Shown here: one piece after another, positions 1-43,002 of the stretch
Layout of the letters: every line of letters begins with the position of its first letter
Position numbering within the stretch: the first letter of the stretch is position 1
IMG/VR virus record: IMGVR_UViG_2740892012_000013
Span: 1 to 43,002 of that record
DNA from: a virus
Taxonomy: Duplodnaviria; Heunggongvirae; Uroviricota; Caudoviricetes
Reading direction: 5' to 3' (one strand)
DNA length: 43,002 nucleotides
Program-made: the position numbers and the translations under genes
Notes under the pieces: generated by a model
Seen by the model: the letters and a program-made list of their open reading frames with translations, nothing else
The model's database searches: none
Told to the model about the DNA's origin: nothing

Positions 1-516
1 ATGAAATTTAAAAAATGTCTTCTGCCTGTGGCAATGTTAGCGTCATTCACTCTGGCAGGATGCCAGTCAAATGCTGATGATCATGCCGCCGATGTTTATC
101 AAACCGATCAACTGAATACCAAACAAGAAACTAAAACCGTTAATATTATTTCCATTCTTCCCGCAAAAGTTGCCGTAGACAACGCCCAAAATAAACGGAA
201 CGCACAAGCCTTCGGCGCGCTTATTGGCGCTGTCGCTGGCGGTGTTATCGGCCACAACGTCGGGTCTGGCAGCAATTCCGGAACGACGGCAGGTGCAGTT
301 GGCGGCGGAGCTGTAGGCGCGGCAGCGGGTTCTATGGTGAATGATAAAACCTTAGTGGAAGGTGTTTCTTTAACATATAAGGAAGGCACCAAAGTGTATA
401 CCTCCACCCAAGTGGGTAAAGAGTGCCAGTTTACGACAGGTTTAGCCGTTGTTATTACCACGACGTATAACGAAACGCGTATTCAGCCAAATACCAAATG
501 TCCTGAAAAGAGCTAA
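1..516 (+). CDS. Glycine-zipper lipoprotein (SlyB/Pcp-like architecture); probable host or moron gene
   Basis: ORF starts at window position 1; signal-like N-terminus with lipobox LAGC; Gly/Ala-rich zipper stretch (GALIGAVAGGVIGH...GAVGGGAVGAAAG). Family by eye only. Confidence 0.55.
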   Translation: MKFKKCLLPVAMLASFTLAGCQSNADDHAADVYQTDQLNTKQETKTVNIISILPAKVAVDNAQNKRNAQAFGALIGAVAGGVIGHNVGSGSNSGTTAGAVGGGAVGAAAGSMVNDKTLVEGVSLTYKEGTKVYTSTQVGKECQFTTGLAVVITTTYNETRIQPNTKCPEKS

Positions 517-531
517 TAATCAGGAGGAGTC

Positions 532-1071
532 ATGAAGAAAGTTTTTCTTTGCGCCATCTTAGCCTCCTTAAGCTATCCGGCTATCGCCTCATCATTGCAG
601 GATCAACTCTCGGCTGTCGCAGAAGCGGAACAGCAAGGTAAAAATGAAGAGCAAAGGCAGCATGACGAATGGGTCGCGGAGCGCAACAGGGAAATCCAGC
701 AAGAGAAGCAACGTCGCGCAAACGCCCAGGCCGCGGCTAATAAAAGAGCGGCAACGGCAGCAGCGAATAAGAAAGCTCGTCAGGATAAACTGGACGCCGA
801 AGCCACTGCGGACAAAAAACGCGATCAAAGTTATGAAGATGAGCTACGTAGCTTAGAGATTCAGAAACAAAAACTGGCGCTGGCGAAAGAAGAAGCCCGC
901 GTTAAGCGCGAAAACGAATTTATCGATCAGGAACTGAAGCACAAAGCTGCGCAAACCGATGTGGTGCAATCTGAAGCTGACGCAAACAGAAATATGACTG
1001 AAGGCGGTCGCGATCTGATGAAAAGCGTGGGTAAAGCAGAAGAGAATAAATCAGATAGCTGGTTTAACTAA
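532..1071 (+). CDS. Secreted coiled-coil protein, function unknown
   Basis: Strong SD (AGGAGG) 6 nt upstream of ATG; signal-peptide-like N-terminus (AIASS); highly charged K/E/Q/A-rich body typical of coiled coil; followed by terminator. Confidence 0.55.
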   Translation: MKKVFLCAILASLSYPAIASSLQDQLSAVAEAEQQGKNEEQRQHDEWVAERNREIQQEKQRRANAQAAANKRAATAAANKKARQDKLDAEATADKKRDQSYEDELRSLEIQKQKLALAKEEARVKRENEFIDQELKHKAAQTDVVQSEADANRNMTEGGRDLMKSVGKAEENKSDSWFN

Positions 1072-1115
1072 ACGATGTTAGTAACTTCAAACCTATAATT
1101 CTTTAGGATAAAAAA

Positions 1116-1142
1116 CCCTCTGTAGTAACAGAGGGTTTTGTT
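1116..1142 (+). terminator. Rho-independent terminator after the coiled-coil gene
   Basis: Stem CCCTCTG / CAGAGGG with 6-nt loop followed by TTTTGTT. Confidence 0.7.
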
Positions 1143-1265
1143 CATTCATAGTGCAGGGTCAAATCATTCCCACTCAATTATTTACGGCATGCATAACCAA
1201 TTGACTGGTAACAACTTTCTGTAACCTGATTTTCACCGTACCGTTTTATATACCGTCACCGGAAA

Positions 1266-1763
1266 TCAGTGCCACGATTTTTGCTTCTTCAGTGAATCGT
1301 ATTGCTGCTCGCAGAATTCCCCTGCGATACGATACTTTTCAGCCTCAGCTGCTGTTGCGTTGTAAACTCGGTTGCTTTCTTCAAGCATGTCGGCGAGCAC
1401 ACCGATGACCTTGCTGGCTGGCGTGCCAGGGGGGAAAGATCCGGTATAGTGTTCGGCGAGCCGCCTGGTTTTGTCAAGCTCGGCGCGCATGCTGTCAGCA
1501 GCGGAATTAGCATACTCAGCATCAGCACGCGCCGCATCGATACGGGATTGTGCTTCACGTTCAATTTGTGTTTTCTCCTGCTCACGCTGTGACCTTAACT
1601 TATCATCAGCCTGTTTCTGATCTTCCTTCGCCTGAGCATACCCGGCATCGTACTGGCGGCTGCCATGCACATTCCAGGCAACAACTCCTGATATGACCAG
1701 AACAGCAAGCATCGCCATGACAACCAACTGTTTCCGGTATGCTTTTGCGAATGCCCAGATCAT
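1266..1763 (-). CDS. Rz-like i-spanin (lysis)
   Basis: N-terminal TM segment then long charged coiled-coil; last gene of lysis cassette; start overlaps endolysin stop; contains an embedded out-of-frame lipoprotein ORF. Confidence 0.6.
1289..1537 (-). CDS. Rz1-like o-spanin embedded in Rz (different frame)
   Basis: Internal ATG gives [17 protein letters not shown]... with lipobox LTAC and Pro-rich mature part ([18 protein letters not shown]); wholly inside 1266-1763 in another frame. Confidence 0.45.
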   Translation of the reverse strand: MRRVLMLSMLIPLLTACAPSLTKPGGSPNTIPDLSPLARQPARSSVCSPTCLKKATEFTTQQQLRLKSIVSQGNSASSNTIH

Positions 1764-2389
1764 ACCGCCAGCACCTTACTGGCAGTGATGTACCGCACGC
1801 GCCGGTCGTCGATGCCATTCCTGCCACCATTGATAATCAGAGTTACACGTGCAATATCGCCGGTATACTTCATGCAACCTTTGCTGGAGAAGAACCACGC
1901 CGCGCTACGAGCCGCGTATTCGTCCTGCGCCAACAGTTCAGGATTCTCCAGCAGGTCCACTTTCAGGCCGTTTCCGCAATCACGATAGTTATTCAAACCG
2001 GTAATCTGGATAAGTCCGCGGCCACGGTAATTCCAGCCATCACCAGAGGCATTGTTCCCCATGCGTTTGCTGTACACCAGATTGGCAATCGCACGCTGGC
2101 GCTCAGGTGGCAATGGTGGCTCGCCTGCACGACGACCCAATGCGTTAGCCTGTCCCTGAGTAAGACGACCGGCACGAACGAAGTTAGCCAGTCCGGTGAC
2201 GCTGTAATTGAAATTCTCCTGCAACCTGGTGAAGCCACCAGACTCATGCCCGACCTGAGCAATAAACATTGCCTGATCTTCGGGTTTTCTGATACCAAAC
2301 TCTTTCATCGCAGAAGTTATATGCGAGAACCAGCGTGCGGCCAGAGCCTCGCTAATACCAGCAGCTCGCTGGAATTGTTTAATCTCCAT
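1760..2389 (-). CDS. Endolysin, glycoside hydrolase family 19 (chitinase-like)
   Basis: From ATG at 2389 (SD GAGGT upstream): [20 protein letters not shown]...[12 protein letters not shown]...[16 protein letters not shown], matching GH19 phage lysozyme motifs. The longer ORF-track start at 2620 is unsupported. Confidence 0.8.
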
Positions 2390-2687
2390 GTTTAGACCTC
2401 GATGTTTTGAAAATCTGAACAACGTTACCGCGTGTTTTAATAACCGCGGCAAGCATGACAGCGTTGATAATGACCTCAGATAAATCCACAGCCATTGGCG
2501 TACGTAACCAGATTGCATAGGCGACACGAACAGGAATACTGGCCGCAGCAACAATAAGGAAATAAGCAAGCCACCCTCCCCATCTTCGATGTTGAGAGCC
2601 GTTACGCCGGAATGTGACAACGCGAATTGCTATGCCAGTACAAATAATTGCATTGGTGATAAGCAAAACAAGCTCATTAGTTACCAT
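2379..2687 (-). CDS. Holin (small multi-TM membrane protein)
   Basis: About 100 aa with several hydrophobic segments; SD GGGAGAAAAGG upstream; immediately upstream of and overlapping the endolysin. Confidence 0.6.
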
Positions 2688-3078
2688 CGCCTTTTCTCCC
2701 AGGAATTAACTGGCGTGGATTATCAGAACGGTGATAGAGCCATATACCAATTCGCACTGCGACAATTGCTGACACGAATGCGCCAGCAGAGAAAACAATC
2801 CCTTTCTCGAAAGAGTCCTGCGTGATGGTAGGTATCATGCTGGCTATTCCGATAAGAATTGATGTTGTTGGTTTGTAAAAGAGAAGACCACAAAGAAAGC
2901 TGAGTATCGACAAGAGTACACGACGACGAACAGGATACTCTACAGCAGAGGTAACAAATATTACCGCACCAGCCAGAGCACCGAGAGCCACCTCTGGCGG
3001 AACGCCGTAGACGACAGAGGCCAGCGCACCCAAGCTTAACCCTTGATTCAGTGAATCCGCCGTAACCGTGCCATTCAT
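2677..3078 (-). CDS. Second lysis-cassette membrane protein (holin/antiholin-like)
   Basis: Multi-TM, Gly/Ala-rich hydrophobic protein; ATG at 3078 has SD GGTGG 5 nt upstream; overlaps next holin start. Confidence 0.5.
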   Translation of the reverse strand: MNGTVTADSLNQGLSLGALASVVYGVPPEVALGALAGAVIFVTSAVEYPVRRRVLLSILSFLCGLLFYKPTTSILIGIASMIPTITQDSFEKGIVFSAGAFVSAIVAVRIGIWLYHRSDNPRQLIPGRKGDGN

Positions 3079-3175
3079 GGTAACCACCGTTTATTGTGCA
3101 TAAAAACCCCCTTAGAAGATGAGGTCCATCATACACAATAAACCATTTACGGATAATAATTACCTAAATTTGGTC

Positions 3176-5827
3176 TTATTTTGATTCCAATAGTTCGAGT
3201 CGCTCTTCAATACGATCGCATCGACGGCGCTGATATGCAGCCTCAAGCCAAGCGCACTGGTCAGGCCGTATACCCCATGAACTACCCGCTTTTTTAACCA
3301 GCCTCTGTTCTCCGGTGTCATATTCGACGGTGACCAACTCACCAGACGTATCGGTAATCTCTTTAGTCGCGATTACCGGCTCAAAAATATCATCCCACTC
3401 GTCATAGCAAAGAAGGCCAAATCTGGTTCCATCAATTCCGTGCGCCAAGAATACATCCCTTACCTGCTGAGCCATGACGCCAAAATGCCATCTGGCACCA
3501 TCGCCCTTCATGGATATAGCGTCGAGCCATCGATACGCCACAACAGAAATATCGCCCCAGGCATCAAGAATGCTGTCTCTATCAGAAGAAAGCATTTCAC
3601 TTAAATCTGATATTGCCTCGGGATTGGTTTTCAGCGTGGCATCTGATGAAACGGTTGGGGCATTTGCAAAGTAGGCGTCTTTAATACGAAACGATGCCTG
3701 ACCAAAATTATAGGTATTGTCAGCAAACGGGCGAAGACCTGTATCATAAAACCGCCAGCGTATGGTTCCTCCCAATGCTGTCGGGTCGCTGTTGCATGCA
3801 ATATCCACCGTGGTGGCAGACCTAAACACAGAAGAACTACCGCCCAATACCAAGCTATTTGCGCTAGCTGTAGCCTGCTGGTCAAGGACCAATATTTTCT
3901 GAGAGTTTGTAGTTGCACCGGCATATGATGATGCAGTGATGCGGTTTAATTGGTTTGTATCAGGATCTGCGTTTTGCTGAATGGTTAAGTTAGATGCCCA
4001 CTGTGCCGGTCGCTGGCGCACAAATACAAAGTCACCAGAAGGATTAGTTGCAACCAAATAACTAATGCCACTATCAGATGAATAATAGTTGACTATAAAA
4101 GTCTGATTATTCGCATTCAGTATTTCAACATATGTGCTGGAAGGGATTGCCACGCCAGATATATCAGCAATGCTGACAGTCCCTGTGTAAAAATTAAATG
4201 CCTTCTGACTCATCTCCTGCATATAGCGAAGAATTTCAGTCATGTTAGTGAACAACGTACCATCTACAGGGTTAACAATCCCCTTCGCACTACGGGGATA
4301 TACCCCAATGCTCGCGTGATCGATATCAAATCCGCGGTAAAGCCTGGATGCAGGTGTAAAATCGATAGCATCTTTATCAGTGGAGAAATCTTCGAAAATA
4401 ACCAAACCTGAATTGTAAGGTTCAGAGCCAGTTCTTTCCTGATGAATGTAAAGTGAATAAATGGATTTTCCATCCTGAGAAACACAAACGCCTTCATTTT
4501 CTATGCGAGTGACGTTCAATCCTGCGGCTTTCATTAAATCCATCATGGCCTGAGGATGAAGCATTGATTCAGTTCGCTTTGTACCGTCAGGGTTAAAAAC
4601 TTTGCTGCCCTGATATTCGTTATATCCTGCGCTTCCTGCCCCATCAGCTATGAAGCCGCCATAGCCGCAGACAAAGTAGTTATCACCTACCGCAATACCC
4701 TGACGCTTGTTGAAATAAGGCGCATAAGGTGAGGTGCTTTTAGTTACATACCCAACATCATGTAACGGCAGCGTTATAGTTGACAGGCGATTGAAACCAC
4801 TGTCGAACACTGCAAGTACAGTTCTTGTGATTTTCTGTCCTACTTCTGGCGCATTCTGCTCAACGAGCCATATACCTCTTCTGTAGCTGAACTGGTTGAA
4901 TAATCCAACATCATGGTTTTGTACAAGAGGCAGATTGCTTCCGTATAATGCCCCCTCCATATTAAATTCACGCAGTATTCCGTTTGTGTGACCAACAAAC
5001 ATTTTTTTGGGGCCATAGTCTGACGTAACCACGATTCCTTCAGCAGCGAAGCCTGGGCCGCCAGCCTGAACATAGAAATAACCTTGATAAATACCAGATA
5101 TGTTAAATACTGCGACGACATTATTCGTCTGTTTAGGCTCAAATGGATAAGTGATGTATATCAAATCTTCGCTAACGCAGAATCCTTGAGGATACATATA
5201 AGTTGCTGACGGGTTAGCAGCCATAATCGCATCATATTCAGGAAAAAGAAGCGGCATCGTAGCTACAATCTTTCTTTGGTGATTTGTAAAAATATCGTTT
5301 TTAGCGCTGTTAGGTGTAGGCGTTACACCTCCAGTAAAAAGATCATCAACATAACCTTTATTGACAGCATCGTTTCTGTCAGTGGCATTTGCTAGATTTG
5401 ATATCTTATTATTTTTTGCATCATAATAGTTAGCCAGAATGCTTGGTTTTATAAGTGCTAACCTCATCCATGAAAAACACTTTTGAATAAGCATTGTCAG
5501 TTTATCGAACGCGTCTTCATGTACCTCAGCGAAGAACTTACCCTGATTACGCAAATCAGTATCCTGCGTAACCGGGAGCTCTCGTGATATAGAAATATGA
5601 TAACCGTTAGCCAACGCCTTCGACAGAATTACATTACCGCCATTATATCCTCCAGCATTGGTTACTGTGTAGTCAGTATCCAGAACCAATTCTGTTACGT
5701 TCCCGTTCAGGTCAGACACCTGAACAACCAGGTCGGATTTTTTGAAAATACGGAAGGTATACGGAAATGATGTCGTAGCTCCGTTACCGGTGTATTCGTT
5801 GTGGTCAACTTCGGTTGAGACCGTCAT
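3176..5827 (-). CDS. Tailspike/tail fibre with central receptor-binding or depolymerase region and C-terminal intramolecular-chaperone-like domain
   Basis: 883 aa; N-terminus MTVSTEVDHNEYTGNGATTSFPYTFRIF resembles conserved podovirus tailspike particle-binding domains (from memory); SD GGAGAT upstream; C-terminal ~150 aa look like a self-cleaving chaperone module. Confidence 0.8.
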   Translation of the reverse strand: MTVSTEVDHNEYTGNGATTSFPYTFRIFKKSDLVVQVSDLNGNVTELVLDTDYTVTNAGGYNGGNVILSKALANGYHISISRELPVTQDTDLRNQGKFFAEVHEDAFDKLTMLIQKCFSWMRLALIKPSILANYYDAKNNKISNLANATDRNDAVNKGYVDDLFTGGVTPTPNSAKNDIFTNHQRKIVATMPLLFPEYDAIMAANPSATYMYPQGFCVSEDLIYITYPFEPKQTNNVVAVFNISGIYQGYFYVQAGGPGFAAEGIVVTSDYGPKKMFVGHTNGILREFNMEGALYGSNLPLVQNHDVGLFNQFSYRRGIWLVEQNAPEVGQKITRTVLAVFDSGFNRLSTITLPLHDVGYVTKSTSPYAPYFNKRQGIAVGDNYFVCGYGGFIADGAGSAGYNEYQGSKVFNPDGTKRTESMLHPQAMMDLMKAAGLNVTRIENEGVCVSQDGKSIYSLYIHQERTGSEPYNSGLVIFEDFSTDKDAIDFTPASRLYRGFDIDHASIGVYPRSAKGIVNPVDGTLFTNMTEILRYMQEMSQKAFNFYTGTVSIADISGVAIPSSTYVEILNANNQTFIVNYYSSDSGISYLVATNPSGDFVFVRQRPAQWASNLTIQQNADPDTNQLNRITASSYAGATTNSQKILVLDQQATASANSLVLGGSSSVFRSATTVDIACNSDPTALGGTIRWRFYDTGLRPFADNTYNFGQASFRIKDAYFANAPTVSSDATLKTNPEAISDLSEMLSSDRDSILDAWGDISVVAYRWLDAISMKGDGARWHFGVMAQQVRDVFLAHGIDGTRFGLLCYDEWDDIFEPVIATKEITDTSGELVTVEYDTGEQRLVKKAGSSWGIRPDQCAWLEAAYQRRRCDRIEERLELLESK

Positions 5828-5930
5828 GTTAAATCTCCAGATAGTCGCAGCACCCGTTGCGCCGCATATCTGGTTATTCTATTACCTGGAAAACCACATA
5901 TGGATAGAAAGGCTGTAAATACGAATAGAT

Positions 5931-5947
5931 ATTACCTTTCAGGTAAT
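5931..5947. promoter_or_regulatory. Operator-like 17-bp palindrome ATTACCTTTCAGGTAAT (perfect)
   Basis: Perfect 7-bp inverted repeat with 3-bp spacer; one of about 12 related sites in the window; in the divergent region between tailspike and the 6023 gene. Confidence 0.6.
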
Positions 5948-5983
5948 TTGCAAAACGTGCTGGATAGCAAACAAATTATTTGC

Positions 5984-6003
5984 TACTGTATAAATATACA
6001 GTT
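5984..6003. promoter_or_regulatory. LexA (SOS) box candidate TACTGTATAAATATACAGTT
   Basis: CTGT-N8-ACAG with AT-rich spacer, about 17/20 to the E. coli consensus TACTGTATATATATACAGTA; ends 20 bp upstream of the ATG at 6023. Confidence 0.65.
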
Positions 6004-6022
6004 ATTGCATGGAGAAGATAAG

Positions 6023-6280
6023 ATGCAGCAGTATCACTATCCACTGGAAGACGGATTTACCGAAAGGATTCACACGCCGGGAGGCGTCAGGTCACTGGTG
6101 GAGGGATCGCACTTGATGAAATTACTCCGGGATCTCGATAAGGATGGATTTAATGTCGATGGCCCACTTGCCGAACTGACTGCACTGATTAACTACGTCA
6201 CCAGCTCACAGATGTCTATGCAGGATCTGCAAACACATCTCGACTATTGTGCCGAACAATTACGAAAACAAACCACATAA
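6023..6280 (+). CDS. Small protein homologous to the shared C-terminal domain of the two antirepressors (ORF6C-like); candidate SOS-controlled antirepressor module
   Basis: SD GGAGAAG before ATG; 85 aa ...RIHTPGGVRSLVEGSHLMKLLRDLDKDGFNVDGPLAELTALINYV... aligns with ...SLIHSPSGVLGLTENSLLMNLLNQLQEDGHDVSGAAAELTTMFCYIV... of 7749-8444 and 9710-10648. Confidence 0.5.
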   Translation: MQQYHYPLEDGFTERIHTPGGVRSLVEGSHLMKLLRDLDKDGFNVDGPLAELTALINYVTSSQMSMQDLQTHLDYCAEQLRKQTT

Positions 6281-6286
6281 AGAAAA

Positions 6287-6302
6287 GGCCGCGAAAGCGG
6301 CC
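6287..6302. terminator. Hairpin GGCCGCGAAAGCGGCC between convergent genes (bidirectional terminator candidate)
   Basis: Perfect 6-bp GC stem with GAAA loop just after the stop at 6280 and just before the stop at 6304; identical hairpin recurs at 9643-9658. Confidence 0.45.
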
Positions 6303-6303
6303 A

Positions 6304-6810
6304 TTAACAGTCGTAAAATTCTGGGTCCCACAAACTTGCATCGCGCGGCATGGATTCTAACTTTTTCAGCCGCAAAATTCTGTCACACTCGACAACTAAT
6401 TTTTGCTTCTGCTCGTCAATTTCTACTGTCTTATGCGCTGGTTCATCCCAATAATCCAGAAGGAAGGCATGGCGTTCAGATGTGACCAGATAAATCACAT
6501 ACACGTCACTGGTTGGGATCTTTTTATGCTTGTTAGTGGTCTTGTCTTTCTTCCCAGACGCCCAGTTTTTCCAGCATTGTTCCGTACCGCTCTCACCAAA
6601 CTTGTCAGTATAGTTTCCGATGTTTAAGTGAACGTGGCGTATGTGATATTCCAGCATCTCTTTCGGTGGATCTCGAAACAGAGTGTCCTTTCCGAAATCC
6701 TTATGATGACCGTAGCGCCAGTGATCTATGAACGCGTTTTTGATAGGTATTAGCTCAGGGTCCTTCCCAAAAATTCCAGGGTGAACCAACCCCTGGAATT
6801 TATTCGGCAT
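6304..6810 (-). CDS. YafO-family-like toxin candidate (paralog 1)
   Basis: From ATG at 6810: ...FIDHWRYGHHKDFGKDTLFRDP...HIRHVHLNIGNY...YVIYLV...AFLLDYWDEPAH; pattern matches my recollection of E. coli YafO (GRDALYD...RVAHIHL...HLVYC...WLLIAILKPEPH). Paralog of 8881-9393. Confidence 0.55.
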   Translation of the reverse strand: MPNKFQGLVHPGIFGKDPELIPIKNAFIDHWRYGHHKDFGKDTLFRDPPKEMLEYHIRHVHLNIGNYTDKFGESGTEQCWKNWASGKKDKTTNKHKKIPTSDVYVIYLVTSERHAFLLDYWDEPAHKTVEIDEQKQKLVVECDRILRLKKLESMPRDASLWDPEFYDC

Positions 6811-7327
6811 CGTCGTAGAGCTCCTGAGCCATGTCTTCAGCAGTGCGTGCAAACATCCTGCGCGAGATTGCATGGGATTTCTCTACGGACATCTTTGGGA
6901 CCTCATGCATAACAAGTTGATGAGTTTTCTCATCAACTTGAAGTGGCTTGTATAAACGTTGCCACCTTTCGTTAATTTTATCCTTAAAGCCAGCGAAACC
7001 ACTTTCCTGACTCTTGTATCCAAAATGAGATAAAGCCAAATTCCTTTCCATTTCATTCCTAATGTACTCAGCAAGGTTGCAGTGGAATACTTCCCCTTGT
7101 TTTTTTAGGCATGCTTCATGGTCTGTAACACTGTGACGGCTCTCATATAAGTAAATGCGATAGGAATTTTTATTATCCTCTTCTTCATAATTTCTAATCG
7201 CATCAGCAGTTGCCATAGCTGCAGCATAAGCGGCTGCTTCAATCACCATCTCTTGCTCTTTTTCTTTTTCAGGCCTTTTCAAGGCAAAGCGTCTATGCCT
7301 CATCGCTGTAACTCTCTTCGTGTTCAT
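6800..7327 (-). CDS. Hypothetical protein, upstream partner of YafO-like paralog 1 (candidate antitoxin/regulator)
   Basis: ATG at 7327 with SD GGGGGTG; 175 aa, acidic C-terminus; 3' end overlaps toxin-candidate start by 11 nt; no family recognised. Confidence 0.45.
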   Translation of the reverse strand: MNTKRVTAMRHRRFALKRPEKEKEQEMVIEAAAYAAAMATADAIRNYEEEDNKNSYRIYLYESRHSVTDHEACLKKQGEVFHCNLAEYIRNEMERNLALSHFGYKSQESGFAGFKDKINERWQRLYKPLQVDEKTHQLVMHEVPKMSVEKSHAISRRMFARTAEDMAQELYDDAE

Positions 7328-7338
7328 GGGCACCCCCA

Positions 7339-7355
7339 ACTACCTTTAGGGTAAA
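7339..7355. promoter_or_regulatory. Operator-like palindrome, imperfect (ACTACCTTTAGGGTAAA)
   Basis: Matches ATTACCT-N3-AGGTAAT at most positions; immediately upstream of the 7327 start. Confidence 0.4.
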
Positions 7356-7463
7356 CATTCTATCGAAAGTATACGCTCACTGGCAAAAAAATAGGCAGGT
7401 ATTTTCTGAAATGGGATCAATCAAACCACATAGGGTTGAAATGACGTGAGTTATGCATTTATC

Positions 7464-7480
7464 ATTACCTTTGCGGTAAA
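7464..7480. promoter_or_regulatory. Operator-like palindrome (ATTACCTTTGCGGTAAA)
   Basis: Left half-site perfect, right half 5/7; in the 7328-7748 divergent intergenic region. Confidence 0.45.
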
Positions 7481-7571
7481 TTTACATTGCACTCCTCTTG
7501 TGCCATAGTAATCGGGCACTGGCAAAATCCAGTGCCGGGATTGGCGTTCCGGATTACTAAAAGGCGCATTC

Positions 7572-7591
7572 ACCGCGCAAGCGGTTTTTTT
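7572..7591 (+). terminator. Intrinsic terminator-like hairpin inside the 5' intergenic region of the Bro-N gene
   Basis: ACCGC-GCAA-GCGGT stem-loop followed by TTTTTTT; preceded by a longer hairpin (GGCACTGG...CCAGTGCC at about 7515-7540). Confidence 0.5.
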
Positions 7592-7748
7592 ATGCGTATA
7601 GCACGGCCACATTCGTATTATGGTGGGCTGTGTGGGGGCACCGAAAGGTGCGCCGGGTCCTTTTAGCCGGTTACGCCAACCCTGCACAGTTCACCACCAA
7701 CCGATTGGCGTCGGTAGTGGTGATTAACCAGACTAAAAGGTAACCACT

Positions 7749-8444
7749 ATGACAGCTACAAAAAGCACGTCCATTTTTTCTTTCGAATCCCAAGCCGATA
7801 TACGAGTAATCGTCATAAATGGTGAGCCATGGTTTATCGCTTCAGATGTTTGTCGGGCTATAGGCATAGCAAACCATCGAGATGCTGTTCGAAAACTTGA
7901 TGATGATGAGAAGGGCGTCGCTTCAACCGACACCCCTGGCGGTGAGCAAGAATCGATCATCATCTCCGAGTCAGGCCTCTACACACTGATCCTCCGCTGC
8001 CGCGACGCAGTGACACCAGGCACTATCCCCTACCGCTTTCGTAAATGGGTTACAGGTGAGGTTCTTCCTCAGATCCGCCGCACCGGAAGTTACATTAAAA
8101 ACTCGCTCCCGCAGGAAGAACGCATAAAGATGGTTGCCGACCAGGTAGCCAACGCCACAGCATCAGCAGTGATGCAGGCAATGAAGATAGAGAACAAAAC
8201 CTACAGCGCCCCACTGAAGCCCGGCTACCGCAGTTTGATTCACTCGCCGTCTGGTGTTCTCGGCCTGACGGAGAACTCACTGCTGATGAATCTGCTGAAC
8301 CAGTTACAGGAAGACGGGCACGACGTATCGGGCGCGGCGGCGGAGCTGACCACCATGTTCTGCTACATCGTCGGTGTGAGCAAATGCCTGCGTGATATCC
8401 AGACCCACGCGGAGTACATCAACGACAAGGCAGGGTTCTTCTGA
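7749..8444 (+). CDS. Antirepressor with N-terminal Bro-N domain and shared C-terminal (ORF6C-like) domain
   Basis: N-terminus FSFESQADIRVIVINGEPWFIASDVCRAIGI...ESGLYTLILRC...PYRFRKWVTGEVLPQIRRTGSY is a classic Bro-N signature; C-terminal ~75 aa near-identical to that of 9710-10648. Confidence 0.75.
   Translation: MTATKSTSIFSFESQADIRVIVINGEPWFIASDVCRAIGIANHRDAVRKLDDDEKGVASTDTPGGEQESIIISESGLYTLILRCRDAVTPGTIPYRFRKWVTGEVLPQIRRTGSYIKNSLPQEERIKMVADQVANATASAVMQAMKIENKTYSAPLKPGYRSLIHSPSGVLGLTENSLLMNLLNQLQEDGHDVSGAAAELTTMFCYIVGVSKCLRDIQTHAEYINDKAGFF
8211..8444. repeat. Left arm of ~234-bp near-identical inverted repeat (3' end of Bro-N antirepressor gene)
   Basis: Reverse complement of 9710-9943 with only a handful of mismatches by eye. 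Confidence 0.8.
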
Positions 8445-8509
8445 CGAGCGGCGGCACAGGGATGTGCCTTTAAAATAATCATTGGCGATGTGATGTAGAT
8501 TCGCGTAAT

Positions 8510-8526
8510 ATTACCTTAAAGGTAAA
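8510..8526. promoter_or_regulatory. Operator-like palindrome ATTACCTTAAAGGTAAA
   Basis: Near-perfect inverted repeat about 40 bp upstream of the 8568 start codon. Confidence 0.55.
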
Positions 8527-17837: not shown

Positions 17838-18412
17838 CAGTAACCTCCTATTTTGAATCGGGAGTCAGAATTCATAAAACCTGAGTTAGATAACATTGGC
17901 GTCCCACCACTAGATGTACTTCCTTTAGAGAACGGACTCCACGTCCCACCAAACATCTGGTACGCACCGTATGCCTTCAGAGGCGCAGTGAGCAATGTTG
18001 TTGCTGCTCCTACATTCCCCTGTTTACGGGCTGAACTGGCTTCTGCTTTATAGTTGGCAGCCTGAACCTGATAACCGTAAGCCTCGCGTTGCGCGTTATT
18101 CACCGTTGTCAGAGAATCAAGAGCGCCAAACTGGGCAGTGTCGCCAAATATATCCAGCGCGTTACCTGTAGATAAATCAGCGCCGGTAGCCCCCATTGTC
18201 GCCGCCTGTGTACCAAGCCGCTGTCGGGTCTCTCTGCGCCGTTGCTCAGCTTCAGCGTTACCTCTGTTTATTGCATCATTTGCCTGAGCTGTGGCTATAT
18301 CTGCGTTCGCTTCTGCAACCTTCGAGGCATACTTTCCCTGTTGGTACTGGGTGTATGCCTGAATGCCACTCATGGCGAGCATTGCGCCACCAGCAATAAC
18401 CGGATCGCACAT
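17837..18412 (-). CDS. Internal virion protein (small, Ala/Gln-rich)
   Basis: 191 aa; SD GGAGAG; position between tail-tube gene and large ejection proteins. Confidence 0.6.
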   Translation of the reverse strand: MCDPVIAGGAMLAMSGIQAYTQYQQGKYASKVAEANADIATAQANDAINRGNAEAEQRRRETRQRLGTQAATMGATGADLSTGNALDIFGDTAQFGALDSLTTVNNAQREAYGYQVQAANYKAEASSARKQGNVGAATTLLTAPLKAYGAYQMFGGTWSPFSKGSTSSGGTPMLSNSGFMNSDSRFKIGGY

Positions 18413-18876
18413 TATTTTCTCTCCATGTGAAATCTGTGGAAATTAAGACCAAGAGCACCATAAGGCGCGGCTTCTTCAAGCCTGAATCCAAGCCAGTGGA
18501 GCCATGCTTTGGCAACATGGTTTCGCTCGTCGACGTAGTTTTCCAGACGCGGATAAACTGCCAGCATCTGCTGCAATACAGGGCGGCAGTGGCGAAGAAA
18601 TGTCTTCTGATATTTTTCGATACGGCTGGTTCCGACCAGCCAGGGCGTACCATTGCCACCGATCATTGACGCCGGAGATACGCCAAACATGGTTACCAGT
18701 TCTCCGTTCGCAAATCCTGACCAGGCCATAGTCGCAGTACGCAGACCAACACGCAGCGCATCTTCGGTAGTCATCAGTGATACCGCATACAGTTCGTCAA
18801 TATCAGCCTGACGAACATCCGGCAAAATCATCTGAAGATGCTCTTCGGTTGCGGGAATAATTTGAACATCGATCAT
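18412..18876 (-). CDS. Virion-associated protein, function unknown
   Basis: 154 aa, translationally coupled to the 823-aa gene upstream. Confidence 0.55.
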   Translation of the reverse strand: MIDVQIIPATEEHLQMILPDVRQADIDELYAVSLMTTEDALRVGLRTATMAWSGFANGELVTMFGVSPASMIGGNGTPWLVGTSRIEKYQKTFLRHCRPVLQQMLAVYPRLENYVDERNHVAKAWLHWLGFRLEEAAPYGALGLNFHRFHMERK

Positions 18877-21347
18877 CAGAATCCCCCAACAGTAAGGCGA
18901 GGAATAACGGCAAGAACAGACAGCGGCAACGGATCAAGCTGACGGATTTTTACACGTCCGTTTTTGCCCCAGTTACTGTCCAGTTTCACTTCTACTTTTC
19001 CGGTAGCATCATCAACAGGATCATCGTAGAACTCGAATTCACGCTGTGGATATTCGTACCATTTACCGCCGGGCGTAGTCGCCCAGATGCCGCGACTGGC
19101 ATTCACAACCAGAGTAACGGAGGGGATCACCTGTTTTTTGTCCAGCAGCGTTTCCTGTCCGTTAATGTTGATATCCAGTGTTTCGAATTCAGCAGTTATT
19201 GGCAGGCCGATGTGCACTACAGCCCCCGGTGATTCCAGCGTGACGGCACCTCCGGAAACCACTTTCTGTGGTTCCACGTTCGCATCAGAGAGAATGTTTA
19301 CGGTCTGGCCTTCAAGATGAGACAGGCCTCCAAATGTCCGGCGCGCCATCTGCCAGTTCGTGGTGGCCACATTCCTGAGGGATGGCGGGACGTTCCTGTT
19401 AGCACGAACCACTACAGCGGTATTGCTGGTTACAGAAATAATGTCGCAACGTAATTCTTTTGACACTTCATCGCCAGTACCAGGATCAGTTCCGGCATAA
19501 GGGAACTGTAGTTGCGCGCCGACATCACTACTGGTGAAGTACGCACCACCAGAAATACTGATTGTATATTCCGCGCGGTAATCCCATTCACCAGAACCAC
19601 CAGTGATGGTCATCGTTCTGTCAGACGTATTTCTTCCATCATAGCTAAGGCCAGAATCAACAAAGAAAGCATCTTCATCGCTGGTAAATAAACGGCTGGA
19701 CAGTCGCTCGATGTATCTCACTGTTTGCCCGTTAACGGTTCGGTTAACGACGAAATACACCGCATCTTCATTTCCTTCGCTGATACTGCATGTGCTTTCA
19801 TATTTTCCGGTACTGGATTGTGGTGCCCATGCAAAAACCTGCTGATCACGCAAATAGGTCATCACCAGTAATTTACCGTCATCACGAATGCAGAAGGCGC
19901 TGGAGTAAGGGACAATAGAGAAGCACCAGTCAACAATACTGTGCTTCTGAAAAAGATGATTGGCAAGGATGGTCAGGTCGTTCCCCTGATAGCCGTCAAC
20001 ATCGAATGAGTAGGCCAGATCACGGACAACACTGCCTTTCTCCTGGACGAACAGAGCAATATTCGCCACGGCAATTGGTGGGACATTGCTCGAGCCATTT
20101 GATCCCTGAGAGCTGAATGCAAATGATGATGGGGTAAGCACTTTGTTCTGGTCGCCAGTGATGACGTACTCACCTCCGGAAGTCAGCGCCACCAGCGAAC
20201 CAACATCAATCAGGTGACGGATCTCATTAACCTGACGCCCGGCATAGGTGTAGATAATTCTGTCGTCATCCTGCGTAGGATTGCTTTTGCCAAAATCCTT
20301 ATAATCCCCGGTACGGCTGGCCCAGATAGTCTGAGGAAACGCAGTCGATGCGGCGAAGTAAAGACGTTGTTGATAATAAACAACAGTGCCAGGATAACCA
20401 TTAACACTGTTCCAGGCATATTTAGCCCATTTATAGCTGGCATTATCCTCGCCAACTACCTGCGAAGGGATATAGGAAATCACCTCGGCAGTTGCAGTAG
20501 TTCCATTTGCAGCAGTGATACGGGCAATGCCAAAACCACTGTGCAGATATTCCCACTCAATGCCAGTATCATCATCACCGGATCCGCCCCAGCCATCCCA
20601 TGATGTGCCTTCTGTATGCGAAGGGCGCAAAGTACCTGTTTTGCCTGCTTTAACGGCGCGATAGTAGTTACTGTCTGCTCGGCGAATATCGCCAATCGAC
20701 GTACTCTTACTGGTTTCCCATACCGGCACAGAATCCACTGCAGGCTGTTCCAGATAGAACAATTTGCCTACCTGCTCCGCGCCAAAAATAGAGGCGCTTG
20801 CCGTTAGCGTAATTGTCCCGGTGCTGGCGCTGGCATAAACCGTCACTGACTCGTCAATATTGATATCTTCAAATGGCCCGTTCTTCGTTACCACATCAAC
20901 CAGTTGCCAGTTGTCATGCGCATAGCGGCGCAACTCTTTCGGCGGGTATGCCGGATGAACAAGCGTAAGCACGTCGGCGCTTTGCGTGAATTTAATTCGG
21001 AACAGATCGGCTTCAGTATATGGCGTGGCAATTTCATAAATAACATTGCTGCTGTTCAGCACCAACGCACCATCTTTGATAACGCGCATGTACTGGTGTC
21101 CGAACTCCAGAGCATAGGTCTGAACCGTCGAGAACTGGAACGGGATCAGGCGGCATTTCCGATTTGGGTATTTGGCGGCACCGACAAAACGCGTACCTGG
21201 TCGATTCTCAACGCCGCCATACTGCCGCACGATAAAGTTATCGCACTTGCGCAATGCCACCTGGTACTTCGCCATGTCAATACGCCCGTACAACGACGGT
21301 CCAATCTCACCACCGGCAAAGCTGGGCTGGATCCAACTGATAGCCAT
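18876..21347 (-). CDS. Tail tube / tail hub protein (large)
   Basis: 823 aa following an adaptor-sized gene and preceding internal proteins, the position of T7 gp12-type proteins; no motif-level confirmation. Confidence 0.65.
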   Translation of the reverse strand: MAISWIQPSFAGGEIGPSLYGRIDMAKYQVALRKCDNFIVRQYGGVENRPGTRFVGAAKYPNRKCRLIPFQFSTVQTYALEFGHQYMRVIKDGALVLNSSNVIYEIATPYTEADLFRIKFTQSADVLTLVHPAYPPKELRRYAHDNWQLVDVVTKNGPFEDINIDESVTVYASASTGTITLTASASIFGAEQVGKLFYLEQPAVDSVPVWETSKSTSIGDIRRADSNYYRAVKAGKTGTLRPSHTEGTSWDGWGGSGDDDTGIEWEYLHSGFGIARITAANGTTATAEVISYIPSQVVGEDNASYKWAKYAWNSVNGYPGTVVYYQQRLYFAASTAFPQTIWASRTGDYKDFGKSNPTQDDDRIIYTYAGRQVNEIRHLIDVGSLVALTSGGEYVITGDQNKVLTPSSFAFSSQGSNGSSNVPPIAVANIALFVQEKGSVVRDLAYSFDVDGYQGNDLTILANHLFQKHSIVDWCFSIVPYSSAFCIRDDGKLLVMTYLRDQQVFAWAPQSSTGKYESTCSISEGNEDAVYFVVNRTVNGQTVRYIERLSSRLFTSDEDAFFVDSGLSYDGRNTSDRTMTITGGSGEWDYRAEYTISISGGAYFTSSDVGAQLQFPYAGTDPGTGDEVSKELRCDIISVTSNTAVVVRANRNVPPSLRNVATTNWQMARRTFGGLSHLEGQTVNILSDANVEPQKVVSGGAVTLESPGAVVHIGLPITAEFETLDININGQETLLDKKQVIPSVTLVVNASRGIWATTPGGKWYEYPQREFEFYDDPVDDATGKVEVKLDSNWGKNGRVKIRQLDPLPLSVLAVIPRLTVGGF

Positions 21348-21952
21348 CAGGACAACCTCGCAATGGTAAACTCGTCAACCGGTGGCTGTGGTTCCTGTGA
21401 TTCATTCTGGCTATGCGAGCCAGCACTAAGAATCACGCGATTGTACATATTGAGAGCAAATGTACCGAGATCCGCATTCCCAGTCAGCGCCATGTTAATG
21501 GCTGCCGCAAGACGCCAGGCCAGCGCCTCCATAAAAATGGCATCAAACATGTTTACATCTGAAACGCGAGAGACATACTTGAGCCATGCCTGCGGCTGGT
21601 CTGTGTAGATCAATTTTCCTGTTCCGTTGGTGTCTGCACCAACTTCGTACTGAACGCGCATTGCTGCTGTTGGATTGCGTACACCAGGAAGCATAATTTC
21701 AGTAATGCGCAGACAATCTGACGGGTACTGGTACGCATATTCCCAGTCAGGCGGTGGATTGCTCGTATCTGCAAGCGCCACGCGTTTGGTAGCAAAGTTC
21801 CAGTCAAAATCAGAAAGCACAGCATCACGGCAGGCCTCAAAGTGCAGCGAACATTCCCCCGCTTCCTTGCTGGCTTCCGTCAGGCTGTTAATGCTGCGGC
21901 TGTTGCCAATATTGGACAGCGCACGATTGCAGATCTCTACTACAGAGGCCAT
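21347..21952 (-). CDS. Head-tail adaptor / tail tubular protein A-like (by position)
   Basis: 201 aa; SD AGGAG; between capsid accessory genes and the large tail-tube gene. Confidence 0.5.
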   Translation of the reverse strand: MASVVEICNRALSNIGNSRSINSLTEASKEAGECSLHFEACRDAVLSDFDWNFATKRVALADTSNPPPDWEYAYQYPSDCLRITEIMLPGVRNPTAAMRVQYEVGADTNGTGKLIYTDQPQAWLKYVSRVSDVNMFDAIFMEALAWRLAAAINMALTGNADLGTFALNMYNRVILSAGSHSQNESQEPQPPVDEFTIARLS

Positions 21953-22008
21953 AAGTTTCTATACTCCTGCAATAAAGGGGCCGAAGCCCCTTGTCTGATT
22001 CGCGAGGC

Positions 22009-22344
22009 TTACACGCCCAGTTCTTTACGCTTATCTGCGATCTTCTCGCGTAGCGTTTCGGCTTTGGCGTTATGGTGTGGCTTCTCGTTAAAGAGCAATT
22101 CGTACTCTTCACGGAGCTTATCCAGTTCACCATCATCTGACACATCGTTGATGATTTTGGTGCTGGTTGCTGCCATTGACACCTTTCCTGCAACTTTTGC
22201 TTTTGCCTGTCTGGCTGCATCGTTAACAGGTTCCAGTGCGCTACCAGGCTCACCTTCGTATTCGATTTCTGCCCCCTCCGGCCACAGAGTGTTATGGATA
22301 TGAGAGAGGCGCAGAACGCGGTATCTTGGTTTCTCACCTGACAT
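22009..22344 (-). CDS. Small virion protein, function unknown
   Basis: ATG at 22344 with SD AAGGTGA 5 nt upstream; in capsid-tail gene block. Confidence 0.5.
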   Translation of the reverse strand: MSGEKPRYRVLRLSHIHNTLWPEGAEIEYEGEPGSALEPVNDAARQAKAKVAGKVSMAATSTKIINDVSDDGELDKLREEYELLFNEKPHHNAKAETLREKIADKRKELGV

Positions 22345-22354
22345 CGATATCACC

Positions 22355-22792
22355 TTAACCAGTTACTTTTGAGCGGATCGGGTACGGCGTATTGGCATCA
22401 ACATCCAGACTGATACCCGCAGTGAATTTGCCAGCCGTTAGTGGGCCAGTTGCGACGGAGTAGTTAACACGCAGATATCGCTGAACACCGGCAGGCACCT
22501 TTGCAGAAACAACTCGTTTACCTGCTGTCAGGGCGGTCTTTGCCAGTGCGCCACTATCATAAATAGTGGTCCATGAGCTGTTATTCTCACTCGTCTGCAA
22601 CTGGATGTTTACAGTTGCATCACCGCTTGCCGCGGCGGCTGCGTTAACCAGCGCCCAAAACTCAAGCGGGTAACCCACGCCGATATCACGACGTTTTCCG
22701 TCAATTGGACCGAGATCGATTACGTCAGTAGAAGCCGCGGTATTCGTAACCGCCTGAGCTTCGGAGAACATCAACAGTTTGTCGGTGATCAT
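22355..22792 (-). CDS. Capsid decoration / head accessory protein (putative)
   Basis: 145 aa immediately downstream of major capsid gene; SD GGAGAAAG. Confidence 0.55.
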   Translation of the reverse strand: MITDKLLMFSEAQAVTNTAASTDVIDLGPIDGKRRDIGVGYPLEFWALVNAAAAASGDATVNIQLQTSENNSSWTTIYDSGALAKTALTAGKRVVSAKVPAGVQRYLRVNYSVATGPLTAGKFTAGISLDVDANTPYPIRSKVTG

Positions 22793-22843
22793 CTTCTTTC
22801 TCCATTAGTGGGTCTGTTACGACCCACAGGTTAATAACAGGCG

Positions 22844-23836
22844 TTACACCACGCGGGCTTCTGTTTCCAGAAGCGCATCAGTTTCACGGATTGGTACACC
22901 ACGGAATGAAGTCCACCACTCGCCTTCTGTCTCTTTTACGCTGATAGCCAGAGATGTTTTCTCCAGAGACTGCAGATCAAGAGCCTGGCCTACAGTGCGG
23001 TTCATGTAGAACACCGGGCGGCCCATGCCACGGTTTGGAATGCGATGTAGTGCTTTAACCATCAACTTCGCAATATTTGCGGCAGAGGATGGTTCTGAAA
23101 GATTGCTGACATCGATGTTTGCAATGCGAACAACATAACGCCAGTCACGCAGAGCAAGTCCGTTGTCCCATTTGTAATGGGTACGGTAGCCTTCGTACTT
23201 GCCGCCATTAGCATCTTCCAGTGTCACCTGGCCTTTATCTTCCATCTGGATGCCAGCCTTCTGCCCTTTCGGGAAGATGCCATGCACGGTGTTTTCGCCC
23301 CACACCACTAACCAGATTGAGGTGTTATCTGTACCCGTGCCACCAGCATCAATGATGTTCTGAGCATTACCCGCAGACAGGCTGGAATAGCGGGAGGACA
23401 GTCCCATAAACTGCTGAGGGTTAACGCTGGAATCACCATAAAACAGTGTCTGCGCCATCTGCTGATTCATCGCTTCAATAAATGCGCGGTCTTCAGACAG
23501 GCGGAATTCGGCAGTATTACCGTTCAGATCAGCCAGTGACTTATCGACTTCAGCATAGGTTTCCAGCATGCCAACGGAATCGGTTACCTGCACTGTGGTT
23601 GATTTGCTTGGCTGTACGCCATAGTTCAGCAAACGCCAGGTAGCTGAAGGTAAACCAGAACGAATGGTGGTTCGGTGTCCGGTAGGAAGGTTCCCTTCGA
23701 CAAAAGGCATATCCTGAAGGATCGGGTTAGTTTGACCGAGAAGCTCGATAATCTTATCGACTTTCCCGTTTGGATCGACGCGCTTACCCCAGTCAGCCAG
23801 CGTTAGCGCAGTTAAGCCTTTAACAGCCATTGTCAT
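22844..23836 (-). CDS. Major capsid protein
   Basis: 330 aa, strong SD GAGAGGAA, directly after scaffold gene; size, position and high-expression codon usage fit a major capsid. Confidence 0.8.
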   Translation of the reverse strand: MTMAVKGLTALTLADWGKRVDPNGKVDKIIELLGQTNPILQDMPFVEGNLPTGHRTTIRSGLPSATWRLLNYGVQPSKSTTVQVTDSVGMLETYAEVDKSLADLNGNTAEFRLSEDRAFIEAMNQQMAQTLFYGDSSVNPQQFMGLSSRYSSLSAGNAQNIIDAGGTGTDNTSIWLVVWGENTVHGIFPKGQKAGIQMEDKGQVTLEDANGGKYEGYRTHYKWDNGLALRDWRYVVRIANIDVSNLSEPSSAANIAKLMVKALHRIPNRGMGRPVFYMNRTVGQALDLQSLEKTSLAISVKETEGEWWTSFRGVPIRETDALLETEARVV

Positions 23837-23844
23837 TTCCTCTC

Positions 23845-24540
23845 TTATTTGCCATAGAGCACTTCGGCCGCACTACGCTGGCCTTCATTACCACCGGTGA
23901 CCATGCCATCTTCAGACATCGCCTTTCCGATTTTCACGAACGTTTTGACCAGATCAGGGTGATTACCCAGCCCGGAGGTGTTCAGATATTCTTTGAGTTC
24001 AGGTGTCCCGAACTGGTCAAGCGCACGCTGTGCGGCGCTAAGGTTAGAAATCAACTTGTCGCCACCGATTTCTTTGTCGGCTTTTACATCCGCAGCCCAC
24101 TGCTCGGTTGTTTTCTGCCAGGCTTCTGCCTGGCGCTGCTGAACACCTGCCAGAATCTTCGGATAAGCATCAACCAGCTTTTGCGCTTGCTCGTTGGTCA
24201 GGTTTAGTTCTCGCGCCACCGGCTCGAATTCCTTCAACGCTTCTGTATCCAGCTCTACGCCTTCGGCAGCCTGAAACTCGTACTTCTCAGGCGCACCCTC
24301 TGGTTTATCGCCGTCCTTTTTTTCATCCTGCTTATCGTTTTCAGGCTTTTTGTCATCAGCAGGTTTATCGCCATCAGCAACAGGTTGTGGCTTATCACCT
24401 TCCTGTTGTGATGGATCACCAACTGGAGCAGGGTTATCACCTGCAGGAGCTGACGGTTCTGACGCAGCCGGAGCTGCTCCACCATCGACTGGTTGCTCAT
24501 TGCAAAGACGGCTATACAGCAAACGCTCAAATAAATTCAT
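23845..24540 (-). CDS. Scaffolding protein
   Basis: Pro/Ala/Asp/Lys-rich low-complexity N-half then helical charged C-half; SD AGGAG before ATG at 24540; between portal and capsid. Confidence 0.65.
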   Translation of the reverse strand: MNLFERLLYSRLCNEQPVDGGAAPAASEPSAPAGDNPAPVGDPSQQEGDKPQPVADGDKPADDKKPENDKQDEKKDGDKPEGAPEKYEFQAAEGVELDTEALKEFEPVARELNLTNEQAQKLVDAYPKILAGVQQRQAEAWQKTTEQWAADVKADKEIGGDKLISNLSAAQRALDQFGTPELKEYLNTSGLGNHPDLVKTFVKIGKAMSEDGMVTGGNEGQRSAAEVLYGK

Positions 24541-24542
24541 GA

Positions 24543-24839
24543 TCACTCCTGTTCACTGGCCTCTTTGGCCATCTTCAAATACTGTTCAGGGCAATGCGCC
24601 ATAACGCGCTGAAACAGTTCCAGCGCCAGATTGCGTTGCCCCTCATTAAATGCCATTGCCATAGCGTCCATCGGTGAGATAGCGGAAAACACACGGCCTT
24701 TCTCCAGCACCGACCAGACAACGCGACGCCCTTGTTCACTGCTCATGACAAAGCGAATGTCATCAATTTCACGCTGCGCCATGTCACGTTGCTTACGGGC
24801 GTTTTCTTCTTTCAGTTGATCGTCTTCGTAATCTGTCAT
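24543..24839 (-). CDS. Small head-assembly protein, function unknown
   Basis: 98 aa, translationally coupled (ATGA overlaps) with portal and scaffold genes. Confidence 0.5.
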   Translation of the reverse strand: MTDYEDDQLKEENARKQRDMAQREIDDIRFVMSSEQGRRVVWSVLEKGRVFSAISPMDAMAMAFNEGQRNLALELFQRVMAHCPEQYLKMAKEASEQE

Positions 24840-26515
24840 TGTGATTGCCCACCCTGACCACTAACTGCATTCGCCATAGCTGACAAAACACTCGGATCCG
24901 AAGTTTTAGCTTCGCTTAGCGTCTTGGCGCCCTGTGCCGCCGCCATTCCCATCGCCATCATTTGTTGCTGCTGTTGCTGCTGTGCCCGTTGCTGGCGAGC
25001 CTGCTCAACCTGTTCCTGCGGAACAATGACGGTTGGAGACACTCCGGACATATCAGCGAATGCATCGATCGCCTGATCAACATTGAGTTTGTCGAGAGCT
25101 TCTGGTTTCGCTTGCGCAAGTTGACCAATGAAGTTAACCGTGGACGCCAGACTGGACAGGCCGATAGACTTCTGCGCCTGAGCCATGACGGAAATGTATT
25201 CGACCTTCAGGGGCATGCCTTCCATCGCGTCAGGCGGTGGCGGCAGCATGTTTTTACGCACCATCATCGAGAAAGCGCGGTCAATGAGAGGATTAAGACA
25301 TTCGTCGTTCAGACGCTCCAGAACCGGCCCCAACATCAGAAGTTTTTCTTCTTTCATTTCGATCACCGCTTCAACAGGCATCGAGCGGGTATTGATGTTC
25401 TGCAACATCATGAACAGATCGACAAAGTAGGCGCTGTTAATGATTTGACGGGTGTCCTGAATGTCTGCCACCAAATCTGCTGTACTGGGGTTAACCAGAT
25501 AAGCAGGCCTGAAACCATCCTGACCAGTAATCTGATCGATATACGTGATGTCGCCAGGAAGAAGGGAGGCACGCTGATTCTTGAGGGAAGTCGGAGCAAC
25601 CATCGGCGGATTGGTGGCTTTATCAATCAACTGCGACTTGCGCTTCTGGAGAAGCTGCAATGCCTTAACAGGTCCAAGCGCCAGCATACCCGGGCATGAT
25701 GATCCATAAACATCTTCGCCGTTAACTTCCCAGCGCGGAGCCATAATTGGAAACTCATCGAATCCGGACTCACGCAACAACTTGTCGTTATCGCCACCAA
25801 CCTCGTAATAAACCGATTTGAATGGCTTGTTCTTGCTATCCAGCTTCGATGTATCGCGGTCAATGTTCGGGTAAACCGAATGCATCACTTCAATCCACTT
25901 CTCGTAGGTGCCGCTTTCCCACATGCTTTTTACGGATTCGCTGACGTTATTTAGCCCGAACTCCTGAACAAGCTGACGAACAGTCATAGAGAACTTGCGA
26001 AAACAGGTGTCCACACTGCCACGAGGTGAGTTAGCCAGGTAGTAACTGCCTATCGGGAATGGCATTGTGCGAATGATGTCCTCGTCATCCTCCAGCACTG
26101 CCATTGCACCAGTGCTGTATGTGCCGAGGCTTCCGTATAACTGCGGCAGAGACTGATAGAGATTCGACTTATTGAACATATCGTTCATGCGGTTCTGCAC
26201 CGCCTCAAGCCACAACTTAACAGGGCCATAATCCATCATTTCAGGATCTGGCGTAGCCAGGCGAAACCACGGACGCGCGGGGCTTGTGATGCCTGACATC
26301 ATGCCGCTGGCGAGAGTGCGCGCCGCCATAGTCCCGGTCGAATCAATAATGCGTGTATTGCGCCGATCGTTACGGTTGGCCTCAGAAGTCAGAAAGCGGG
26401 AACCACGCGGGTTGATGTAATCACTCAACTCGCGCCAGTGCGGCTCGAACGACTGACGCTCGCTTTCAAGTTGTGCGAACTGTTTGTTCAATCGCTCTTT
26501 AGTTGTTTCCGCCAT
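24836..26515 (-). CDS. Portal protein
   Basis: 559 aa directly downstream (same strand) of terminase genes; Gln-rich C-terminal tail; SD GGAG. Confidence 0.8.
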   Translation of the reverse strand: MAETTKERLNKQFAQLESERQSFEPHWRELSDYINPRGSRFLTSEANRNDRRNTRIIDSTGTMAARTLASGMMSGITSPARPWFRLATPDPEMMDYGPVKLWLEAVQNRMNDMFNKSNLYQSLPQLYGSLGTYSTGAMAVLEDDEDIIRTMPFPIGSYYLANSPRGSVDTCFRKFSMTVRQLVQEFGLNNVSESVKSMWESGTYEKWIEVMHSVYPNIDRDTSKLDSKNKPFKSVYYEVGGDNDKLLRESGFDEFPIMAPRWEVNGEDVYGSSCPGMLALGPVKALQLLQKRKSQLIDKATNPPMVAPTSLKNQRASLLPGDITYIDQITGQDGFRPAYLVNPSTADLVADIQDTRQIINSAYFVDLFMMLQNINTRSMPVEAVIEMKEEKLLMLGPVLERLNDECLNPLIDRAFSMMVRKNMLPPPPDAMEGMPLKVEYISVMAQAQKSIGLSSLASTVNFIGQLAQAKPEALDKLNVDQAIDAFADMSGVSPTVIVPQEQVEQARQQRAQQQQQQQMMAMGMAAAQGAKTLSEAKTSDPSVLSAMANAVSGQGGQSQ

Positions 26516-26529
26516 TTCAATGACTCCGG

Positions 26530-26736
26530 TTACTGACCAAGCAGCGTTTTACCGCTGGTATTAGCGGTTGATGTGTCGCCCTGAGAACCGGTAAGCAGCG
26601 TAGAACTACGACCAGCAGCAGCGCGACGGCGACGTGTTTCTTCGTCGCGGGCATCAACAACGGCGGCATCCTGCTCCTGTGGTGCTGCCTGAACTTCTGG
26701 TGTTGCAGGCACTGATGGTGAGCTACCCATGCACAT
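26530..26736 (-). CDS. Small acidic/Arg-rich protein upstream of portal
   Basis: Its initiation region ACGGAGTCATTGATATG nearly duplicates the portal's CCGGAGTCATTGAAATG; preferred over the overlapping 26517-26756 ORF. Confidence 0.4.
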   Translation of the reverse strand: MCMGSSPSVPATPEVQAAPQEQDAAVVDARDEETRRRRAAAGRSSTLLTGSQGDTSTANTSGKTLLGQ

Positions 26737-26825
26737 ATCAATGACTCCGTACGCAATTAAATTATTACCAATTTAACCACATATGATTTATTTATCGTAG
26801 ATAGTTGACATTTAACGCACAAATT

Positions 26826-26842
26826 ATTACCTTTCAGGTAAC
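26826..26842. promoter_or_regulatory. Operator-like palindrome ATTACCTTTCAGGTAAC
   Basis: Near-perfect copy of the recurring motif; TTGACA hexamer 16 bp upstream on the + strand (26805-26810). Confidence 0.5.
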
Positions 26843-27163
26843 CAAAGAGTTCATTCCGGTTACTAACCTGACTGGATTGTCGTTAAATTGAACAGGTGGA
26901 GTGAGCTTTTATTTTGAGCAGTACGGCGTATGGCACATGCGCCGATAGCGGTCTGGATACGTTTAAGGGGCACCCTCCCTTGCTCGGGCAAACGAACCAG
27001 GTAGCCGGAATGTGCAAGTCGAGCGGTTTTATTCCGCGCACGGGGATTCACCATCCCGGCGATTCGGTGTGACGCCTCGGAAGAGACGAGGGTACAACGA
27101 TGAGAGCATTTATGGAGCCGCGACAAAGTGTGGCGCCTTAACAGGCTAAGTGCTCTCAGCGTT

Positions 27164-27240
27164 GTGGCATTAGCTCAGTTGGACAGAGCAACCGCCTTCT
27201 AAGCGGTTGGTCGCAGGTTCGAATCCTGCATGCCACGCCA
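27164..27240 (+). tRNA. tRNA-Arg (anticodon UCU, reads AGA)
   Basis: Folded by hand: 7-bp acceptor stem GTGGCAT/ATGCCAC, D-arm GCTC...GAGC, anticodon stem ACCGC/GCGGT with loop CTTCTAA, T-arm GCAGG-TTCGAAT-CCTGC, discriminator G, encoded CCA. Confidence 0.9.
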
Positions 27241-27284
27241 GAATCACGCCTAAGGACCGTGATGCCAGAAGTTCCAGGGGCTTG

Positions 27285-27326
27285 GCGGTGATGGTTTCCC
27301 TTGAAGGACTATCACCGCCCTTTTTA
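27285..27326 (+). terminator. Rho-independent terminator downstream of tRNA
   Basis: Stem GGCGGTGAT ... ATCACCGCC followed by CTTTTT. Confidence 0.6.
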
Positions 27327-27403
27327 CAGCAGGACGCCATTGCGATGACTTCATGCTGTAAACCAGTACAGCCACGGAAGGCATAACTCATTGCTTCCAG
27401 TTC

Positions 27404-27427
27404 GCCCGGTTCGCCGGGCATTTTTTT
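27404..27427 (+). terminator. Second rho-independent terminator downstream of tRNA
   Basis: GCCCGG-TTCG-CCGGGC hairpin followed by A + TTTTTTT. Confidence 0.7.
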
Positions 27428-27438
27428 AAGGTGAGATT

Positions 27439-27846
27439 ATGAACGACCAGCAAATCGAAAAAGAAATCGTTGAGAAAGGCAAAACGGCACCGCGTGTAAC
27501 ACCTGAGAAAATTGAAGGCCTCATTTGCAGTGAGCATTTTTTCACTGCTGCGCAGGGTGATCACCAGGCTAAAGAAGATGACCTTATTTATAATCCGGAG
27601 CCTTATGTCGAAGCCACCCCTGATGCTCTGCACCTTCTCACTTTCTGCGTACTGGTGCTGAAGAATGGCTTCACTGTCACCGGAGAGAGTGCCTGTGCAA
27701 GTCCGGAAAATTTTGATGCAGAAATTGGTCGGAAGATTGCCCGGCAGAATGCTGTAAACAAAATCTGGATGCTTGAAGGTTACTTGCTGAAGCAGAAGTT
27801 AAGCGAGCAACAACACAGTGACATGTCACAAACAGCCAGCCGATGA
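27439..27846 (+). CDS. Hypothetical phage protein (moron next to tRNA)
   Basis: SD AAGGTGAG before ATG; 135 aa; own terminator hairpin overlapping the stop (about 27835-27860); opposite strand to flanking late genes. Confidence 0.55.
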   Translation: MNDQQIEKEIVEKGKTAPRVTPEKIEGLICSEHFFTAAQGDHQAKEDDLIYNPEPYVEATPDALHLLTFCVLVLKNGFTVTGESACASPENFDAEIGRKIARQNAVNKIWMLEGYLLKQKLSEQQHSDMSQTASR

Positions 27847-27903
27847 GCTGGCTTTGTTTTATCCTCATCAGAGGATATCAACGACATTATCCCCACCAGC
27901 GGA

Positions 27904-29379
27904 TTAAGCATACGGGTCATAATCTGTGATGGCCTTGCCTTGCTGGTTCTGCTGCCAGGGAAGTCGCAGGCGCTTCGACACCGGGAAAGCAAACGTCAGC
28001 AGCAGCGCATCGCCTTTACCCGGCGAACGCCCAAGTCGCTCTTTGATATCTTCCTTCGGTTCGATAACGATTTTACCGTCCACTCGAACTTTGTACTCTG
28101 CCGCCGACAGGTCGTCTGCAGTTTCCTGGTCATCCAGCATGCCGCCCAGCCTCAGCCATGTCTTACATGAGTTGAACATCTCCCCACGCTTGTTGAGCAT
28201 CTGCGGGTCAGTAGACGCGCCACCGAACGGAACAAGTTGCCATGTACGACCCCAGCCGTCACCGATTGACTTCAGACCAGTTCCGTAACCGAAGTCGATG
28301 AACACTGCGTCAGCCTGGTACTGGTCTTCAAAGTCAGCGATACGCTTCGCCATAATCAGATCGTCAGTGGTCTTGTTGCCAGTCCACAGCACCTTACTGT
28401 GCAGCCCCTGCCGCAGGTATATCACAGCGTCATCAACGCCTGAGTATGCCGGGTCAACGCCGATTATCACCGGAGCATGTGCAACCTGCGCAGCGGTGAC
28501 CACCCGTTTCATTGCCTCGTCAGTAAGTCCGGTAGGGATAAACTGCAATTCAGATGCATCCGGGAATATGCCGCGCACACGGATTTTAACGAAGTCGCTG
28601 TCTTCCCCGTAGTCATCAACCCATTTCTGCAACTGCTGTTTGTTGGTGCCTTCCACCGTCCGGCTGTCAATCTGCGCAGTTTTCCAGCGGTGTTTATATT
28701 TGCGGAAACATTCGCGGAAACGTCCGGTATTACGCGTCGGGTTTCCGAACGCCACCCAGATAATCTCAGTGTCTTCGTCCGTTAGCGCACCCTCGGCAAC
28801 TTCCCACACCAGATCCGCAATGTTCGACGCTTCATCGAATACCACGATGATGCGTTTGCGCTCGTTGTGTAGTCCGGCGAATGCCTCAGTGTTGTGCTCA
28901 GACCAGGGTATTGCGTCAGCTCGCCACCGCTTGTCGTGTCCAGGATCATTGCTGTACATCGCGGTAGCGGTACAGGTAAACCAGTCTTTCGTGATAGCAA
29001 GGTTCGACCACTTGATAATTTCCGGCCAGGTCTTCGTTCGTAGCTGGTTGTCGGTGTTGGCGGTCACCACAACCTTACAATCCTCGCAAGTGGACATGCC
29101 CCAGTTGATCAGCATTGAGATGAATGCGGATTTACCAATACCGTGACCCGAAGCGCGTGCCAGCATAAGCGGCTGATAGCGCGTCTCTGGATTCTGCAGG
29201 TGATCACGTATCTCTCGGAACGCATCAGCCTGCCACTGACGTGGACCGGTGGCATGTGCCAGTTCAGTCCCATCTTCCCCCCACGGGAACGCATAGAGGG
29301 CATAGCCAAGCGGATCGTGAGTGAACCCTGCAATATCCTCGATTAACTGCTCTTCAGGAGATAACGCTGTATCTGTCAC
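27904..29379 (-). CDS. Terminase large subunit
   Basis: 491 aa; GTG start overlapping TerS stop (GTGA); ATPase-like Walker A region (...ARASGHGIGKSAF...) and C-terminal nuclease-sized domain. Confidence 0.85.
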   Translation of the reverse strand: MTDTALSPEEQLIEDIAGFTHDPLGYALYAFPWGEDGTELAHATGPRQWQADAFREIRDHLQNPETRYQPLMLARASGHGIGKSAFISMLINWGMSTCEDCKVVVTANTDNQLRTKTWPEIIKWSNLAITKDWFTCTATAMYSNDPGHDKRWRADAIPWSEHNTEAFAGLHNERKRIIVVFDEASNIADLVWEVAEGALTDEDTEIIWVAFGNPTRNTGRFRECFRKYKHRWKTAQIDSRTVEGTNKQQLQKWVDDYGEDSDFVKIRVRGIFPDASELQFIPTGLTDEAMKRVVTAAQVAHAPVIIGVDPAYSGVDDAVIYLRQGLHSKVLWTGNKTTDDLIMAKRIADFEDQYQADAVFIDFGYGTGLKSIGDGWGRTWQLVPFGGASTDPQMLNKRGEMFNSCKTWLRLGGMLDDQETADDLSAAEYKVRVDGKIVIEPKEDIKERLGRSPGKGDALLLTFAFPVSKRLRLPWQQNQQGKAITDYDPYA

Positions 29380-30008
29380 TGATTACCATCCTGACGTTCT
29401 TTGAGTCGCTTCCTGGCTGCTGCTATGCGATCAGCAATTGTCACATTCACATTAACATCCAGACGTTCTTTGAATGCGTTGACATCAACATGCTTACCAA
29501 TCAGCTCAAGGTTCTTCACCTTGTCAGGCCATTTCACCTTCTTCAGGATATGCTCGACATCCTCAACAGAGAGATCCGCCTCGCCATTCTCTTTTTGCAG
29601 GGAAGCCTGGGTTGTCTTGATGGTAGCGATATCCATAGCACTGAGAGAGGTACGCCAGACCTTCGGCCATTCAGCGATCGGCTTCATCCCGCCGTCATCG
29701 TTCAGTATATCCAGCACGTCCATCTGGTCGATCTCCACCAGGCGCATGAGAACGTAATCAGCACTGACGCGCATTCGTTTGTTGCGCTCCTCCATCAACT
29801 CGGCAATCCGTTTTTGAATGCGTTCATCGCGCATCATGACACTTGCTTTAACTGCCGCTGTATTTGGGGAGAATCCTGCGTTAATCGCTGCCTGAGTCTG
29901 GTTTTCAGGCGTTTTGATGTATGACTGGCAATAAGCCTCCTGCATTGCTGTTAGTGGCTTAAATTGCGTTGATTTACGTTTATAGGTTTTAGGTTCAGCA
30001 GGCATCAT
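29376..30008 (-). CDS. Terminase small subunit
   Basis: From ATG at 30008 (SD GGTGG): ...KPLTAMQEAYCQSYIKTPENQTQAAINAGFSPNTAAVKA... matches TerS HTH-like motif; directly upstream of TerL. Confidence 0.7.
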   Translation of the reverse strand: MMPAEPKTYKRKSTQFKPLTAMQEAYCQSYIKTPENQTQAAINAGFSPNTAAVKASVMMRDERIQKRIAELMEERNKRMRVSADYVLMRLVEIDQMDVLDILNDDGGMKPIAEWPKVWRTSLSAMDIATIKTTQASLQKENGEADLSVEDVEHILKKVKWPDKVKNLELIGKHVDVNAFKERLDVNVNVTIADRIAAARKRLKERQDGNQ

Positions 30009-30015
30009 AACCACC

Positions 30016-30047
30016 GTGGTAATAGTTACCGTTGTGGTAATAGTACC
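30016..30047. repeat. Tandem direct repeat GTGGTAATAGT(T)ACC x2 just upstream of TerS start
   Basis: Copies at 30016-30030 and 30034-30047; each contains GGTAAT...ACC (operator half-sites in inverted order). Confidence 0.5.
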
Positions 30048-30050
30048 ATG

Positions 30051-30077
30051 CAAAATAAAGCCGCCATAGTTGGCGGC
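30051..30077 (-). terminator. Intrinsic terminator between nin-like block and TerS (minus strand)
   Basis: On the minus strand GCCGCC-AACTAT-GGCGGC followed by TTTATTTTG. Confidence 0.55.
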
Positions 30078-30082
30078 AGTAT

Positions 30083-30295
30083 TCAAAGTCCATCAAATTC
30101 ATCGTAAAAACTCTCGTCAAGATACCATTCCCATTTACCGCGAATGAAAATTACATCCTCGCCGCAAGGGTGCTGACTGTCGATAACTATATCCCTCCTG
30201 GCGCAACCATACTTATTCATGAGAAATTTAACCTCTTTCGGAAAATTTGCTGAGTTATCTCTCATATCTTCAAGGTCGTAGCGTATTTTTGGCAT
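30083..30295 (-). CDS. Hypothetical small protein
   Basis: ATG at 30295 with SD AAGGTG; 70 aa. Confidence 0.45.
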   Translation of the reverse strand: MPKIRYDLEDMRDNSANFPKEVKFLMNKYGCARRDIVIDSQHPCGEDVIFIRGKWEWYLDESFYDEFDGL

Positions 30296-30312
30296 AACAC
30301 CTTCGTGACATG

Positions 30313-30651
30313 TCACACTATTAATTTCGTTTCATGCCAGCCTTTGGTCACCCAGCATTGCGAGTCACCATTACACGGGCATGAATTAACTGGAACTCTC
30401 TCGCCGCACTTACCGCAACGTTTTCTGCTGATCGATTTTATACGCCCGCGCACGCGTGCATCATCCTGGCGGATCAGTAACGCTATATACTCACCAAATT
30501 CGTAAGGCGCACGCCCGGGGCGACGCGTGGCACAGTTACGCTCCAGCATTTCAATTTCCTGAGCATCAAGCACAATTTCCAGCTTACGCACACCAGATGC
30601 AGCTTGTCTGGCTCTCTGAGCGGCTTTGCGCTCTGCTGCTGATTTAGCCAT
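30313..30651 (-). CDS. Hypothetical protein with C-terminal Cys cluster (possible zinc-binding regulator)
   Basis: ATG at 30651; Arg/Ala-rich N-terminus and C-terminal RKRCGKCGERVPVNSCPCNGDSQCW. Confidence 0.45.
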   Translation of the reverse strand: MAKSAAERKAAQRARQAASGVRKLEIVLDAQEIEMLERNCATRRPGRAPYEFGEYIALLIRQDDARVRGRIKSISRKRCGKCGERVPVNSCPCNGDSQCWVTKGWHETKLIV

Positions 30652-30686
30652 CAATATTTACCTTTATCGCGAACACATTTACCGGT

Positions 30687-30929
30687 TTATCTCCTTTGCA
30701 TAGCACGTAATTTTTTCAGATGGTTCTCCTGTTCTGTTTCAGCCAGGATCTGGTGATATTCTCTGTGATCAATGTGTTCGAATAAATTATTGAATTTTCT
30801 GATGCACACTCTTCCAGGATAGCCATCCATCCTCTTGAAGAATACTGAGTGATCAGTACTACGAATGATTTTTACTGGATAGCCAGCGCTATCGGTGTAT
30901 ATCTGACCACGTTGAATCAGAGAGAACAT
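30687..30929 (-). CDS. DUF4222-like small phage protein
   Basis: 80 aa with ...FFKRMDGYPGRVCIRKFNNLF..., resembling DUF4222 prophage proteins from memory. Confidence 0.4.
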   Translation of the reverse strand: MFSLIQRGQIYTDSAGYPVKIIRSTDHSVFFKRMDGYPGRVCIRKFNNLFEHIDHREYHQILAETEQENHLKKLRAMQRR

Positions 30930-30995
30930 TCGTTTATCCCCAGATAAAAATATAGCAATACCAATTACATAAAATACTTCAGGCCAAGCATCATT

Positions 30996-31778
30996 TCACC
31001 CCTGCGGCGGTTCTGGTAGAGGCATCCAATTGATTACATCGCATTTAGGGATGCTGATATCATCACCAAGCCACCCTTGACCTTCAGACCAGCATTGCAC
31101 GTAATACCCGTATTCTGTGTTCACTACGCACCACTGCGCGTCGTTCGGCATTCGATCACTACAGCTTATCCAACCATCCGGAGTTACCGGAAGCGAGAAC
31201 GGCAGCACATCTCTGTGAACAAGTTTTTGCTGTGACAGGTTATCCAGAACTTTCTGTACTGCTGCATCACCGAATACACCAAGCGCATCTGCCATAACTC
31301 CTACAACCTGATAAGCCTCAGCGCATACCGTGGATAAACCATCCGGAATTACCGGATAGTTGGTTGACGTTTCCGCGATTTCCCGAAAATTATTGGTTGA
31401 CGAATTCTTATTTTCCCGAAAGTTTCCGGACTGAAGCATGGCGGCGCGGCAGGCGTTCCAGCCATCTGCGTAACAATCTCTGTGTGTCTTGAAATATGTC
31501 ACCGCCCTTGGTACATCGTTTACGTCTATTTCATCCGGCACAACCGGCGCAGGTGAGTCAGCATAAACAGGAATAACGTCCGGTTGCTCTTTATTGCTTT
31601 CATCCGTTAAAGCCCAGAATAATTTCCCGGCCGGATGTTTGAAAATATAAGCAACTGGTTCTGCTTCCAGTGATGCCAGCGCAATCCGTGCCAGTTCCAT
31701 TTGTTCACCACGGGTAAGCCCGTTTTCAAGCGGATTTTTAATGAACAATTCAATACGTTCTTTGGTAATAGTGGTCAT
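30996..31778 (-). CDS. DUF551-domain phage protein
   Basis: SD AAGGAG; C-terminal ...WISCSDRMPNDAQWCVV...VQCWSEGQGW...VINWMPLPEPP typical of DUF551. Confidence 0.55.
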   Translation of the reverse strand: MTTITKERIELFIKNPLENGLTRGEQMELARIALASLEAEPVAYIFKHPAGKLFWALTDESNKEQPDVIPVYADSPAPVVPDEIDVNDVPRAVTYFKTHRDCYADGWNACRAAMLQSGNFRENKNSSTNNFREIAETSTNYPVIPDGLSTVCAEAYQVVGVMADALGVFGDAAVQKVLDNLSQQKLVHRDVLPFSLPVTPDGWISCSDRMPNDAQWCVVNTEYGYYVQCWSEGQGWLGDDISIPKCDVINWMPLPEPPQG

Positions 31779-31788
31779 GTGTTACTCC

Positions 31789-32052
31789 TTAACCCGCAGT
31801 GCTTTCAACTGATGAGGGGAACAAAATCCTTTCATCAAATCCGGCATTCATATCATGGACAGCAACACACCAATCCATCGACGAACGATTATCAAGAGCC
31901 TCCATGATTTCATCCATGCGGCGCAGGTCATACAGGTAAATGCTTTTATCGCCAATGGTGTAAAAACCAATTTTTTTCGGTGATGGGCAGCGATCAAGAA
32001 CGTCCTGTAATTCGTTCAACCATGCCCGTTCTTTTTTTGTTAAAGTTGCCAT
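31789..32052 (-). CDS. Hypothetical small phage protein
   Basis: ATG at 32052 with SD AAGGAG (MATLTKKERAWL...). Confidence 0.5.
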   Translation of the reverse strand: MATLTKKERAWLNELQDVLDRCPSPKKIGFYTIGDKSIYLYDLRRMDEIMEALDNRSSMDWCVAVHDMNAGFDERILFPSSVESTAG

Positions 32053-32053
32053 A

Positions 32054-32647
32054 TCACTCTCCTTTGATGCGAATGCCAGCGGCGCGGGAATCATTCCATC
32101 GCTTTACTTCTTCACGAATTACGTCAATGCATTCTTTCGAATCCATTAGGTAATCTTCATCAAAAAGACGTTCCTGTTCGTTTTCTATCGCAACAATGAT
32201 TGCTTCAACTAACTTTTGTGCCTGAGAATCACTTTCTAACTCTGCTATGCGCTTACTTCCATCCGAGATAACGCCCTCGTAATACTCACGCTGCTCGTTG
32301 AGTTTTGATTTTGCCAACTCCAGTTGTTTTGTTAGTTCCGCAATACGGCAAACATCGTTGATACGCGTTTCCTCTAATGCGTTGATCTCATCCAACAATG
32401 CCAGCGCAACATTTGGATTAAAAGCAGCAATAAATTCAGCGTTTGCATAAGCCTGAACATCTGTTTCAACCAGGCAGTTAACATGACATTCTGCAATCAC
32501 GCCACCGGGTTCTCCTTTCCATTTTTGGCAAACAAAAACTCCTGTTAAATTGCCGTGCTGGTTAACAGATGTATGCCCTACGATGTAGCTCCCTTTCGTT
32601 GCCTTTTCTGCCGCATCACGCAGTGCCTGATAATTAATTTCGCTCAC
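32054..32647 (-). CDS. Ead/Ea22-like protein
   Basis: GTG start with SD GGAGGA; N-terminus SEINYQALRDAAEKATKG and central coiled coil typical of Ead/Ea22-like prophage proteins. Confidence 0.55.
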   Translation of the reverse strand: MSEINYQALRDAAEKATKGSYIVGHTSVNQHGNLTGVFVCQKWKGEPGGVIAECHVNCLVETDVQAYANAEFIAAFNPNVALALLDEINALEETRINDVCRIAELTKQLELAKSKLNEQREYYEGVISDGSKRIAELESDSQAQKLVEAIIVAIENEQERLFDEDYLMDSKECIDVIREEVKRWNDSRAAGIRIKGE

Positions 32648-32868
32648 TCTTCATCCTCCAAGTCGGCAACGGCGTCCATCACATCAGAACCGCGAATAAC
32701 CTCAAAAGCACGGCAGGCCATTTGAAATACCAGTTGCTCTTGCGGGTGAGGAGACTCCCAATATTTGAAGCCTGGGCGATGCGTGTACCCCATCATTGAA
32801 TAAAAATCACCAGCAAGCTTAATCGCGGCATCGACAAGCTCTCTGTTAGTCATTCTTTTTCCGCTCAC
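32644..32868 (-). CDS. Hypothetical small phage protein
   Basis: GTG start with SD AAGGAGG; translationally coupled to neighbours. Confidence 0.45.
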   Translation of the reverse strand: MSGKRMTNRELVDAAIKLAGDFYSMMGYTHRPGFKYWESPHPQEQLVFQMACRAFEVIRGSDVMDAVADLEDEE

Positions 32869-33302
32869 TGGTTGCCTCCTTTGCGAAGCTGGGCGGCTAA
32901 CTCATCACATATGTGCGTCAAAGAACAAAGTTTGATTGATGGATGTTCGCGCATCATCTCTACCCCCTGCGCCCGCACTTCAGACAGGAAAGCATCGGTG
33001 GCTGGCATATTTCCTGTTGCCTTCATTGCCTCCAAAATAACCAGAACGCCATCTCGCCCAATCTCCTCGCAGATAACCTCGGTGCTGTCGCCAACAACAT
33101 CGCAAAATGCCTGAACTGCTTTACGAGCCAGCGCATTCTCCGCAGCCAGCGCATTAGCACGCACCAGTTGCACTTCCAGCTGCGTTGCCAAATCGCTGAT
33201 CAGCTTTGCCACACTGCGCATATCAACGGCACCACATTCTGCTTTCAGTTCCGAAGCCATCTCATGCCCGGCGGAAACTAACCCTTTGATATTACTTTCC
33301 AT
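32865..33302 (-). CDS. Hypothetical phage protein
   Basis: SD GAGGG before ATG at 33302; 145 aa helical protein. Confidence 0.5.
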   Translation of the reverse strand: MESNIKGLVSAGHEMASELKAECGAVDMRSVAKLISDLATQLEVQLVRANALAAENALARKAVQAFCDVVGDSTEVICEEIGRDGVLVILEAMKATGNMPATDAFLSEVRAQGVEMMREHPSIKLCSLTHICDELAAQLRKGGNQ

Positions 33303-33363
33303 CTTTACCCTCGCTTATCCACATAACTTATTGATTACATTGATAACTAAAAAGATCGTCGAT

Positions 33364-33972
33364 TCATGCCGATCTATTTTTCATCAGTGATTCATAAAAC
33401 TTTTGCCACTTATGCCGACCGAAATTAGCCTTCGAGTTACAGCTCGAACAAAGGCAAATAAGGTTCTCCTGACGACAATCTTGCTTGTCGTAATTGATGT
33501 GATGAGTTGTTAGCCTTTTGTCTGTTCCATCACAACCTGGGTTCTGACAAGTAAAACCATCTCGCTCAATAACCCTCTTGCTCGTTTCTCGGAAATCCCA
33601 CGGATACGGCAATCTCGATAATCCACCAGACCAGTTTGGATTTCCTTCCCCCTTCATCAGAGAAGAACGCATTATGTTGGAACACTGTTTCGAGCAGCAT
33701 TTATGACGCTTCTCATGACTCAAGAAAACGGAGAACGAAGATCCGCATACGCAGCATATTTTTAATACTCGCTTTAGTTCCCGATTTACCGTCTTGCCTC
33801 GCTGTGAAATTCCTACACACTGAAGTGAGCAGAACCTTGAAGATGAGTTGGCTCGCTTAACCTGATATTGCCTGCCACATACGGAGCAAACCTTTTCGAT
33901 TTTCCCACCCTTCCAATTCGGGTTTTTATCACCGGATACAATCAATCCCGCAGCATTGGGCTTCTCGCTCAT
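33364..33972 (-). CDS. HNH endonuclease
   Basis: Multiple CxxC pairs and ...TTHHINYDKQDCRQENLICLCSSCN... HNH motif. Confidence 0.7.
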   Translation of the reverse strand: MSEKPNAAGLIVSGDKNPNWKGGKIEKVCSVCGRQYQVKRANSSSRFCSLQCVGISQRGKTVNRELKRVLKICCVCGSSFSVFLSHEKRHKCCSKQCSNIMRSSLMKGEGNPNWSGGLSRLPYPWDFRETSKRVIERDGFTCQNPGCDGTDKRLTTHHINYDKQDCRQENLICLCSSCNSKANFGRHKWQKFYESLMKNRSA

Positions 33973-34322
33973 AGTTCCTCAACCTCCCATCCACCACCGA
34001 GCTTTTTAGGTTTTGGATAAGCAACCTGAAAGACAAACGGATAGCTGTCTGCCGCAACCTTCATCTTGACTCTCGCATCGTCAGTAAAGACTGACTTACT
34101 TCCCTTAACGTCCACCATCACCAACTGCCCGTCAGCCAACATCACGGCAAAATCTACAGTCAGGAAGCAGTTGTCAGCTAACCGTAGCTTGATACCCTCG
34201 AATCGATACCAGGCGATTTCCCCTGCACGTTTACGAAGCTCAAGGTGCTGGCAATACGCAGATTCTGTTTTGTTCATCTGGCCTGTTTTGAGTCGACCAA
34301 GAGCCTGTATCTGTTTTCTCAT
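33969..34322 (-). CDS. DUF1064-like protein (nuclease-like fold suspected)
   Basis: 117 aa; ...ESAYCQHLELRKRAGEIAWYRFEGIKLRL...FTVDFAVMLADGQLVMVDVKG resembles DUF1064 proteins from memory. Confidence 0.5.
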   Translation of the reverse strand: MRKQIQALGRLKTGQMNKTESAYCQHLELRKRAGEIAWYRFEGIKLRLADNCFLTVDFAVMLADGQLVMVDVKGSKSVFTDDARVKMKVAADSYPFVFQVAYPKPKKLGGGWEVEEL

Positions 34323-34324
34323 GA

Positions 34325-34403
34325 TTTACCCCTGAGGTAATTAAAAACCACATAAGACACGAAATCAATAGATTTTAGAATATTTTATTACCTAACAGGT
34401 AAT
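34325..34403. promoter_or_regulatory. Two operator-like palindromes upstream of the DUF1064-like gene (34325-34341 imperfect; 34387-34403 perfect ATTACCTAACAGGTAAT)
   Basis: Motif copies in the P / nin-like intergenic gap. Confidence 0.55.
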
Positions 34404-34439
34404 TGTCGAGGCGTAAAAAAATGCGCTATCGCGCTGGTA

Positions 34440-35240
34440 TTACTTGATAAATCCTGCCGCCTTTCCCCGCCTGTATTCCTCCATCAGCCACTGCGCCGGT
34501 GTTATTCCCCCCAGGGTAGCGGCGTTAGGCATACACCCGAAACTTCGCCCTGGTGGATGGTAAACGTCTCTCCCTGTGTCCGGAGGCGTACTCATGGGTT
34601 CTGGCTTTGCCTGTATGCTGATCACCGGATCGGGTATCTGCTGTCCGGAAGCCACCTTTTTCGCCCAATCATCAAGCAGCCTGCGCGCGTGTTTCTCAAC
34701 CTCAATCTCGCTAAGCTGGCGCTGATACATTGCACGGCGGGTATCACATACGACCCAGTACATAACCGGATGCCGCCACGGGAATCTTTCGGGACCACCA
34801 GGATATAAACTTTTTTCCTTGCTGTACCGGTGAAACTCCGCCATCACATCGTCAATGGTGACGCCAAGAACCATCTTGCTGTCTTTACACCACTTGATAA
34901 ATTGCCCTGGCGACGGCCAGAACGGAGATTCACTGGCGCGGGCGTGGCGCATACCAGCAGAAACCTGTTCACGGGTTCGGATCCCCCCTTCGGCAAACGC
35001 AGCAATCCACTGCTGTTTTGCAGCAACTTCCTGCTCTGGCGTCTTCAGGTTGGTTACCACTGCCGCCGGAAACAGTTGTTTCAGCTGTTTAAAAAGGGCA
35101 TCAACAAGCCTCTCTGCTGACATGTTCACCACATTGTCATTGTTGACGTACTGATGCTCATAACCTGACATGCGAGAAAGGGCTTCTCCGTCACGGTTTT
35201 GTATCGCGGTAAAAACGTTGTTCACAAGAAATCCTCCCAT
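34440..35240 (-). CDS. Replication protein P-like (DnaB helicase loader)
   Basis: ...FPAAVVTNLKTPEQEVAAKQQWIAAFAEGGIRTREQVSAGMRHARASESPFWPSPGQFIKWC aligns with lambda P (...FPASLANRDQNEVNEIRRQWVLAFRENGITTMEQVNAGMRVARRQNRPFLPSPGQFVAWC, from memory). Confidence 0.8.
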   Translation of the reverse strand: MGGFLVNNVFTAIQNRDGEALSRMSGYEHQYVNNDNVVNMSAERLVDALFKQLKQLFPAAVVTNLKTPEQEVAAKQQWIAAFAEGGIRTREQVSAGMRHARASESPFWPSPGQFIKWCKDSKMVLGVTIDDVMAEFHRYSKEKSLYPGGPERFPWRHPVMYWVVCDTRRAMYQRQLSEIEVEKHARRLLDDWAKKVASGQQIPDPVISIQAKPEPMSTPPDTGRDVYHPPGRSFGCMPNAATLGGITPAQWLMEEYRRGKAAGFIK

Positions 35241-36037
35241 GCTTCAGGGCTGTTCCAGTGCGGAACGTTGTTATCAGGTAATGTTGATTGCTTCTGTCTG
35301 CTAATCTGCAGCCGCCTTGCCAGCTTCTGCTCCCACTGTGCCTGATGGTATGCCTTACCCTCAGCCATCCAGTAAATTCTGAACTCTGCAAGTTCCTGTG
35401 CCGTTGGCAGACTGTCCAGGTAGATCCCCTGCAATGAGCTTTTCCGAAGAAAGTCATCTGATGGCTGCCATTGTTCATGCATGACAAATTTGCCTAATTG
35501 CCCTGGCCCACCAGGAGGAACAAAGTTATTCATCACGGCGTTGTTTGCTCCGGGGTCATGAGGCACAGAATCCCCGCTTTTTGTCCTGCTCTCCCTCTCT
35601 TGGTTAAATGACTGGTTATATGACTGGTTCTGGATCCCGTTTTTGGGATCATTCAACATCCCGTTTTTGGGATCATTCAACATCCCGTTTTTGGGTATAT
35701 TCCCGTTTTCGGGTATATTCCCGTTTTCGGGTTCATTGCCCCCCTCCCGGTTGCCTTTAATGTTCCCGTTTTTGGTTATATTAAGAGAGAAAACCCGCAC
35801 TCTTTTTGTCGCTCCCTTTCTCTCTCCGGTATCTGAAATAATCCCCATTTTCATGAGCGATATAAGCCCGGCCTGCACGGTTTTTTTATTCAGGCAAGTG
35901 TCTTTAACGAGGCGTTCTATGCTGGGGTAGCAGAGGTTATATTCATCGGCTCTGTCAGCCATCGAGAGCAGTATGAGCTTTAATGATGAGCTACCTGGAT
36001 CTGTCTCCCAAGCCCAATCTGTTGCATGTCTGCTCAT
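35222..36037 (-). CDS. Replication initiator, lambda O-like, with internal origin repeats
   Basis: SD GGAGAT; N-terminal HTH-like region; central peptide repeats (NGNIPENGNIPKNGMLNDPKNGMLNDPKNG) encoded by DNA iterons; followed by overlapping P-like gene. Confidence 0.7.
   Translation of the reverse strand: MSRHATDWAWETDPGSSSLKLILLSMADRADEYNLCYPSIERLVKDTCLNKKTVQAGLISLMKMGIISDTGERKGATKRVRVFSLNITKNGNIKGNREGGNEPENGNIPENGNIPKNGMLNDPKNGMLNDPKNGIQNQSYNQSFNQERESRTKSGDSVPHDPGANNAVMNNFVPPGGPGQLGKFVMHEQWQPSDDFLRKSSLQGIYLDSLPTAQELAEFRIYWMAEGKAYHQAQWEQKLARRLQISRQKQSTLPDNNVPHWNSPEAWEDFL
35636..35782. repeat. Iteron array (candidate phage replication origin) inside the O-like gene
   Basis: Six direct repeats with core CCCGTTTT(T/C)GG: two 24-bp copies (35636-35659, 35660-35683), three 18-21-bp copies (35684-35740), one more at 35765-35782. 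Confidence 0.7.
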
Positions 36038-36052
36038 GATTAATCTCCGCTA

Positions 36053-36253
36053 TCAGCTTGAATGTTGTGGGGAGGAATTAATCATGATCTGCTTAATCTC
36101 TGCCCTGATGCGACGGTTTGACTCCATGGTGCACTCAACACAGTGTCCGTTGTAAACCCAGCGTTCACTGTCATGTCCGTGCTTACATGGTTTTCCGGTG
36201 TAGTAGCGTTTAAGTCCGCGCTTTGCGGCATCAATACGTGTAATGATTTCCAT
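36053..36253 (-). CDS. Small zinc-ribbon protein at the cII position
   Basis: ATG at 36253; 66 aa with KRYYTGKPCKHGHDSERWVYNGHCVEC (Cys/His cluster). Confidence 0.45.
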   Translation of the reverse strand: MEIITRIDAAKRGLKRYYTGKPCKHGHDSERWVYNGHCVECTMESNRRIRAEIKQIMINSSPQHSS

Positions 36254-36332
36254 GGTAAGCCCTGTTATTAGTATTGGGATTACGGTTATTTTGTGCTGAC
36301 ACAAAAAAAAGATCAACCAGATTTGGTTTTTT

Positions 36333-36349
36333 ATTACCTTTGAGGTACG
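36333..36349. promoter_or_regulatory. Operator-like palindrome ATTACCTTTGAGGTACG
   Basis: Left half perfect, right half 5/7; lies between a hairpin downstream of the Cro-like gene and the Zn-ribbon gene. Confidence 0.45.
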
Positions 36350-36403
36350 AATAGATATGAAAAGACCGCCGGATGGCGGTCTACAGAGGGTTGTTGCCAG
36401 ATA

Positions 36404-36634
36404 TCATGAGTAGAAGAAGTATGCCAGTTCCGCTTTTGAGCGCAGCCATTGTCTTGTTTTACATGCTTTAAAAAGCCCATTCATCAATACCTTACCTGGC
36501 ATTTTGCGCTTACCTGTTAAGTGAGTCTGGATATAGTGACTCGTCGTTCCGGCTTCCTGTGCGAAGGCTTCACGCTCATCCGGAGTAAGTGCAAGCCAGT
36601 GCTTTTTGAAATCGAAATGTCCGTTATCGCTCAT
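36404..36634 (-). CDS. Cro-like HTH DNA-binding protein
   Basis: 76 aa; HTH-like segment EAFAQEAGTTSHYIQTHLTGKR; first gene leftward from the divergent operator region. Confidence 0.5.
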   Translation of the reverse strand: MSDNGHFDFKKHWLALTPDEREAFAQEAGTTSHYIQTHLTGKRKMPGKVLMNGLFKACKTRQWLRSKAELAYFFYS

Positions 36635-36679
36635 AGCTATTGCCTGATATTTATTTCAGATAATAAATATTCACCCATA

Positions 36680-36734
36680 AGGTAACAAAAATCAAGGATA
36701 GTTACCTATGGGGTGCATTTACCTGTTGGGTAAT
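36680..36734. promoter_or_regulatory. Divergent immunity-region operators (clustered half-sites)
   Basis: AGGTAAC (36680-36686), GTTACCTATGGGGTGCA (36701-36717) and TTTACCTGTTGGGTAAT (36718-36734) in the 154-bp gap between Cro-like and repressor genes. Confidence 0.55.
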
Positions 36735-36788
36735 ATTGCTTTAAATTGAATCATCTACTGATTCATATATGAGGCGATTTTCCAGAAA

Positions 36789-43002: not shown

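Follow-up and report, generated by a model that had tools for sequence, protein, structure and literature searches.

CUS-3 is a temperate podovirus with a capsule-directed spike and is resident in strains that have that capsule. Endosialidase tailspikes of the K1F/CUS-3 type (1V0E, 3GW6) consist of an exchangeable N-terminal adaptor, a propeller head, a stalk and a C-terminal chaperone released by a Ser-Lys dyad, the head being a six-bladed GH58 sialidase that acts on polysialic acid. The role of this dyad in S74-type chaperones has been described (PMC3742443). The O-antigen is the target of the epsilon15 tailspike gp20, in which a beta-helix endorhamnosidase is combined with a beta-sandwich and an SGNH esterase petal and a C-terminal chaperone is lacking (bioRxiv 10.64898/2026.07.31.742079). 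The receptor-binding proteins of Uetakevirus prophages usually follow the host O serogroup (PMC10408124). In the Staphylococcus phages phi11 (Gp45, 5EFV), 80alpha (6V8I), P68 (6IAB) and NF5 (9M7X) the receptor-binding proteins are trimeric, combine a five-bladed platform with a further domain and recognise a polyol-phosphate polymer, wall teichoic acid. Propellers in place of a beta-helix also define the 'n-bladed beta-propeller' class of predicted Klebsiella depolymerases (DepoScope/TropiGAT), for which the phage activity was described as unclear (PMC12491483). A list, quoted in PMC12488582, of the K antigens for which phage depolymerases are known does not include K2.

Here we analysed a tailspike gene in a window of 43,002 nucleotides, i.e. 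the whole stretch of viral DNA (Caudoviricetes) that was studied. The open reading frame is a real gene and encodes the tailspike of an epsilon15-like prophage (Table 1). An identical 2652-nt coding sequence is present in RefSeq (WP_061092056.1, 'tail fiber domain-containing protein') in 19 complete E. coli genomes. The prophage lies between yfgI and guaA, its gene order is epsilon15-like, and the tailspike gene has tail and accessory genes on one side and the lysis cassette on the other. In total 495 E. coli genomes matched the gene, with 19 of them matching over most of its length. Every listed partial match was restricted to the first 340–410 nt, indicating that the centre is the exchangeable part. 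Taken as a whole, the locus probably encodes a modular, K2-targeting tailspike with a propeller head, a swappable anchor and a self-cleaving chaperone.

Table 1. Features of the tailspike gene, with positions in the 43,002-nt window.
Feature	Residues	Positions	Strand	Basis and remarks
Ribosome-binding site GGAG		5835–5838	minus	8–11 nt 5' of the ATG; read from the sequence
Complete tailspike gene	883 codons + stop	3176–5827	minus	ORF list, translation, identical RefSeq CDS
N-terminal anchor, epsilon15/Uetakevirus type	1–165	5333–5827	minus	phrog_1640, Dpo31 and Phage_T7_tail matches
Linker between anchor and body	166–182	5282–5332	minus	alignment of relatives with other anchors starts at ~aa 177
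Five-bladed beta-propeller	183–487	4367–5281	minus	AlphaFold2 model, Foldseek, K2-locus homolog; predicted receptor-binding, possibly catalytic
Motif R441-I-E-N-E-G446	441–446	4490–4507	minus	at the beginning of the last blade's inner strand; without variation in 19 diverse sequences
Small alpha/beta domain	488–612	3992–4366	minus	secondary structure of the model; profile coverage of family members
Stalk	613–727	3647–3991	minus	stalk part of 3GW6 aligned with the final ~60 residues
Intramolecular chaperone/autoprotease (Peptidase_S74)	728–883	3179–3646	minus	PF13884, 3GW6
Predicted Ser-Lys dyad and cleavage site, S728-D-A-T-L-K733	728–733	3629–3646	minus	3GW6 alignment

Among the PHROGs of tail proteins, phrog_1640 was matched by residues 1–163 at E 3e-102. 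In the PDB these residues matched the N-terminal part of the Dpo31 tailspike structure (E 1.9e-25), and Pfam Phage_T7_tail gave a partial match at aa 134–161. The anchor ends in a T7-tail-like junction, 'NKISNLA..DAVNKGYVD'. At the nucleotide level the 5' 150–350 nt of the gene were 78–98% identical to Uetakevirus/epsilon15-like phages, and identity to an epsilon15-type Salmonella phage was ~81% over the first 350 nt. The protein has the N-terminal phage-binding domain of the epsilon15 gp20/phiV10-type tailspikes and occupies the same position, the tailspike slot of an epsilon15-like genome, whereas everything after ~aa 165 is replaced.

At the other end, Pfam PF13884 was found at aa 728–797 (47.1 bits, cutoff 22, E 2.9e-12), and aa 665–883 aligned (E 3.9e-39) to 3GW6, the C-terminal chaperone structure of the K1F endosialidase, with the long loop of the K1F type covered. 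The C-terminal helix (leucine zipper), which holds the chaperone trimer, was part of this alignment, 'EAAYQRRRCDRIEERLELLESK' being paired with 'EAAYQRRKLERIEARLSALEQK', and the domain follows C-terminally after the stalk. With phmmer, aa 665–727 aligned to residues 58–~120 of 3GW6. S728 aligned to the S911A position and K733 to K916, corresponding to the K1F S911/K916 dyad (S-x4-K), and D729 and K733 were invariant among the relatives. Cleavage is predicted before S728, which would release aa 728–883, and from this alignment we infer that the tailspike probably cleaves itself. The layout of adaptor, propeller head, stalk and Ser-Lys-released chaperone is that of the K1F/CUS-3 type, and like CUS-3 the tailspike is carried by a temperate podovirus in strains with its predicted target capsule. 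The head, however, is five-bladed and of an unrelated family, its predicted target is K2 and the chassis is epsilon15-like. A sequence-only reading had proposed a tailspike in three parts, with a conserved N-terminal anchor and a C-terminal self-cleaving chaperone around a variable centre. The proposal of a tailspike was borne out, and the three parts were recovered as the anchor (aa 1–165), a swappable centre and the C-terminal chaperone. The self-cleavage signature was located by PF13884, 3GW6 and S728-x4-K733, and the anchor proved conserved and also exchangeable.

The AlphaFold2 model of the central module (pLDDT 87.1, pTM 0.84) had about 20 strands in aa 184–480 and was a five-bladed propeller followed by a small domain. 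With Foldseek it matched the receptor-binding proteins of phi11, 80alpha, P68 and NF5 (E 7e-12 to 2.5e-9 against 9M7X, 6V8I, 5EFV and 6IAB) and five-bladed glutaminyl cyclases, and no beta-helix protein was among the matches listed. In BFVD the tail fibre of a Staphylococcus phage scored best (TMq 0.81). By sequence the central 500 aa gave nothing meaningful in Pfam (E up to 10), NCBIfam or the PDB, and the head matched no hydrolase, lyase or phosphodiesterase family. A right-handed parallel beta-helix tailspike of the P22, epsilon15 gp20 or HK620 type was rejected, as no Pfam match was found (E up to 10) and the confident model is a propeller. For the centre a beta-helix or hydrolase fold had been expected beforehand. 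The former gave way to the five-bladed propeller with its small domain, and for the latter no hydrolase family was matched by sequence.

The tailspike resembles the phi11-type proteins in having a five-bladed platform with a further domain, in being trimeric and in the type of polymer it is predicted to recognise. The phi11-type proteins differ in having other stems and no S74 chaperone, and they share the fold with the tailspike but not its sequence family, as no sequence-profile similarity was detectable. Pfam Phage_RBD_prop did not match the tailspike (E up to 10), the family profile A3 matched none of the PDB chains of phi11-type receptor-binding proteins at E up to 10, and against the PDB the propeller-family profile gave only a marginal match to Cj1041c (68 residues, E 0.002). 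True sequence homologs were instead found in Twort-like staphylococcal phages, e.g. gp113 of vB_SscM-1 (24% identity, tblastn E 2e-22, BFVD TMq 0.81).

The propeller family comprises ~350 clusters at 50% identity (E up to 1e-3), is carried by 54 sequenced phages, and has neither a Pfam model nor a solved relative. Across the family the propeller is flanked by tail adaptor domains of phages and by Peptidase_S74. The tailspike matched the profile over ~300 aa and carries the invariant motifs Y-x-Y-P, G-E-G, K-R-Q-G and R-I-E-N-E-G (alignments A3, A4). The charged residues E263, E323, R335, K374, E443 and E445 were strictly invariant among members whose hosts have very different surface polymers. 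In 66 more distant members E443 was invariant, and E445 and G446 were conserved at a level of at least 90%. Judging from the strand topology, the invariant residues may cluster at the mouth of the channel. Phage proteins combine the propeller with the small alpha/beta domain, whereas the stand-alone versions encoded by capsule loci lack this domain and stop at about profile position 310. One relative (P0001) combined a P22 head-binding anchor with a 78% identical propeller and a 94–95% identical stalk and chaperone, and another (P0002) shared the anchor type (63%) and, at 72% identity, the propeller, and had another kind of chaperone (34%). On the basis of these comparisons the tailspike is made up of three modules that are exchanged independently. 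Such swaps between phages also bear out the earlier proposal that the exchangeable central region carries the host specificity.

In K2 region 2 (kslABCDE) the last gene encodes a 331-aa 'hypothetical protein' (WP_061089240 / WP_001208051), which was 40% identical to aa ~187–481 of the tailspike (BLASTP E 1e-70; hhalign probability 100%, E 4e-59). It resembles the tailspike in the propeller and in the signature residues, retaining all the family-invariant ones (YxYP, GEG, NKRQGIA-GD, SRIENEG). It differs in being a stand-alone, host-encoded protein that starts with a signal-peptide-like segment and lacks the anchor, second domain, stalk and chaperone of the tailspike. In divergent K2-type loci this slot is likewise occupied by stand-alone homologs (P0009, P0010 and P0047). 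A literature search on individual ksl genes found no function for the 331-aa protein.

The K2 capsule locus was also associated with the prophage itself. K2 region 2 was detected in 13 of the 15 lysogen strains examined, a count that leaves out the sibling records 439, 446 and FP4, as compared to 141 of 5426 genomes (2.6%). The P values of this association are naive and overstate independence, as the lysogens are clonally related and the typed K2 lysogens have ExPEC-type O clusters. CFT073 and the records with O6:K2:H1 and O2:K2:H1 in their titles had the K2 marker gene at 100% identity, and besides CFT073 the K2 strains of the collection included O25b:H4-ST131, O2 and O4. The tailspike gene (99.6–100% nucleotide identity) was found in strains with O25, O4 and O6 clusters (PGAP names; three lysogens typed), and all three O-type backgrounds had K2. 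A second variant of the module, 53% identical, is part of a Mu-like prophage tail fibre in 58 genomes, and these carriers were likewise enriched for K2 (at least 22 of 40 listed). The two non-K2 lysogens, Nord58 and B19695, belong to one sublineage and have a different capsule locus of the ribitol-phosphate type. In this locus no propeller homolog was found and the protein in the equivalent slot is unrelated, which disfavours recognition of polyol-phosphate capsules in general and makes a capsule switch after lysogeny the simpler reading. A lineage that once had K2 and switched its capsule would fit the presence of ISEcp1-CTX-M-15 beside kps in both strains and, in Nord58, of the Mu-like prophage as well. 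A dual specificity of the tailspike for K2 and the ribitol-phosphate type is possible. From the association and the capsule-gene homology we infer with good confidence that the tailspike is specific for the K2 (galactosyl-glycerol-phosphate) capsule.

In the mechanism that we propose, the anchor (aa 1–165) would dock the spike, as the single trimeric tailspike, on the epsilon15-type tail of a temperate podovirus. The head (aa 183–612) would recognise the K2 group 2 capsule, a teichoic-acid-like glycosyl-glycerol-phosphate polymer. The putative binding site is a pocket at the central channel of the propeller, presumably lined by the invariant Y212, E263, E323, R335, K374, Q376 and R441-IENEG-446. 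The head may also cleave the polymer and in this way let the short-tailed virion reach the outer membrane. The stalk and chaperone (aa 613–883) would drive trimer folding, with the chaperone then being removed by Ser728/Lys733 autoproteolysis.

The sequence-only reading had left the choice between O-antigen and capsule. Capsule gained from the K2 association and the homology to the K2 gene, and O-antigen lost by the O25, O4 and O6 hosts; the receptor is probably not the O-antigen, because the same gene occurs in strains of all three types. An O-antigen-specific tailspike, as in epsilon15, phiV10 and most Uetakevirus prophages, would be in line with the anchor and genome position of epsilon15 gp20 and with the usual link of such proteins to the O serogroup (PMC10408124), but the beta-helix typical of O-antigen endoglycosidases is missing and the module has a homolog among the capsule-locus genes, and we regard this reading as very improbable. 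The K2 association could also be a by-product of shared ancestry, with the prophage kept to a few ExPEC lineages by other factors (attachment site, immunity or another common receptor) and the tailspike aimed at something else. The lysogens do come from few lineages, and the two without K2 show that the prophage persists in its absence. Three O-type backgrounds all with K2 speak against a by-product, as does the K2 enrichment of the 53% identical module on the unrelated Mu-like prophage. The homology to the K2-type locus gene is independent of any association, and the shared ISEcp1-CTX-M-15 and the Mu-like prophage of Nord58 fit a capsule switch in the two exceptions. We regard shared ancestry as an unlikely explanation.

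A further distinction is between cutting and binding of the K2 capsule. Catalytic depolymerisation by the head is plausible, and we consider the chances evenly balanced. A binder without cleavage, i.e. a lectin-like propeller as proposed for phi11 Gp45 with the capsule passed otherwise, is somewhat less probable and still deserves weight. The closest solved folds are staphylococcal phage propellers described as a binding platform for GlcNAc and wall teichoic acid, for which no enzymatic activity has been reported, and the head sequence matches no catalytic family. Strict invariance of E263, E323, R335, K374, E443 and E445 in hosts whose surface polymers differ widely does not favour a mere binder, nor does a signal-peptide-like homolog conserved inside capsule biosynthesis loci. 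Secreted enzymes that cut the organism's own polymer are common in polysaccharide operons (AlgL, BcsZ, PslG), and the capsule-locus homolog is to be seen in this light. Phage vB_Eco_ZCEC08 forms halos and has a tail spike with the propeller module (hhalign with the family, probability 100%) and without a sialidase or other catalytic Pfam domain, and no other part of that spike is a candidate for catalysis. ZCEC08 falls in a 36% identical branch together with vB_EcoP-U8 and HC6. The halo is a hint of activity, but another virion protein could be responsible. Nothing useful was found in the literature on the 72% identical Kayfunavirus phages EcoIv39_Milel and EcoIv41_Bia.

Among the capsules of extraintestinal pathogenic E. 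coli, K2 is a major one and is that of CFT073. A spike specific for it would serve as a reagent in capsule typing, in the removal of capsule as an anti-virulence measure and in the retargeting of phages or tailocins. The case joins three topics that are usually separate, namely capsule biosynthesis loci, Gram-negative tailspikes and staphylococcal wall-teichoic-acid-binding proteins. The host O serogroup should not be assumed from the receptor-binding proteins of Uetakevirus prophages. As in the 'n-bladed beta-propeller' class, a propeller is the presumed polysaccharide-processing module here; that class is defined by fold and is heterogeneous, and PMC12491483 connects it neither with K2 nor with any capsule-locus homolog. 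With the tailspike, the poorly understood class of beta-propeller depolymerases gains a concrete, testable substrate. More tentatively, and rather unlikely at present, the propeller could be the catalytic core of a new enzyme family cutting teichoic-acid-like glycosyl-polyol-phosphate polymers, with a host copy and uptake by phages. If so, the secreted capsule-locus copy would process or release capsule, which might explain the K2 polysaccharide shed by UPEC, and the tailspike would be the first K2-specific coliphage depolymerase. The propeller would then have been acquired, as the business end of tail spikes, by phages that infect Gram-negative (K2 E. coli) as well as Gram-positive (staphylococcal, Weissella, Bacillus) hosts, and a receptor-binding domain of phages would have a recent common ancestry with a capsule-locus gene of the host.

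Two annotations of related proteins were also considered for the tailspike. A GDPD identity, suggested by the label of phrog_22693 and staphylococcal homologs, was rejected, as PF03009 was found neither in the tailspike nor in gp113 of vB_SscM-1; the tailspike covers only positions 438–858 of the 968-position phrog_22693 profile. An endosialidase of family GH58 was rejected as well, since Pfam End_tail_spike (PF12219) had no match in the tailspike. The same model was also missing from the ZCEC08 and vB_EcoP-U8 proteins labelled 'endo-N-acetylneuraminidase', and this label on the relatives appears to stem from the common S74 chaperone.

The sequence-only reading had proposed a conserved N-terminal anchor and a self-cleaving C-terminal chaperone around a variable centre, and the matches to both flanking modules confirmed this architecture. 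Tail-protein PHROGs matched residues 1-163 of the tailspike (E 3e-102), as did the solved Dpo31 tailspike through its N-terminal domain (E 1.9e-25), and the first 150-350 nt of the gene shared 78-98% nucleotide identity with epsilon15-like Escherichia, Salmonella and Enterobacter phages. Matches to the gene occurred in 495 of 5426 complete E. coli genomes but spanned most of it in only 19; among the partial matches listed, all were confined to the first 340-410 nt. Pfam Peptidase_S74 matched residues 728-797 (47.1 bits, cutoff 22), and residues 665-883 aligned with 3GW6, the K1F endosialidase C-terminal chaperone structure (E 3.9e-39), with S728 at the S911A position, K733 at K916 and the C-terminal helix kept. 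In endosialidases this Ser-Lys dyad performs trimerisation-dependent self-cleavage (PMC3742443). GC content was 0.39-0.43 in the anchor, linker, propeller and second-domain segments and up to 0.49 in the chaperone segment, compared with 0.48 for the whole window, which fits a mosaic origin.

An epsilon15-like (Uetakevirus-type) prophage makes up the window; it lies between yfgI and guaA, with its integrase adjoining guaA. The tailspike gene, which has GGAG 8-11 nt 5' of its ATG and is named 'tail fiber domain-containing protein' by RefSeq for the identical CDS, lies between accessory genes (Bro-N antirepressor, YafO-like toxins) and a lysis cassette (two holins, a GH19 endolysin and a DUF2514 protein), and this is the tailspike position of epsilon15-type genomes. 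In epsilon15 a conversion gene follows the tailspike, whereas no O-antigen or capsule conversion gene was found after it in the window. Among the accessory-island ORFs only 8881-9393 gave a Pfam YafO match, weak and sub-threshold.

Coordinates of the tailspike gene, its prophage surroundings and related genes (L handles denote other loci, each with its own numbering)
Feature	Location	Strand	Remark
Tailspike ORF	window 3176-5827	minus	883 codons
Low-GC tailspike segments	window 3992-5827		
Accessory island between tailspike and tail genes	window 6304-6873; 7749-8444; 8568-8894; 8881-9393	minus; plus; plus; plus	Bro-N antirepressor-like gene and two ORFs named YafO-family toxins by RefSeq
tRNA-Arg (anticodon TCT)	window 27164-27240	plus	
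Last gene of K2 region 2, strain 2/0	L010:1048-2043	minus	'hypothetical protein'; same slot in L011, L012, L016, L018
Homologs of this last gene	L020:6001-7038; L027:6085-7146; L028:7001-7993		divergent K2-type loci of other bacteria
Mu-like prophage tail fibre	L014:6001-8376		
wzy position, strain 2/0 O25 cluster	L005:11496-12558		annotated frameshifted hypothetical protein
vB_Eco_ZCEC08 spike	L026:2018-4597		
vB_EcoP-U8 spike	L003:2254-5109		
vB_SscM-1 gp113	L002:2166-4988		
P0021, stand-alone member	L022:2102-3133		343 aa, signal-peptide-like N-terminus
Genes beside integrase, strain 2/0 prophage copy	L025:16341-18052		DGQHR-domain protein and MT-A70 family methyltransferase

The centre proved not to be a beta-helix. 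The central 500 residues had no sequence match in Pfam, NCBIfam or PDB, and a confident AlphaFold2 model of residues 172-612, built from a 19-sequence alignment (pLDDT 87.1, pTM 0.84), gave a propeller, with about 20 short strands at residues 184-480 followed by a small alpha/beta domain. The best PDB Foldseek matches were receptor-binding proteins of Staphylococcus phages NF5, 80alpha, phi11 (Gp45) and P68 (E 7e-12 to 2.5e-9). Matches also included bacterial glutaminyl cyclases with five blades (TM 0.64-0.69 on target), and in BFVD the tail fibre of vB_SscM-1, a Staphylococcus phage, ranked first (TMq 0.81). In Gp45 a stem leads to a five-bladed propeller platform, the proposed GlcNAc/wall-teichoic-acid site, and then to a tower (PMC4901313); its likeness to the tailspike propeller is limited to the fold level.

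Homology searches placed the module in a small family with different N-terminal adaptors on the same body (P22 head-binding domain, Tail_spike_N, T7 tail fibre, BppU_N, Mtd_N or a Mu-type baseplate context), and an exhaustive profile search of 1.84 billion representatives gave about 350 clusters at 50% identity. Homolog P0001 has a different, P22-type anchor and is 78% identical in the propeller, 95% in the stalk and 94% in the chaperone, while P0002 has the same type of anchor (63% identical) with 72%, 63% and 34% identity, respectively; the modules thus reassort independently. The 54 sequenced phages with homologs of the module comprised 31 named Staphylococcus phages (Twort-like among those inspected) and phages of Weissella, Erwinia, Salmonella and E. 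coli. Y212, P213, E263, E323, R335, K374, Q376, G390, G407 and R441-IENEG-446 were invariant in 19 diverse sequences, and Q376, G390 and E443 still so across 66 more distant members. Judged from the strand order of the model, the invariant residues would sit at inner-strand starts or B-C loops of successive blades, around the central channel. Propeller proteins usually bind ligands on the face around this channel.

Misleading product names propagate within this family. The labels 'GDPD' and 'endo-N-acetylneuraminidase' of relatives were rejected, as domain scans gave them no support: the spikes of vB_Eco_ZCEC08 and vB_EcoP-U8 are named 'Endo-N-acetylneuraminidase' but share nothing except the S74 chaperone with endosialidases, and vB_SscM-1 gp113 is named 'Glycerophosphoryl diester phosphodiesterase' without a GDPD domain. 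P0021 lies in a phage context, its neighbours being a lysis cassette and a protein of 1005 aa that gives a faint Phage_RBD_prop match, so free-standing copies occur in phages too.

Because Uetakevirus prophage spikes normally follow the O serogroup (PMC10408124), the lysogens were typed from RefSeq annotation. Strain 2/0 had an O25-family cluster, dog strain P4 O4 and bovine strain C25 O6, and kps region 2 was the same in all three. It encodes a small cytidylyltransferase-fold protein, a TPR protein, a 1266-aa CDP-glycerol glycerophosphotransferase-family protein, an XcbB/CpsF protein and a 331-aa hypothetical protein. The glycerophosphotransferase gene was present in 2.6% of genomes (141 of 5426). 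Among these are CFT073 and records with O6:K2:H1 and O2:K2:H1 in their titles, and region 2 is therefore the K2 locus, the polymer of which is of the teichoic-acid-like class. This locus was found in 13 of the 15 distinct lysogen strains examined. The naive hypergeometric P of the association was 1.4e-19; counting only three independent O-type backgrounds it was 1.8e-5, rising to 1e-3 to 8e-3 if K2 is assumed to make up 10-20% of the relevant background. Another misleading product name, 'Pantoate--beta-alanine ligase', is given to the 131-aa gene of K2 region 2; in the K2-type locus L028 the counterpart of this gene has a match to Pfam CTP_transf_like. The frameshift at the expected O-antigen polymerase (wzy) position of strain 2/0 may reflect either a genuine loss of O-antigen polymerisation or an error in sequencing.

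The K2 reading is independently corroborated in two ways, the first being an unrelated Mu-like prophage whose tail fibre contains a 53%-identical version of the propeller module with a different S74 chaperone subtype. This variant was present in 58 E. coli genomes; K2 accounted for at least 22 of the 40 that were listed, and only Nord58 was known to be non-K2. Ecol_AZ146, P4, FP4, 98889, A1.S1.18 and Nord58 carry both prophages, so that phages unrelated to each other bring the same kind of receptor-binding head into one strain.

The second corroboration is homology within the capsule locus itself. Family member P0009 is a stand-alone protein with a signal-peptide-like N-terminus, encoded in a group-2-type capsule locus alongside a TPR/Glyphos_transf protein, with KpsS/C/D convergent. 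In E. coli K2 region 2 this slot is taken by the 331-aa protein (N-terminus MALRLNSVFILAVICSIQICSAA, likewise signal-peptide-like), which shares 40% identity with the tailspike propeller (BLASTP E 1e-70; hhalign probability 100%, E 4e-59) and 50% with P0009 and keeps the signature motifs YxYP, GEG, NKRQGIA-GD and SRIENEG. P0010 and P0047 occupy this slot in other K2-type loci. The 331-aa protein is predicted to be a five-bladed propeller and may act in capsule processing or release; group 2 region 2 does not usually encode a secreted protein. The literature search found no function for its gene, kslABCDE being treated only as an operon.

The two non-K2 lysogens, Nord58 and B19695, form one sublineage with ISEcp1-CTX-M-15 beside kps and a ribitol-phosphate-type region 2, present in 133 genomes. 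The slot-equivalent protein of that locus is unrelated to the propeller family, so that a capsule switch after lysogeny is the simplest account, and the two strains look like a formerly K2 lineage. In both (L017 and L019) the ISEcp1-blaCTX-M-15 insertion lies beside gspL. For Nord58 the annotation shows kpsM and the CTX-M-15 gene as frameshifted; the tailspike copy of this strain, which contains a 1-nt indel, is broken into two CDSs.

We consider it quite likely that the tailspike is specific for the K2 capsule. S728/K733 autocleavage would mature the tailspike, and the propeller pocket would engage the galactosyl-glycerol-phosphate polymer. The propeller may also cleave this polymer, making the tailspike a putative depolymerase, and for this the chances seem to us evenly balanced. 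The nearest solved folds are considered binders and no enzyme family was matched. However, charged residues stay invariant between hosts whose glycans are unrelated, and a conserved homolog with a signal-peptide-like N-terminus lies inside a biosynthetic locus, as polymer-processing enzymes typically do. In addition, phage vB_Eco_ZCEC08 forms halos, and its spike consists of Tail_spike_N, the propeller module and S74 without any other catalytic Pfam domain.

The K1 endosialidase spikes are nearest in overall layout (adaptor, propeller, stalk, self-cleaving chaperone), which the tailspike has on an epsilon15 anchor, but the propellers belong to different families, that of the tailspike being unnamed. 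The modular logic of the spike is already well known, and its propeller fold class has been flagged computationally, with its function called unclear (PMC12491483). K2 is absent among the K antigens named as having known phage depolymerases (PMC12488582). The predicted K2 specificity appears to be new, as does the range of the family, which takes in K2 E. coli phages as well as staphylococcal phages dealing with teichoic acids; the homology of a phage receptor-binding domain with a conserved capsule-locus gene also appears new. A K2-specific tailspike is a directly testable hypothesis.

The tRNA-Arg of the prophage was shifted by about 1.1 kb from the place predicted from the strain 2/0 copy, and the two prophages therefore differ by indels despite a 100% identical tailspike. 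The DGQHR-domain protein and MT-A70 family methyltransferase beside the integrase of the strain 2/0 copy may form a prophage-borne pair for DNA modification or defence.

Follow-up and report, generated by a model that had tools for sequence, protein, structure and literature searches.

The 85-amino-acid (aa) open reading frame (ORF) at positions 6023 to 6280 is, judging from its sequence, the ant gene of a phiV10/epsilon15-type prophage and an orthologue of the small antirepressor of phage SPC32H. We consider it very likely (probability about 0.9) that this gene works like the SPC32H switch, being held by LexA and released by the SOS response, with Ant then removing an uncleaved repressor, Rep, from its operators. 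This mechanism is preferred because Ant and Rep are both homologous to their SPC32H counterparts, because the LexA box upstream of ant is strong, conserved in position and unique in the window (the whole stretch of 43,002 nucleotides that was analysed), and because Rep matches no Peptidase_S24 domain in Pfam. Induction through an SOS-derepressed antirepressor module had been proposed in the original prediction, which is strengthened by the presence of homologues of both SPC32H partners and of a box at the homologous position. The SPC32H antirepression switch is reportedly described in Kim & Ryu 2013 (J Virol 87:11775) and Kim et al. 2016 (PNAS 113:E2480). The switch itself is thus already known, and the window holds an E. 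coli phiV10-type copy of the SPC32H Ant/Rep system. The features on which the argument rests are as follows:

5932–5946, no strand assigned: operator-like palindrome TTACCTTTCAGGTAA in the tailspike–ant intergenic region, some 38 bp before the LexA box
5961–5989, plus strand: candidate ant promoter picked by eye, TGGATA (5961–5966), a 17-bp spacer and TACTGT (5984–5989)
5984–6003, no strand assigned: LexA (SOS) box TACTGTATAAATATACAGTT, identified by its sequence, its score of 26.9 bits with a position weight matrix (PWM) and its position, which is kept in 11 relatives
6011–6016, plus strand: Shine-Dalgarno sequence GGAGAA, 6 nt before the ATG, with GGAG invariant in the 11-phage alignment
6023–6280, plus strand: ant, 85-aa small antirepressor of the SPC32H Ant family (PHROG 450), by homology to PDB 5D50 chain E
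6287–6302, no strand assigned: GC-rich hairpin GGCCGCGAAAGCGGCC, directly after the ant stop codon
36789–37373, plus strand: rep, 194-aa prophage repressor of the SPC32H Rep type and presumed target of Ant, by homology to PDB 5D50 chain A

Prophage setting and identity of ant

The whole stretch can be assigned to the epsilon15/phiV10-type (Uetakevirus) prophages, and the region shares 96–99% DNA identity with phiV10, TL-2011b and other E. coli Uetakevirus (epsilon15-like) phages. A leftward tailspike gene followed by a rightward ant is the gene order found in SPC32H, epsilon15, phiV10, Tyrion, BUCT554 and Klebsiella relatives, and this divergent tailspike–ant arrangement in a Uetakevirus genome is the one expected of an SPC32H-type Ant. 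The window resembles SPC32H in that ant lies beside the tailspike gene, a LexA box occupies the homologous position, the same TTACC-N5-GGTAA palindrome stands upstream of ant, and Rep belongs to the same family. The two differ in their hosts (E. coli here, Salmonella in SPC32H), in the class of Rep, which in the window is diverged and phiV10-like, and in an accessory segment of about 5.8 kb, located between ant and the structural genes, that is absent from SPC32H and encodes, among others, two larger Ant-domain proteins. Elsewhere in the window, a tRNA gene (27164–27237, plus strand; Rfam, 73 bits) runs against the direction of the listed ORFs around it.

A search of PDB with the 85-aa protein gave 5D50 chain E ("Anti-repressor protein", 86 aa) as the only match, with residues 2–85 aligned on residues 3–86 of the chain (phmmer, E = 1.3e-47). 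Together with 5D4Z, this entry belongs to the SPC32H Ant/Rep switch (Kim & Ryu 2013; Kim et al. 2016). Over its full length the window's Ant is 87–88% identical to SPC32H Ant; it matches PHROG 450 at E = 1.4e-47, and an orthologue with 88% identity to the window's ORF is labelled "ant: anti-repressor protein" in GenBank record KC911856. The gene runs from an ATG at 6023 to a stop codon at 6278–6280. All aligned orthologues of Ant are 85–86 aa long, matches in 35 of 35 phage records cover 95% or more of the protein, and ant DNA was found at the same locus in 529 of 5,426 complete E. coli genomes. A longer ORF at 5900–6280 (126 aa), which would run through both the LexA box and the operator, was rejected, in that its upstream part shows no coding conservation, with indels in the 11-phage alignment, and that the orthologues and the crystallised protein are 85–86 aa in length. 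The hairpin behind ant is read mainly as the terminator of the convergent gene 6873→6304, because its T-run lies on the minus strand.

The 85-aa protein carries neither Bro-N nor P22_AR_N and consists of the C-terminal module only. It had been put forward as a minimal domain-only protein, and the domain-only form is indeed real, but it is not a novel reduced form and corresponds instead to the crystallised 86-aa prototype. We see no novelty in the form, because the 86-aa Ant of SPC32H is the version that has been functionally characterised, as described in PMC9638917, and because a length of 85–86 aa is kept across the aligned orthologues. This prototype, together with the 35 phage records and the 529 genomes, is also why we regard the system as a known one. 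The annotation of the family is less advanced: neither Pfam nor NCBIfam has a model for Ant, PHROG 450 carries the label "unknown function", and "hypothetical protein" is the label in most phage records and in 12 of 12 RefSeq E. coli matches listed. This annotation gap persists despite a crystal structure and functional data, and the practical value of the present result therefore lies in annotation, as recognising ant would make the SOS-inducibility of phiV10-type prophages predictable from sequence in E. coli strains, among them O157 and O103.

The LexA box and the predicted Rep operators

The 20-bp consensus of the E. coli LexA box is TACTGTATATATATACAGTA. TACTGTATAAATATACAGTT agrees with it at 18 of 20 positions, and both arms, CTGTAT and ATACAG, are perfect, which upholds the expectation of a textbook CTGT-N8-ACAG SOS box immediately before the 85-aa ORF. 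The site has the properties of an E. coli LexA operator, namely the CTGT-N8-ACAG frame, an AT-rich spacer and a score in the range of validated sites. With a PWM trained on about 29 E. coli SOS boxes, it scored 26.9 bits, above all of the training boxes (12.4–25.9 bits). The second-best site in the 43-kb stretch scored 10.6 bits, and the best site per shuffle in 50 shuffles of the window averaged 11.8 bits with a maximum of 16.9 bits, about 10 bits lower than the box. Given these margins over both the next-best site and the shuffles, no other site in the 43 kb is a credible SOS box. The bare motif CTGT-N8-ACAG occurs three times in the window (0.64 expected); the occurrences at 22814 and 27356 were rejected as SOS boxes, as their scores of at most 10.4 bits are at chance level.

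The box ends 19 nt before the ATG of ant and lies 157 bp from the start of the tailspike gene. An alignment of the tailspike–ant intergenic region of 11 phages placed an SOS box in identical columns in all 11, with the arms kept and the spacer variable; ATGT replaces CTGT in the left arm of the box in the Klebsiella phages. The window's box aligns column for column with that of SPC32H. In the aligned ant region, SPC32H and SPC32N are one base apart, the ACAG arm of SPC32H being AAAG in SPC32N at the position of C5999 of the window. According to Kim and Ryu, the genomes of these two phages are said to differ by only two nucleotides, and one of the changes, in the LexA site overlapping the ant promoter, reportedly results in constitutive ant and a lytic phage. 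Our alignment agrees with this account.

No consensus sigma-70 promoter was detected before ant by a simple scan. By eye, TGGATA and TACTGT can be proposed as promoter hexamers, both of which are kept across the 11-phage alignment, and the candidate –10 (TACTGT) would then overlap the left arm of the LexA box.

A second element of the region is the TTACC-N5-GGTAA palindrome, of which the window contains 14 copies when one mismatch is allowed (0.73 expected):

5932, 7340, 7465, 8511, 26827, 30008 and 30026, no strand assigned: 15-bp TTACC-N5-GGTAA sites
34326, 34388, 36334, 36671, 36719, 37431 and 37493, no strand assigned: 15-bp TTACC-N5-GGTAA sites
36671–36733, no strand assigned: the pair of operator-like palindromes that lies between rep and its leftward, divergent neighbour 36404–36634

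Twelve of the 14 sites are intergenic, and the remaining two (30008 and 30026) lie inside the listed ORF 29376–30086. The sites flank rep and the early operons. The palindrome is probably the Rep operator, because the motif coincides with the protein_bind features annotated as 'repressor; lysogeny' in the epsilon15 record. The site at 5932 is present at the same position in 10 of 11 aligned relatives and is degenerate, with a GGTGA arm, in phiV10 and TL-2011b. It could control the tailspike promoter or provide a second control on ant.

Rep and the proposed switch

The product of 36789–37373 aligned over residues 1–190 with PDB 5D50 chain A (E = 4e-42). It had been expected to lack LexA-like autocleavage, and Pfam supports this, in that only HTH domains (HTH_3) were matched, with no Peptidase_S24 at E ≤ 0.1. 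The same genome as ant therefore encodes a Rep of the DBD-MDD-CAD type with no autocleavage domain. This Rep shares 100% identity with the phiV10 repressor and 41.8% with SPC32H Rep. The identity to SPC32H is distributed as follows:

Rep overall: 42%
Rep N-terminal DNA-binding domain: 53%
Rep C-terminal half: 38%
Rep last 45 alignment columns: 47%

Two classes of Rep can be distinguished among the relatives, one from E. coli/Enterobacter and one from Salmonella/Klebsiella. The C-terminal signature YD..Y..LP..EK.KI..[FY]I.F..QN is common to both classes and is retained in the window, where Tyr and Phe occupy the columns of SPC32H Phe187 and Phe190.

The SPC32H-type switch is summarised in PMC7380047 (citing Kim & Ryu 2013) as LexA self-cleavage followed by synthesis of an Ant that inhibits the repressor. 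The Rep of SPC32H, which is described as binding DNA as a tetramer, is composed of three domains, with DNA binding at the N-terminus, dimerisation in the middle and CAD/TetDloop at the C-terminus (PMC9986798). According to the same source, CAD/TetDloop both tetramerises Rep, via Phe187 and Phe190, and binds Ant, and for SPC32H alone, tetrameric Ant is described as binding to this domain and detaching the Rep tetramer from DNA (PMC9638917, PMC9986798).

We propose that the window's genes follow the same course. In a lysogen, host LexA would occupy the box at 5984–6003, which overlaps or abuts the ant promoter, and ant would be silent; upon DNA damage, active RecA would lead to self-cleavage of LexA, and ant would be transcribed. 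As in SPC32H, the Ant tetramer would then bind the C-terminal tetramerisation/Ant-binding domain of Rep (36789–37373) and split the Rep tetramer into two dimers with a poor hold on the operators. The TTACC-N5-GGTAA operators would thereby be freed and the lytic genes turned on, with Rep itself staying uncleaved. In this scheme we infer the LexA occupancy, the exact promoter and the physical contact between Ant and a phiV10-type Rep. Conservation of the Ant–Rep interface is likewise an assumption, because Rep is only 42% identical to its SPC32H counterpart overall and 38% in the C-terminal half, as compared with 87% for Ant. Faced with strongly diverged Rep C-terminal domains, a near-invariant Ant would either read a small conserved surface of Rep or be broadly cross-reactive.

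This mismatch is the main ground for a different reading, in which the small Ant is SOS-controlled but is directed mainly at co-resident Uetakevirus-type repressors in trans, or needs the other Ant-domain proteins in order to act on its own Rep. Besides the contrast between Ant and the Ant-binding half of Rep, it could draw on the observation that Rep classes and Ant similarities among the relatives do not run in parallel, and on the trans-acting antirepressors documented for Gifsy/Fels prophages in PMC7380047 (see also PMC3121763). Nevertheless, we hold it to be unlikely, as Ant and Rep of this family occur together in every relative examined and the C-terminal motif of Rep is kept across both Rep classes; moreover, an action on other repressors would not exclude one on the resident Rep.

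Even less probable, in our estimate, is that the palindrome at 5984–6003 is not the operative LexA site for ant, being instead involved in tailspike regulation or a chance AT-rich palindrome, with ant placed under Rep through TTACC-N5-GGTAA. A Rep-type operator does stand 38 bp upstream of the box, and the simple scan returned no consensus promoter, but a chance origin is difficult to reconcile with a score that exceeds those of all training boxes and lies about 10 bits over the best of 50 shuffles, or with arms that are conserved while the spacer varies. The box is also 19 nt from ant as opposed to 157 bp from the tailspike start, and the sole SPC32H/SPC32N difference in the aligned ant region, the change reported to make ant constitutive, falls inside it. 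As for the ORF being a relic without function, derived from a full-length antirepressor (Bro-N or P22-type) by loss of the N-terminal domain, which its homology within the window to only the C-terminal domain of two larger proteins might suggest, this is effectively refuted by conservation: the uniform orthologue length, the near-complete matches in phage records and the spread in E. coli genomes all speak against decay, as do its own conserved Shine-Dalgarno sequence and start codon and the existence of the 86-aa form as a crystallised and functionally characterised protein. The SPC32H-type switch thus remains the preferred reading.

The C-terminal part of the phage 186 antirepressor Tum is DinI-like. 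Pfam and NCBIfam scans of the 85-aa protein gave no significant family match and no DinI, and a sub-threshold match to DUF724 was taken as noise. Similarly, Pfam, NCBIfam and PDB profile/sequence searches found no sequence relation to either 186 Tum or the Gifsy antirepressors. The parallel with these phages that had been drawn in the original prediction is consequently sound for the shared logic, since PMC7380047 describes 186 Tum and the GfoA/GfhA of Gifsy-1/Gifsy-3 as LexA-repressed antirepressors that bind and inactivate a non-cleavable repressor, but by sequence family the protein belongs with SPC32H Ant. The likeness to Tum and Gifsy thus appears to be one of function and not of sequence family. 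P22 Ant (immI: mnt-arc-ant, sar RNA) and P1/P7 Ant (c4 antisense RNA) are also antirepressors that bind a prophage repressor. Unlike the 85-aa Ant, however, Ants of the P22 and P1 types are 230–310 aa long with Bro-N or P22_AR_N N-termini, and have antisense RNAs and Arc/Mnt-like proteins, rather than LexA, as their regulators.

Larger Ant-domain proteins and accessory genes

P22-like and P1-like modules are present elsewhere in the window, each encoding a protein whose C-terminal domain is a homologue of the small Ant. Their parts are as follows:

7516–7591, upstream of 7749–8444: isrK match (Rfam, 72 bits)
7616–7701, upstream of 7749–8444: C4 antisense RNA match (Rfam, 78 bits)
7749–8444, plus strand: Bro-N and Ant-domain protein, 231 aa (Pfam Bro-N)
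9710–10648, minus strand: P22_AR_N and Ant-domain protein, 312 aa (Pfam P22_AR_N)
10650–10717, plus strand: sar antisense-RNA match (45 bits, just above the gathering score)
10888→10721, minus strand: small 55-aa ORF upstream of 9710–10648, Arc-like by eye and position
10979–11440, plus strand: divergent Arc-domain protein

The 85-aa ORF had been recognised as homologous to the C-terminal domain common to two larger antirepressors, and this was reproduced by tblastn with the small Ant (E = 1e-13 against 7749–8444 and 5e-14 against 9710–10648), the small Ant aligning over its whole length with the last ~82 residues of both proteins at 37–44% identity. The Ant-like domains of the two large proteins (8187–8441, plus strand, and 9710–9964, minus strand) are 93% identical to each other but share only 37–39% identity with the small Ant. 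This contrast suggests a recent exchange of the domain between the two large genes, whose Ant domains may possibly differ from the small Ant in target specificity.

In the PWM scan of the window, no SOS box was found upstream of 7749–8444 or 9710–10648. Two operator-like sites (7340 and 7465) precede 7749–8444, and the stretch 7340–8444, with its isrK and C4 matches, looks like an antisense-controlled antirepressor module of the P1/P7 immI type. In the other module, the sar match is antisense to the junction of the small ORF and the 312-aa antirepressor gene, and Pfam gave no match for the 55-aa ORF; as a whole, 9710–11440 resembles a P22 immI-like module. Each of the three Ant-domain genes may have a classical circuit of its own: the LexA box for the small Ant; Rep operators with isrK/C4 for the Bro-N fusion; and the Arc-like ORF with the Arc-domain protein and sar for the P22_AR_N fusion.

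Three differently wired Ant-domain genes, together with the mismatch in conservation between Ant and Rep, are what remains of interest in this prophage. One speculation, to which we attach rather low odds, is that all three Ant-domain proteins act on a single Rep C-terminal domain and would thereby integrate inputs from the SOS response, from positive feedback on loss of Rep and from superinfection/anti-immunity. In addition, with the small Ant 87% kept and the target domain of Rep 38%, the small Ant could be a broad-specificity inducer that cross-activates heteroimmune Uetakevirus prophages.

Two paralogous two-gene cassettes (6304–7339, minus strand, and 8568–9393, plus strand) also belong to the accessory segment that separates ant from the structural genes. 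Each consists of a small ORF (PHROG 9503 or 5933) followed by a YafO-like PHROG 1651 protein in which an FGKD...HxHL motif is present. A weak match to YafO_toxin (PF13957, E = 1e-3, below the cutoff) was obtained for one of these two PHROG 1651 proteins, and the cassettes may be toxin–antitoxin-like accessory genes.

Follow-up and report, generated by a model that had tools for sequence, protein, structure and literature searches.

Can a two-gene cassette of a temperate phage, in which a YafO-like protein is encoded downstream of an unrecognisable 175-aa partner, act as a toxin-antitoxin (TA) pair, and which part of the partner would then serve as the antitoxin? The question is raised by a 43-kb stretch of viral DNA (43,002 nucleotides), referred to here as the window. 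It represents a temperate epsilon15/phiV10-like E. coli podophage and matches the phages EC.W1-9, TL-2011b, and phiV10. Sequence comparison and structure modelling make it likely that the cassette is a YafO-family type II TA-like module whose antitoxin is new and modular.

Genomic setting and gene layout

The cassette is located in an accessory region, with a tail-fibre/tailspike gene (3176-5827, minus strand) on one side and the antirepressor region on the other. The 1.1-kb cassette region recurs with 100% identity in E. coli strain 2/0, as part of a chromosomal prophage, and in two other complete genomes. Partner and toxin ORFs are both encoded on the minus strand and overlap by 11 nt (ATGCCGAATAA). 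The cassette contains the following features:

6800-7327, minus strand: partner gene, putative antitoxin (phrog_9503); ATG at 7327, 175 aa
6304-6810, minus strand: toxin gene, long-form YafO-family with predicted RelE/HigB fold (phrog_1651); ATG at 6810, 168 aa
7357-7386, minus strand: candidate sigma-70-like promoter; -35 TTGCCA at 7386-7381, 18-nt spacer, -10 TAGAAT at 7362-7357
6821-6825, minus strand: AGGAG Shine-Dalgarno sequence of the toxin gene, within the last codons of the partner gene, 10 nt 5' of the toxin ATG
6279-6302, minus strand: intrinsic terminator-like hairpin, GGCCGCTTTCGCGGCC plus T-run; GC-rich, 1-2 nt past the toxin stop codon; also delimited as 6302-6287

The initial annotation had placed two overlapping ORFs at these coordinates, and RefSeq (PGAP) makes the same two calls in the identical prophage of strain 2/0, the names given there being 'YafO family toxin' for the downstream gene and 'hypothetical' for the upstream one. 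Both products belong to PHROG families, the toxin to phrog_1651 (E 7e-46) and the partner to phrog_9503 (E 4e-65). Between the diverged loci L004 and L011, synonymous codon differences far outnumber non-synonymous ones, with 56 versus 5 in the toxin gene and 14 versus 2 in the tail-encoding part of the partner gene. Because of the PHROG membership and this excess of synonymous changes, the two genes are not considered chance ORFs. Phrog_1651 and phrog_9503 are phage protein families of unknown function.

The promoter-like sequence matches the consensus at 10 of 12 positions in a consensus scan and is kept in related loci. Judging from the Shine-Dalgarno sequence inside the partner gene, the toxin gene is translationally coupled to it. 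With a promoter, two coupled genes, and a terminator, the cassette is therefore compact and self-contained.

The downstream protein and its relationship to YafO

The downstream protein had initially been read as YafO-like on the basis of four motifs, all of which are present in the translation of 6304-6810: GKDTLF (residues 40-45), HIRHVHLN (56-63), YVIYLV (104-109), and LLDYWDEPAH (117-126). A relationship to PF13957 had also been put forward, and this holds for the family profile but not for the single sequence. As single sequences, the toxin scores 17.6 bits (E 0.004) and its paralogue encoded at 8881-9393 scores 19.7 bits (E 0.00095), both below the gathering threshold of 25 bits. An NCBIfam search with the toxin gave no match, and in a BLASTP comparison with YafO of E. 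coli K-12 (NC_000913) only the FG[KR]D region aligns.

A profile search among 1.84 billion representative proteins returned 75 clusters at E<=0.001. Nine long multi-match proteins among them (385-3067 aa) were rejected as repeat-driven false positives, since the five that were scanned (385-1017 aa) are RCC1-repeat proteins. With these artefacts removed, the long-form phage-borne YafO branch comprises about 65 clusters at 50% identity among the same representatives. PF13957 is matched at E<=0.01 by 31 of 51 full-length relatives of the toxin, with a best E of 7.8e-25. When the alignment of the 51 relatives was compared with 16 canonical YafO sequences using hhalign, a probability of 98.7% (E 2e-16) was obtained over 122 columns, covering residues 4-132 of the 134 residues of YafO. 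A narrow alignment of nine toxin sequences gave 68% (E 4.8e-5) in the same comparison.

The residues F27, G40, H61, Y107, and H126 are invariant among the 51 relatives, and D42 is nearly invariant. Toxin positions correspond to YafO positions as follows: F27 to F25, G40-K41-D42 to G39-R40-D41, H59/H61 to H60/H62, T100/D102 to T80/D82, Y107 to Y88, and H126 to H109. The AlphaFold2 model of the toxin is confident (pLDDT 89.4, pTM 0.86). It is closest to HigB, YafQ, and RelE toxins and is predicted to adopt the RelE/BECR fold. A Foldseek search of the model against the BFVD viral structures gave nothing at E<=0.001, and no solved structure for the toxin family was found by sequence.

Profile homology, the core residues (FG[KR]D, HxH, Y, PxH), and the predicted fold thus agree, the single sequence staying below the Pfam threshold, and the YafO-like reading is upheld. 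On these grounds, the downstream protein is assigned to the YafO family as a divergent long-form member. The family annotation is correct and not new, as the NCBI label of both the toxin and its paralogue already reads 'type II toxin-antitoxin system YafO family toxin'.

The upstream partner protein

The upstream protein had been described as lacking any recognisable antitoxin signature, which was confirmed. Searches of Pfam, NCBIfam, and PDB sequences, the last with both the single sequence and the profile, gave no match, and no HTH, RHH, Phd, or AbrB domain was detected. Even with E values of up to 1, no RHH or other Pfam family was matched by any of 18 partner homologues. PADLOC reported three weak matches to mutually unrelated families (E 3e-4 to 4e-3). 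Partner homologues were also sought on plasmids, and none were found.

Structure prediction, suggested in the initial annotation as a further route to the partner, yielded no confident fold. The AlphaFold2 model, calculated from a 20-sequence alignment, shows no compact fold (pLDDT 58.9, pTM 0.21); it contains a long helix (residues 20-50) and two better-supported C-terminal helices (148-160 and 163-174). Homologues of 162-175 aa consist of a conserved basic N-terminus with an Ala-rich helix (residues 1-50), a variable region (51-139), and a nearly invariant tail (140-175), which is encoded as follows:

6803-6910, minus strand: conserved C-terminal tail codons, residues 140-175, VMHEVPKMSVEKSHAISRRMFARTAEDMAQELYDDAE; proposed toxin-neutralising module

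Eight further database matches (142-155 aa) have only the tail in common, with 44-89% identity, and carry a different N-terminal body. Crude codon counts put pN/pS at about 0.02-0.09 in the tail, compared with 0.25-0.85 in residues 1-50 and 0.5-1.4 in the middle region. The new element of the system is this short constrained tail joined to swappable bodies, in a partner family that has no annotation anywhere. The upstream protein is probably the antitoxin of the YafO-like toxin.

Homology between the tail and the C-terminus of YafN was suspected by eye, as EITRRAEQYLNDMTDDDFNDFKE resembles AISRRMFARTAEDMAQELYDDAE. The comparison was made with 27 distinct YafN sequences taken from yafNO loci in bacterial genomes. 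With the tail HMM, real YafN received lower scores than thousands of shuffled versions of it, and hhalign returned a probability of 0.1-0.2% for tail versus YafN. A column-permutation test anchored at the C-terminus was mildly suggestive (p about 0.01-0.02). No homology is claimed, and the search for a YafN-type (Phd/YefM) cognate antitoxin was negative.

A second pair and related phage loci

The same window contains a second, paralogous pair at 8568-9393, which was overlooked in the initial annotation:

8568-8894, plus strand: second partner, 108 aa (phrog_5933), with the same C-terminal tail motif as the first partner
8881-9393, plus strand: second long-form YafO-family toxin candidate, 170 aa (phrog_1651), 46% identical to the first toxin

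The two genes overlap by 14 nt. BLAST detected no similarity between the first and second partners, but their tails align from the C-terminus (VPKMSVEKSHAISRRMFARTAEDMAQELYDDAE versus IKKLSSAESKEISFRQLNSLETHMKEEEFDVFE).

A total of 42 loci were retrieved from IMG/VR by scanning it with the toxin alignment. In each of them, the toxin ATG lies within an upstream ORF, with an overlap of 11 or 14 nt; this ORF terminates in E followed by the stop codon and has the same tail motif at its end. The bodies of these ORFs (108-175 aa in total length) fall into at least six unrelated classes, while their tails form four classes that follow the toxin clade. Correlation with toxin identity (Spearman) is 0.73 for the tail versus 0.44 for the N-terminal part. 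In 15 pairs of loci, the tails are at least 80% identical and the bodies less than 30% identical; the reverse was found in none. Tail conservation and the covariation of the tail with the toxin clade are indirectly in line with toxin binding and neutralisation by the partner. The covariation may, however, reflect mere physical linkage, as the codons of the tail lie directly next to the toxin gene.

More distant relatives were represented by seven long-form YafO genes, for which nine loci were fetched. An upstream ORF of 56-65 aa without a Pfam match is called in eight of these, and in the ninth (L087) the corresponding ORF is readable in the DNA but not called. The tail motif was recognised in seven of eight small ORFs, with L082/L083 aligning poorly, and the 60-aa upstream ORF of phage TL-2011b (L001, 4972-5151) aligns to it as well. 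The small ORFs of TL-2011b and of loci L079, L081, and L084 occupy the same position as the partner and either overlap the toxin gene or lie close to it. They share with it the C-terminal motif h-[ST]-x-x-E ... h-S-x-x-h ... aromatic-D/E ... end. The partner in the window is three times longer than the small ORFs and has about 110 extra residues before the tail, which differ between loci. Since the small ORFs align to the tail motif, the ancestral partner of the family appears to have been little more than the tail, with the 175-aa protein being an expanded version.

The gene layout is that of type II TA systems, namely small, adjacent, co-oriented, and overlapping genes with the putative antitoxin first and the pair conserved. 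This bears on the possibility that the cassette does not function as a TA system at all, in which case the YafO-like protein would be non-toxic or recruited for another phage role, and the partner would be an unrelated co-transcribed gene. The single-sequence Pfam score below the threshold and an insertion of about 20 residues relative to YafO are in line with this possibility. However, the residues conserved with YafO are invariant or nearly so, both genes are under strong purifying selection, and the two genes are paired, with overlapping start and stop, in all 42 loci. A non-TA cassette is thus regarded as highly improbable, the least probable of the readings considered here.

Operator-like sites and regulation

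The operon had been noted to sit next to operator-like sites. Such sites do exist, but they are distributed across the phage and are not specific to the operon. The palindrome TTACC-N5-GGTAA (allowing one mismatch or none) occurs in 14 copies in the window compared to 0.73 expected. The copies closest to the two pairs are:

7340-7354, no strand assigned: operator-like palindrome located between the -10 and the partner ATG; minus-strand sequence TTACCCTAAAGGTAG, deviating from TTACC-N5-GGTAA at one position
7465-7479, no strand assigned: operator-like palindrome in the divergent isrK/C4/ant promoter region
8511-8525, no strand assigned: perfect TTACCTTAAAGGTAA palindrome, 42 nt 5' of the second pair

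Paired copies at 36671/36719 and 37431/37493 flank an HTH_3 repressor-like gene (36789-37373). The 36671/36719 pair faces a divergent Cro/CII-like ORF, and the overall layout is OR/OL-like. Further copies precede other early and accessory genes. In related loci, a palindrome is located no more than 260 nt upstream of the partner gene in 38 of 42 cases, whatever the partner class. The palindromes apparently serve as operators for the repressor (or Cro) that the phage itself encodes. A search for inverted repeats unique to the promoter region of the operon was negative. A TA-specific operator was rejected as a candidate; the repeats reported at the promoter region belong to the isrK RNA. As a phage-wide operator lies over the transcription start, expression of the cassette appears to be wired into the prophage repressor circuit and not to be under autoregulation by the antitoxin. 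The arrangement differs from that of a DNA-binding antitoxin controlling its own operon through an operon-specific operator.

This difference weighs against the proposal that the tail is a small dimeric RHH-like DNA-binding domain regulating the operon, with another part of the partner, or nothing, neutralising the toxin. The proposal draws on an alternating polar/hydrophobic stretch (K-M-S-V-E) followed by two helices of about 12 residues that are joined by a short loop with a conserved Ser/Thr; this strand-helix-helix periodicity is the analyst's reading and not a tool result. Besides the missing operon-specific palindrome and the failure of all 18 partners to match a Pfam family, the partners of 56-65 aa contain little besides the tail. 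Moreover, nearly identical toxins are accompanied by a fixed tail and very different N-terminal and middle parts. An RHH-like role of the tail is accordingly rated as quite improbable.

The position of the operator is, in turn, an argument for a function in the lytic cycle. The prophage repressor would keep the cassette off, and at infection or induction the RNase would be switched on and reprogramme or shut off host translation. The partner would be a timer or inhibitor and not an addiction antidote. The palindrome between the -10 and the ATG, its presence beside the repressor-like gene and before other early and accessory genes, and its recurrence in 38 of the 42 loci all fit this proposal. 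Conversely, the proximal site carries a mismatch in the window and is absent in L006, L015, and L017-L019, and nearly every relative of the toxin has an upstream partner, as would be expected of a TA pair. A lytic-cycle function is therefore considered unlikely, albeit less so than an RHH-like tail. If the repressor does shut the promoter in lysogens, a classical module of stable toxin and labile antitoxin would be awkward to maintain.

Proposed mechanism and biological role

In the favoured TA-like reading, the long-form YafO-family toxin would most likely stop growth through cleavage of mRNA at or close to the ribosome, and the upstream 175-aa protein would be its cognate antitoxin. The last 36 or so residues of the partner, predicted to form two short helices, would bind and block the toxin. 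The N-terminal and middle regions, which are poorly structured, fast-diverging, and swappable, may serve as a linker, a degradation handle, or a sensor. Expression of the cassette would be gated by the general operator of the prophage over the transcription start. The biological role may be prophage stabilisation, abortive infection, or a repressor-gated function in the lytic cycle.

Abortive infection would be a specialised form of the TA explanation rather than a contradiction of it. The cassette would act as a prophage defence module in which the variable region of the partner senses, or is targeted by, an invading phage, thereby releasing the YafO-like RNase. The cassette has its own promoter and terminator and lies in a variable accessory region; relatives occupy equivalent accessory slots of other phages, and one prophage contains two insulated paralogous pairs. 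Diversification is consistent with sensing too, as pN is at or above pS in the middle region and at least six unrelated N-terminal classes are found on the same tail, although a disordered linker also diverges rapidly. An operator over the transcription start, which suggests repression in lysogens, would be unfit for a standing defence. The PADLOC-DB 2.0 models matched neither of the two toxins, and the PADLOC matches of the partner are weak and inconsistent. A literature search covering the phage family, its partner, and YafO-based phage defence found no paper. A defence role remains doubtful on balance, although it is given somewhat more credit than a lytic-cycle function.

A more far-reaching version of the modular reading views the partner as a new class of antitoxin, in which a YafO-clamping tail of about 36 residues is combined with interchangeable sensor or decoy modules for phage (or host) factors under repressor gating. 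This version is speculative and, like the lytic-cycle function, more likely wrong than right by a wide measure. If true, the cassette would encode a toxin of temperate podophages that is wired to the repressor, diversified in its sensor, and used for abortive infection or as an induction checkpoint.

Implications

YafO is among the least studied toxins of the RelE superfamily, and there is no solved structure of it. Its ribosome dependence is unsettled (PMC11980606). Within the YafO family, the present analysis defines a long-form branch that is carried by phages. With its constrained tail and freely swapped N-terminal parts, the partner offers a clean system for studying both the minimal neutralising element and the role of the variable part. 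The two insulated paralogous pairs and the general phage operator lead to testable predictions on cross-talk and on the timing of prophage toxin deployment. In practical terms, putative antitoxin would be a possible annotation for the 'hypothetical protein' encoded upstream of PGAP 'YafO family toxin' calls.

Comparison with known systems

The closest reference is YafN-YafO of E. coli K-12, a type II TA system in the chromosomal SOS operon dinB-yafNOP, with YafO being a PF13957 mRNA interferase. In Pfam, there are 13 families of BECR-fold monodomain TA toxins, among them YafO, which degrades mRNA (PMC11980606). The phage toxin is homologous to YafO over nearly the whole length of the latter and shares FG[KR]D, HxH, TxD, Y, and PxH with it, and the gene order of antitoxin followed by toxin is the same. 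In contrast to YafO, the phage toxin is about 35 residues longer, with the insertion of about 20 residues (about 70-91) and a C-terminal extension. The partner, unlike YafN, is not of the Phd/YefM type and has no significant similarity even to the YafN C-terminus. The cassette is phage-borne and its genes overlap, whereas yafN and yafO are 2 nt apart. By these comparisons, the system is not YafNO in the strict sense.

The structurally closest toxins, HigB2 (5mje), HigB1 (7nbu), HigB (6af3), YafQ (4q2u), and RelE (1wmi), are ribosome-dependent RNases of the RelE/ParE superfamily, and their identity to the phage toxin is only 10-17%. In higBA, the toxin gene comes first (PMC11980606). The antitoxins of HigB, YafQ, and RelE carry HTH or RHH DNA-binding domains, neither of which was detected in the partner.

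Like P1 phd-doc and other prophage TA or abortive-infection modules, the cassette is a two-gene toxin/antidote unit of a temperate phage, with the antidote role being putative. It differs from phd-doc in that the proteins are unrelated, the promoter carries a phage-wide operator, and autoregulation by the antitoxin is presumably absent. The neighbouring locus with C4 antisense RNA and ant is also P1-like.

Putative toxin pairs and their relatives

The phage carries a second toxin pair, which lies on the plus strand:

8568-9393 (+), partner (phrog_5933), 108 aa, and long-YafO toxin candidate, 170 aa, with a 14-nt overlap

The toxin of this pair is paralogous to that of the first pair, with 46% identity. 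A C-terminal tail motif is the sole likeness between the two partners, and since they are otherwise unrelated, the two modules in this single prophage are apparently insulated from each other.

In the related phage TL-2011b, a YafO-annotated gene is preceded by a 60-aa ORF with a 26-nt overlap (ORF and gene together: 4972-5671), and this ORF is the minimal form of the partner. The slot of the first pair (3003-4091) has no annotation in that phage beyond a misc_feature, 'similar to hypothetical protein', and is possibly a decayed pair.

Two metagenomic toxin variants, P0009 and P0010, are truncated or frameshifted past approximately residue 110, and an unrelated IEMLAC forms their C-terminus; they may be toxin genes in decay. 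Nine proteins of 385-3067 aa (P0139, P0141, P0144, P0146, P0151, P0153, P0157, P0158, and P0162) match the long-YafO profile in 3-11 stretches each. All five that were scanned (P0141, P0144, P0146, P0158, and P0162) are RCC1-repeat proteins, and all nine are therefore rejected as repeat-driven false positives, which any long-YafO family count should leave out.

Antirepressor modules near the toxin pairs

The following elements are located close to the toxin pairs:

5900-6280 (+), small ORF (RefSeq call: 6023-6280), phrog_450, E 2e-47
7516-7591 (+), isrK Hfq-binding sRNA, 72 bits
7616-7701 (+), C4 antisense RNA, 78 bits
7749-8444 (+), Bro-N antirepressor gene (Ant)
9710-10648 (-), second antirepressor gene, P22 type (P22_AR_N)
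10650-10717 (+), sar antisense RNA match, 45 bits, barely over threshold

isrK and the C4 RNA are positioned directly 5' of the Bro-N gene, an order of the same type as in the immI region of P1/P7, here within an epsilon15-like podophage. The phage is thus predicted to encode two distinct antisense-controlled antirepressor modules within 3 kb. The small ORF, which is convergent with the first-pair toxin gene, resembles antirepressors in their C-terminal part only, a module that it shares with the C-terminal end of Ant. It has its own upstream TTACC-N5-GGTAA site at 5932.

A tRNA gene is located at 27164-27237 (+) (Rfam tRNA, 73 bits).

A phage-wide palindrome

TTACC-N5-GGTAA occurs at 14 sites in the window, compared with 0.73 expected:

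5932, 7340, 7465, 8511, 26827, 30008, 30026
34326, 34388, 36334, 36671, 36719, 37431, 37493

An HTH_3 repressor-like gene (36789-37373) has paired sites on either side, in an OR/OL-like arrangement. Accessory-gene promoters, among them those of both toxin pairs, carry single sites. This set probably represents the operators of the prophage repressor, and can be likened to the many scattered operators of phage P1.

Follow-up and report, generated by a model that had tools for sequence, protein, structure and literature searches.

The window analysed here, a stretch of 43,002 nucleotides, is a prophage of the phiV10/epsilon15 type, a podovirus of the genus Uetakevirus. Positions 7300-7800 match the E. 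coli Nord58 chromosome with 100% identity, and phiV10 and TL-2011b share 97-99% identity with the window from about 7460 onward. The most downstream part of the locus is an antirepressor gene (ant, 7749-8444, plus strand), whose ATG lies at 7749 as originally predicted and whose product matches Pfam Bro-N (E = 2.3e-21); PGAP likewise calls a Bro-N domain protein in Nord58. The nearest gene upstream (6800-7327) lies on the minus strand, and no plus-strand gene is found upstream. Between the hypothetical CDS and the Bro-N CDS, the PGAP annotation of Nord58 contains no RNA. Two RNA genes are nevertheless present there, an IsrK-family small RNA (7516-7591) and a C4 antisense RNA (7616-7701), and IsrK, C4 and the Bro-N gene occur in the same order and direction, all on the plus strand. 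Sequences matching the module (7505-7760) are found by blastn in 307 phage records, and megablast with a 501-nt query that takes in the module together with its flanks (7300-7800) finds matches in 941 of the 5,426 complete E. coli genomes.

Both RNA genes were identified by scanning the whole window against Rfam at curated thresholds, which returned four matches, two of them adjoining at this locus on the plus strand. The isrK model (RF01394) matches 7516-7591 with 72.3 bits (cut-off 50; E = 1.1e-13) over model positions 1-77 of 77, and the C4 model (RF01695) matches 7616-7701 with 77.7 bits (cut-off 45; E = 1e-13) over model positions 1-87 of 87. A third model, c4-a1b1 (RF03163), defined by Weinberg et al. 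2010 (PMC2864571) as the a1 and b1 targets of C4 antisense RNA, reaches 39.0 bits on 7503-7555, under its cut-off of 46.7 (E = 1.7e-8), and overlaps the promoter -10 and the first two isrK hairpins. We have filed the leader under isrK rather than c4-a1b1 because isrK describes the same bases better. Rfam groups c4-a1b1 and C4 in one clan, and c4-a1b1 matches overlap isrK matches, so that a curated connection from the IsrK leader to C4 already exists. The Rfam name of the isrK family also records Hfq binding. A permissive scan of 7380-7800 (E ≤ 1) found isrK, C4 and c4-a1b1 only and no ligand-sensing RNA family, and no plus-strand ORF that could encode a leader peptide lies wholly between the transcription start and the terminator. 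Elsewhere in the window, a sar match (10650-10717) precedes a second antirepressor gene.

The IsrK sequence begins with hairpin 1 (7516-7535, plus strand), which corresponds to the 8-bp GC-rich hairpin reported before, with arms GGCACTGG (7515-7522) and CCAGTGCC (7529-7536). Hairpin 2 (7536-7551) carries in its loop the target copy b1, TTGGCGT (7541-7547), and is followed by a single-stranded linker with the target copy a1, CTAAAAGG (7557-7564). The RNA ends in a Rho-independent terminator (7572-7591), detected by a terminator scan and also expected from the original prediction, in which an ACCGC/GCGGT stem closes a GCAA loop (7572-7585) before a run of seven T. Thus, the leader has the score, the hairpins, linker and terminator with compensatory change, and the position before C4 and an antirepressor that are expected of an isrK member. 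The leader had been drawn as 7480-7591; the RNA from 7516 stands, and the part before 7516 is promoter. We conclude that 7481-7591 very probably comprises an IsrK-family small RNA gene together with its promoter, the first element of an RNA switch of the P1 immI type.

The sigma-70 promoter found by a promoter scan (7481-7509, plus strand) consists of a -35 TTTACA (7481-7486), a 17-bp spacer and a TG-extended -10 CATAGT (7504-7509). Its predicted transcription start, about 7516, coincides with position 1 of the Rfam isrK model, and the published numbering of Gifsy-1 mutants (C18, G28, G31, A107, C159, C162 and G173) also fits the start of this model. The -10 aligns with the annotated -10 of P1c4 (P51b) in phage P1, and its positions A2 and T6 are invariant among 13 phages. 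Another promoter-like site lies upstream, at 7436-7465. The operator placed at 7464-7480 by the original prediction is indeed a palindrome of the form TTACC-N5-GGTAA, TTACCTTTGCGGTAA (7465-7479, no strand assigned), which ends 1 nt before the -35. Such sites occur 14 times in the window against 0.73 expected, and none of 100 shuffles reaches 14. Further copies lie on either side of a Cro/C1-type HTH gene (36789-37373, for a 194-aa protein) and of a divergent cro-like ORF. The distance from the end of the palindrome to the start of isrK is 37 nt in the window, in Tyrion and in Klebsiella phage ST512-KPC3phi13.3, and 34 nt in phiV10; the palindrome is absent from the non-Uetakevirus modules compared. 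By analogy with Oc4 of P1, the palindrome at 7465-7479 is probably the operator of the prophage repressor, with the bound protein assigned by the same analogy; the repressor may silence the promoter-like site at 7436-7465 or act on the isrK promoter.

The C4 RNA (7616-7701, plus strand) is formed by a closing stem (7621-7637 with 7680-7696), hairpin 1 (7638-7651), hairpin 2 (7652-7671) with the loop a, CCTTTTAG (7659-7666), and the junction b, ACGCCAA (7673-7679). The further GAAA-loop hairpin noted before is present at about 7637-7651 (GGCACC-GAAA-GGTGC) but is hairpin 1 of this larger, separate RNA and not part of the leader. Downstream of C4, a second TTGGCGT (b2, 7705-7711) lies at the tip of a hairpin (7691-7723), and a second CTAAAAGG (a2, 7733-7740) overlaps the Shine-Dalgarno motif of ant (AAGG), which is 8 nt from the start codon. 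The segments a and b of C4 are therefore complementary both to sites upstream (a1 and b1) and to sites at the downstream ribosome-binding region (a2 and b2), as expected of C4: the a1 8-mer, repeated as a2, is an exact complement of loop a, and the b1 7-mer, repeated as b2, is an exact complement of junction b. The 8-mer CTAAAAGG is found twice and its complement once, with no other occurrence of these 8-mers in the 43-kb window. The original prediction had missed the C4 gene and the two target-mimic sequences in the leader, and also that the whole module has already been described.

Folding energy gives an uneven picture of these elements. The energy of IsrK (7516-7591) is unexceptional (z = -1.44; 16 of 200 shuffles equal it), and we have dropped folding energy as a proof for the leader. 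C4 folds far better than expected (z = -4.70 vs -1.21 for the opposite strand), and so does the b2 hairpin at 7691-7723 (z = -4.27). The a:a2 duplex alone is weak and A/U-rich (-12.4 kcal/mol; 156 of 1000 shuffles are as good). Since the A/U-rich 8-mer cannot be told from its shuffles at a single locus, the energies of the a:a1 and a:a2 duplexes in the window were also set aside, and covariation was used instead. It is the covariance-model matches, the compensatory changes and the unique 8-mers, not folding energy, that place the leader beyond chance.

The same arrangement is widespread. Rfam matches of isrK followed by C4 were found in all eleven further phage loci that we fetched. The two elements precede an antirepressor or icd-like gene in phiV10, Tyrion, the Klebsiella phage, Hafnia yong2 and APSE-8, and also in Gifsy-1, Stx phages, SfV, and Moraxella and Actinobacillus phages. 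In P1, C4 and c4-a1b1 are above their cut-offs and the leader is under that of isrK (35.1 bits), whereas the window leader, as noted, is under that of c4-a1b1, which is passed by Gifsy-1, Stx phages and P1. In the record of Hamiltonella phage APSE-8, the depositors themselves marked isrK, C4 and the antisense regions ahead of a Bro-N gene, arranged as in the window, and the annotation of phiV10 has a "putative rho-independent terminator" at the equivalent place as well as an "anti-immunity protein". To widen the comparison, we scanned viral contigs with GCAAAATC-N7-CGGGATT and obtained 68 loci, 17 of which were kept by inspection as true modules, the remaining loci being treated as chance matches. 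With these 17 divergent IMG/VR modules, the comparison comprises 28 loci.

Among the 28 loci, the structure and the pairing partners covary, so that the structural conservation in related prophages that had been proposed as a test was found. Changes in the C4 loop and junction are mirrored in both target copies across phages; variant targets of this kind include TTCGCAT in APSE-8, TTAGCAC in the Actinobacillus phage, TTGGTCT in Tyrion and TTGACAG in P1. By exact-match search, the triple of upstream site, C4 segment and downstream site is found in nearly all 28 loci, and the triples are diverse, with at least 10 b sequences and mostly different a sequences. Duplexes of the C4 a/b region of a phage with its own targets are more stable than those with targets of other phages, both upstream (mean -31.4 vs -22.1 kcal/mol) and downstream (mean -27.4 vs -21.1 kcal/mol), and in either case none of 20,000 permutations reaches the cognate value. 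The intramolecular helices behave in the same manner. In a 13-sequence alignment, 93.5% of cells are paired and 21 pairs have changed on both sides, including six of the seven pairs of hairpin 1 and two of the six of hairpin 2; none of 500 shuffles is as high, and slid controls show 38-44% pairing. The terminator with its U-run is kept in all 28 loci, P1 included.

In every relative examined, the equivalent of a2 overlaps the ribosome-binding region of the next gene. In 26 of 27 loci, b2 is displayed at the apex of such a hairpin as in the window (mean z = -2.34), which RNAalifold predicts with compensatory changes. The hairpin takes its 5′ strand from the C4 closing stem, of which it is the 3′ arm, and is thus incompatible with folded C4. 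RNAalifold also predicted, among the 13 annotated phage loci, a helix over the ant start (AUGGUGG at 7620-7626 with CCACUAU at 7744-7750). We do not claim this helix; it has no two-sided changes and, by eye, is lost in most of the divergent IMG/VR loci.

Among the closest described systems is that of Gifsy-1, whose IsrK belongs to the same covariance-model family (79.3 bits there vs 72.3 here). The three-hairpin architecture, the terminator and the place before a C4-like element and an antirepressor are common to both, and the identity is 54 of 79 aligned positions in isrK and 67 of 87 in C4. The b1/b pair TTGGCGT/ACGCCAA of Gifsy-1 is identical in the window, whereas the a1/a/a2 specificity is TCACCG in Gifsy-1 and CTAAAAGG in the window. 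Gifsy-1 is lambdoid, and the window, of the phiV10/epsilon15 type, has no antQ upstream. The antirepressors, AnrP in Gifsy-1 and Bro-N in the window, are unrelated in sequence, and we found no homology between the two.

In Gifsy-1, some of the isrK transcription passes the terminator into orf45 and anrP, and the resulting longer RNA is silent in translation (Hershko-Shalev et al. 2016, PMC4825925). Fusions to anrP respond to IsrK provided in trans, the translational fusion rising 139-fold and the transcriptional fusion 8-fold (PMC4825925). The silent fold requires the pairing of G28 and G31 with C162 and C159, as shown by the compensatory mutants G28A/C162U and G31A/C159U; the double mutants did not come back down to the wild-type level (224 and 327 units vs 4; PMC4825925). 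We mapped G28 and G31 to b1 (transcript positions 26-32) and C159 and C162 to b of C4, and both segments of the window agree with Gifsy-1 in every base and in transcript position. The incomplete restoration is, in our reading, what is expected if b of C4 must also pair with b2, as in P1. Furthermore, IsrK and STnc1160, a stable RNA just downstream of IsrK (PMC4825925) whose equivalence to the C4 element is putative, are transcribed at a high level by Gifsy-1 lysogens under every condition tested (PMC7067206). The suggestion that the leader might be a small RNA or an attenuator gating antirepressor expression is thus supported, in that an IsrK-family gene with its own promoter and terminator lies here, and in Gifsy-1 this family controls the translation of the antirepressor downstream (PMC4825925).

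One step of the Gifsy-1 mechanism relies on translation of orf45, which overlaps the anrP start (PMC4825925). The ORF from the conserved AUGG of C4 has 45 codons in Gifsy-1, 35 codons in the window (7620-7727), and 14-15 codons in P1, Tyrion, the Klebsiella phage and APSE-8. This step may not transfer to the window, because the equivalent ORF stops 21 nt short of the ant ATG. We also rejected a conserved orf45- or icd-like protein from the C4 AUG, as the length of the frame ranges from 14 to 123 codons.

The immI region of P1 and P7 and the window share the same order of parts: operator (putative in the window), promoter, leader targets, C4, targets at the ribosome-binding site and antirepressor. 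The P1 annotation lists the operator Oc4, promoters, a1, b1, c4, a2, b2, icd and ant. The c4 antisense RNA with a1/b1 and a2/b2 targets in P1/P7 immI was reportedly described by Citron and Schuster in 1990. According to a review, specificity in P1 and P7 resides in two short variable segments, which are the basis of heteroimmunity, and the same holds for the module studied here. The systems differ in that P1 has icd between C4 and ant and its C4 masks the icd ribosome site, whereas the window has no icd-like gene between C4 and ant and a2 lies at the ribosome site of ant itself; the P1 operator also belongs to a different repressor. A 77-aa ORF occupies the place of icd in SfV and Hafnia yong2, its kinship with icd being putative. 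The CI RNA of P4 is processed from an untranslated leader and pairs with complementary copies upstream (seqA) and downstream (seqC). This is a resemblance only; P4 CI acts by premature transcription termination on replication genes, and the regulated gene of the window is an antirepressor. The Gifsy-1 authors describe IsrK as structurally homologous to SeqA (PMC4825925). The sar RNA of P22, again a small RNA, prevents translation of an antirepressor by acting at its ribosome site, but it is a true cis-antisense RNA from the opposite strand and is unrelated in sequence. These comparisons lead us to regard the element as a real, functional and ordinary member of described families (isrK, c4-a1b1 and C4, in a P1-type immI), already described in general and simply unannotated in this phiV10/epsilon15-type E. 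coli prophage. Our literature search for the module in phages of this type found nothing; the paper on vB_EcoP_ZX5 covers the repressor and anti-repressor proteins only. In that phage, overexpression of the anti-repressor annotated at the equivalent locus reduced lysogeny (PMC9782041); its likeness to the window protein is putative.

From these systems we infer the transcript ends, the processing, and the direction and size of each effect at this locus as follows. Transcription would begin at about 7516, and a part of it would stop at the terminator (7572-7591) to give a 76-nt IsrK, while the remainder would continue into C4 and ant. C4 would pair through loop a with a2 and through junction b with b2, so that the ant Shine-Dalgarno sequence is covered, no Ant is made and the repressor stays active; C4 repression at the ribosome site is taken from a review of P1/P7 work and from the P1 GenBank annotation. 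In P1, C4 is excised from the operon transcript by RNase P. Here C4 may act inside the read-through RNA or as a processed RNA of about 77-86 nt, as in P1. In cis, the leader decoys b1 and a1 would keep RNA that has passed the terminator folded in an inactive form. In trans, a surplus of short IsrK would compete for a and b of C4, which would free the ribosome site, turn on Ant translation and favour induction; this activation has been demonstrated in Gifsy-1 and is extended to the window by analogy. One point speaks against this scheme: pairing of b1 with b in cis would leave b2 and a2 free, yet translation stays off.

The leader might instead be chiefly a transcription attenuator that responds to C4, as seqA and seqC do to the CI RNA of P4. 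We consider this doubtful as the main function, and it is compatible with the decoy mechanism. The 3′ flank of a1, GGCGC (7563-7567), could pair with the 5′ arm of the terminator and delay terminator formation; C4 bound to a1 and b1 would block this antiterminator, and termination at 7591 would rise. C4 would then limit its own synthesis together with ant transcription, and the short IsrK would be mainly a by-product. At most loci, the fold of the nascent RNA contains a small hairpin between the flank of a1 and either the 5′ arm or the loop of the terminator, with a negative z in 23 of 28 (mean -1.39), a result that is only suggestive since the parsing was imperfect. It is clearest in P1 (UGCGG-ACAA-CCGCA, by eye) and in IMG/VR loci with GGCGG...CCGCC. 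The Gifsy-1 authors raised the same possibility and compared IsrK with SeqA of P4, and the 8-fold rise of the transcriptional fusion in response to IsrK in trans agrees with it (PMC4825925). On the other hand, the antiterminator candidate of the window has only 4 bp, and the minimum-energy fold favours the terminator. Upstream pairing takes up 3 nt or more of the 5′ arm of the terminator in only 10 of 28 loci, as counted by an automated terminator/antiterminator parse that mis-assigned several loci, P1 among them. Constitutive STnc1160 gave no relief of IsrK toxicity in Gifsy-1 (PMC4825925). Moreover, the 8-fold transcriptional effect could also be a relief of Rho polarity, which is familiar from the P1 literature. 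The a1 flank can pair with the terminator arm, and therefore C4 at a1 could favour termination; in this form the attenuator idea of the original prediction survives, and we treat it as a hypothesis because the hairpin in the window has only 4 bp.

A rather improbable alternative is that the leader acts in cis only, with a1 and b1 aiding the folding or processing of the C4 precursor and the terminated RNA having no regulatory role. The P1 annotation labels a1 and b1 merely as "putative target sites" within the c4-icd-ant mRNA, the minimum-energy fold of 7510-7760 pairs a1 and b1 intramolecularly with a and b of C4, and the orf45 coupling of Gifsy-1 is not conserved. However, the presence of a terminator and U-run in every one of the loci compared argues for a discrete short RNA, and the short RNA of Gifsy-1 is abundant and active in trans (PMC4825925, PMC7067206).

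It is very improbable that the stretch codes for a protein, either from the minus-strand ORF 7451-7687 or from the plus-strand 35-aa ORF 7620-7727. Open frames do exist, and the minus-strand frame is not the only one, as had been stated before; plus-strand ORFs are also found at 7487-7666, 7620-7727 and 7630-7743, none of them supported. The GenBank records of ZX5, the Klebsiella phage, Mcat4 and pPE4 place CDSs at the corresponding position ("ash family protein" or "hypothetical protein"), and translation of the plus-strand ORF matters in Gifsy-1 (PMC4825925). Yet neither ORF has a Pfam match, the minus-strand frame does not stay open in 16 of 28 relatives, the plus-strand frame varies in length as described above, and the substitutions obey base-pairing rather than codon rules; the two RNA families fully explain the bases. 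Finally, that the hairpins arose by chance and the terminator just ends an upstream transcript, as the modest z of IsrK (-1.44) might suggest, has practically no likelihood given covariance-model E values of about 1e-13, compensatory covariation, a three-way complementarity kept across 28 loci, and an upstream neighbour (6800-7327) that is on the minus strand with none on the plus strand.

Returning to the decoy mechanism, we tentatively propose that the module is a co-transcriptional switch with two checkpoints, for which we have seen no earlier description as such; that both checkpoints operate together is doubtful. At the first, a1 overlaps the small antiterminator hairpin, and C4 on the nascent leader would cause more termination at 7591, which would make IsrK both a C4-sensing attenuator and a decoy. 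The second would lie in the closing stem of C4, whose 3′ arm doubles as the 5′ strand of the conserved b2 hairpin, and each read-through RNA would become either a C4 that can be processed or an mRNA that displays b2.

The importance of the finding lies mainly in annotation. The module decides antirepressor synthesis, and hence prophage silence; it accounts for the 420-nt "empty" gap before the Bro-N gene, over which some phage records put dubious protein genes. The module opens no new question in itself. Its antisense specificity can be predicted to be shared in part, as the b segment is that of Gifsy-1 and Stx phages and the a segment is different. Podoviruses of the phiV10/epsilon15 type use a P1-type RNA immunity layer, and, if the two-checkpoint proposal is true, two checkpoints combined with many a and b variants would make it a modular and easily re-coded immunity lock.

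At 9710-11440 the window carries a further antirepressor module, which is of the P22 immI type. Its parts are an ant gene (9710-10648, minus strand) encoding a P22_AR_N domain, a match to the Rfam sar RNA (10650-10717; 45.2 bits against a cut-off of 43 bits) that is antisense to the ribosome-site region of this ant gene, an Arc-like ORF (10721-10924, minus strand) and a Mnt-like ORF (10979-11440, plus strand). Together with the Bro-N ant gene (7749-8444) and its isrK/C4 RNAs, this makes two antirepressors in a single prophage, each with a different antisense-RNA gate. The two proteins differ in their N-terminal domains (Bro-N versus P22_AR_N), but their C-terminal 101 amino acids are 83% identical. 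A third, small protein (5900/6023-6280) is made up almost entirely of this C-terminal domain (42% identity), and an operator-like site lies ahead of it at 5932. It may be through this common domain that the repressor is contacted.

With up to one mismatch allowed, the window holds 14 copies of the palindrome TTACC-N5-GGTAA, compared with 0.73 expected. These 15-nt sites lie at 5932, 7340, 7465, 8511, 26827, 30008, 30026, 34326, 34388, 36334, 36671, 36719, 37431 and 37493. Within the accessory cluster at 5.9-8.6 kb, several genes have a site upstream, and copies are also found on the flanks of an HTH_3 gene (36789-37373) and its divergent cro-like ORF (36404-36634). The copies look like scattered operators of the prophage repressor, resembling the dispersed repressor operators of P1. 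It was also observed that two gene pairs flank the Bro-N ant gene, at 6304-7327 (minus strand) and 8568-9393 (plus strand), and that in each pair an unknown ORF precedes a YafO-like toxin gene, with a TTACC-N5-GGTAA site upstream of the pair. The two toxins are similar to each other; their Pfam YafO_toxin matches fall under the cut-off, and PGAP annotates both as YafO family toxins. A tRNA-Arg gene (anticodon TCT) is located inside the prophage at 27164-27240, and in Gifsy-1, too, a tRNA-Arg follows the isrK-anrP-isrJ locus at a distance of a few hundred bases.

Around the ant start, b2, the downstream copy of the C4-junction target (7705-7711), occupies the apex of a conserved hairpin (7691-7723) whose equivalent is present in 26 of the 27 related loci. 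The 5′ strand of this hairpin doubles as the 3′ arm of the closing stem of C4, so that folded C4 and the b2 hairpin are mutually exclusive in the unprocessed transcript, an arrangement of which we found no description in the accessible literature. RNAalifold also predicted, in the 13 annotated phage loci, a long-range helix between the conserved 5′ end of C4 (AUGGUGG, 7620-7626) and CCACUAU (7744-7750), which spans the ant start codon. This helix shows no two-sided changes in those 13 loci and is not retained in most of the divergent ones; it is probably fortuitous.

In several GenBank phage records, protein genes named "hypothetical protein" or "ash family protein" are annotated over the isrK/C4 RNAs (L011, 1363-1560, minus strand; L005, 1220-1345; L009, 1241-1333; MW722083, vB_EcoP_ZX5, 1722-2063), and these are probably false gene calls. 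In SfV and Hafnia yong2, the isrK-C4 module precedes a 77-amino-acid ORF instead of a Bro-N gene, and the antirepressor encoded after the module in Gifsy-1 and the Stx phages is not related to that of the window. The isrK-C4 RNA cassette looks portable, with different outputs attached to it.

Follow-up and report, generated by a model that had tools for sequence, protein, structure and literature searches.

The locus studied here raises the question of what precedes a phage tRNA gene that lies, on the plus strand, between the packaging and head genes of the opposite strand, and of what this upstream stretch does. It belongs to a viral DNA of 43,002 nucleotides, which was analysed as a whole and is called the window below. 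BLAST searches found the region to be 97-100% identical to phiV10, the O157 typing phages 9 and 10, TL-2011b and many E. coli prophages, and 70-82% identical to Salmonella SPN1S-type, Klebsiella and Enterobacter Uetakeviruses; on this comparison, the host context of the island is a phiV10/epsilon15-like prophage. According to PGAP and the phage records, the minus strand carries in order TerS, TerL, the island, a 68-aa gp3-like gene and the portal gene, and the interior of the island holds the tRNA-Arg and a Gp49-family gene on the plus strand. In the window these are the portal gene (24836-26515, minus; PF12236, E=9e-188), a large terminase of 491 aa named from the phiV10 record (27904-29379, minus) and a moron gene of the Gp49 / Sf6 gene 66 family (27439-27846, plus; Phage_gp49_66, PF13876, E=3e-34). 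A terminator scan marked terminator-like sites at 27284-27319, 27404-27419 and 27834-27853. A preliminary description of this DNA had noted the tRNA, two terminators downstream of it, the moron gene and an orientation opposite to that of portal and TerL, all of which we confirmed.

The tRNA-Arg(UCU) gene occupies 27164-27240 of the plus strand, with its 3' CCA encoded, and was called by both ARAGORN (anticodon tct, at position 35) and Rfam (RF00005, 73.3 bits, E=2.6e-14, for a gathering score of 29); the agreement of the two programs upholds the earlier call, and an identical tRNA-Arg gene is annotated by PGAP in E. coli genomes. Counted over 48 ORFs of the window, AGA occurs 7.2 and AGG 5.0 times per 1000 codons, compared with about 2 and about 1 per 1000 in E. 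coli K-12, which bears out the expectation that the tRNA serves codons rare in the host. Within the same 48 ORFs, both codons are concentrated in the tail and early genes and missing from the head and packaging genes. With this abundance and distribution the codon-supply reading of the tRNA stands, and the phage tRNA-Arg(UCU) would matter mainly for the tail and early genes. For AGA by itself, the genes without the codon are the head, portal and terminase genes (22355-29379), and those in which it is frequent are the tail and early genes (3176-21347 and 30313-36037), with for example 13 in the ORF 15120-17837.

Upstream of the tRNA, the preliminary description had placed a structured leader at 26880-27160 and had suggested that it might be a degenerate tRNA, an ncRNA or a processing leader. 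The bounds were roughly right, the conserved element running from 26921 to a terminator at about 27325 with a promoter/operator region at 26805-26841; the structured, non-coding character and the ncRNA suggestion were borne out, and the degenerate tRNA and the mere tRNA-processing leader were not. The element begins with what we call the head domain (26921-27099, plus), about 180 nt that contain four hairpins and a pseudoknot. In the covariance-based model, the P1 hairpin (26924-26944) is followed by P2 (26951-26956 with 26997-27002), which encloses a variable three-way junction, by the invariant 19-mer GGTAGCCGGAATGTGCAAG (27000-27018), by the variable P3 (27021-27039), by the P4/P5 pseudoknot (27043-27072) and by the P6 hairpin, CCTCG-GAAGAGA-CGAGG (27075-27091). 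The model, R1, was derived from an alignment of 35 diverse copies (A2), in which invariant sequence blocks stand between hypervariable hairpins. For P1, P2, P4, the P5 pseudoknot and P6, 97.4% of the alignment cells are paired, against 28-52% when the partners are slid; 12 of the 28 head-domain pairs have changed on both sides, and the observed covariation score was reached in 0 of 500 shuffles. Covariation thus supports five helices, one of them the pseudoknot. Between genera, at 70-75% identity, the helices are kept by compensatory changes and the loops and tips diverge, and near-invariant single-stranded stretches are present beside the pseudoknot. A further pseudoknot could join the apex of P1 to the 19-mer (GCACAU with AUGUGC); its two sides are invariant, apart from a few variants that show no compensation.

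Several pairs of the head domain are invariant G.U, which the other strand would give as C.A, and this indicates that the RNA is read from the strand of the tRNA. The fold z-score of the upstream stretch is -4.3 on the plus strand and -2.8 on the minus strand. When R1 was run on the window it gave a single match, 26921-27099, with 145 bits and E=1.6e-43. The loop of P2 (26958-26996) and that of terminator 1 (27296-27310) share an anti-Shine-Dalgarno-like motif, UUCCCUUGAUGCU in the Salmonella types and UCCCUUG in the window. Phage epsilon15 has lost most of the element by a deletion that runs from a copy of TTCCCTTGATGCT in the P2 loop to a second copy in the loop of the terminator; in its locus (L005, 1749-1960) just P1 and half of P2 remain, fused to the terminator.

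The head domain is followed by stem F (27095-27164), a helix of about 18 bp formed by a 5' strand at 27095-27110 and a 3' strand at 27149-27164, and the first tRNA bases, GTGG, double as its base. Fifteen pairs are predicted, 10 of them with compensatory change, and the duplex energies range from -24 to -35 kcal/mol across variants. Stem F carries a tip cassette, in the window two small hairpins (27111-27148). Among relatives the tip varies from 4 to about 170 nt, is unrelated between otherwise near-identical scaffolds and recurs on different ones, so that cassettes have been shuffled between scaffolds; some tips contain T-arm-like GGTTCGAATCC hairpins or a pseudo-tRNA. A second slot lies 3' of GUUGUGG; 29 of 133 loci have tRNA-Arg(UCU) there, and many of the rest have a tRNA-like RNA with a 9-bp acceptor-like closing stem (GUUGUGGUG/CACCACAAC) and two hairpins whose loops are complementary (GCUGAU/AUCAGC, jointly changed to GCUAAU/AUUAGC in locus L089). 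GUUGUGG itself has alternative partners, the 5' base of stem F on the one hand and a downstream CCACAAC or the 3' strand of the tRNA on the other. A directly adjacent, co-oriented tRNA was present in 46 of the 133 loci and none was adjacent in the other 87, and the copy in phage P1 lies 3' of a tRNA, which speaks against the tRNA-linked origin proposed earlier for the leader. It is very probable that the leader is a genuine structured RNA family for which the tRNA is one interchangeable cassette.

Behind the second slot come a conserved hairpin H (27243-27263, plus; ATCACG-CCTAAGGAC-CGTGAT), found in relatives after both tRNA and tRNA-like modules and with the variant ATCACG-TAGCCAG-CGTGGT, and intrinsic terminator 1 (27284-27325, plus), whose loop carries TTTCCCTTGAAGG, the anti-SD-like motif also seen in the P2 loop; these two close the unit. 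They are followed on the plus strand by a conserved spacer hairpin (27326-27359) and intrinsic terminator 2 (27404-27427). On the 5' side, the leader 26842-26920 (plus) resembles by eye a decayed copy of an F-type stem module, F0. Tyrion, PAT1 and BUCT554 have at this position CACAAC..AAAGCGCGC..//..GCGCGCUUUCAG-GUGUG, an intact F0, and the copy in the window pairs poorly, so this leader looks like a decayed form of a module that is intact in other Uetakeviruses. In one phage group (loci L046, 7150-8350, and L081, 4850-5900), two short units reminiscent of parts of the head domain are repeated many times before the element and after its terminator, one being UGACA plus stem-GGAAAGAC-stem (P6-like) and the other GCCUGACCAGC (P4-like), and these repeats form an untranslated leader of about 450 nt ahead of the first ORF.

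The element was found in 1840 of 5426 complete E. coli genomes, in 1472 of which a place spans 80% or more of the query, and also in 590 plasmids. A pattern scan with one genome per species found it in about 20 species of Enterobacteriaceae and in Erwinia dacicola; the other eight matches, in unrelated taxa, looked like chance. Distant BLAST comparisons showed that the last ~240 nt of 26757-27163 are about 82% identical to unannotated DNA in unrelated lambdoids (mEp460, cdtI, 2H10, Ayreon, Stx2c and Stx2a phages) and that about 165 nt of the leader are about 80% identical to P1-like plasmids. The authentic P1 copy fills a 286-nt unannotated gap between trnI and ban, in a record of 535 curated features, and is 100% identical to the plasmid copy. 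The element has three settings, the Uetakeviruses, the lambdoids, where it lies just after a pL-like promoter, and P1, and it stands near the front of early units. Identity is high within each host genus, each phage has one copy and no counterpart on the pR side, and the class of the downstream gene is inconsistent across the settings (Gp49, YfdP and Ban). In P1 the head domain comes directly after the tRNA-Ile and the element has no terminator behind it; the head domain of locus L141 likewise lies behind a tRNA or tRNA-like module. A census of terminators and first ORFs over 118 contexts was uninformative, since terminators with long loops escaped it and spurious ORFs were called within the RNA.

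In the mEp460-type lambdoids the order is cI, the cI terminator, operator-like repeats (TTGCATA..GCAA) with a -10-like hexamer recognised by eye, the element, a tRNA-like module, a strong hairpin with a T-run, a further F-like stem and the early-left genes. The first genes behind the lambdoid element are YfdP, YfdQ and YfdR-like, with no N-like gene among them. In K-12, CPS-53 has lost the element, whose position precedes the yfdPQR operon in other strains. The second long F-like stem (ACAAAACAGAGAAGAGCA...UGUUCUUCUCUGUUUUGUGG) was seen in L006 (2930-3025) and L144 after the strong hairpin and T-run, just before yfdP, and its place suggests that this "terminator" may be internal to a longer RNA array.

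The window region has a putative sigma-70 promoter at 26805-26841 (plus), with TTGACA, a spacer of 17 nt and TACCTT, which a manual scan scored 9/12; a stricter automated promoter scan of the region returned no promoter. An operator-like palindrome, TTACCTTTCAGGTAA (26827-26841, plus), overlaps it, and the homologous position in epsilon15 is annotated as repressor and IHF binding. From these features we infer the promoter/operator identity of 26805-26841. In the Stx2c type a TTGACA-16-CATAAT promoter ends 54 nt upstream of the P1 hairpin, and in Kosakonia and other contexts the -10 of a TTGACA promoter lies closer, ending 7-8 nt ahead of this hairpin. The tciABC-trnI-ban operon of P1 is, we presume, c1-controlled through Op72; if so, the Uetakevirus, lambdoid and P1 settings would all be repressor-controlled early units. 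These observations also bear on the earlier statement that late transcription must cross the island antisense, which is not established. The hairpin after the moron gene (27834-27853) is given in the phiV10 record as a minus-strand terminator, for the terminase transcript, and 26757-26841 resembles a divergent control region with operators, where repressor and IHF sites are marked in the epsilon15 record. It may be that the promoters of the island and of the head genes form a divergent pair under repressor control; the late operon would then not have to read through the island. The sequence ATTATTACC is present twice, at 26760 and 26822, beside a candidate promoter directed leftward into gp3/portal.

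The 3' strand of stem F (27149-27164, plus) carries a boxA-like sequence, AGUGCUCUCAGCG. Stem F 3' strands read UGCUCUUUCC or, in the window, UGCUCUCAGC, followed by GUUGUGG. Set against the boxA consensus UGCUCUUUAACAA, the window has UGCUCUCAGCG, which is paired within stem F; the commonest version of stem F departs from the consensus (UGCUCUCA) and L165 does not have the motif. A 14-mer of the rrnH leader, TGCTCTTTAACAAT, recurs exactly just after the head domain in L093. Among the variants collected, the GAGAGC/GCUCUC core of stem F has undergone mostly transitions and was never seen inverted between the strands, which suggests that the 3' strand is read sequence-specifically, beyond its pairing. 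In L093 (~3330-3500), L037 and L050, a hairpin and then an exact or near-exact rrn boxA (TGCTCTTTAACAAT, AGCTCTTTAATAA, AGCTCTTTAAAAA) take the place of stem F, and L093 has a second boxA-like sequence, AGCTCTTTCAATCA, further on.

The reading that we favor, with a probability of roughly 0.45, is that the island is an early, probably repressor-controlled stable-RNA operon in which the head domain and the boxA-like strand act on the transcription complex. The early promoter (~26805-26841), probably under repressor control, would produce one untranslated plus-strand transcript of about 480 nt, composed of the head domain (26921-27099), the 18-bp stem F with its tip cassette, tRNA-Arg(UCU), the conserved hairpin and the terminator. 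Host RNases (P, III and E) would release the tRNA, which would then decode the AGA codons, of which this phage has an excess. Co-transcriptionally, the head domain together with the boxA-like 3' strand of stem F would act on RNA polymerase and Nus factors, in the manner of put, nut or rrn, and this action would prevent termination of the long untranslated transcript and, in the lambdoids and P1, also of the genes behind it. That the job of the head domain is control of transcription elongation or antitermination is a tentative proposal, which we would put at somewhat under even odds. It is favored by the nutL/putL-like position in lambdoids that have no N-like first gene, by the terminators downstream, by the boxA-like strand and by the mobility of the element between unrelated phages. 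It is weakened by the blank result of the covariance model in HK022 and HK639 and by the single copy per phage with no pR-side counterpart, as well as by the plus strand downstream in the window, where just one moron gene leaves little to reach. Antitermination is weakened further by the module often having its own terminator, like a self-contained ncRNA gene, by the P1 and L141 head domains, which lie behind a tRNA or tRNA-like module and do not head the transcript, and by the boxA-like strand being paired, off-consensus in its commonest version and absent in L165. The promoter step is weakened by the automated scan.

A bolder form of the proposal, which we regard as rather unlikely, is that the head domain is a new class of RNA that works directly on the transcription machinery of the host, as an RNA-only antiterminator or a recruiter of Nus factors, and that it is joined to a platform for RNA cassettes. 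By means of the conserved closing stems CACAAC...GUUGUG, temperate phages would be able to take up and discard tRNAs, pseudo-tRNAs and tRNA-like decoys through recombination. If this were true, the swapping could, for instance, counter tRNA-targeting defences, and the element would be a mobile RNA-level accessory system common to P1, lambdoids and podoviruses.

The alternative that survives best, although we consider it doubtful, is that the RNAs are themselves the payload, the head domain and the stem-closed cassettes being stable trans-acting ncRNAs cut from a polycistronic precursor. They would act on factors of the host or of rival phages, as a protein sponge, as antisense immunity of the C4/CI kind or as decoys of anticodon nucleases, and any boxA would just shield this precursor, which is untranslated, from Rho. 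In its favor are the promoter and terminator that the module often has to itself, the ability of the head domain to come after other modules, and the topology of stem F with two tip hairpins, which matches that of C4 RNA, a closing stem with two hairpins. The tRNA-like modules of the second cassette, with their 9-bp acceptor-like stem and co-changed complementary loops, the T-arm-like hairpins of some tips and the shuffling of cassettes between scaffolds point the same way. However, complementary targets of at least 11 nt in the same prophage are at the level of chance (11 found for 8.4 expected), no partner protein co-occurs across the three phage groups, and the nutL/putL slot in lambdoids without an N-like first gene is left unexplained.

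It is improbable that the head domain is a riboswitch-like leader that senses a ligand or factor and sets read-through of the downstream terminators. Near-invariant single strands combined with a pseudoknot are typical of aptamers, the position is promoter-proximal with terminators downstream, and GUUGUGG has alternative pairing partners, but the terminators are 200-300 nt off, behind independent modules, the downstream gene class varies (Gp49, YfdP, Ban) and the P1 version is not followed by a terminator. A still poorer prospect is that the stretch is a mere tRNA leader, a set of decayed tRNAs or a DNA-level site (operator, recombination hotspot or ssDNA hairpin), its similarity among phages coming from recent horizontal transfer and not from RNA function. 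Adjacency to a tRNA in 46 of 133 loci, T-arm-like pieces in some cassettes and the high identity within each host genus are consistent with it; against it stand the 87 loci without a tRNA, the helices kept by compensatory change at 70-75% identity, the strand-specific invariant G.U pairs and the fact that the three phage groups have no replication or packaging mechanism in common that would use a single DNA site. A small protein encoded in 26863-27126 (minus) or 26914-27072 (plus) is extremely improbable. The ORFs of 87 and 52 aa do exist, and mEp460_037 and the BUCT554 hypothetical ORF are annotated over the element, but ORFs overlapping it have no Pfam match, the lengths of the relatives spread over all three mod-3 classes (with 7, 13 and 15 relatives), 4 of 35 relatives have no open frame on either strand and the variation is of the helix type.

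Among the known systems, the put sites of HK022 and the putL-like RNA of HK639 are similar as cis-acting RNAs placed just after an early promoter, in lambdoids without N and ahead of terminators. In mEp460/Stx2c-type lambdoids the element has this placement, just behind the early promoter and upstream of terminators, and in the window the order is promoter-like site, element and two terminators. Like put, the element would need the host RNA polymerase alone and could thus move between phages, and the annotated putL-like antiterminator RNA of HK639 occupies the same pL-proximal slot with no annotated putR, the element also being single-copy. It differs from put in size (about 180 nt plus stems, against ~70-126 nt), in its pseudoknot, in its linkage to tRNA and tRNA-like cassettes and in its presence outside lambdoids, in podoviruses and P1, and its antitermination activity is hypothetical; that of put, which acts in cis, depends on the zinc-binding domain of the RNA polymerase beta-prime subunit. 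Homology to put, an RNA of two stem-loops and ~70 nt, was rejected, since neither HK022 19000-32000 nor the complete HK639 genome, with its putL-like 34187-34312, has a match to R1 at E<=10, and by eye just short motifs (GGAAGAG, GCTCTTT) are common to both. A lambda-type nut site was rejected on two counts, the lack of an N-like first gene after pL and the single P6-type hairpin of the window, and a lambda-type boxB because the P6 loop GAAGAGA is a heptaloop and not a GNRA-like pentaloop.

The rrn leader and spacer, with their antitermination and processing signals (boxB-boxA-boxC and RNase III stems), share with the element a long untranslated structured transcript, long stems that enclose variable RNAs and tRNAs embedded between modules. 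The element has boxA-like UGCUCUUU sequences followed by GUUGUGG, and L093 has the exact rrnH 14-mer; in the element, however, boxA is paired in stem F and imperfect in the window, there is no rRNA and Nus binding is hypothetical. C4 / P4 CI antisense RNA (RF01695, processed by RNase P) is also built of a long closing stem with two hairpins, its specificity lying in their loops, and a true C4 is present in the window at 7616-7701, but no target sites above chance were found in the prophage; identity with C4 was rejected as 26500-27900 had no match to RF01695 at E<=10. GOLLD, ROOL and the T4 species 1 and 2 RNAs, the last two of which we take to be tRNA-linked stable RNAs comparable to the element, are likewise structured phage ncRNAs of obscure role near or co-transcribed with tRNAs; the element, however, is smaller, has Enterobacteriaceae as hosts and gives no Rfam match to GOLLD or ROOL. 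With cmscan at E<=10, Rfam 15 gave over 26880-27163 just the tRNA and noise, and the element in six related loci had no match at E<=1, so GOLLD, ROOL, YrlA, tmRNA, group I intron and riboswitches were rejected for want of a covariance-model match. Integron attC-like boundaries (RYYYAAC / GTTRRRY) were rejected too, as GCACAAC/CCATAAC and GTTGTGG break the Y and R positions; IntI is not present in the phages bearing the element. The UG27 ncRNA array is a separate, RT-linked system.

Annotations of the tRNA and of the Gp49 moron exist already in relatives, and the RNA family heading the tRNA operon is, to judge from these comparisons, in all likelihood undescribed. Neither its invariant sequences nor the concept was matched in the papers searched, and an earlier description elsewhere is possible. 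The annotation of the element was "None" throughout the E. coli matches listed, and the curated P1 record is likewise empty there. About a third of complete E. coli genomes contain the head domain without annotation, as do textbook phages, namely P1, the phiV10/epsilon15 group and the Stx2c-converting and other lambdoids without an N-like first gene. If control of early transcription is its role, the way in which a large group of such lambdoids gets past its early terminators would be accounted for, and nut and put would be joined by a third RNA solution; if it is a trans-acting platform with exchangeable tRNA-like cassettes, it is relevant to phage counter-defence and to the question why phages have tRNAs. 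On either reading, several deposited ORF annotations over the element are probably wrong and the family merits an Rfam entry. The ORFs phiV10 p04 (window 27170-27421, minus), mEp460_037 (L006 2443-2811, minus) and the hypothetical ORF of BUCT554 (L013 2304-2555, minus) run antisense over the tRNA or structured RNA and are probably spurious.

The island between TerL and portal seems to serve generally as a landing pad on which small RNAs and morons settle. In phage Tyrion (L011, 3385-3449) an int-alpA RNA (RF02996, 44 bits) is found in the same island. Elsewhere on the plus strand of the window, Rfam called isrK at 7516-7591 (72 bits), the C4 antisense RNA at 7616-7701 (78 bits) and sar RNA at 10650-10717 (45 bits), a region that looks like the P22 immI / P1 immI-like antirepressor control region of this Uetakevirus prophage.

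Follow-up and report, generated by a model that had tools for sequence, protein, structure and literature searches.

The region that controls the packaging genes terS and terL in this phage is probably governed by the phage's own immunity repressor, Rep, acting through two adjacent palindromic operators. The window, meaning the whole stretch of DNA analysed (43,002 nucleotides), derives from an epsilon15/phiV10-like temperate podophage (Uetakevirus), and the region upstream of terS matches phages of E. coli, Salmonella, Enterobacter and Klebsiella. The first-pass annotation had described a minus-strand terminator followed by two direct repeats at the terS start codon, and had proposed a late-promoter activator or antiterminator site, or a packaging recognition site. 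That observation holds: the terminator is real and the element is regulatory. The proposal as a whole is only partly supported, as the regulator and the mechanism it put forward were wrong. In epsilon15 an operator and a terminator are annotated at the same place; the feature is their orthologue in an E. coli phage and is thus already known. The present analysis adds a second operator over the ribosome-binding site, a common register of -10 elements and operators, and recurring operator spacings of 17-18 bp and 62 bp.

The terS upstream region and its terminator

The genes and the terminator around the terS start are as follows.

29376-30005, minus strand: terS, small terminase (Pfam Terminase_2), with the conserved start codon ATG at 30005-30003
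30051-30077, minus strand: rho-independent terminator of the early-right operon, with the stem-loop GCCGCCA-ACTA-TGGCGGC at 30077-30060 and TTTATTTTG at 30059-30051
30083-30316, minus strand: 77-aa ORF (phrog_1541), an accessory gene; its stop codon (TGA at 30085-30083) lies just before the terminator
30313-30651, minus strand: Cys-cluster protein (phrog_536, 'transcriptional regulator'), homologue of epsilon15 gp49 and N15 gp46

Read along the minus strand, the order is TGA ATACT GCCGCCA-ACTA-TGGCGGC TTTATTTTG CAT GGTACTATTACCAC AAC GGTAACTATTACCAC GGTGG TT ATG ATG CCT. The segment at 30051-30077 has the properties of a predicted intrinsic terminator, with a G+C-rich hairpin (7-bp stem containing 6 G-C pairs, 4-nt loop), a U-tract directly after it and the stop codon of the 77-aa ORF upstream. 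It was the top terminator-like match in a 2-kb scan. Its RNA folded with -16.2 kcal/mol (z = -6.8), and none of 200 shuffled sequences was as stable. The epsilon15 record gives the orthologous stem-loop (39646-39672) as a rho-independent terminator, in agreement with the terminator called in the first pass.

The same-strand genes upstream of terS constitute the early-right set: replication initiator, helicase loader, resolvase, HNH, several DUFs, phrog_536 and phrog_1541. terL follows terS. Compared to epsilon15, the window carries the 77-aa ORF as an additional gene before the terminator; in phiV10, TL-2011b and PAS61 this ORF is reduced to an 8-codon remnant. Note that the first base of the phiV10 record directly follows the last gene's stop codon, that the Tyrion record opens 2 nt later, and that the openings of the phiV10, Tyrion and epsilon15 records all lie just upstream of the hairpin. 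These openings presumably reflect convention and are not evidence of physical ends.

The second of the two ATG codons (30005-30003) is the sole ATG in epsilon15 and Tyrion. It lies 5 nt 3' of the Shine-Dalgarno sequence GGTGG (30015-30011) and agrees with the RefSeq terS starts in TL-2011b, Tyrion and epsilon15. A start at TTG 30086, resulting in an N-terminally extended TerS as in the phiV10 and PAS61 records, was rejected: in the ATG form the Terminase_2 match begins only at residue 19, and relatives carry indels that disrupt the frame of the TTG-started ORF. With terS starting at the second ATG, the repeats therefore adjoin the Shine-Dalgarno sequence and the start codon and lie outside the coding sequence.

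Tandem palindromes belonging to an immunity operator family

The direct repeats reported next to the terS start are present as sequence, in the extended form GTGGTAATAGT(T)ACC. The exact 11-mer GTGGTAATAGT occurs at 30016-30026 and 30034-30044 (spacing 18 bp), and these are its only two exact copies in the window. By itself this repeat is statistically unremarkable, being only weakly unexpected: about 0.5 exact 11-mer repeats within 50 nt are expected in a window of this size, and at least one arose in 34% of Markov simulations. Chance was nevertheless rejected as its origin, because the repeat is kept in relatives and belongs to a family of 14 palindromes. The direct repeat is a by-product of two tandem palindromes. 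Each copy ends with TTACC, the left half-site of one palindrome, plus the following AC. The downstream copy starts with GGTAA, the right half-site of the first palindrome; at the start of the upstream copy stands an orphan GGTA, part of the -10 element described below. As a half-site this orphan is badly conserved, reading GGTAC, GTTAC, GATAG or GGTAT in variants.

The palindrome TTACC-N5-GGTAA, with at most one mismatch, occurred 14 times in the window compared to 0.73 copies expected, and none of 100 shuffled sequences reached this number. All sites are intergenic, outside supported genes, and are two-fold symmetric without orientation bias. Immunity and anti-repressor loci account for most of the 14 copies. 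The sites cluster to either side of rep, with three on the cro side (one of them with two mismatches) and two on the far side. The sites, none of which has a strand of its own, and the genes of the immunity region are listed below.

30026-30040: operator O-terS1, a perfect palindrome (minus strand TTACC ACAAC GGTAA)
30008-30022: operator-like site O-terS2, one mismatch (minus strand TTACC ACGGT GGTTA)
36671-36733: OR-type operator cluster in the gap between the cro-like gene and rep, with sites at 36671 (one mismatch), 36702 (two mismatches) and 36719 (perfect)
37431-37507: OL-type operator pair beyond rep, with sites at 37431 and 37493, 62 bp apart; the 37493 site overlaps the -10 of TTGACA-17-AATTAT
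34326-34402: two operators 62 bp apart that precede the resolvase gene within the early-right operon; epsilon15 counterpart at 35907/35969
26827-26841: operator with the late genes of the portal side on one flank and the divergent unit of tRNA-Arg and ORF 27439-27846 on the other; corresponds to the annotated repressor site 2931-2947 of epsilon15
5932-5946: operator in the gap between the tailspike gene (3176-5827, minus strand) and an Ant-like gene; corresponds to the annotated repressor site 19895-19911 of epsilon15
7340-8525: three operators around the Bro-N anti-repressor gene (7749-8444), at 7340, 7465 and 8511
36334-36348: one-mismatch operator TTACCTTTGAGGTAC (22.0 bits), which completes the family of 14; it lies in the gap that separates ORF 36053-36316 from the cro-like gene
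36404-36634, minus strand: cro-like gene, bordering the OR-type cluster
36789-37373, plus strand: immunity repressor Rep, the predicted operator ligand; full-length match to SPC32H Rep (PDB 5D50, E = 4e-42)

The terS sites were scored with a position weight matrix (PWM) trained only on the 12 sites elsewhere, over 42,980 window positions and with 20 shuffles as control. O-terS1 scored 19.0 bits (rank 13 of 42,980), directly below the 12 training sites and above the shuffle maximum of 15.8 bits. It is the weakest of the ten sites with a perfect core, deviating from the favoured extension TTACCT...AGGTAA, and scored lower than the one-mismatch site at 36334. O-terS2 (4.7 bits, rank 31 of 42,980) is not significant genome-wide when taken alone. 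It is located 18 bp from O-terS1, covers the Shine-Dalgarno sequence GGTGG and ends 2 nt before the conserved ATG. Palindromes 17 bp apart are also found at OR, both here (36702/36719) and in epsilon15 (33341/33358). The terS pair thus copies an arrangement native to the immunity region.

The same palindrome flanks rep and is present in 14 copies, which argues that the terS element is a repressor operator and not an activator, antiterminator or packaging signal. Window Rep is 100% identical to the repressors of phiV10 and ZX5 and ~42% identical overall to the proteins of epsilon15 and SPC32H, with the N-terminal half aligning to SPC32H Rep without gaps. A Rep homologue was found in all Uetakevirus records among those listed (a spread sample). 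The relatives found all had full-length homologous Rep (42-100% identity) with a common DNA-binding domain, together with unchanged half-sites, and so offered no contrast in which operator and immunity type change together. Rep has been described as tetrameric and as binding palindromic sites (PMC9638917), with a tetramerisation domain of the looping type (PMC9986798). Overexpression of the ZX5 repressor, ORF21, abolished free phage and lowered endolysin and holin transcripts by >99.9% (PMC9782041).

In the epsilon15 RefSeq record (NC_004775.2), positions 12-27 (TTACCAAAACGGTAAT) are labelled as a protein_bind feature, 'repressor', assigned to lysogeny, directly before terS (47..643). Six further 'repressor' sites are given, all of the form ATTACC-N5-GGTAAT; these features may be predictions only. 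The site at 12-27 is the positional orthologue of O-terS1, lying between terminator and terS with matching sequence around it. A one-mismatch site at position 30 has the same offset as O-terS2 and is without annotation; unlike the analysis presented here, the record marks only the first terS operator and not one over the ribosome-binding site. The palindrome is similarly enriched in epsilon15 (15 copies versus ~1 expected) and in SPC32H (18 versus ~1), at syntenic positions. Half-sites and 5-bp spacer are as in the epsilon15 'repressor' sites and the Rep/Ant immunity system of Salmonella phage SPC32H (PDB 5D50, 5D4Z); there, too, a homologous repressor is present and the anti-repressor genes are preceded by operators, as in the window. 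The epsilon15 site likewise stands immediately before terS and after a matching GCCGCC...GGCGGC terminator, and the remaining sites are syntenic with those of the window at OL, OR, the pair upstream of the resolvase gene, the portal side and the tailspike side.

To assess conservation, we compared 80 IMG/VR loci together with GenBank phages, among which the sequence upstream of terS took 35 distinct forms. The core palindrome was kept in 87 of 87 related loci. The block always found with terS is C(A/G)TG-n-TA-n-TATTACC-N5-GGTAA, in which the arms never vary and the 5-nt spacer varies freely, indicating that the conserved unit is the inverted repeat TTACC-N5-GGTAA and not the direct repeat. Most lineages carry O-terS2 with a single mismatch; in the Klebsiella group it is degenerate. 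Of the 35 distinct versions, 21 have the hairpin. Where a LexA-box promoter and a umuD-like moron stand in place of the 77-aa ORF, the hairpin is absent and the operator module stays with terS. The hairpin is thus part of an exchangeable upstream module.

A candidate promoter upstream of terS and the alternative readings

One further element precedes O-terS1.

30040-30048, minus strand: candidate extended -10 element TGgTACTAT, with a predicted start site near A30033

This element, which overlaps most of the first repeat copy, has TG one base 5' of a hexamer with T-12, A-11 and T-7, as in extended -10 promoters. Relative to TTACC, the bases T, G, T, A, T and A at -8, -7, -5, -4, -2 and -1 are invariant in 35 of 35 variants (TGnTAnTAT), and the 'n' of TGn and the third base of the hexamer vary freely. 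Because the TAT of the hexamer also flanks the operator, its invariance may in part be operator-derived. The same register of -10 and operator is found at TTGACA-17-AATTAT (37466-37493), TTGAAA-18-TATCAT (7465) and TTGATT-17-TTTAAT (34326, minus strand). At these three operators (37493, 7465 and 34326) the promoter matches score better, and the -10 hexamer ends on the first T of TTACC. The putative terS promoter lacks a -35 and matches the hexamer consensus at 4 of 6 positions. A simple scan of 29300-31300 called no classical -35/-10 promoter except inside terS. A classical promoter for terS was thus rejected, and only the extended -10 form fits. The invariant TGnTAnTAT and the register shared with three other operators favour a weak extended -10 promoter, and the sequence pattern suggests that Rep would occlude it.

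We propose the following sequence of events. The intrinsic terminator would close the early-right operon and be followed by the probable extended -10 promoter TGgTACTAT, the last T of which is the first base of O-terS1. Transcription would start at ~30033, inside the first operator, and the weaker second operator would lie over the terS ribosome-binding site. In the lysogen, tetrameric Rep of the SPC32H/epsilon15 type would occupy the terS pair, as at the similarly spaced OR pair, and would keep RNA polymerase from initiating at terS or from reading through into it. SPC32H Rep is reportedly inactivated by an anti-repressor and not by RecA-stimulated cleavage. Upon induction, an anti-repressor may strip Rep from all ~14 operators together, releasing the packaging genes. 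Where lineages lack the hairpin, the promoter of a LexA-controlled moron aims straight into terS, and a roadblock role of Rep seems to be needed as well. The identity and copy number of the motif, its intergenic placement, its clustering at rep, the positional orthology with the annotated epsilon15 site and its conservation are direct observations; Rep binding at the terS pair, promoter activity and the balance between occlusion and roadblock are inferred.

The main alternative to an occluded promoter, which we regard as possible albeit clearly less probable, is a pure roadblock of the stoperator type. The sites would then be operators without a promoter, bound Rep would stop polymerases that pass the terminator or come from morons, and late transcription after induction would be read-through from the early-right operon. 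Consistent with this, the terS sites lie directly 3' of the terminator within a long co-directional gene array, the element has no -35 and no promoter call in the scan, and operators are scattered over 14 intergenic gaps. Moreover, in BUCT554 and the Klebsiella lineages, which lack the hairpin, a unit of LexA-box promoter and umuD-like gene ends ~17 nt before the module, so that Rep would be the sole barrier before terS. In mycobacteriophage L5, many sites for the immunity repressor gp71 (stoperators) occupy short intergenic gaps, including those of the virion-gene array. The window resembles L5 in that its repressor-type sites are many, dispersed and intergenic (14 of 14). In contrast, L5 has asymmetric 13-mers, biased in orientation and shown to block elongation, whereas the sites of the window are symmetric, number ~14 compared to ~30, and in several cases overlap promoter-like -10 hexamers. 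The absence of orientation bias among the palindromic sites argues against a pure roadblock. Furthermore, the operator consensus does not account for the invariant TG and TA upstream, and a terminator of -16 kcal/mol would starve terS if only read-through fed it, no antiterminator gene being detectable.

An element acting at the level of RNA appears improbable. In this case the palindromes of a read-through transcript would fold into a long hairpin that hides the Shine-Dalgarno sequence and AUG of terS. A 56-nt RNA from 30050 folded with -16.9 kcal/mol, pairing ACCAC with GUGGU of the Shine-Dalgarno region (z = -2.15; 4 of 200 shuffles as stable), and the transcript from 30033 was less structured (z = -1.1). 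However, no covariation was detected: paired cells amounted to 87.1% observed versus 86.9% in shuffled alignments (183 of 500 shuffles as high), the covariation score equalled the shuffle mean, and several lineages break outer-helix pairs without compensation. A search of Rfam returned no family at E <= 1. The pairing potential is a trivial outcome of tandem DNA palindromes.

Still less probable is a site bound by the Cys-cluster protein as late activator or antiterminator, the candidate favoured in the first pass. The protein is encoded at a Q-like position, as the last gene of the early-right operon, and combines an RHH-like N-terminus with a Cys cluster. PHROGs and RefSeq label it 'transcriptional regulator', and its gene precedes terS in all loci whose flank is long enough; it had no match in PDB or Pfam. 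No Q homologue is present, as had been stated earlier: the ORFs of the early-right region (30083-36037) gave no Q-like match in Pfam, PHROGs or NCBIfam. However, the homologues in N15 and ZF40 coexist with separate Q-like genes and are located away from terS, and P2-like Yersinia phages carry a homologue far from any terS. The palindrome is absent around those homologues, showing no enrichment there, and its distribution (both sides of rep, anti-repressor genes) fits immunity operators. In addition, the terminator is 5' of the site and not 3'. The window resembles lambda Q/qut in its position at the junction of early-right and late genes and in the nearby intrinsic terminator. It differs in the lack of a Q homologue and in a site that is multi-copy and palindromic. 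The order of promoter with qut, terminator and late genes is likewise not matched: the terminator lies upstream of the repeats, with nothing between these and terS, which is the wrong order for a module of the Q/qut type. What survives of the proposed control site is a conserved putative protein-binding element at the entry to terS-terL; its reading as an activator or antiterminator site fails, as the palindrome is that of the repressor operator.

The least probable reading, marginally behind the preceding one, is a pac site at which a TerS oligomer binds repeated half-sites upstream of terS to start headful packaging, as in SPP1. Terminase_2 is the SPP1/SF6 family, in which pac overlaps the 5' end of terS. 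The window TerS belongs to this family and has a clade-specific basic 18-residue N-terminal extension, which more distant homologues lack, and the module is always linked to terS; against this, the palindrome recurs 13 times elsewhere, on either side of rep and before anti-repressor genes among others, where a packaging signal would be unexpected, and no such motif was found upstream of more distant TerS homologues. Searches of the literature on pac sites, termini and late regulation of epsilon15 and phiV10 returned nothing relevant, including no data on virion DNA ends. The suggested packaging role is therefore not upheld for a palindrome that is present 14 times and on both sides of the repressor gene.

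Relation to lambda and implications for lytic control

The Rep-operator arrangement favoured here is similar to lambda OR1/OR2, adjacent operators to which CI binds cooperatively, in that a palindromic pair ~1.7 helical turns apart overlaps promoter elements, operators of one family lie on both sides of the repressor gene, and the repressor is an oligomer able to bridge sites. In contrast to the window, in which operators also spread over late and accessory transcription units, lambda has no CI operators at its late genes; these are controlled via Q at PR'. The terS site is another sign, modest in itself and already annotated, that epsilon15-like temperate podophages put repressor sites before virion and packaging genes, with no Q switch of the lambda type.

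More tentatively, Uetakeviruses could do without a dedicated late regulator altogether, with looping-tetramer Rep directly gating every lytic transcription unit through ~14 operators in pairs of fixed spacing. The units so gated may comprise early left, early right, the anti-repressors, terS-terL, portal/head and tailspike. The spacings involved may be those of 17-18 bp and 62 bp, and the terS pair may join promoter occlusion with coverage of the ribosome-binding site. If this were true, lytic timing would be set by operator strength, with O-terS1 as the weakest site with a perfect core, and not by a cascade of antitermination or activators.

For annotation, the speculative label of a late activator, antiterminator or pac site gives way to a pair of immunity operators, a terminator and possibly a promoter under Rep control, and the terS start is placed at the second ATG and not at the TTG of phiV10-type records. 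For E. coli O157, phages of the phiV10 type are in use as chassis for reporters and engineering. The positions of the Rep sites, immediately before terS, the portal region and the tailspike, are thus of practical use for payload insertion or for constructing non-lysogenic derivatives.

Paired predicted operators and the genes they border

The predicted operators of Rep, the immunity repressor, form pairs in the window with one of two fixed distances between their starts, either 62 bp or 17-18 bp, and epsilon15 has identical spacings:

34326/34388, 37431/37493, 36702/36719 and 30008/30026: operator pairs, window
35907/35969, 32555/32617, 33341/33358 and 12/30: operator pairs, epsilon15

This pairing fits a tetrameric repressor bridging two palindromes. 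A predicted Rep operator also stands before each of two anti-repressor-related genes (5900-6280 and 7749-8444), one consisting of the phrog_450 C-terminal module only and the other combining Bro-N with phrog_450. The predicted operator at 7465 overlaps a strong promoter-like sequence, TTGAAA-18-TATCAT. Another predicted operator, at 26827, lies at the upstream end of a two-member unit located between the large terminase gene (terL) and the portal region:

27164-27240, strand opposite the late genes, phage-borne tRNA-Arg(UCU)
27439-27846, strand opposite the late genes, 135-aa ORF

For the large terminase itself (27904-29379), Pfam-A gave no match at E <= 0.01; PHROGs alone identified it, through phrog_5902 and phrog_2.

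The region between the Cys-cluster gene and terS in relatives

Between the Cys-cluster gene and the small terminase gene terS, where the window has its 77-aa ORF, two relatives carry a umuD-like moron instead: BUCT554 (L006 2095-2160) and Klebsiella phage ST11-OXA245phi3.2 (L007 2584-2650). A near-consensus LexA box (TACTGTTTAAATGTACAGTA) overlaps the moron's own promoter, TTGACT-17-TACTGT, and both lineages are without the terminator hairpin. Therefore, a predicted SOS-inducible promoter faces the Rep operators and terS directly in these phages.

The end of the Cys-cluster gene is marked by a palindrome that overlaps its stop codon:

30306-30317, perfect 12-bp palindrome, GTGACATGTCAC

This element is conserved in BUCT554, the Klebsiella phage, PAT1 and epsilon15, where it shows one-base variants, and the records of phiV10 and Tyrion open within it. 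A copy of the Cys-cluster gene with 92% identity is present in Escherichia phage Chlobot (L088 2994-3472), where it adjoins integrase and excisionase genes. In the Chlobot record this copy is annotated in two pieces, one of 47 aa called 'transcriptional regulator' and the other called 'UmuD-like protein', suggesting a disrupted or mis-annotated gene outside any terS context.

Repeats within the replication-initiator gene

Direct repeats of 24 bp, in three to four copies, are located within the replication-initiator gene and are followed by one more repeat, spaced by 18 bp:

35222-36037, minus strand, replication-initiator gene (phrog_1032)
35634-35722, 24-bp direct repeats (ATCCCGTTTTTGGGATCATTCAAC...)

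These repeats look like an iteron-type origin of the kind found in lambdoid O genes.

What the first reader, a model, noticed from the sequence alone, without database searches (positions are those of the whole stretch)
35609..35782. Iteron array (candidate origin) embedded in the O-like replication gene and mirrored as a peptide repeat
Six direct repeats with core CCCGTTTT(T/C)GG, two of them identical 24-mers, lie inside the coding sequence and translate into NGNIPENG / PKNGMLND repeats. A short TGACTGGTT duplication sits just upstream. I infer from the lambda ori-within-O arrangement that this is the replication origin, though the iteron sequence differs from lambda's.
Basis: partly seen in the sequence, partly recalled or inferred. 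Interest (0 to 1): 0.5.

Follow-up and report, generated by a model that had tools for sequence, protein, structure and literature searches.

The report
Phage origin repeats inside initiator gene
Six copies of a short DNA word inside the replication-initiator gene of a phiV10-like E. coli prophage are almost certainly the initiator's own binding sites, that is the phage replication origin laid out as in phage lambda; the repeated peptide they encode is a by-product, so this is an ordinary kind of element in a phage family where it had not been annotated.

Summary
Six exact CCCGTTTT(T/C)GG cores lie at 35636-35775, with two identical 24-mers, and a duplicated TGACTGGTT sits beside them. All are inside the minus-strand ORF 35222-36037.

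That ORF encodes a two-domain replication initiator: an N-terminal winged helix (Pfam HTH_36) and a C-terminal DnaT-like domain. A lambda-P-type helicase-loader gene follows it. The repeats encode the linker between the two domains.

Comparative evidence shows the DNA is selected, not the peptide:
- The core CCC(A/G)AAAACGG recurs at the same place in most relatives, from Escherichia to Vibrio, Pseudoalteromonas and Desulfovibrio.
- It is read in all three frames (PKNG, xQKR, PKTE).
- Its synonymous positions are fixed, while those of the N-domain are saturated.
- It travels with the N-domain, not the C-domain.

A second conserved element, three 12/13-nt boxes (CAGAACCAGTCA...), follows the last iteron in place of lambda's strongly AT-rich tract.

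The initiator is not a lambda O family member. Origin firing, binding and unwinding are inferred, not shown.

Verdict: a lambda-style origin within the initiator gene, a new member of a known kind. Interest is modest.

The parts
35222..36037 (-). Replication initiator gene (271 aa), which contains the whole element
   Evidence: ORF list. phrog_1032 'replication initiation protein', E 1.3e-107. Pfam HTH_36 at aa 18-67 and DnaT domain at aa 184-252. 96-99% nt identity to phiV10, EC.W1-9 and phiv142-3.
35777..36037 (-). N-terminal winged-helix domain (aa 1-87), the presumed iteron reader
35763..35778 (-). Iteron 1 (distal; TAACCAAAAACGGGAA on the coding strand; read as TKNG)
35718..35733 (-). Iteron 2 (AACCCGAAAACGGGAA; read as PENG)
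35700..35715 (-). Iteron 3 (TACCCGAAAACGGGAA; read as PENG)
35682..35697 (-). Iteron 4 (TACCCAAAAACGGGAT; read as PKNG)
35658..35673 (-). Iteron 5 (ATCCCAAAAACGGGAT; read as PKNG)
35634..35649 (-). Iteron 6 (proximal; ATCCCAAAAACGGGAT; read as PKNG)
35599..35632 (-). Three 12-nt boxes directly after the last iteron: CAGAACCAGTCAT, ATAACCAGTCAT and TTAACCAAG. Candidate unwinding or helicase-entry element.
   Evidence: TRF 12-nt unit. Two exact AACCAGTCAT copies. The block GG-N4-CAGAAYCAGTCA-NTA-GAACC..GAAYC is kept in 20 of 24 diverse relatives with 13+12 spacing, so it is read in different frames. The 30-mer duplex stability is at the 93rd-94th percentile of the window.
35570..35601 (-). Polypurine tract (88% purine on the coding strand) after the boxes. 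It holds a degenerate iteron-like word, GACAAAAAGCGGGGAT.
   Evidence: One of the three most strand-asymmetric 32-mers of the window. The iteron-like word is better preserved in phiV10.
35794..35825 (-). Second polypurine tract on the other side of the array, within the codons for the wing of the N-domain
   Evidence: The most strand-asymmetric 32-mer of the window.
35243..35500 (-). C-terminal DnaT-like domain (aa 180-265), the presumed link to helicase loading
   Evidence: phmmer against PDB: DnaT chains 9zbt_D at E 6.6e-21, plus 6aep, 4ou6 and 2ru8. Pfam PF17948 at E 1.2e-15.
34440..35240 (-). Lambda-P-family helicase-loader gene. Its start overlaps the end of the initiator gene.
   Evidence: Pfam PF06992 at E 1.5e-56. 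phrog_109 'P-like helicase loader' at E 4.7e-92.

Best explanation
The repeat block at 35599-35778 is the vegetative replication origin of this phiV10-like temperate phage, built on the lambda plan.

Proposed mechanism:
1. Rightward-operon transcription on the minus strand, from the cro-like side, makes the initiator.
2. Its N-terminal winged-helix domain binds the six 16-bp iterons (ATCCC-AAAAAC-GGGAT, partly palindromic, with an A-tract centre). These lie in the DNA that encodes the initiator's own interdomain linker.
3. The multi-protein complex distorts the adjacent 12-nt boxes (AACCAGTCAT x2 plus a partial copy).
4. The C-terminal DnaT-like domain brings in the P-like loader with host DnaB, and/or holds the opened single strand.

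The NGNIPENG/PKNGMLND peptide repeat is a passenger. It exists because recent duplications of iterons had to be multiples of 3 nt to keep the frame.

Shown here:
- the repeats and their statistics;
- DNA-level selection on them;
- their position between the two domains;
- co-inheritance with the N-domain;
- the domain identities.

Inferred, not shown:
- initiator binding;
- unwinding at the boxes;
- helicase recruitment;
- that replication starts here.
For: 1. Real and non-random: six exact cores, and 0 of 100 shuffles reach the count. They form the two highest-scoring tandem arrays in the window.

2. Context: the initiator (HTH_36 plus DnaT domain) is followed by a lambda-P-family loader.

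3. Same plan as the origin features in two phage records. In the lambda record the annotated iterons ATCCCTCAAAACGAGGGA lie in O just after the N-domain, with the same strand orientation and the same TCCC..AAAAC..GGGA design. The P22 record annotates a rep_origin inside gene 18, by similarity to lambda. PMC7466680 describes the lambdoid origin as iterons plus an AT-rich tract in the middle of O, and reports that extra iterons add residues to O.

4. DNA-level, not peptide-level, selection:
- In 120 representatives of 50%-identity clusters, the linker carries P[KE]NG 179 times, against 0 elsewhere in the proteins.
- The frame+1 reading xQKR occurs 62 times in the linker against 2 elsewhere.
- The frame+2 reading PKT[ED] occurs 26 times against 0.
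- 55 of 120 proteins show at least two frames. Shuffled linkers give 1.3, 0.6 and 0.9 occurrences.
- In loci found by the N-domain peptide alone, 19 of 27 species genomes have at least two cores, in frames 63/11/8.
- Third-codon bases in frame-0 cores are CCC 34/34, xAA 34/34 and AAC 33/34. Background usage is 22%, 54-68% and 39%. Only 38% of third bases are shared at identical residues in the N-domain.

5. Linkage to the N-domain:
- The N- and C-domains hit different phages independently.
- SPN1S and Tyrion have the same C-domain with other N-domains and no internal array.
- The most divergent N-domains carry other repeats at the same site.

6. The linker tolerates change. Among the near-identical prophages the arrays listed run from about 4-5 cores (L147, 256 aa) to about 9 (888-nt gene), always in frame. 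Variation is concentrated in the distal iterons. aa 90-100 are modelled with low confidence.

7. The boxes after the last iteron are conserved in different frames. One copy sits in the annotated P22 origin, the only match in 5 kb where 0.02 are expected.

8. The coding strand is A-rich over T-rich, as at lambda ori.
Against: - There is no experimental evidence for this phage or any family member. I found no paper that contains the motif, and the phiV10 RefSeq record has no rep_origin feature.
- There is no strongly AT-rich tract. The lowest 40-mer GC next to the array is 40%, against 23-25% in lambda. The boxes are only at the 93rd-94th percentile of duplex instability.
- The N-domain is not demonstrably homologous to lambda O (hhalign probability 3.5%), so the analogy rests on architecture.
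- The iteron core is nearly invariant down to about 55% N-domain identity. That is unusual for a specificity determinant and could point to another reader.
- Phages of the same genus (SPN1S, Tyrion) lack an in-gene array, so this layout is not obligatory in the group.
Confidence: 0.78

Rival explanations
1. The repeats are the initiator's binding sites but serve mainly for control: autoregulation, titration or handcuffing as with plasmid iterons, or exclusion of related phages. DNA opening and helicase loading would happen elsewhere, for example in the AT-rich intergenic DNA at 36230-36350 or the immunity region at 36640-36800.
For: The least stable 30-mers of the neighbourhood are at 36644, 36740, 36328 and 36262, not in the array. 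No strong AT tract adjoins the iterons. The iteron core is shared by many phages, which would suit cross-interference between them.
Against: The conserved, frame-independent 12/13-nt boxes directly after the last iteron look like a dedicated second origin element. The layout matches the origin features annotated in the lambda and P22 records. No second repeat array or iteron copy lies in the intergenic regions. The AT-rich spots coincide with promoter and terminator regions.
Confidence: 0.1
2. The repeat is essentially a protein feature: a low-complexity, slippage-prone Asn/Gly/Pro/Lys linker selected for flexibility or length. The DNA repeat would be only its shadow.
For: The segment is a variable-length linker between two folded domains. 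In this window all six copies are in one frame.
Against: The same DNA word is read in three frames across the family. Synonymous positions of the core are fixed while those of the N-domain are saturated. The rare Pro codon CCC is used 34 times out of 34.
Confidence: 0.03
3. The words are read by something other than the initiator, such as a host nucleoid or replication protein, or the small zinc-finger-like ORF upstream. Alternatively they act chiefly as a recombination joint for swapping initiator domains.
For: The core is nearly invariant across hosts from Escherichia to Desulfovibrio. Hybrid initiators are joined exactly here, for example Edwardsiella GF-2 with this N-domain plus a lambda-O-like C-domain. 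A box copy occurs in P22, whose initiator belongs to another family.
Against: The array is strictly linked to one N-domain type and is replaced by other repeats when that domain diverges. Hosts differ widely. There is no DnaA box nearby. A recombination joint would be a consequence of shared sequence and would not explain fixed synonymous sites.
Confidence: 0.06

Closest known systems
Phage lambda ori-lambda within gene O (O-some; O-P-DnaB loading)
   Same: - Direct repeats lie inside the initiator ORF, immediately after the DNA-binding N-domain.
- Each repeat is partly palindromic with an A-tract centre (lambda ATCCCTC-AAAAC-GAGGGA; here ATCCC-AAAAAC-GGGAT), and the A-rich strand is the coding strand.
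- A P-family loader gene comes next.
- Iteron number changes the protein length, as in Stx phages.
   Different: - The N-domain is Pfam HTH_36, not Phage_rep_O, and no significant profile match was found.
- The C-domain is DnaT-like, not lambda-O-like.
- There are six iterons at 45/18/18/24/24 nt, all in frame, against four at 20/24/23 nt in frames 0, 2, 2, 1.
- There is no 23-25% GC tract. Three 12-nt boxes and a polypurine tract stand in its place.
Phage P22 origin within gene 18
   Same: The origin is annotated inside a 271-aa initiator gene. It has short direct repeats (TCGGTAAAAC) followed by GAATCAGTCA, the same word as box 1 here.
   Different: The P22 initiator has a Phage_rep_O N-domain. 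It is followed by a DnaB-type helicase gene, not a P-type loader. The repeat sequence is different, and P22 has a clear AT-rich tract.
Iteron origins of plasmids and Vibrio chromosome II (RepA/RepE/pi/TrfA, RctB)
   Different: Those iterons are intergenic. Those initiators have two winged-helix domains or a larger architecture. There was no Pfam Rep_3 or related hit here. No control-type inverted repeats were seen.
E. coli DnaT (PriA-PriB-DnaT replication-restart primosome)
   Same: The C-terminal 85 residues match the DnaT ssDNA-binding domain at E about 1e-20. DnaT acts just before DnaB-DnaC loading.
   Different: Here the domain is fused to a sequence-specific origin binder and paired with a phage P-type loader. 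The N-terminal part of DnaT is absent.

Membership tests
Lambda-type phage origin embedded in the initiator gene (functional class) | Three or more direct repeats inside the initiator ORF, at the junction of the N- and C-terminal domains | tested here: met
   Six cores at gene nt 262-401, corresponding to aa 88-134. They lie between the winged helix (aa 1-87) and the DnaT-like domain (aa 180-265).
Lambda-type phage origin embedded in the initiator gene (functional class) | Repeats with internal dyad symmetry and an A-tract, and the same orientation relative to the gene | tested here: met
   ATCCC-AAAAAC-GGGAT here, against the lambda iteron ATCCCTCAAAACGAGGGA as annotated in NC_001416.
Lambda-type phage origin embedded in the initiator gene (functional class) | Strongly AT-rich unwinding tract adjoining the last iteron | tested here: not met
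   The lowest 40-mer GC is 40% here, against 23-25% in lambda. The 30-mer stability is only at the 93rd-94th percentile. Conserved 12/13-nt boxes occupy this position.
Lambda-type phage origin embedded in the initiator gene (functional class) | Helicase-loader or helicase gene immediately downstream of the initiator | tested here: met
   Gene 34440-35240 is Pfam Phage_lambda_P at E 1.5e-56.
Lambda-type phage origin embedded in the initiator gene (functional class) | The initiator binds the repeats and replication starts there | not testable with these tools
   This needs EMSA or footprinting and origin mapping. Here there is only indirect support, from DNA-level selection and linkage to the N-domain.
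Lambda O protein family (Pfam PF04492 Phage_rep_O) | N-terminal domain matches the Phage_rep_O profile | tested here: not met
   The window protein hits HTH_36 and DnaT only. Lambda O and P22 gp18 hit PF04492 at E 6e-36 and 7e-38. hhalign of the N-domain alignment against lambda O gives probability 3.5%.
Pfam HTH_36 (PF13730) winged-helix initiators | Score above the gathering threshold, and a winged-helix fold | tested here: met
   40.7 bits against a cut-off of 25. The AF2 model has pLDDT 88.7 with an H-H-H-H-wing topology.
DnaT DNA-binding domain (PF17948) | Score above the gathering threshold, and a match to solved DnaT chains | tested here: met
   57.5 bits against a cut-off of 25. PDB 9zbt, 6aep and 4ou6 match at E 1e-19 to 1e-21.
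Plasmid iteron initiators (Rep_3 / RepA-RepE-pi type) | Two tandem winged-helix domains and a match to the family profile | tested here: not met

The most novel reading that the evidence does not exclude
The iteron array plus the three 12/13-nt boxes (CAGAAYCAGTCA / TAGAACCAGTCA / TAGAACCA) may define a widespread, so far undescribed origin class. It would serve HTH_36-type phage initiators across Proteobacteria. In this reading the unwinding or helicase-entry site is a sequence-specific element rather than a merely AT-rich tract. It would be read as single-stranded or distorted DNA by the initiator or a conserved host factor, and it is shared even with the P22 origin. A side possibility: each added iteron also lengthens the initiator's own linker by 6-8 residues, so the number of sites and the reach of the protein scale together.
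Probability: 0.3. Interest if true: 0.5.

Novelty: new member of a known kind. Interest (0 to 1): 0.3.

Why it matters
- It gives a concrete, testable origin annotation for a prophage type found in 424 of 5,426 complete E. coli genomes.
- By extension it does the same for a large initiator family, with 531 clusters at E<=1e-10.
- It explains the odd Asn/Gly/Pro/Lys repeat in proteins that databases label 'DnaT-like ssDNA-binding domain-containing protein' or 'primosomal protein'.
- It is a clean case of a cis-acting DNA element dictating protein sequence: the same word is read in three frames.
- It yields a simple sequence signature, CCC(A/G)AAAACGG repeats followed by CAGAAYCAGTCA, for finding origins in related phages.
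- The shared iteron core raises the possibility of replication interference between co-resident prophages.

Tried and rejected
- Profile comparison of the N-domain with lambda O gave probability 3.5%. No homology claim is made.
- AlphaFold2 on the full-length protein with a shallow alignment of near-identical homologues gave pLDDT 38. I used it only to note an unstructured linker. I re-ran the N-domain alone with a deeper alignment.
- The first large protein search returned only relatives at 86% identity or more. It was useful for prevalence and length variants, not for diversity.
- The DnaA-box scan found none near the array; the nearest is at 33315.
- For GATC clustering, three sites at 35633-35671 only tie the window maximum for 70 nt. 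That is too weak to argue Dam/SeqA control.
- No AT-rich unwinding tract was found.
- The two terminator-like hairpins the scan reported inside the array are just neighbouring iteron arms pairing. I rejected them as terminators.
- A literature search for the motif and for phiV10/epsilon15 origins found nothing relevant in the held library.
It worked with a closer five-sequence alignment.

Full report
**Observation**

The + strand of 35600-35790 carries six exact copies of CCCGTTTT(T/C)GG, at 35636, 35660, 35684, 35702, 35720 and 35765. Allowing one mismatch, the only other hit in 43 kb is at 39172. Dinucleotide shuffles give a mean of 1.39 hits, and none of 100 reach seven.

Tandem Repeats Finder reports a perfect 24-nt unit of 2.6 copies (35634-35695), an 18-nt unit of 2.8 copies (35683-35732) and a 12-nt unit of 2.4 copies (35601-35629). 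The first two are the two highest-scoring arrays in the window.

The block lies inside the minus-strand ORF 35222..36037 (271 aa). Its translation contains TKNGN...PENGNIPENGNIPKNGMLNDPKNGMLNDPKNGIQNQSYNQSFNQ. The description is therefore correct. Because the gene is on the minus strand, the TGACTGGTT duplication lies downstream of the repeats in gene orientation.

**What the gene and its neighbours are**

The ORF has an N-terminal Pfam HTH_36 domain (aa 18-67) and a C-terminal DnaT DNA-binding domain (aa 184-252). It matches PHROG 'replication initiation protein' at E 1e-107.

The C-terminal 85 residues match solved E. coli DnaT chains at E about 1e-20. DnaT is the primosome component that acts just before DnaB-DnaC loading.

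The next gene, 34440-35240, is a lambda-P-family helicase loader. Upstream lie a small ORF, a terminator-like hairpin, a cro-like gene and a divergent CI-like repressor.

The window is a complete phiV10/TL-2011b-like (Uetakevirus) prophage with an integrase at its right end. The initiator gene occurs in 424 of 5,426 complete E. coli genomes.

**Anatomy in gene orientation**

The six 16-mers read (T/A)(A/T)CCC(A/G)AAAACGGGA(T/A), and the three proximal ones read ATCCCAAAAACGGGAT. They start at gene nt 262, 307, 325, 343, 367 and 391. The spacings of 45, 18, 18, 24 and 24 nt are all multiples of three, which is why a peptide repeat appears.

Four nucleotides after the last iteron come CAGAACCAGTCAT, ATAACCAGTCAT and TTAACCAAG. 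A 32-nt tract of 88% purine follows. A second such tract lies on the other side of the array. These are two of the three most strand-asymmetric 32-mers in the window.

**Comparison with annotated origins**

In the lambda RefSeq record the four annotated iterons (ATCCCTCAAAACGAGGGA and variants) lie in gene O at aa 117-145, directly after the N-terminal domain. Their A-rich strand is the coding strand. They are followed by a 40-mer of 23-25% GC.

The present iterons share the TCCC..AAAAC..GGGA design, the orientation and the position. Three things differ:
- The lambda iterons fall in frames 0, 2, 2 and 1, so they encode no peptide repeat.
- The lowest GC next to the present array is 40%.
- The 12-nt boxes are only at the 93rd-94th percentile of duplex instability.

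P22 carries an annotated rep_origin inside gene 18. It has its own repeats, then GAATCAGTCA, then an AT-rich tract. That word is the same as box 1 here. It is the only match in 5 kb of P22, where 0.02 are expected.

PMC7466680 describes the lambdoid origin as iterons plus an AT-rich tract in the middle of O. It also reports that the two extra iterons of Stx phages add 13 residues to O.

**Is the DNA or the peptide selected?**

Four independent lines point to the DNA.

1. Among phage records that share only the N-domain (Edwardsiella GF-2, Vibrio Her, Acinetobacter Ab105-2 and AP22, PPompW), the same word recurs at the same place, and some copies are in another frame, for example CACCCAAAAACGGGATG read as TQKRD.

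2. A full phmmer scan with aa 1-87 found 3,581 cluster representatives, 531 of them at E<=1e-10. I examined 120 full-length representatives:
   - The linker carries P[KE]NG 179 times, against 0 elsewhere in the proteins.
   - The frame+1 reading [STAP]QKR occurs 62 times against 2.
   - The frame+2 reading PKT[ED] occurs 26 times against 0.
   - 105 of 120 carry the motif, and 55 show it in at least two frames.
   - Shuffled linkers give 1.3, 0.6 and 0.9 occurrences.

3. In species genomes retrieved by N-domain peptide patterns alone, 19 of 27 loci have at least two cores (frames 63/11/8). The commonest 8-mers of gene nt 200-620 are CCCAAAAA..AAAAACGG in most of them. Hosts range from Superficieibacter, Proteus and Vibrio to Pseudoalteromonas, Marinobacterium, Wohlfahrtiimonas and a Desulfovibrio.

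4. In frame-0 copies from 15 of these loci the synonymous bases are fixed: CCC 34/34, xAA 34/34 and AAC 33/34. Background usage in the same genes is 22%, 54-68% and 39%. In the N-domain only 38% of third bases are shared at identical residues.

The boxes behave the same way. GG-N4-CAGAAYCAGTCA-NTA-GAACC-N7-GAAYC is present in 20 of 24 diverse loci with 13+12 spacing. The same word is thus read as QNQS and then as EPVI.

**Linkage to the N-domain and modularity**

tblastn hits to the N-domain (aa 1 to about 146) and to the C-domain (aa about 154-271) fall on different phages.

SPN1S and Tyrion belong to the same genus and have the same DnaT-like C-domain, but they have other N-domains and no internal array.

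Conversely, this N-domain with its iterons is fused to different C-domains:
- a lambda-O-like C-domain followed by a P-like gene in GF-2;
- another C-domain followed by a DnaB-type helicase in the Acinetobacter phages.

The most divergent N-domains (53% identity or less) carry different repeats at the same site: AACCAGTCGGAAA in Sphingobium, and CCACCAGTGCC in Zoogloeaceae. This is the pattern expected if the N-domain reads the repeats and the C-domain recruits the loading partner.

**Plasticity**

Among the near-identical prophages, the 18-nt unit is present 1-4 times and the 24-nt unit 1-5 times. Genes range from 792 to 888 nt and stay in frame. Substitutions are concentrated in the distal iterons, and the proximal ATCCCAAAAACGGGAT copies do not vary. 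PMC7466680 cites earlier work reporting that only the two lambda iterons next to the AT-rich tract are needed for replication in vitro.

**Conclusion and limits**

The best-supported reading is a lambda-style origin embedded in the initiator gene, in an initiator family that is not lambda O. The peptide repeat is a by-product. I put this at about 0.78.

Binding, unwinding, helicase recruitment and origin firing are all inferred. I found no experimental work on this family in the held library, and the phiV10 record annotates no origin.

Two things remain unexplained: the lack of an AT-rich tract, and the near-invariance of the core across distant hosts. The main rival (about 0.1) is that the sites are control sites and opening happens elsewhere.

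The most novel reading the evidence allows is that the 12/13-nt boxes are a sequence-specific unwinding or loading signal shared across this family and with P22.

A specialist would find this element expected rather than surprising: a new member of a known kind.

Noticed in passing
window 36034-36044 and 36077-36087 (minus-strand mRNA): A perfect 11-nt inverted repeat (TCATGATTAAT / ATTAATCATGA) pairs the end of the upstream small ORF with the Shine-Dalgarno spacer and ATG of the initiator. The RNA folds at -17.2 kcal/mol, z -3.09. This may be translational coupling. It is identical in phiV10 and phiv142-3 but not kept in the Superficieibacter homologue.
   Followed up: partly
window 35570-35601 and 35794-35825: Two of the three most purine/pyrimidine-asymmetric 32-mers of the whole window bracket the repeat block. 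They resemble each other (CCCGC..TTTTTGTC..CTCTCT). The coding strand of 35566-35790 has A 89 against T 35, like the lambda origin.
   Followed up: partly
L214 (phage P22) 1414-1423, inside the annotated rep_origin: GAATCAGTCA sits directly after the last P22 origin repeat. It is the same word as the first 12/13-nt box of this family. It is the only match in 5 kb, where 0.02 are expected by chance.
   Followed up: partly
window 35571-35586 (minus strand): A degenerate seventh iteron-like word, GACAAAAAGCGGGGAT, lies on the far side of the boxes. It is closer to the consensus in phiV10 (GACAAAAAACGGGGAT).
   Followed up: no
L002 (Edwardsiella phage GF-2) 1501-2343: The initiator is a hybrid: this family's N-domain and iterons (ATCCCAAAATTGGGAT x3), then a C-terminal domain closely resembling lambda O. 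The joint is in the linker/origin region.
   Followed up: partly
L237, L239, L240, L241, L232 (Sphingobium, Zoogloeaceae, Desulfovibrio, Methylotenera, Acinetobacter): The most divergent N-domains have other repeat units at the same position. Several contain ACCAGT (AACCAGTCGGAAA x4-5, CCACCAGTGCC x4), which recalls the 12-nt boxes rather than the iteron.
   Followed up: no
window 36053-36316 (minus strand): A small Cys/His-rich ORF (phrog_1081, function unknown, with a weak endonuclease-VII-like hit) lies between the cro-like gene and the initiator. It is conserved in epsilon15-like phages.
   Followed up: no
window 33364-33972 (minus strand): An HNH-endonuclease-like ORF abuts the DUF1064 / resolvase-like gene. 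phiV10 has no such gene annotated at that place.
   Followed up: no
window 27164-27240: A phage-borne tRNA-Arg (anticodon TCT).
   Followed up: no
proteins P0271-P0378: All 120 proteins listed in the profile search of this initiator family are 47-152 aa long, and several are labelled 'partial'. They may be ends of short contigs or frameshifts in the repeat array. I did not examine this.
   Followed up: no
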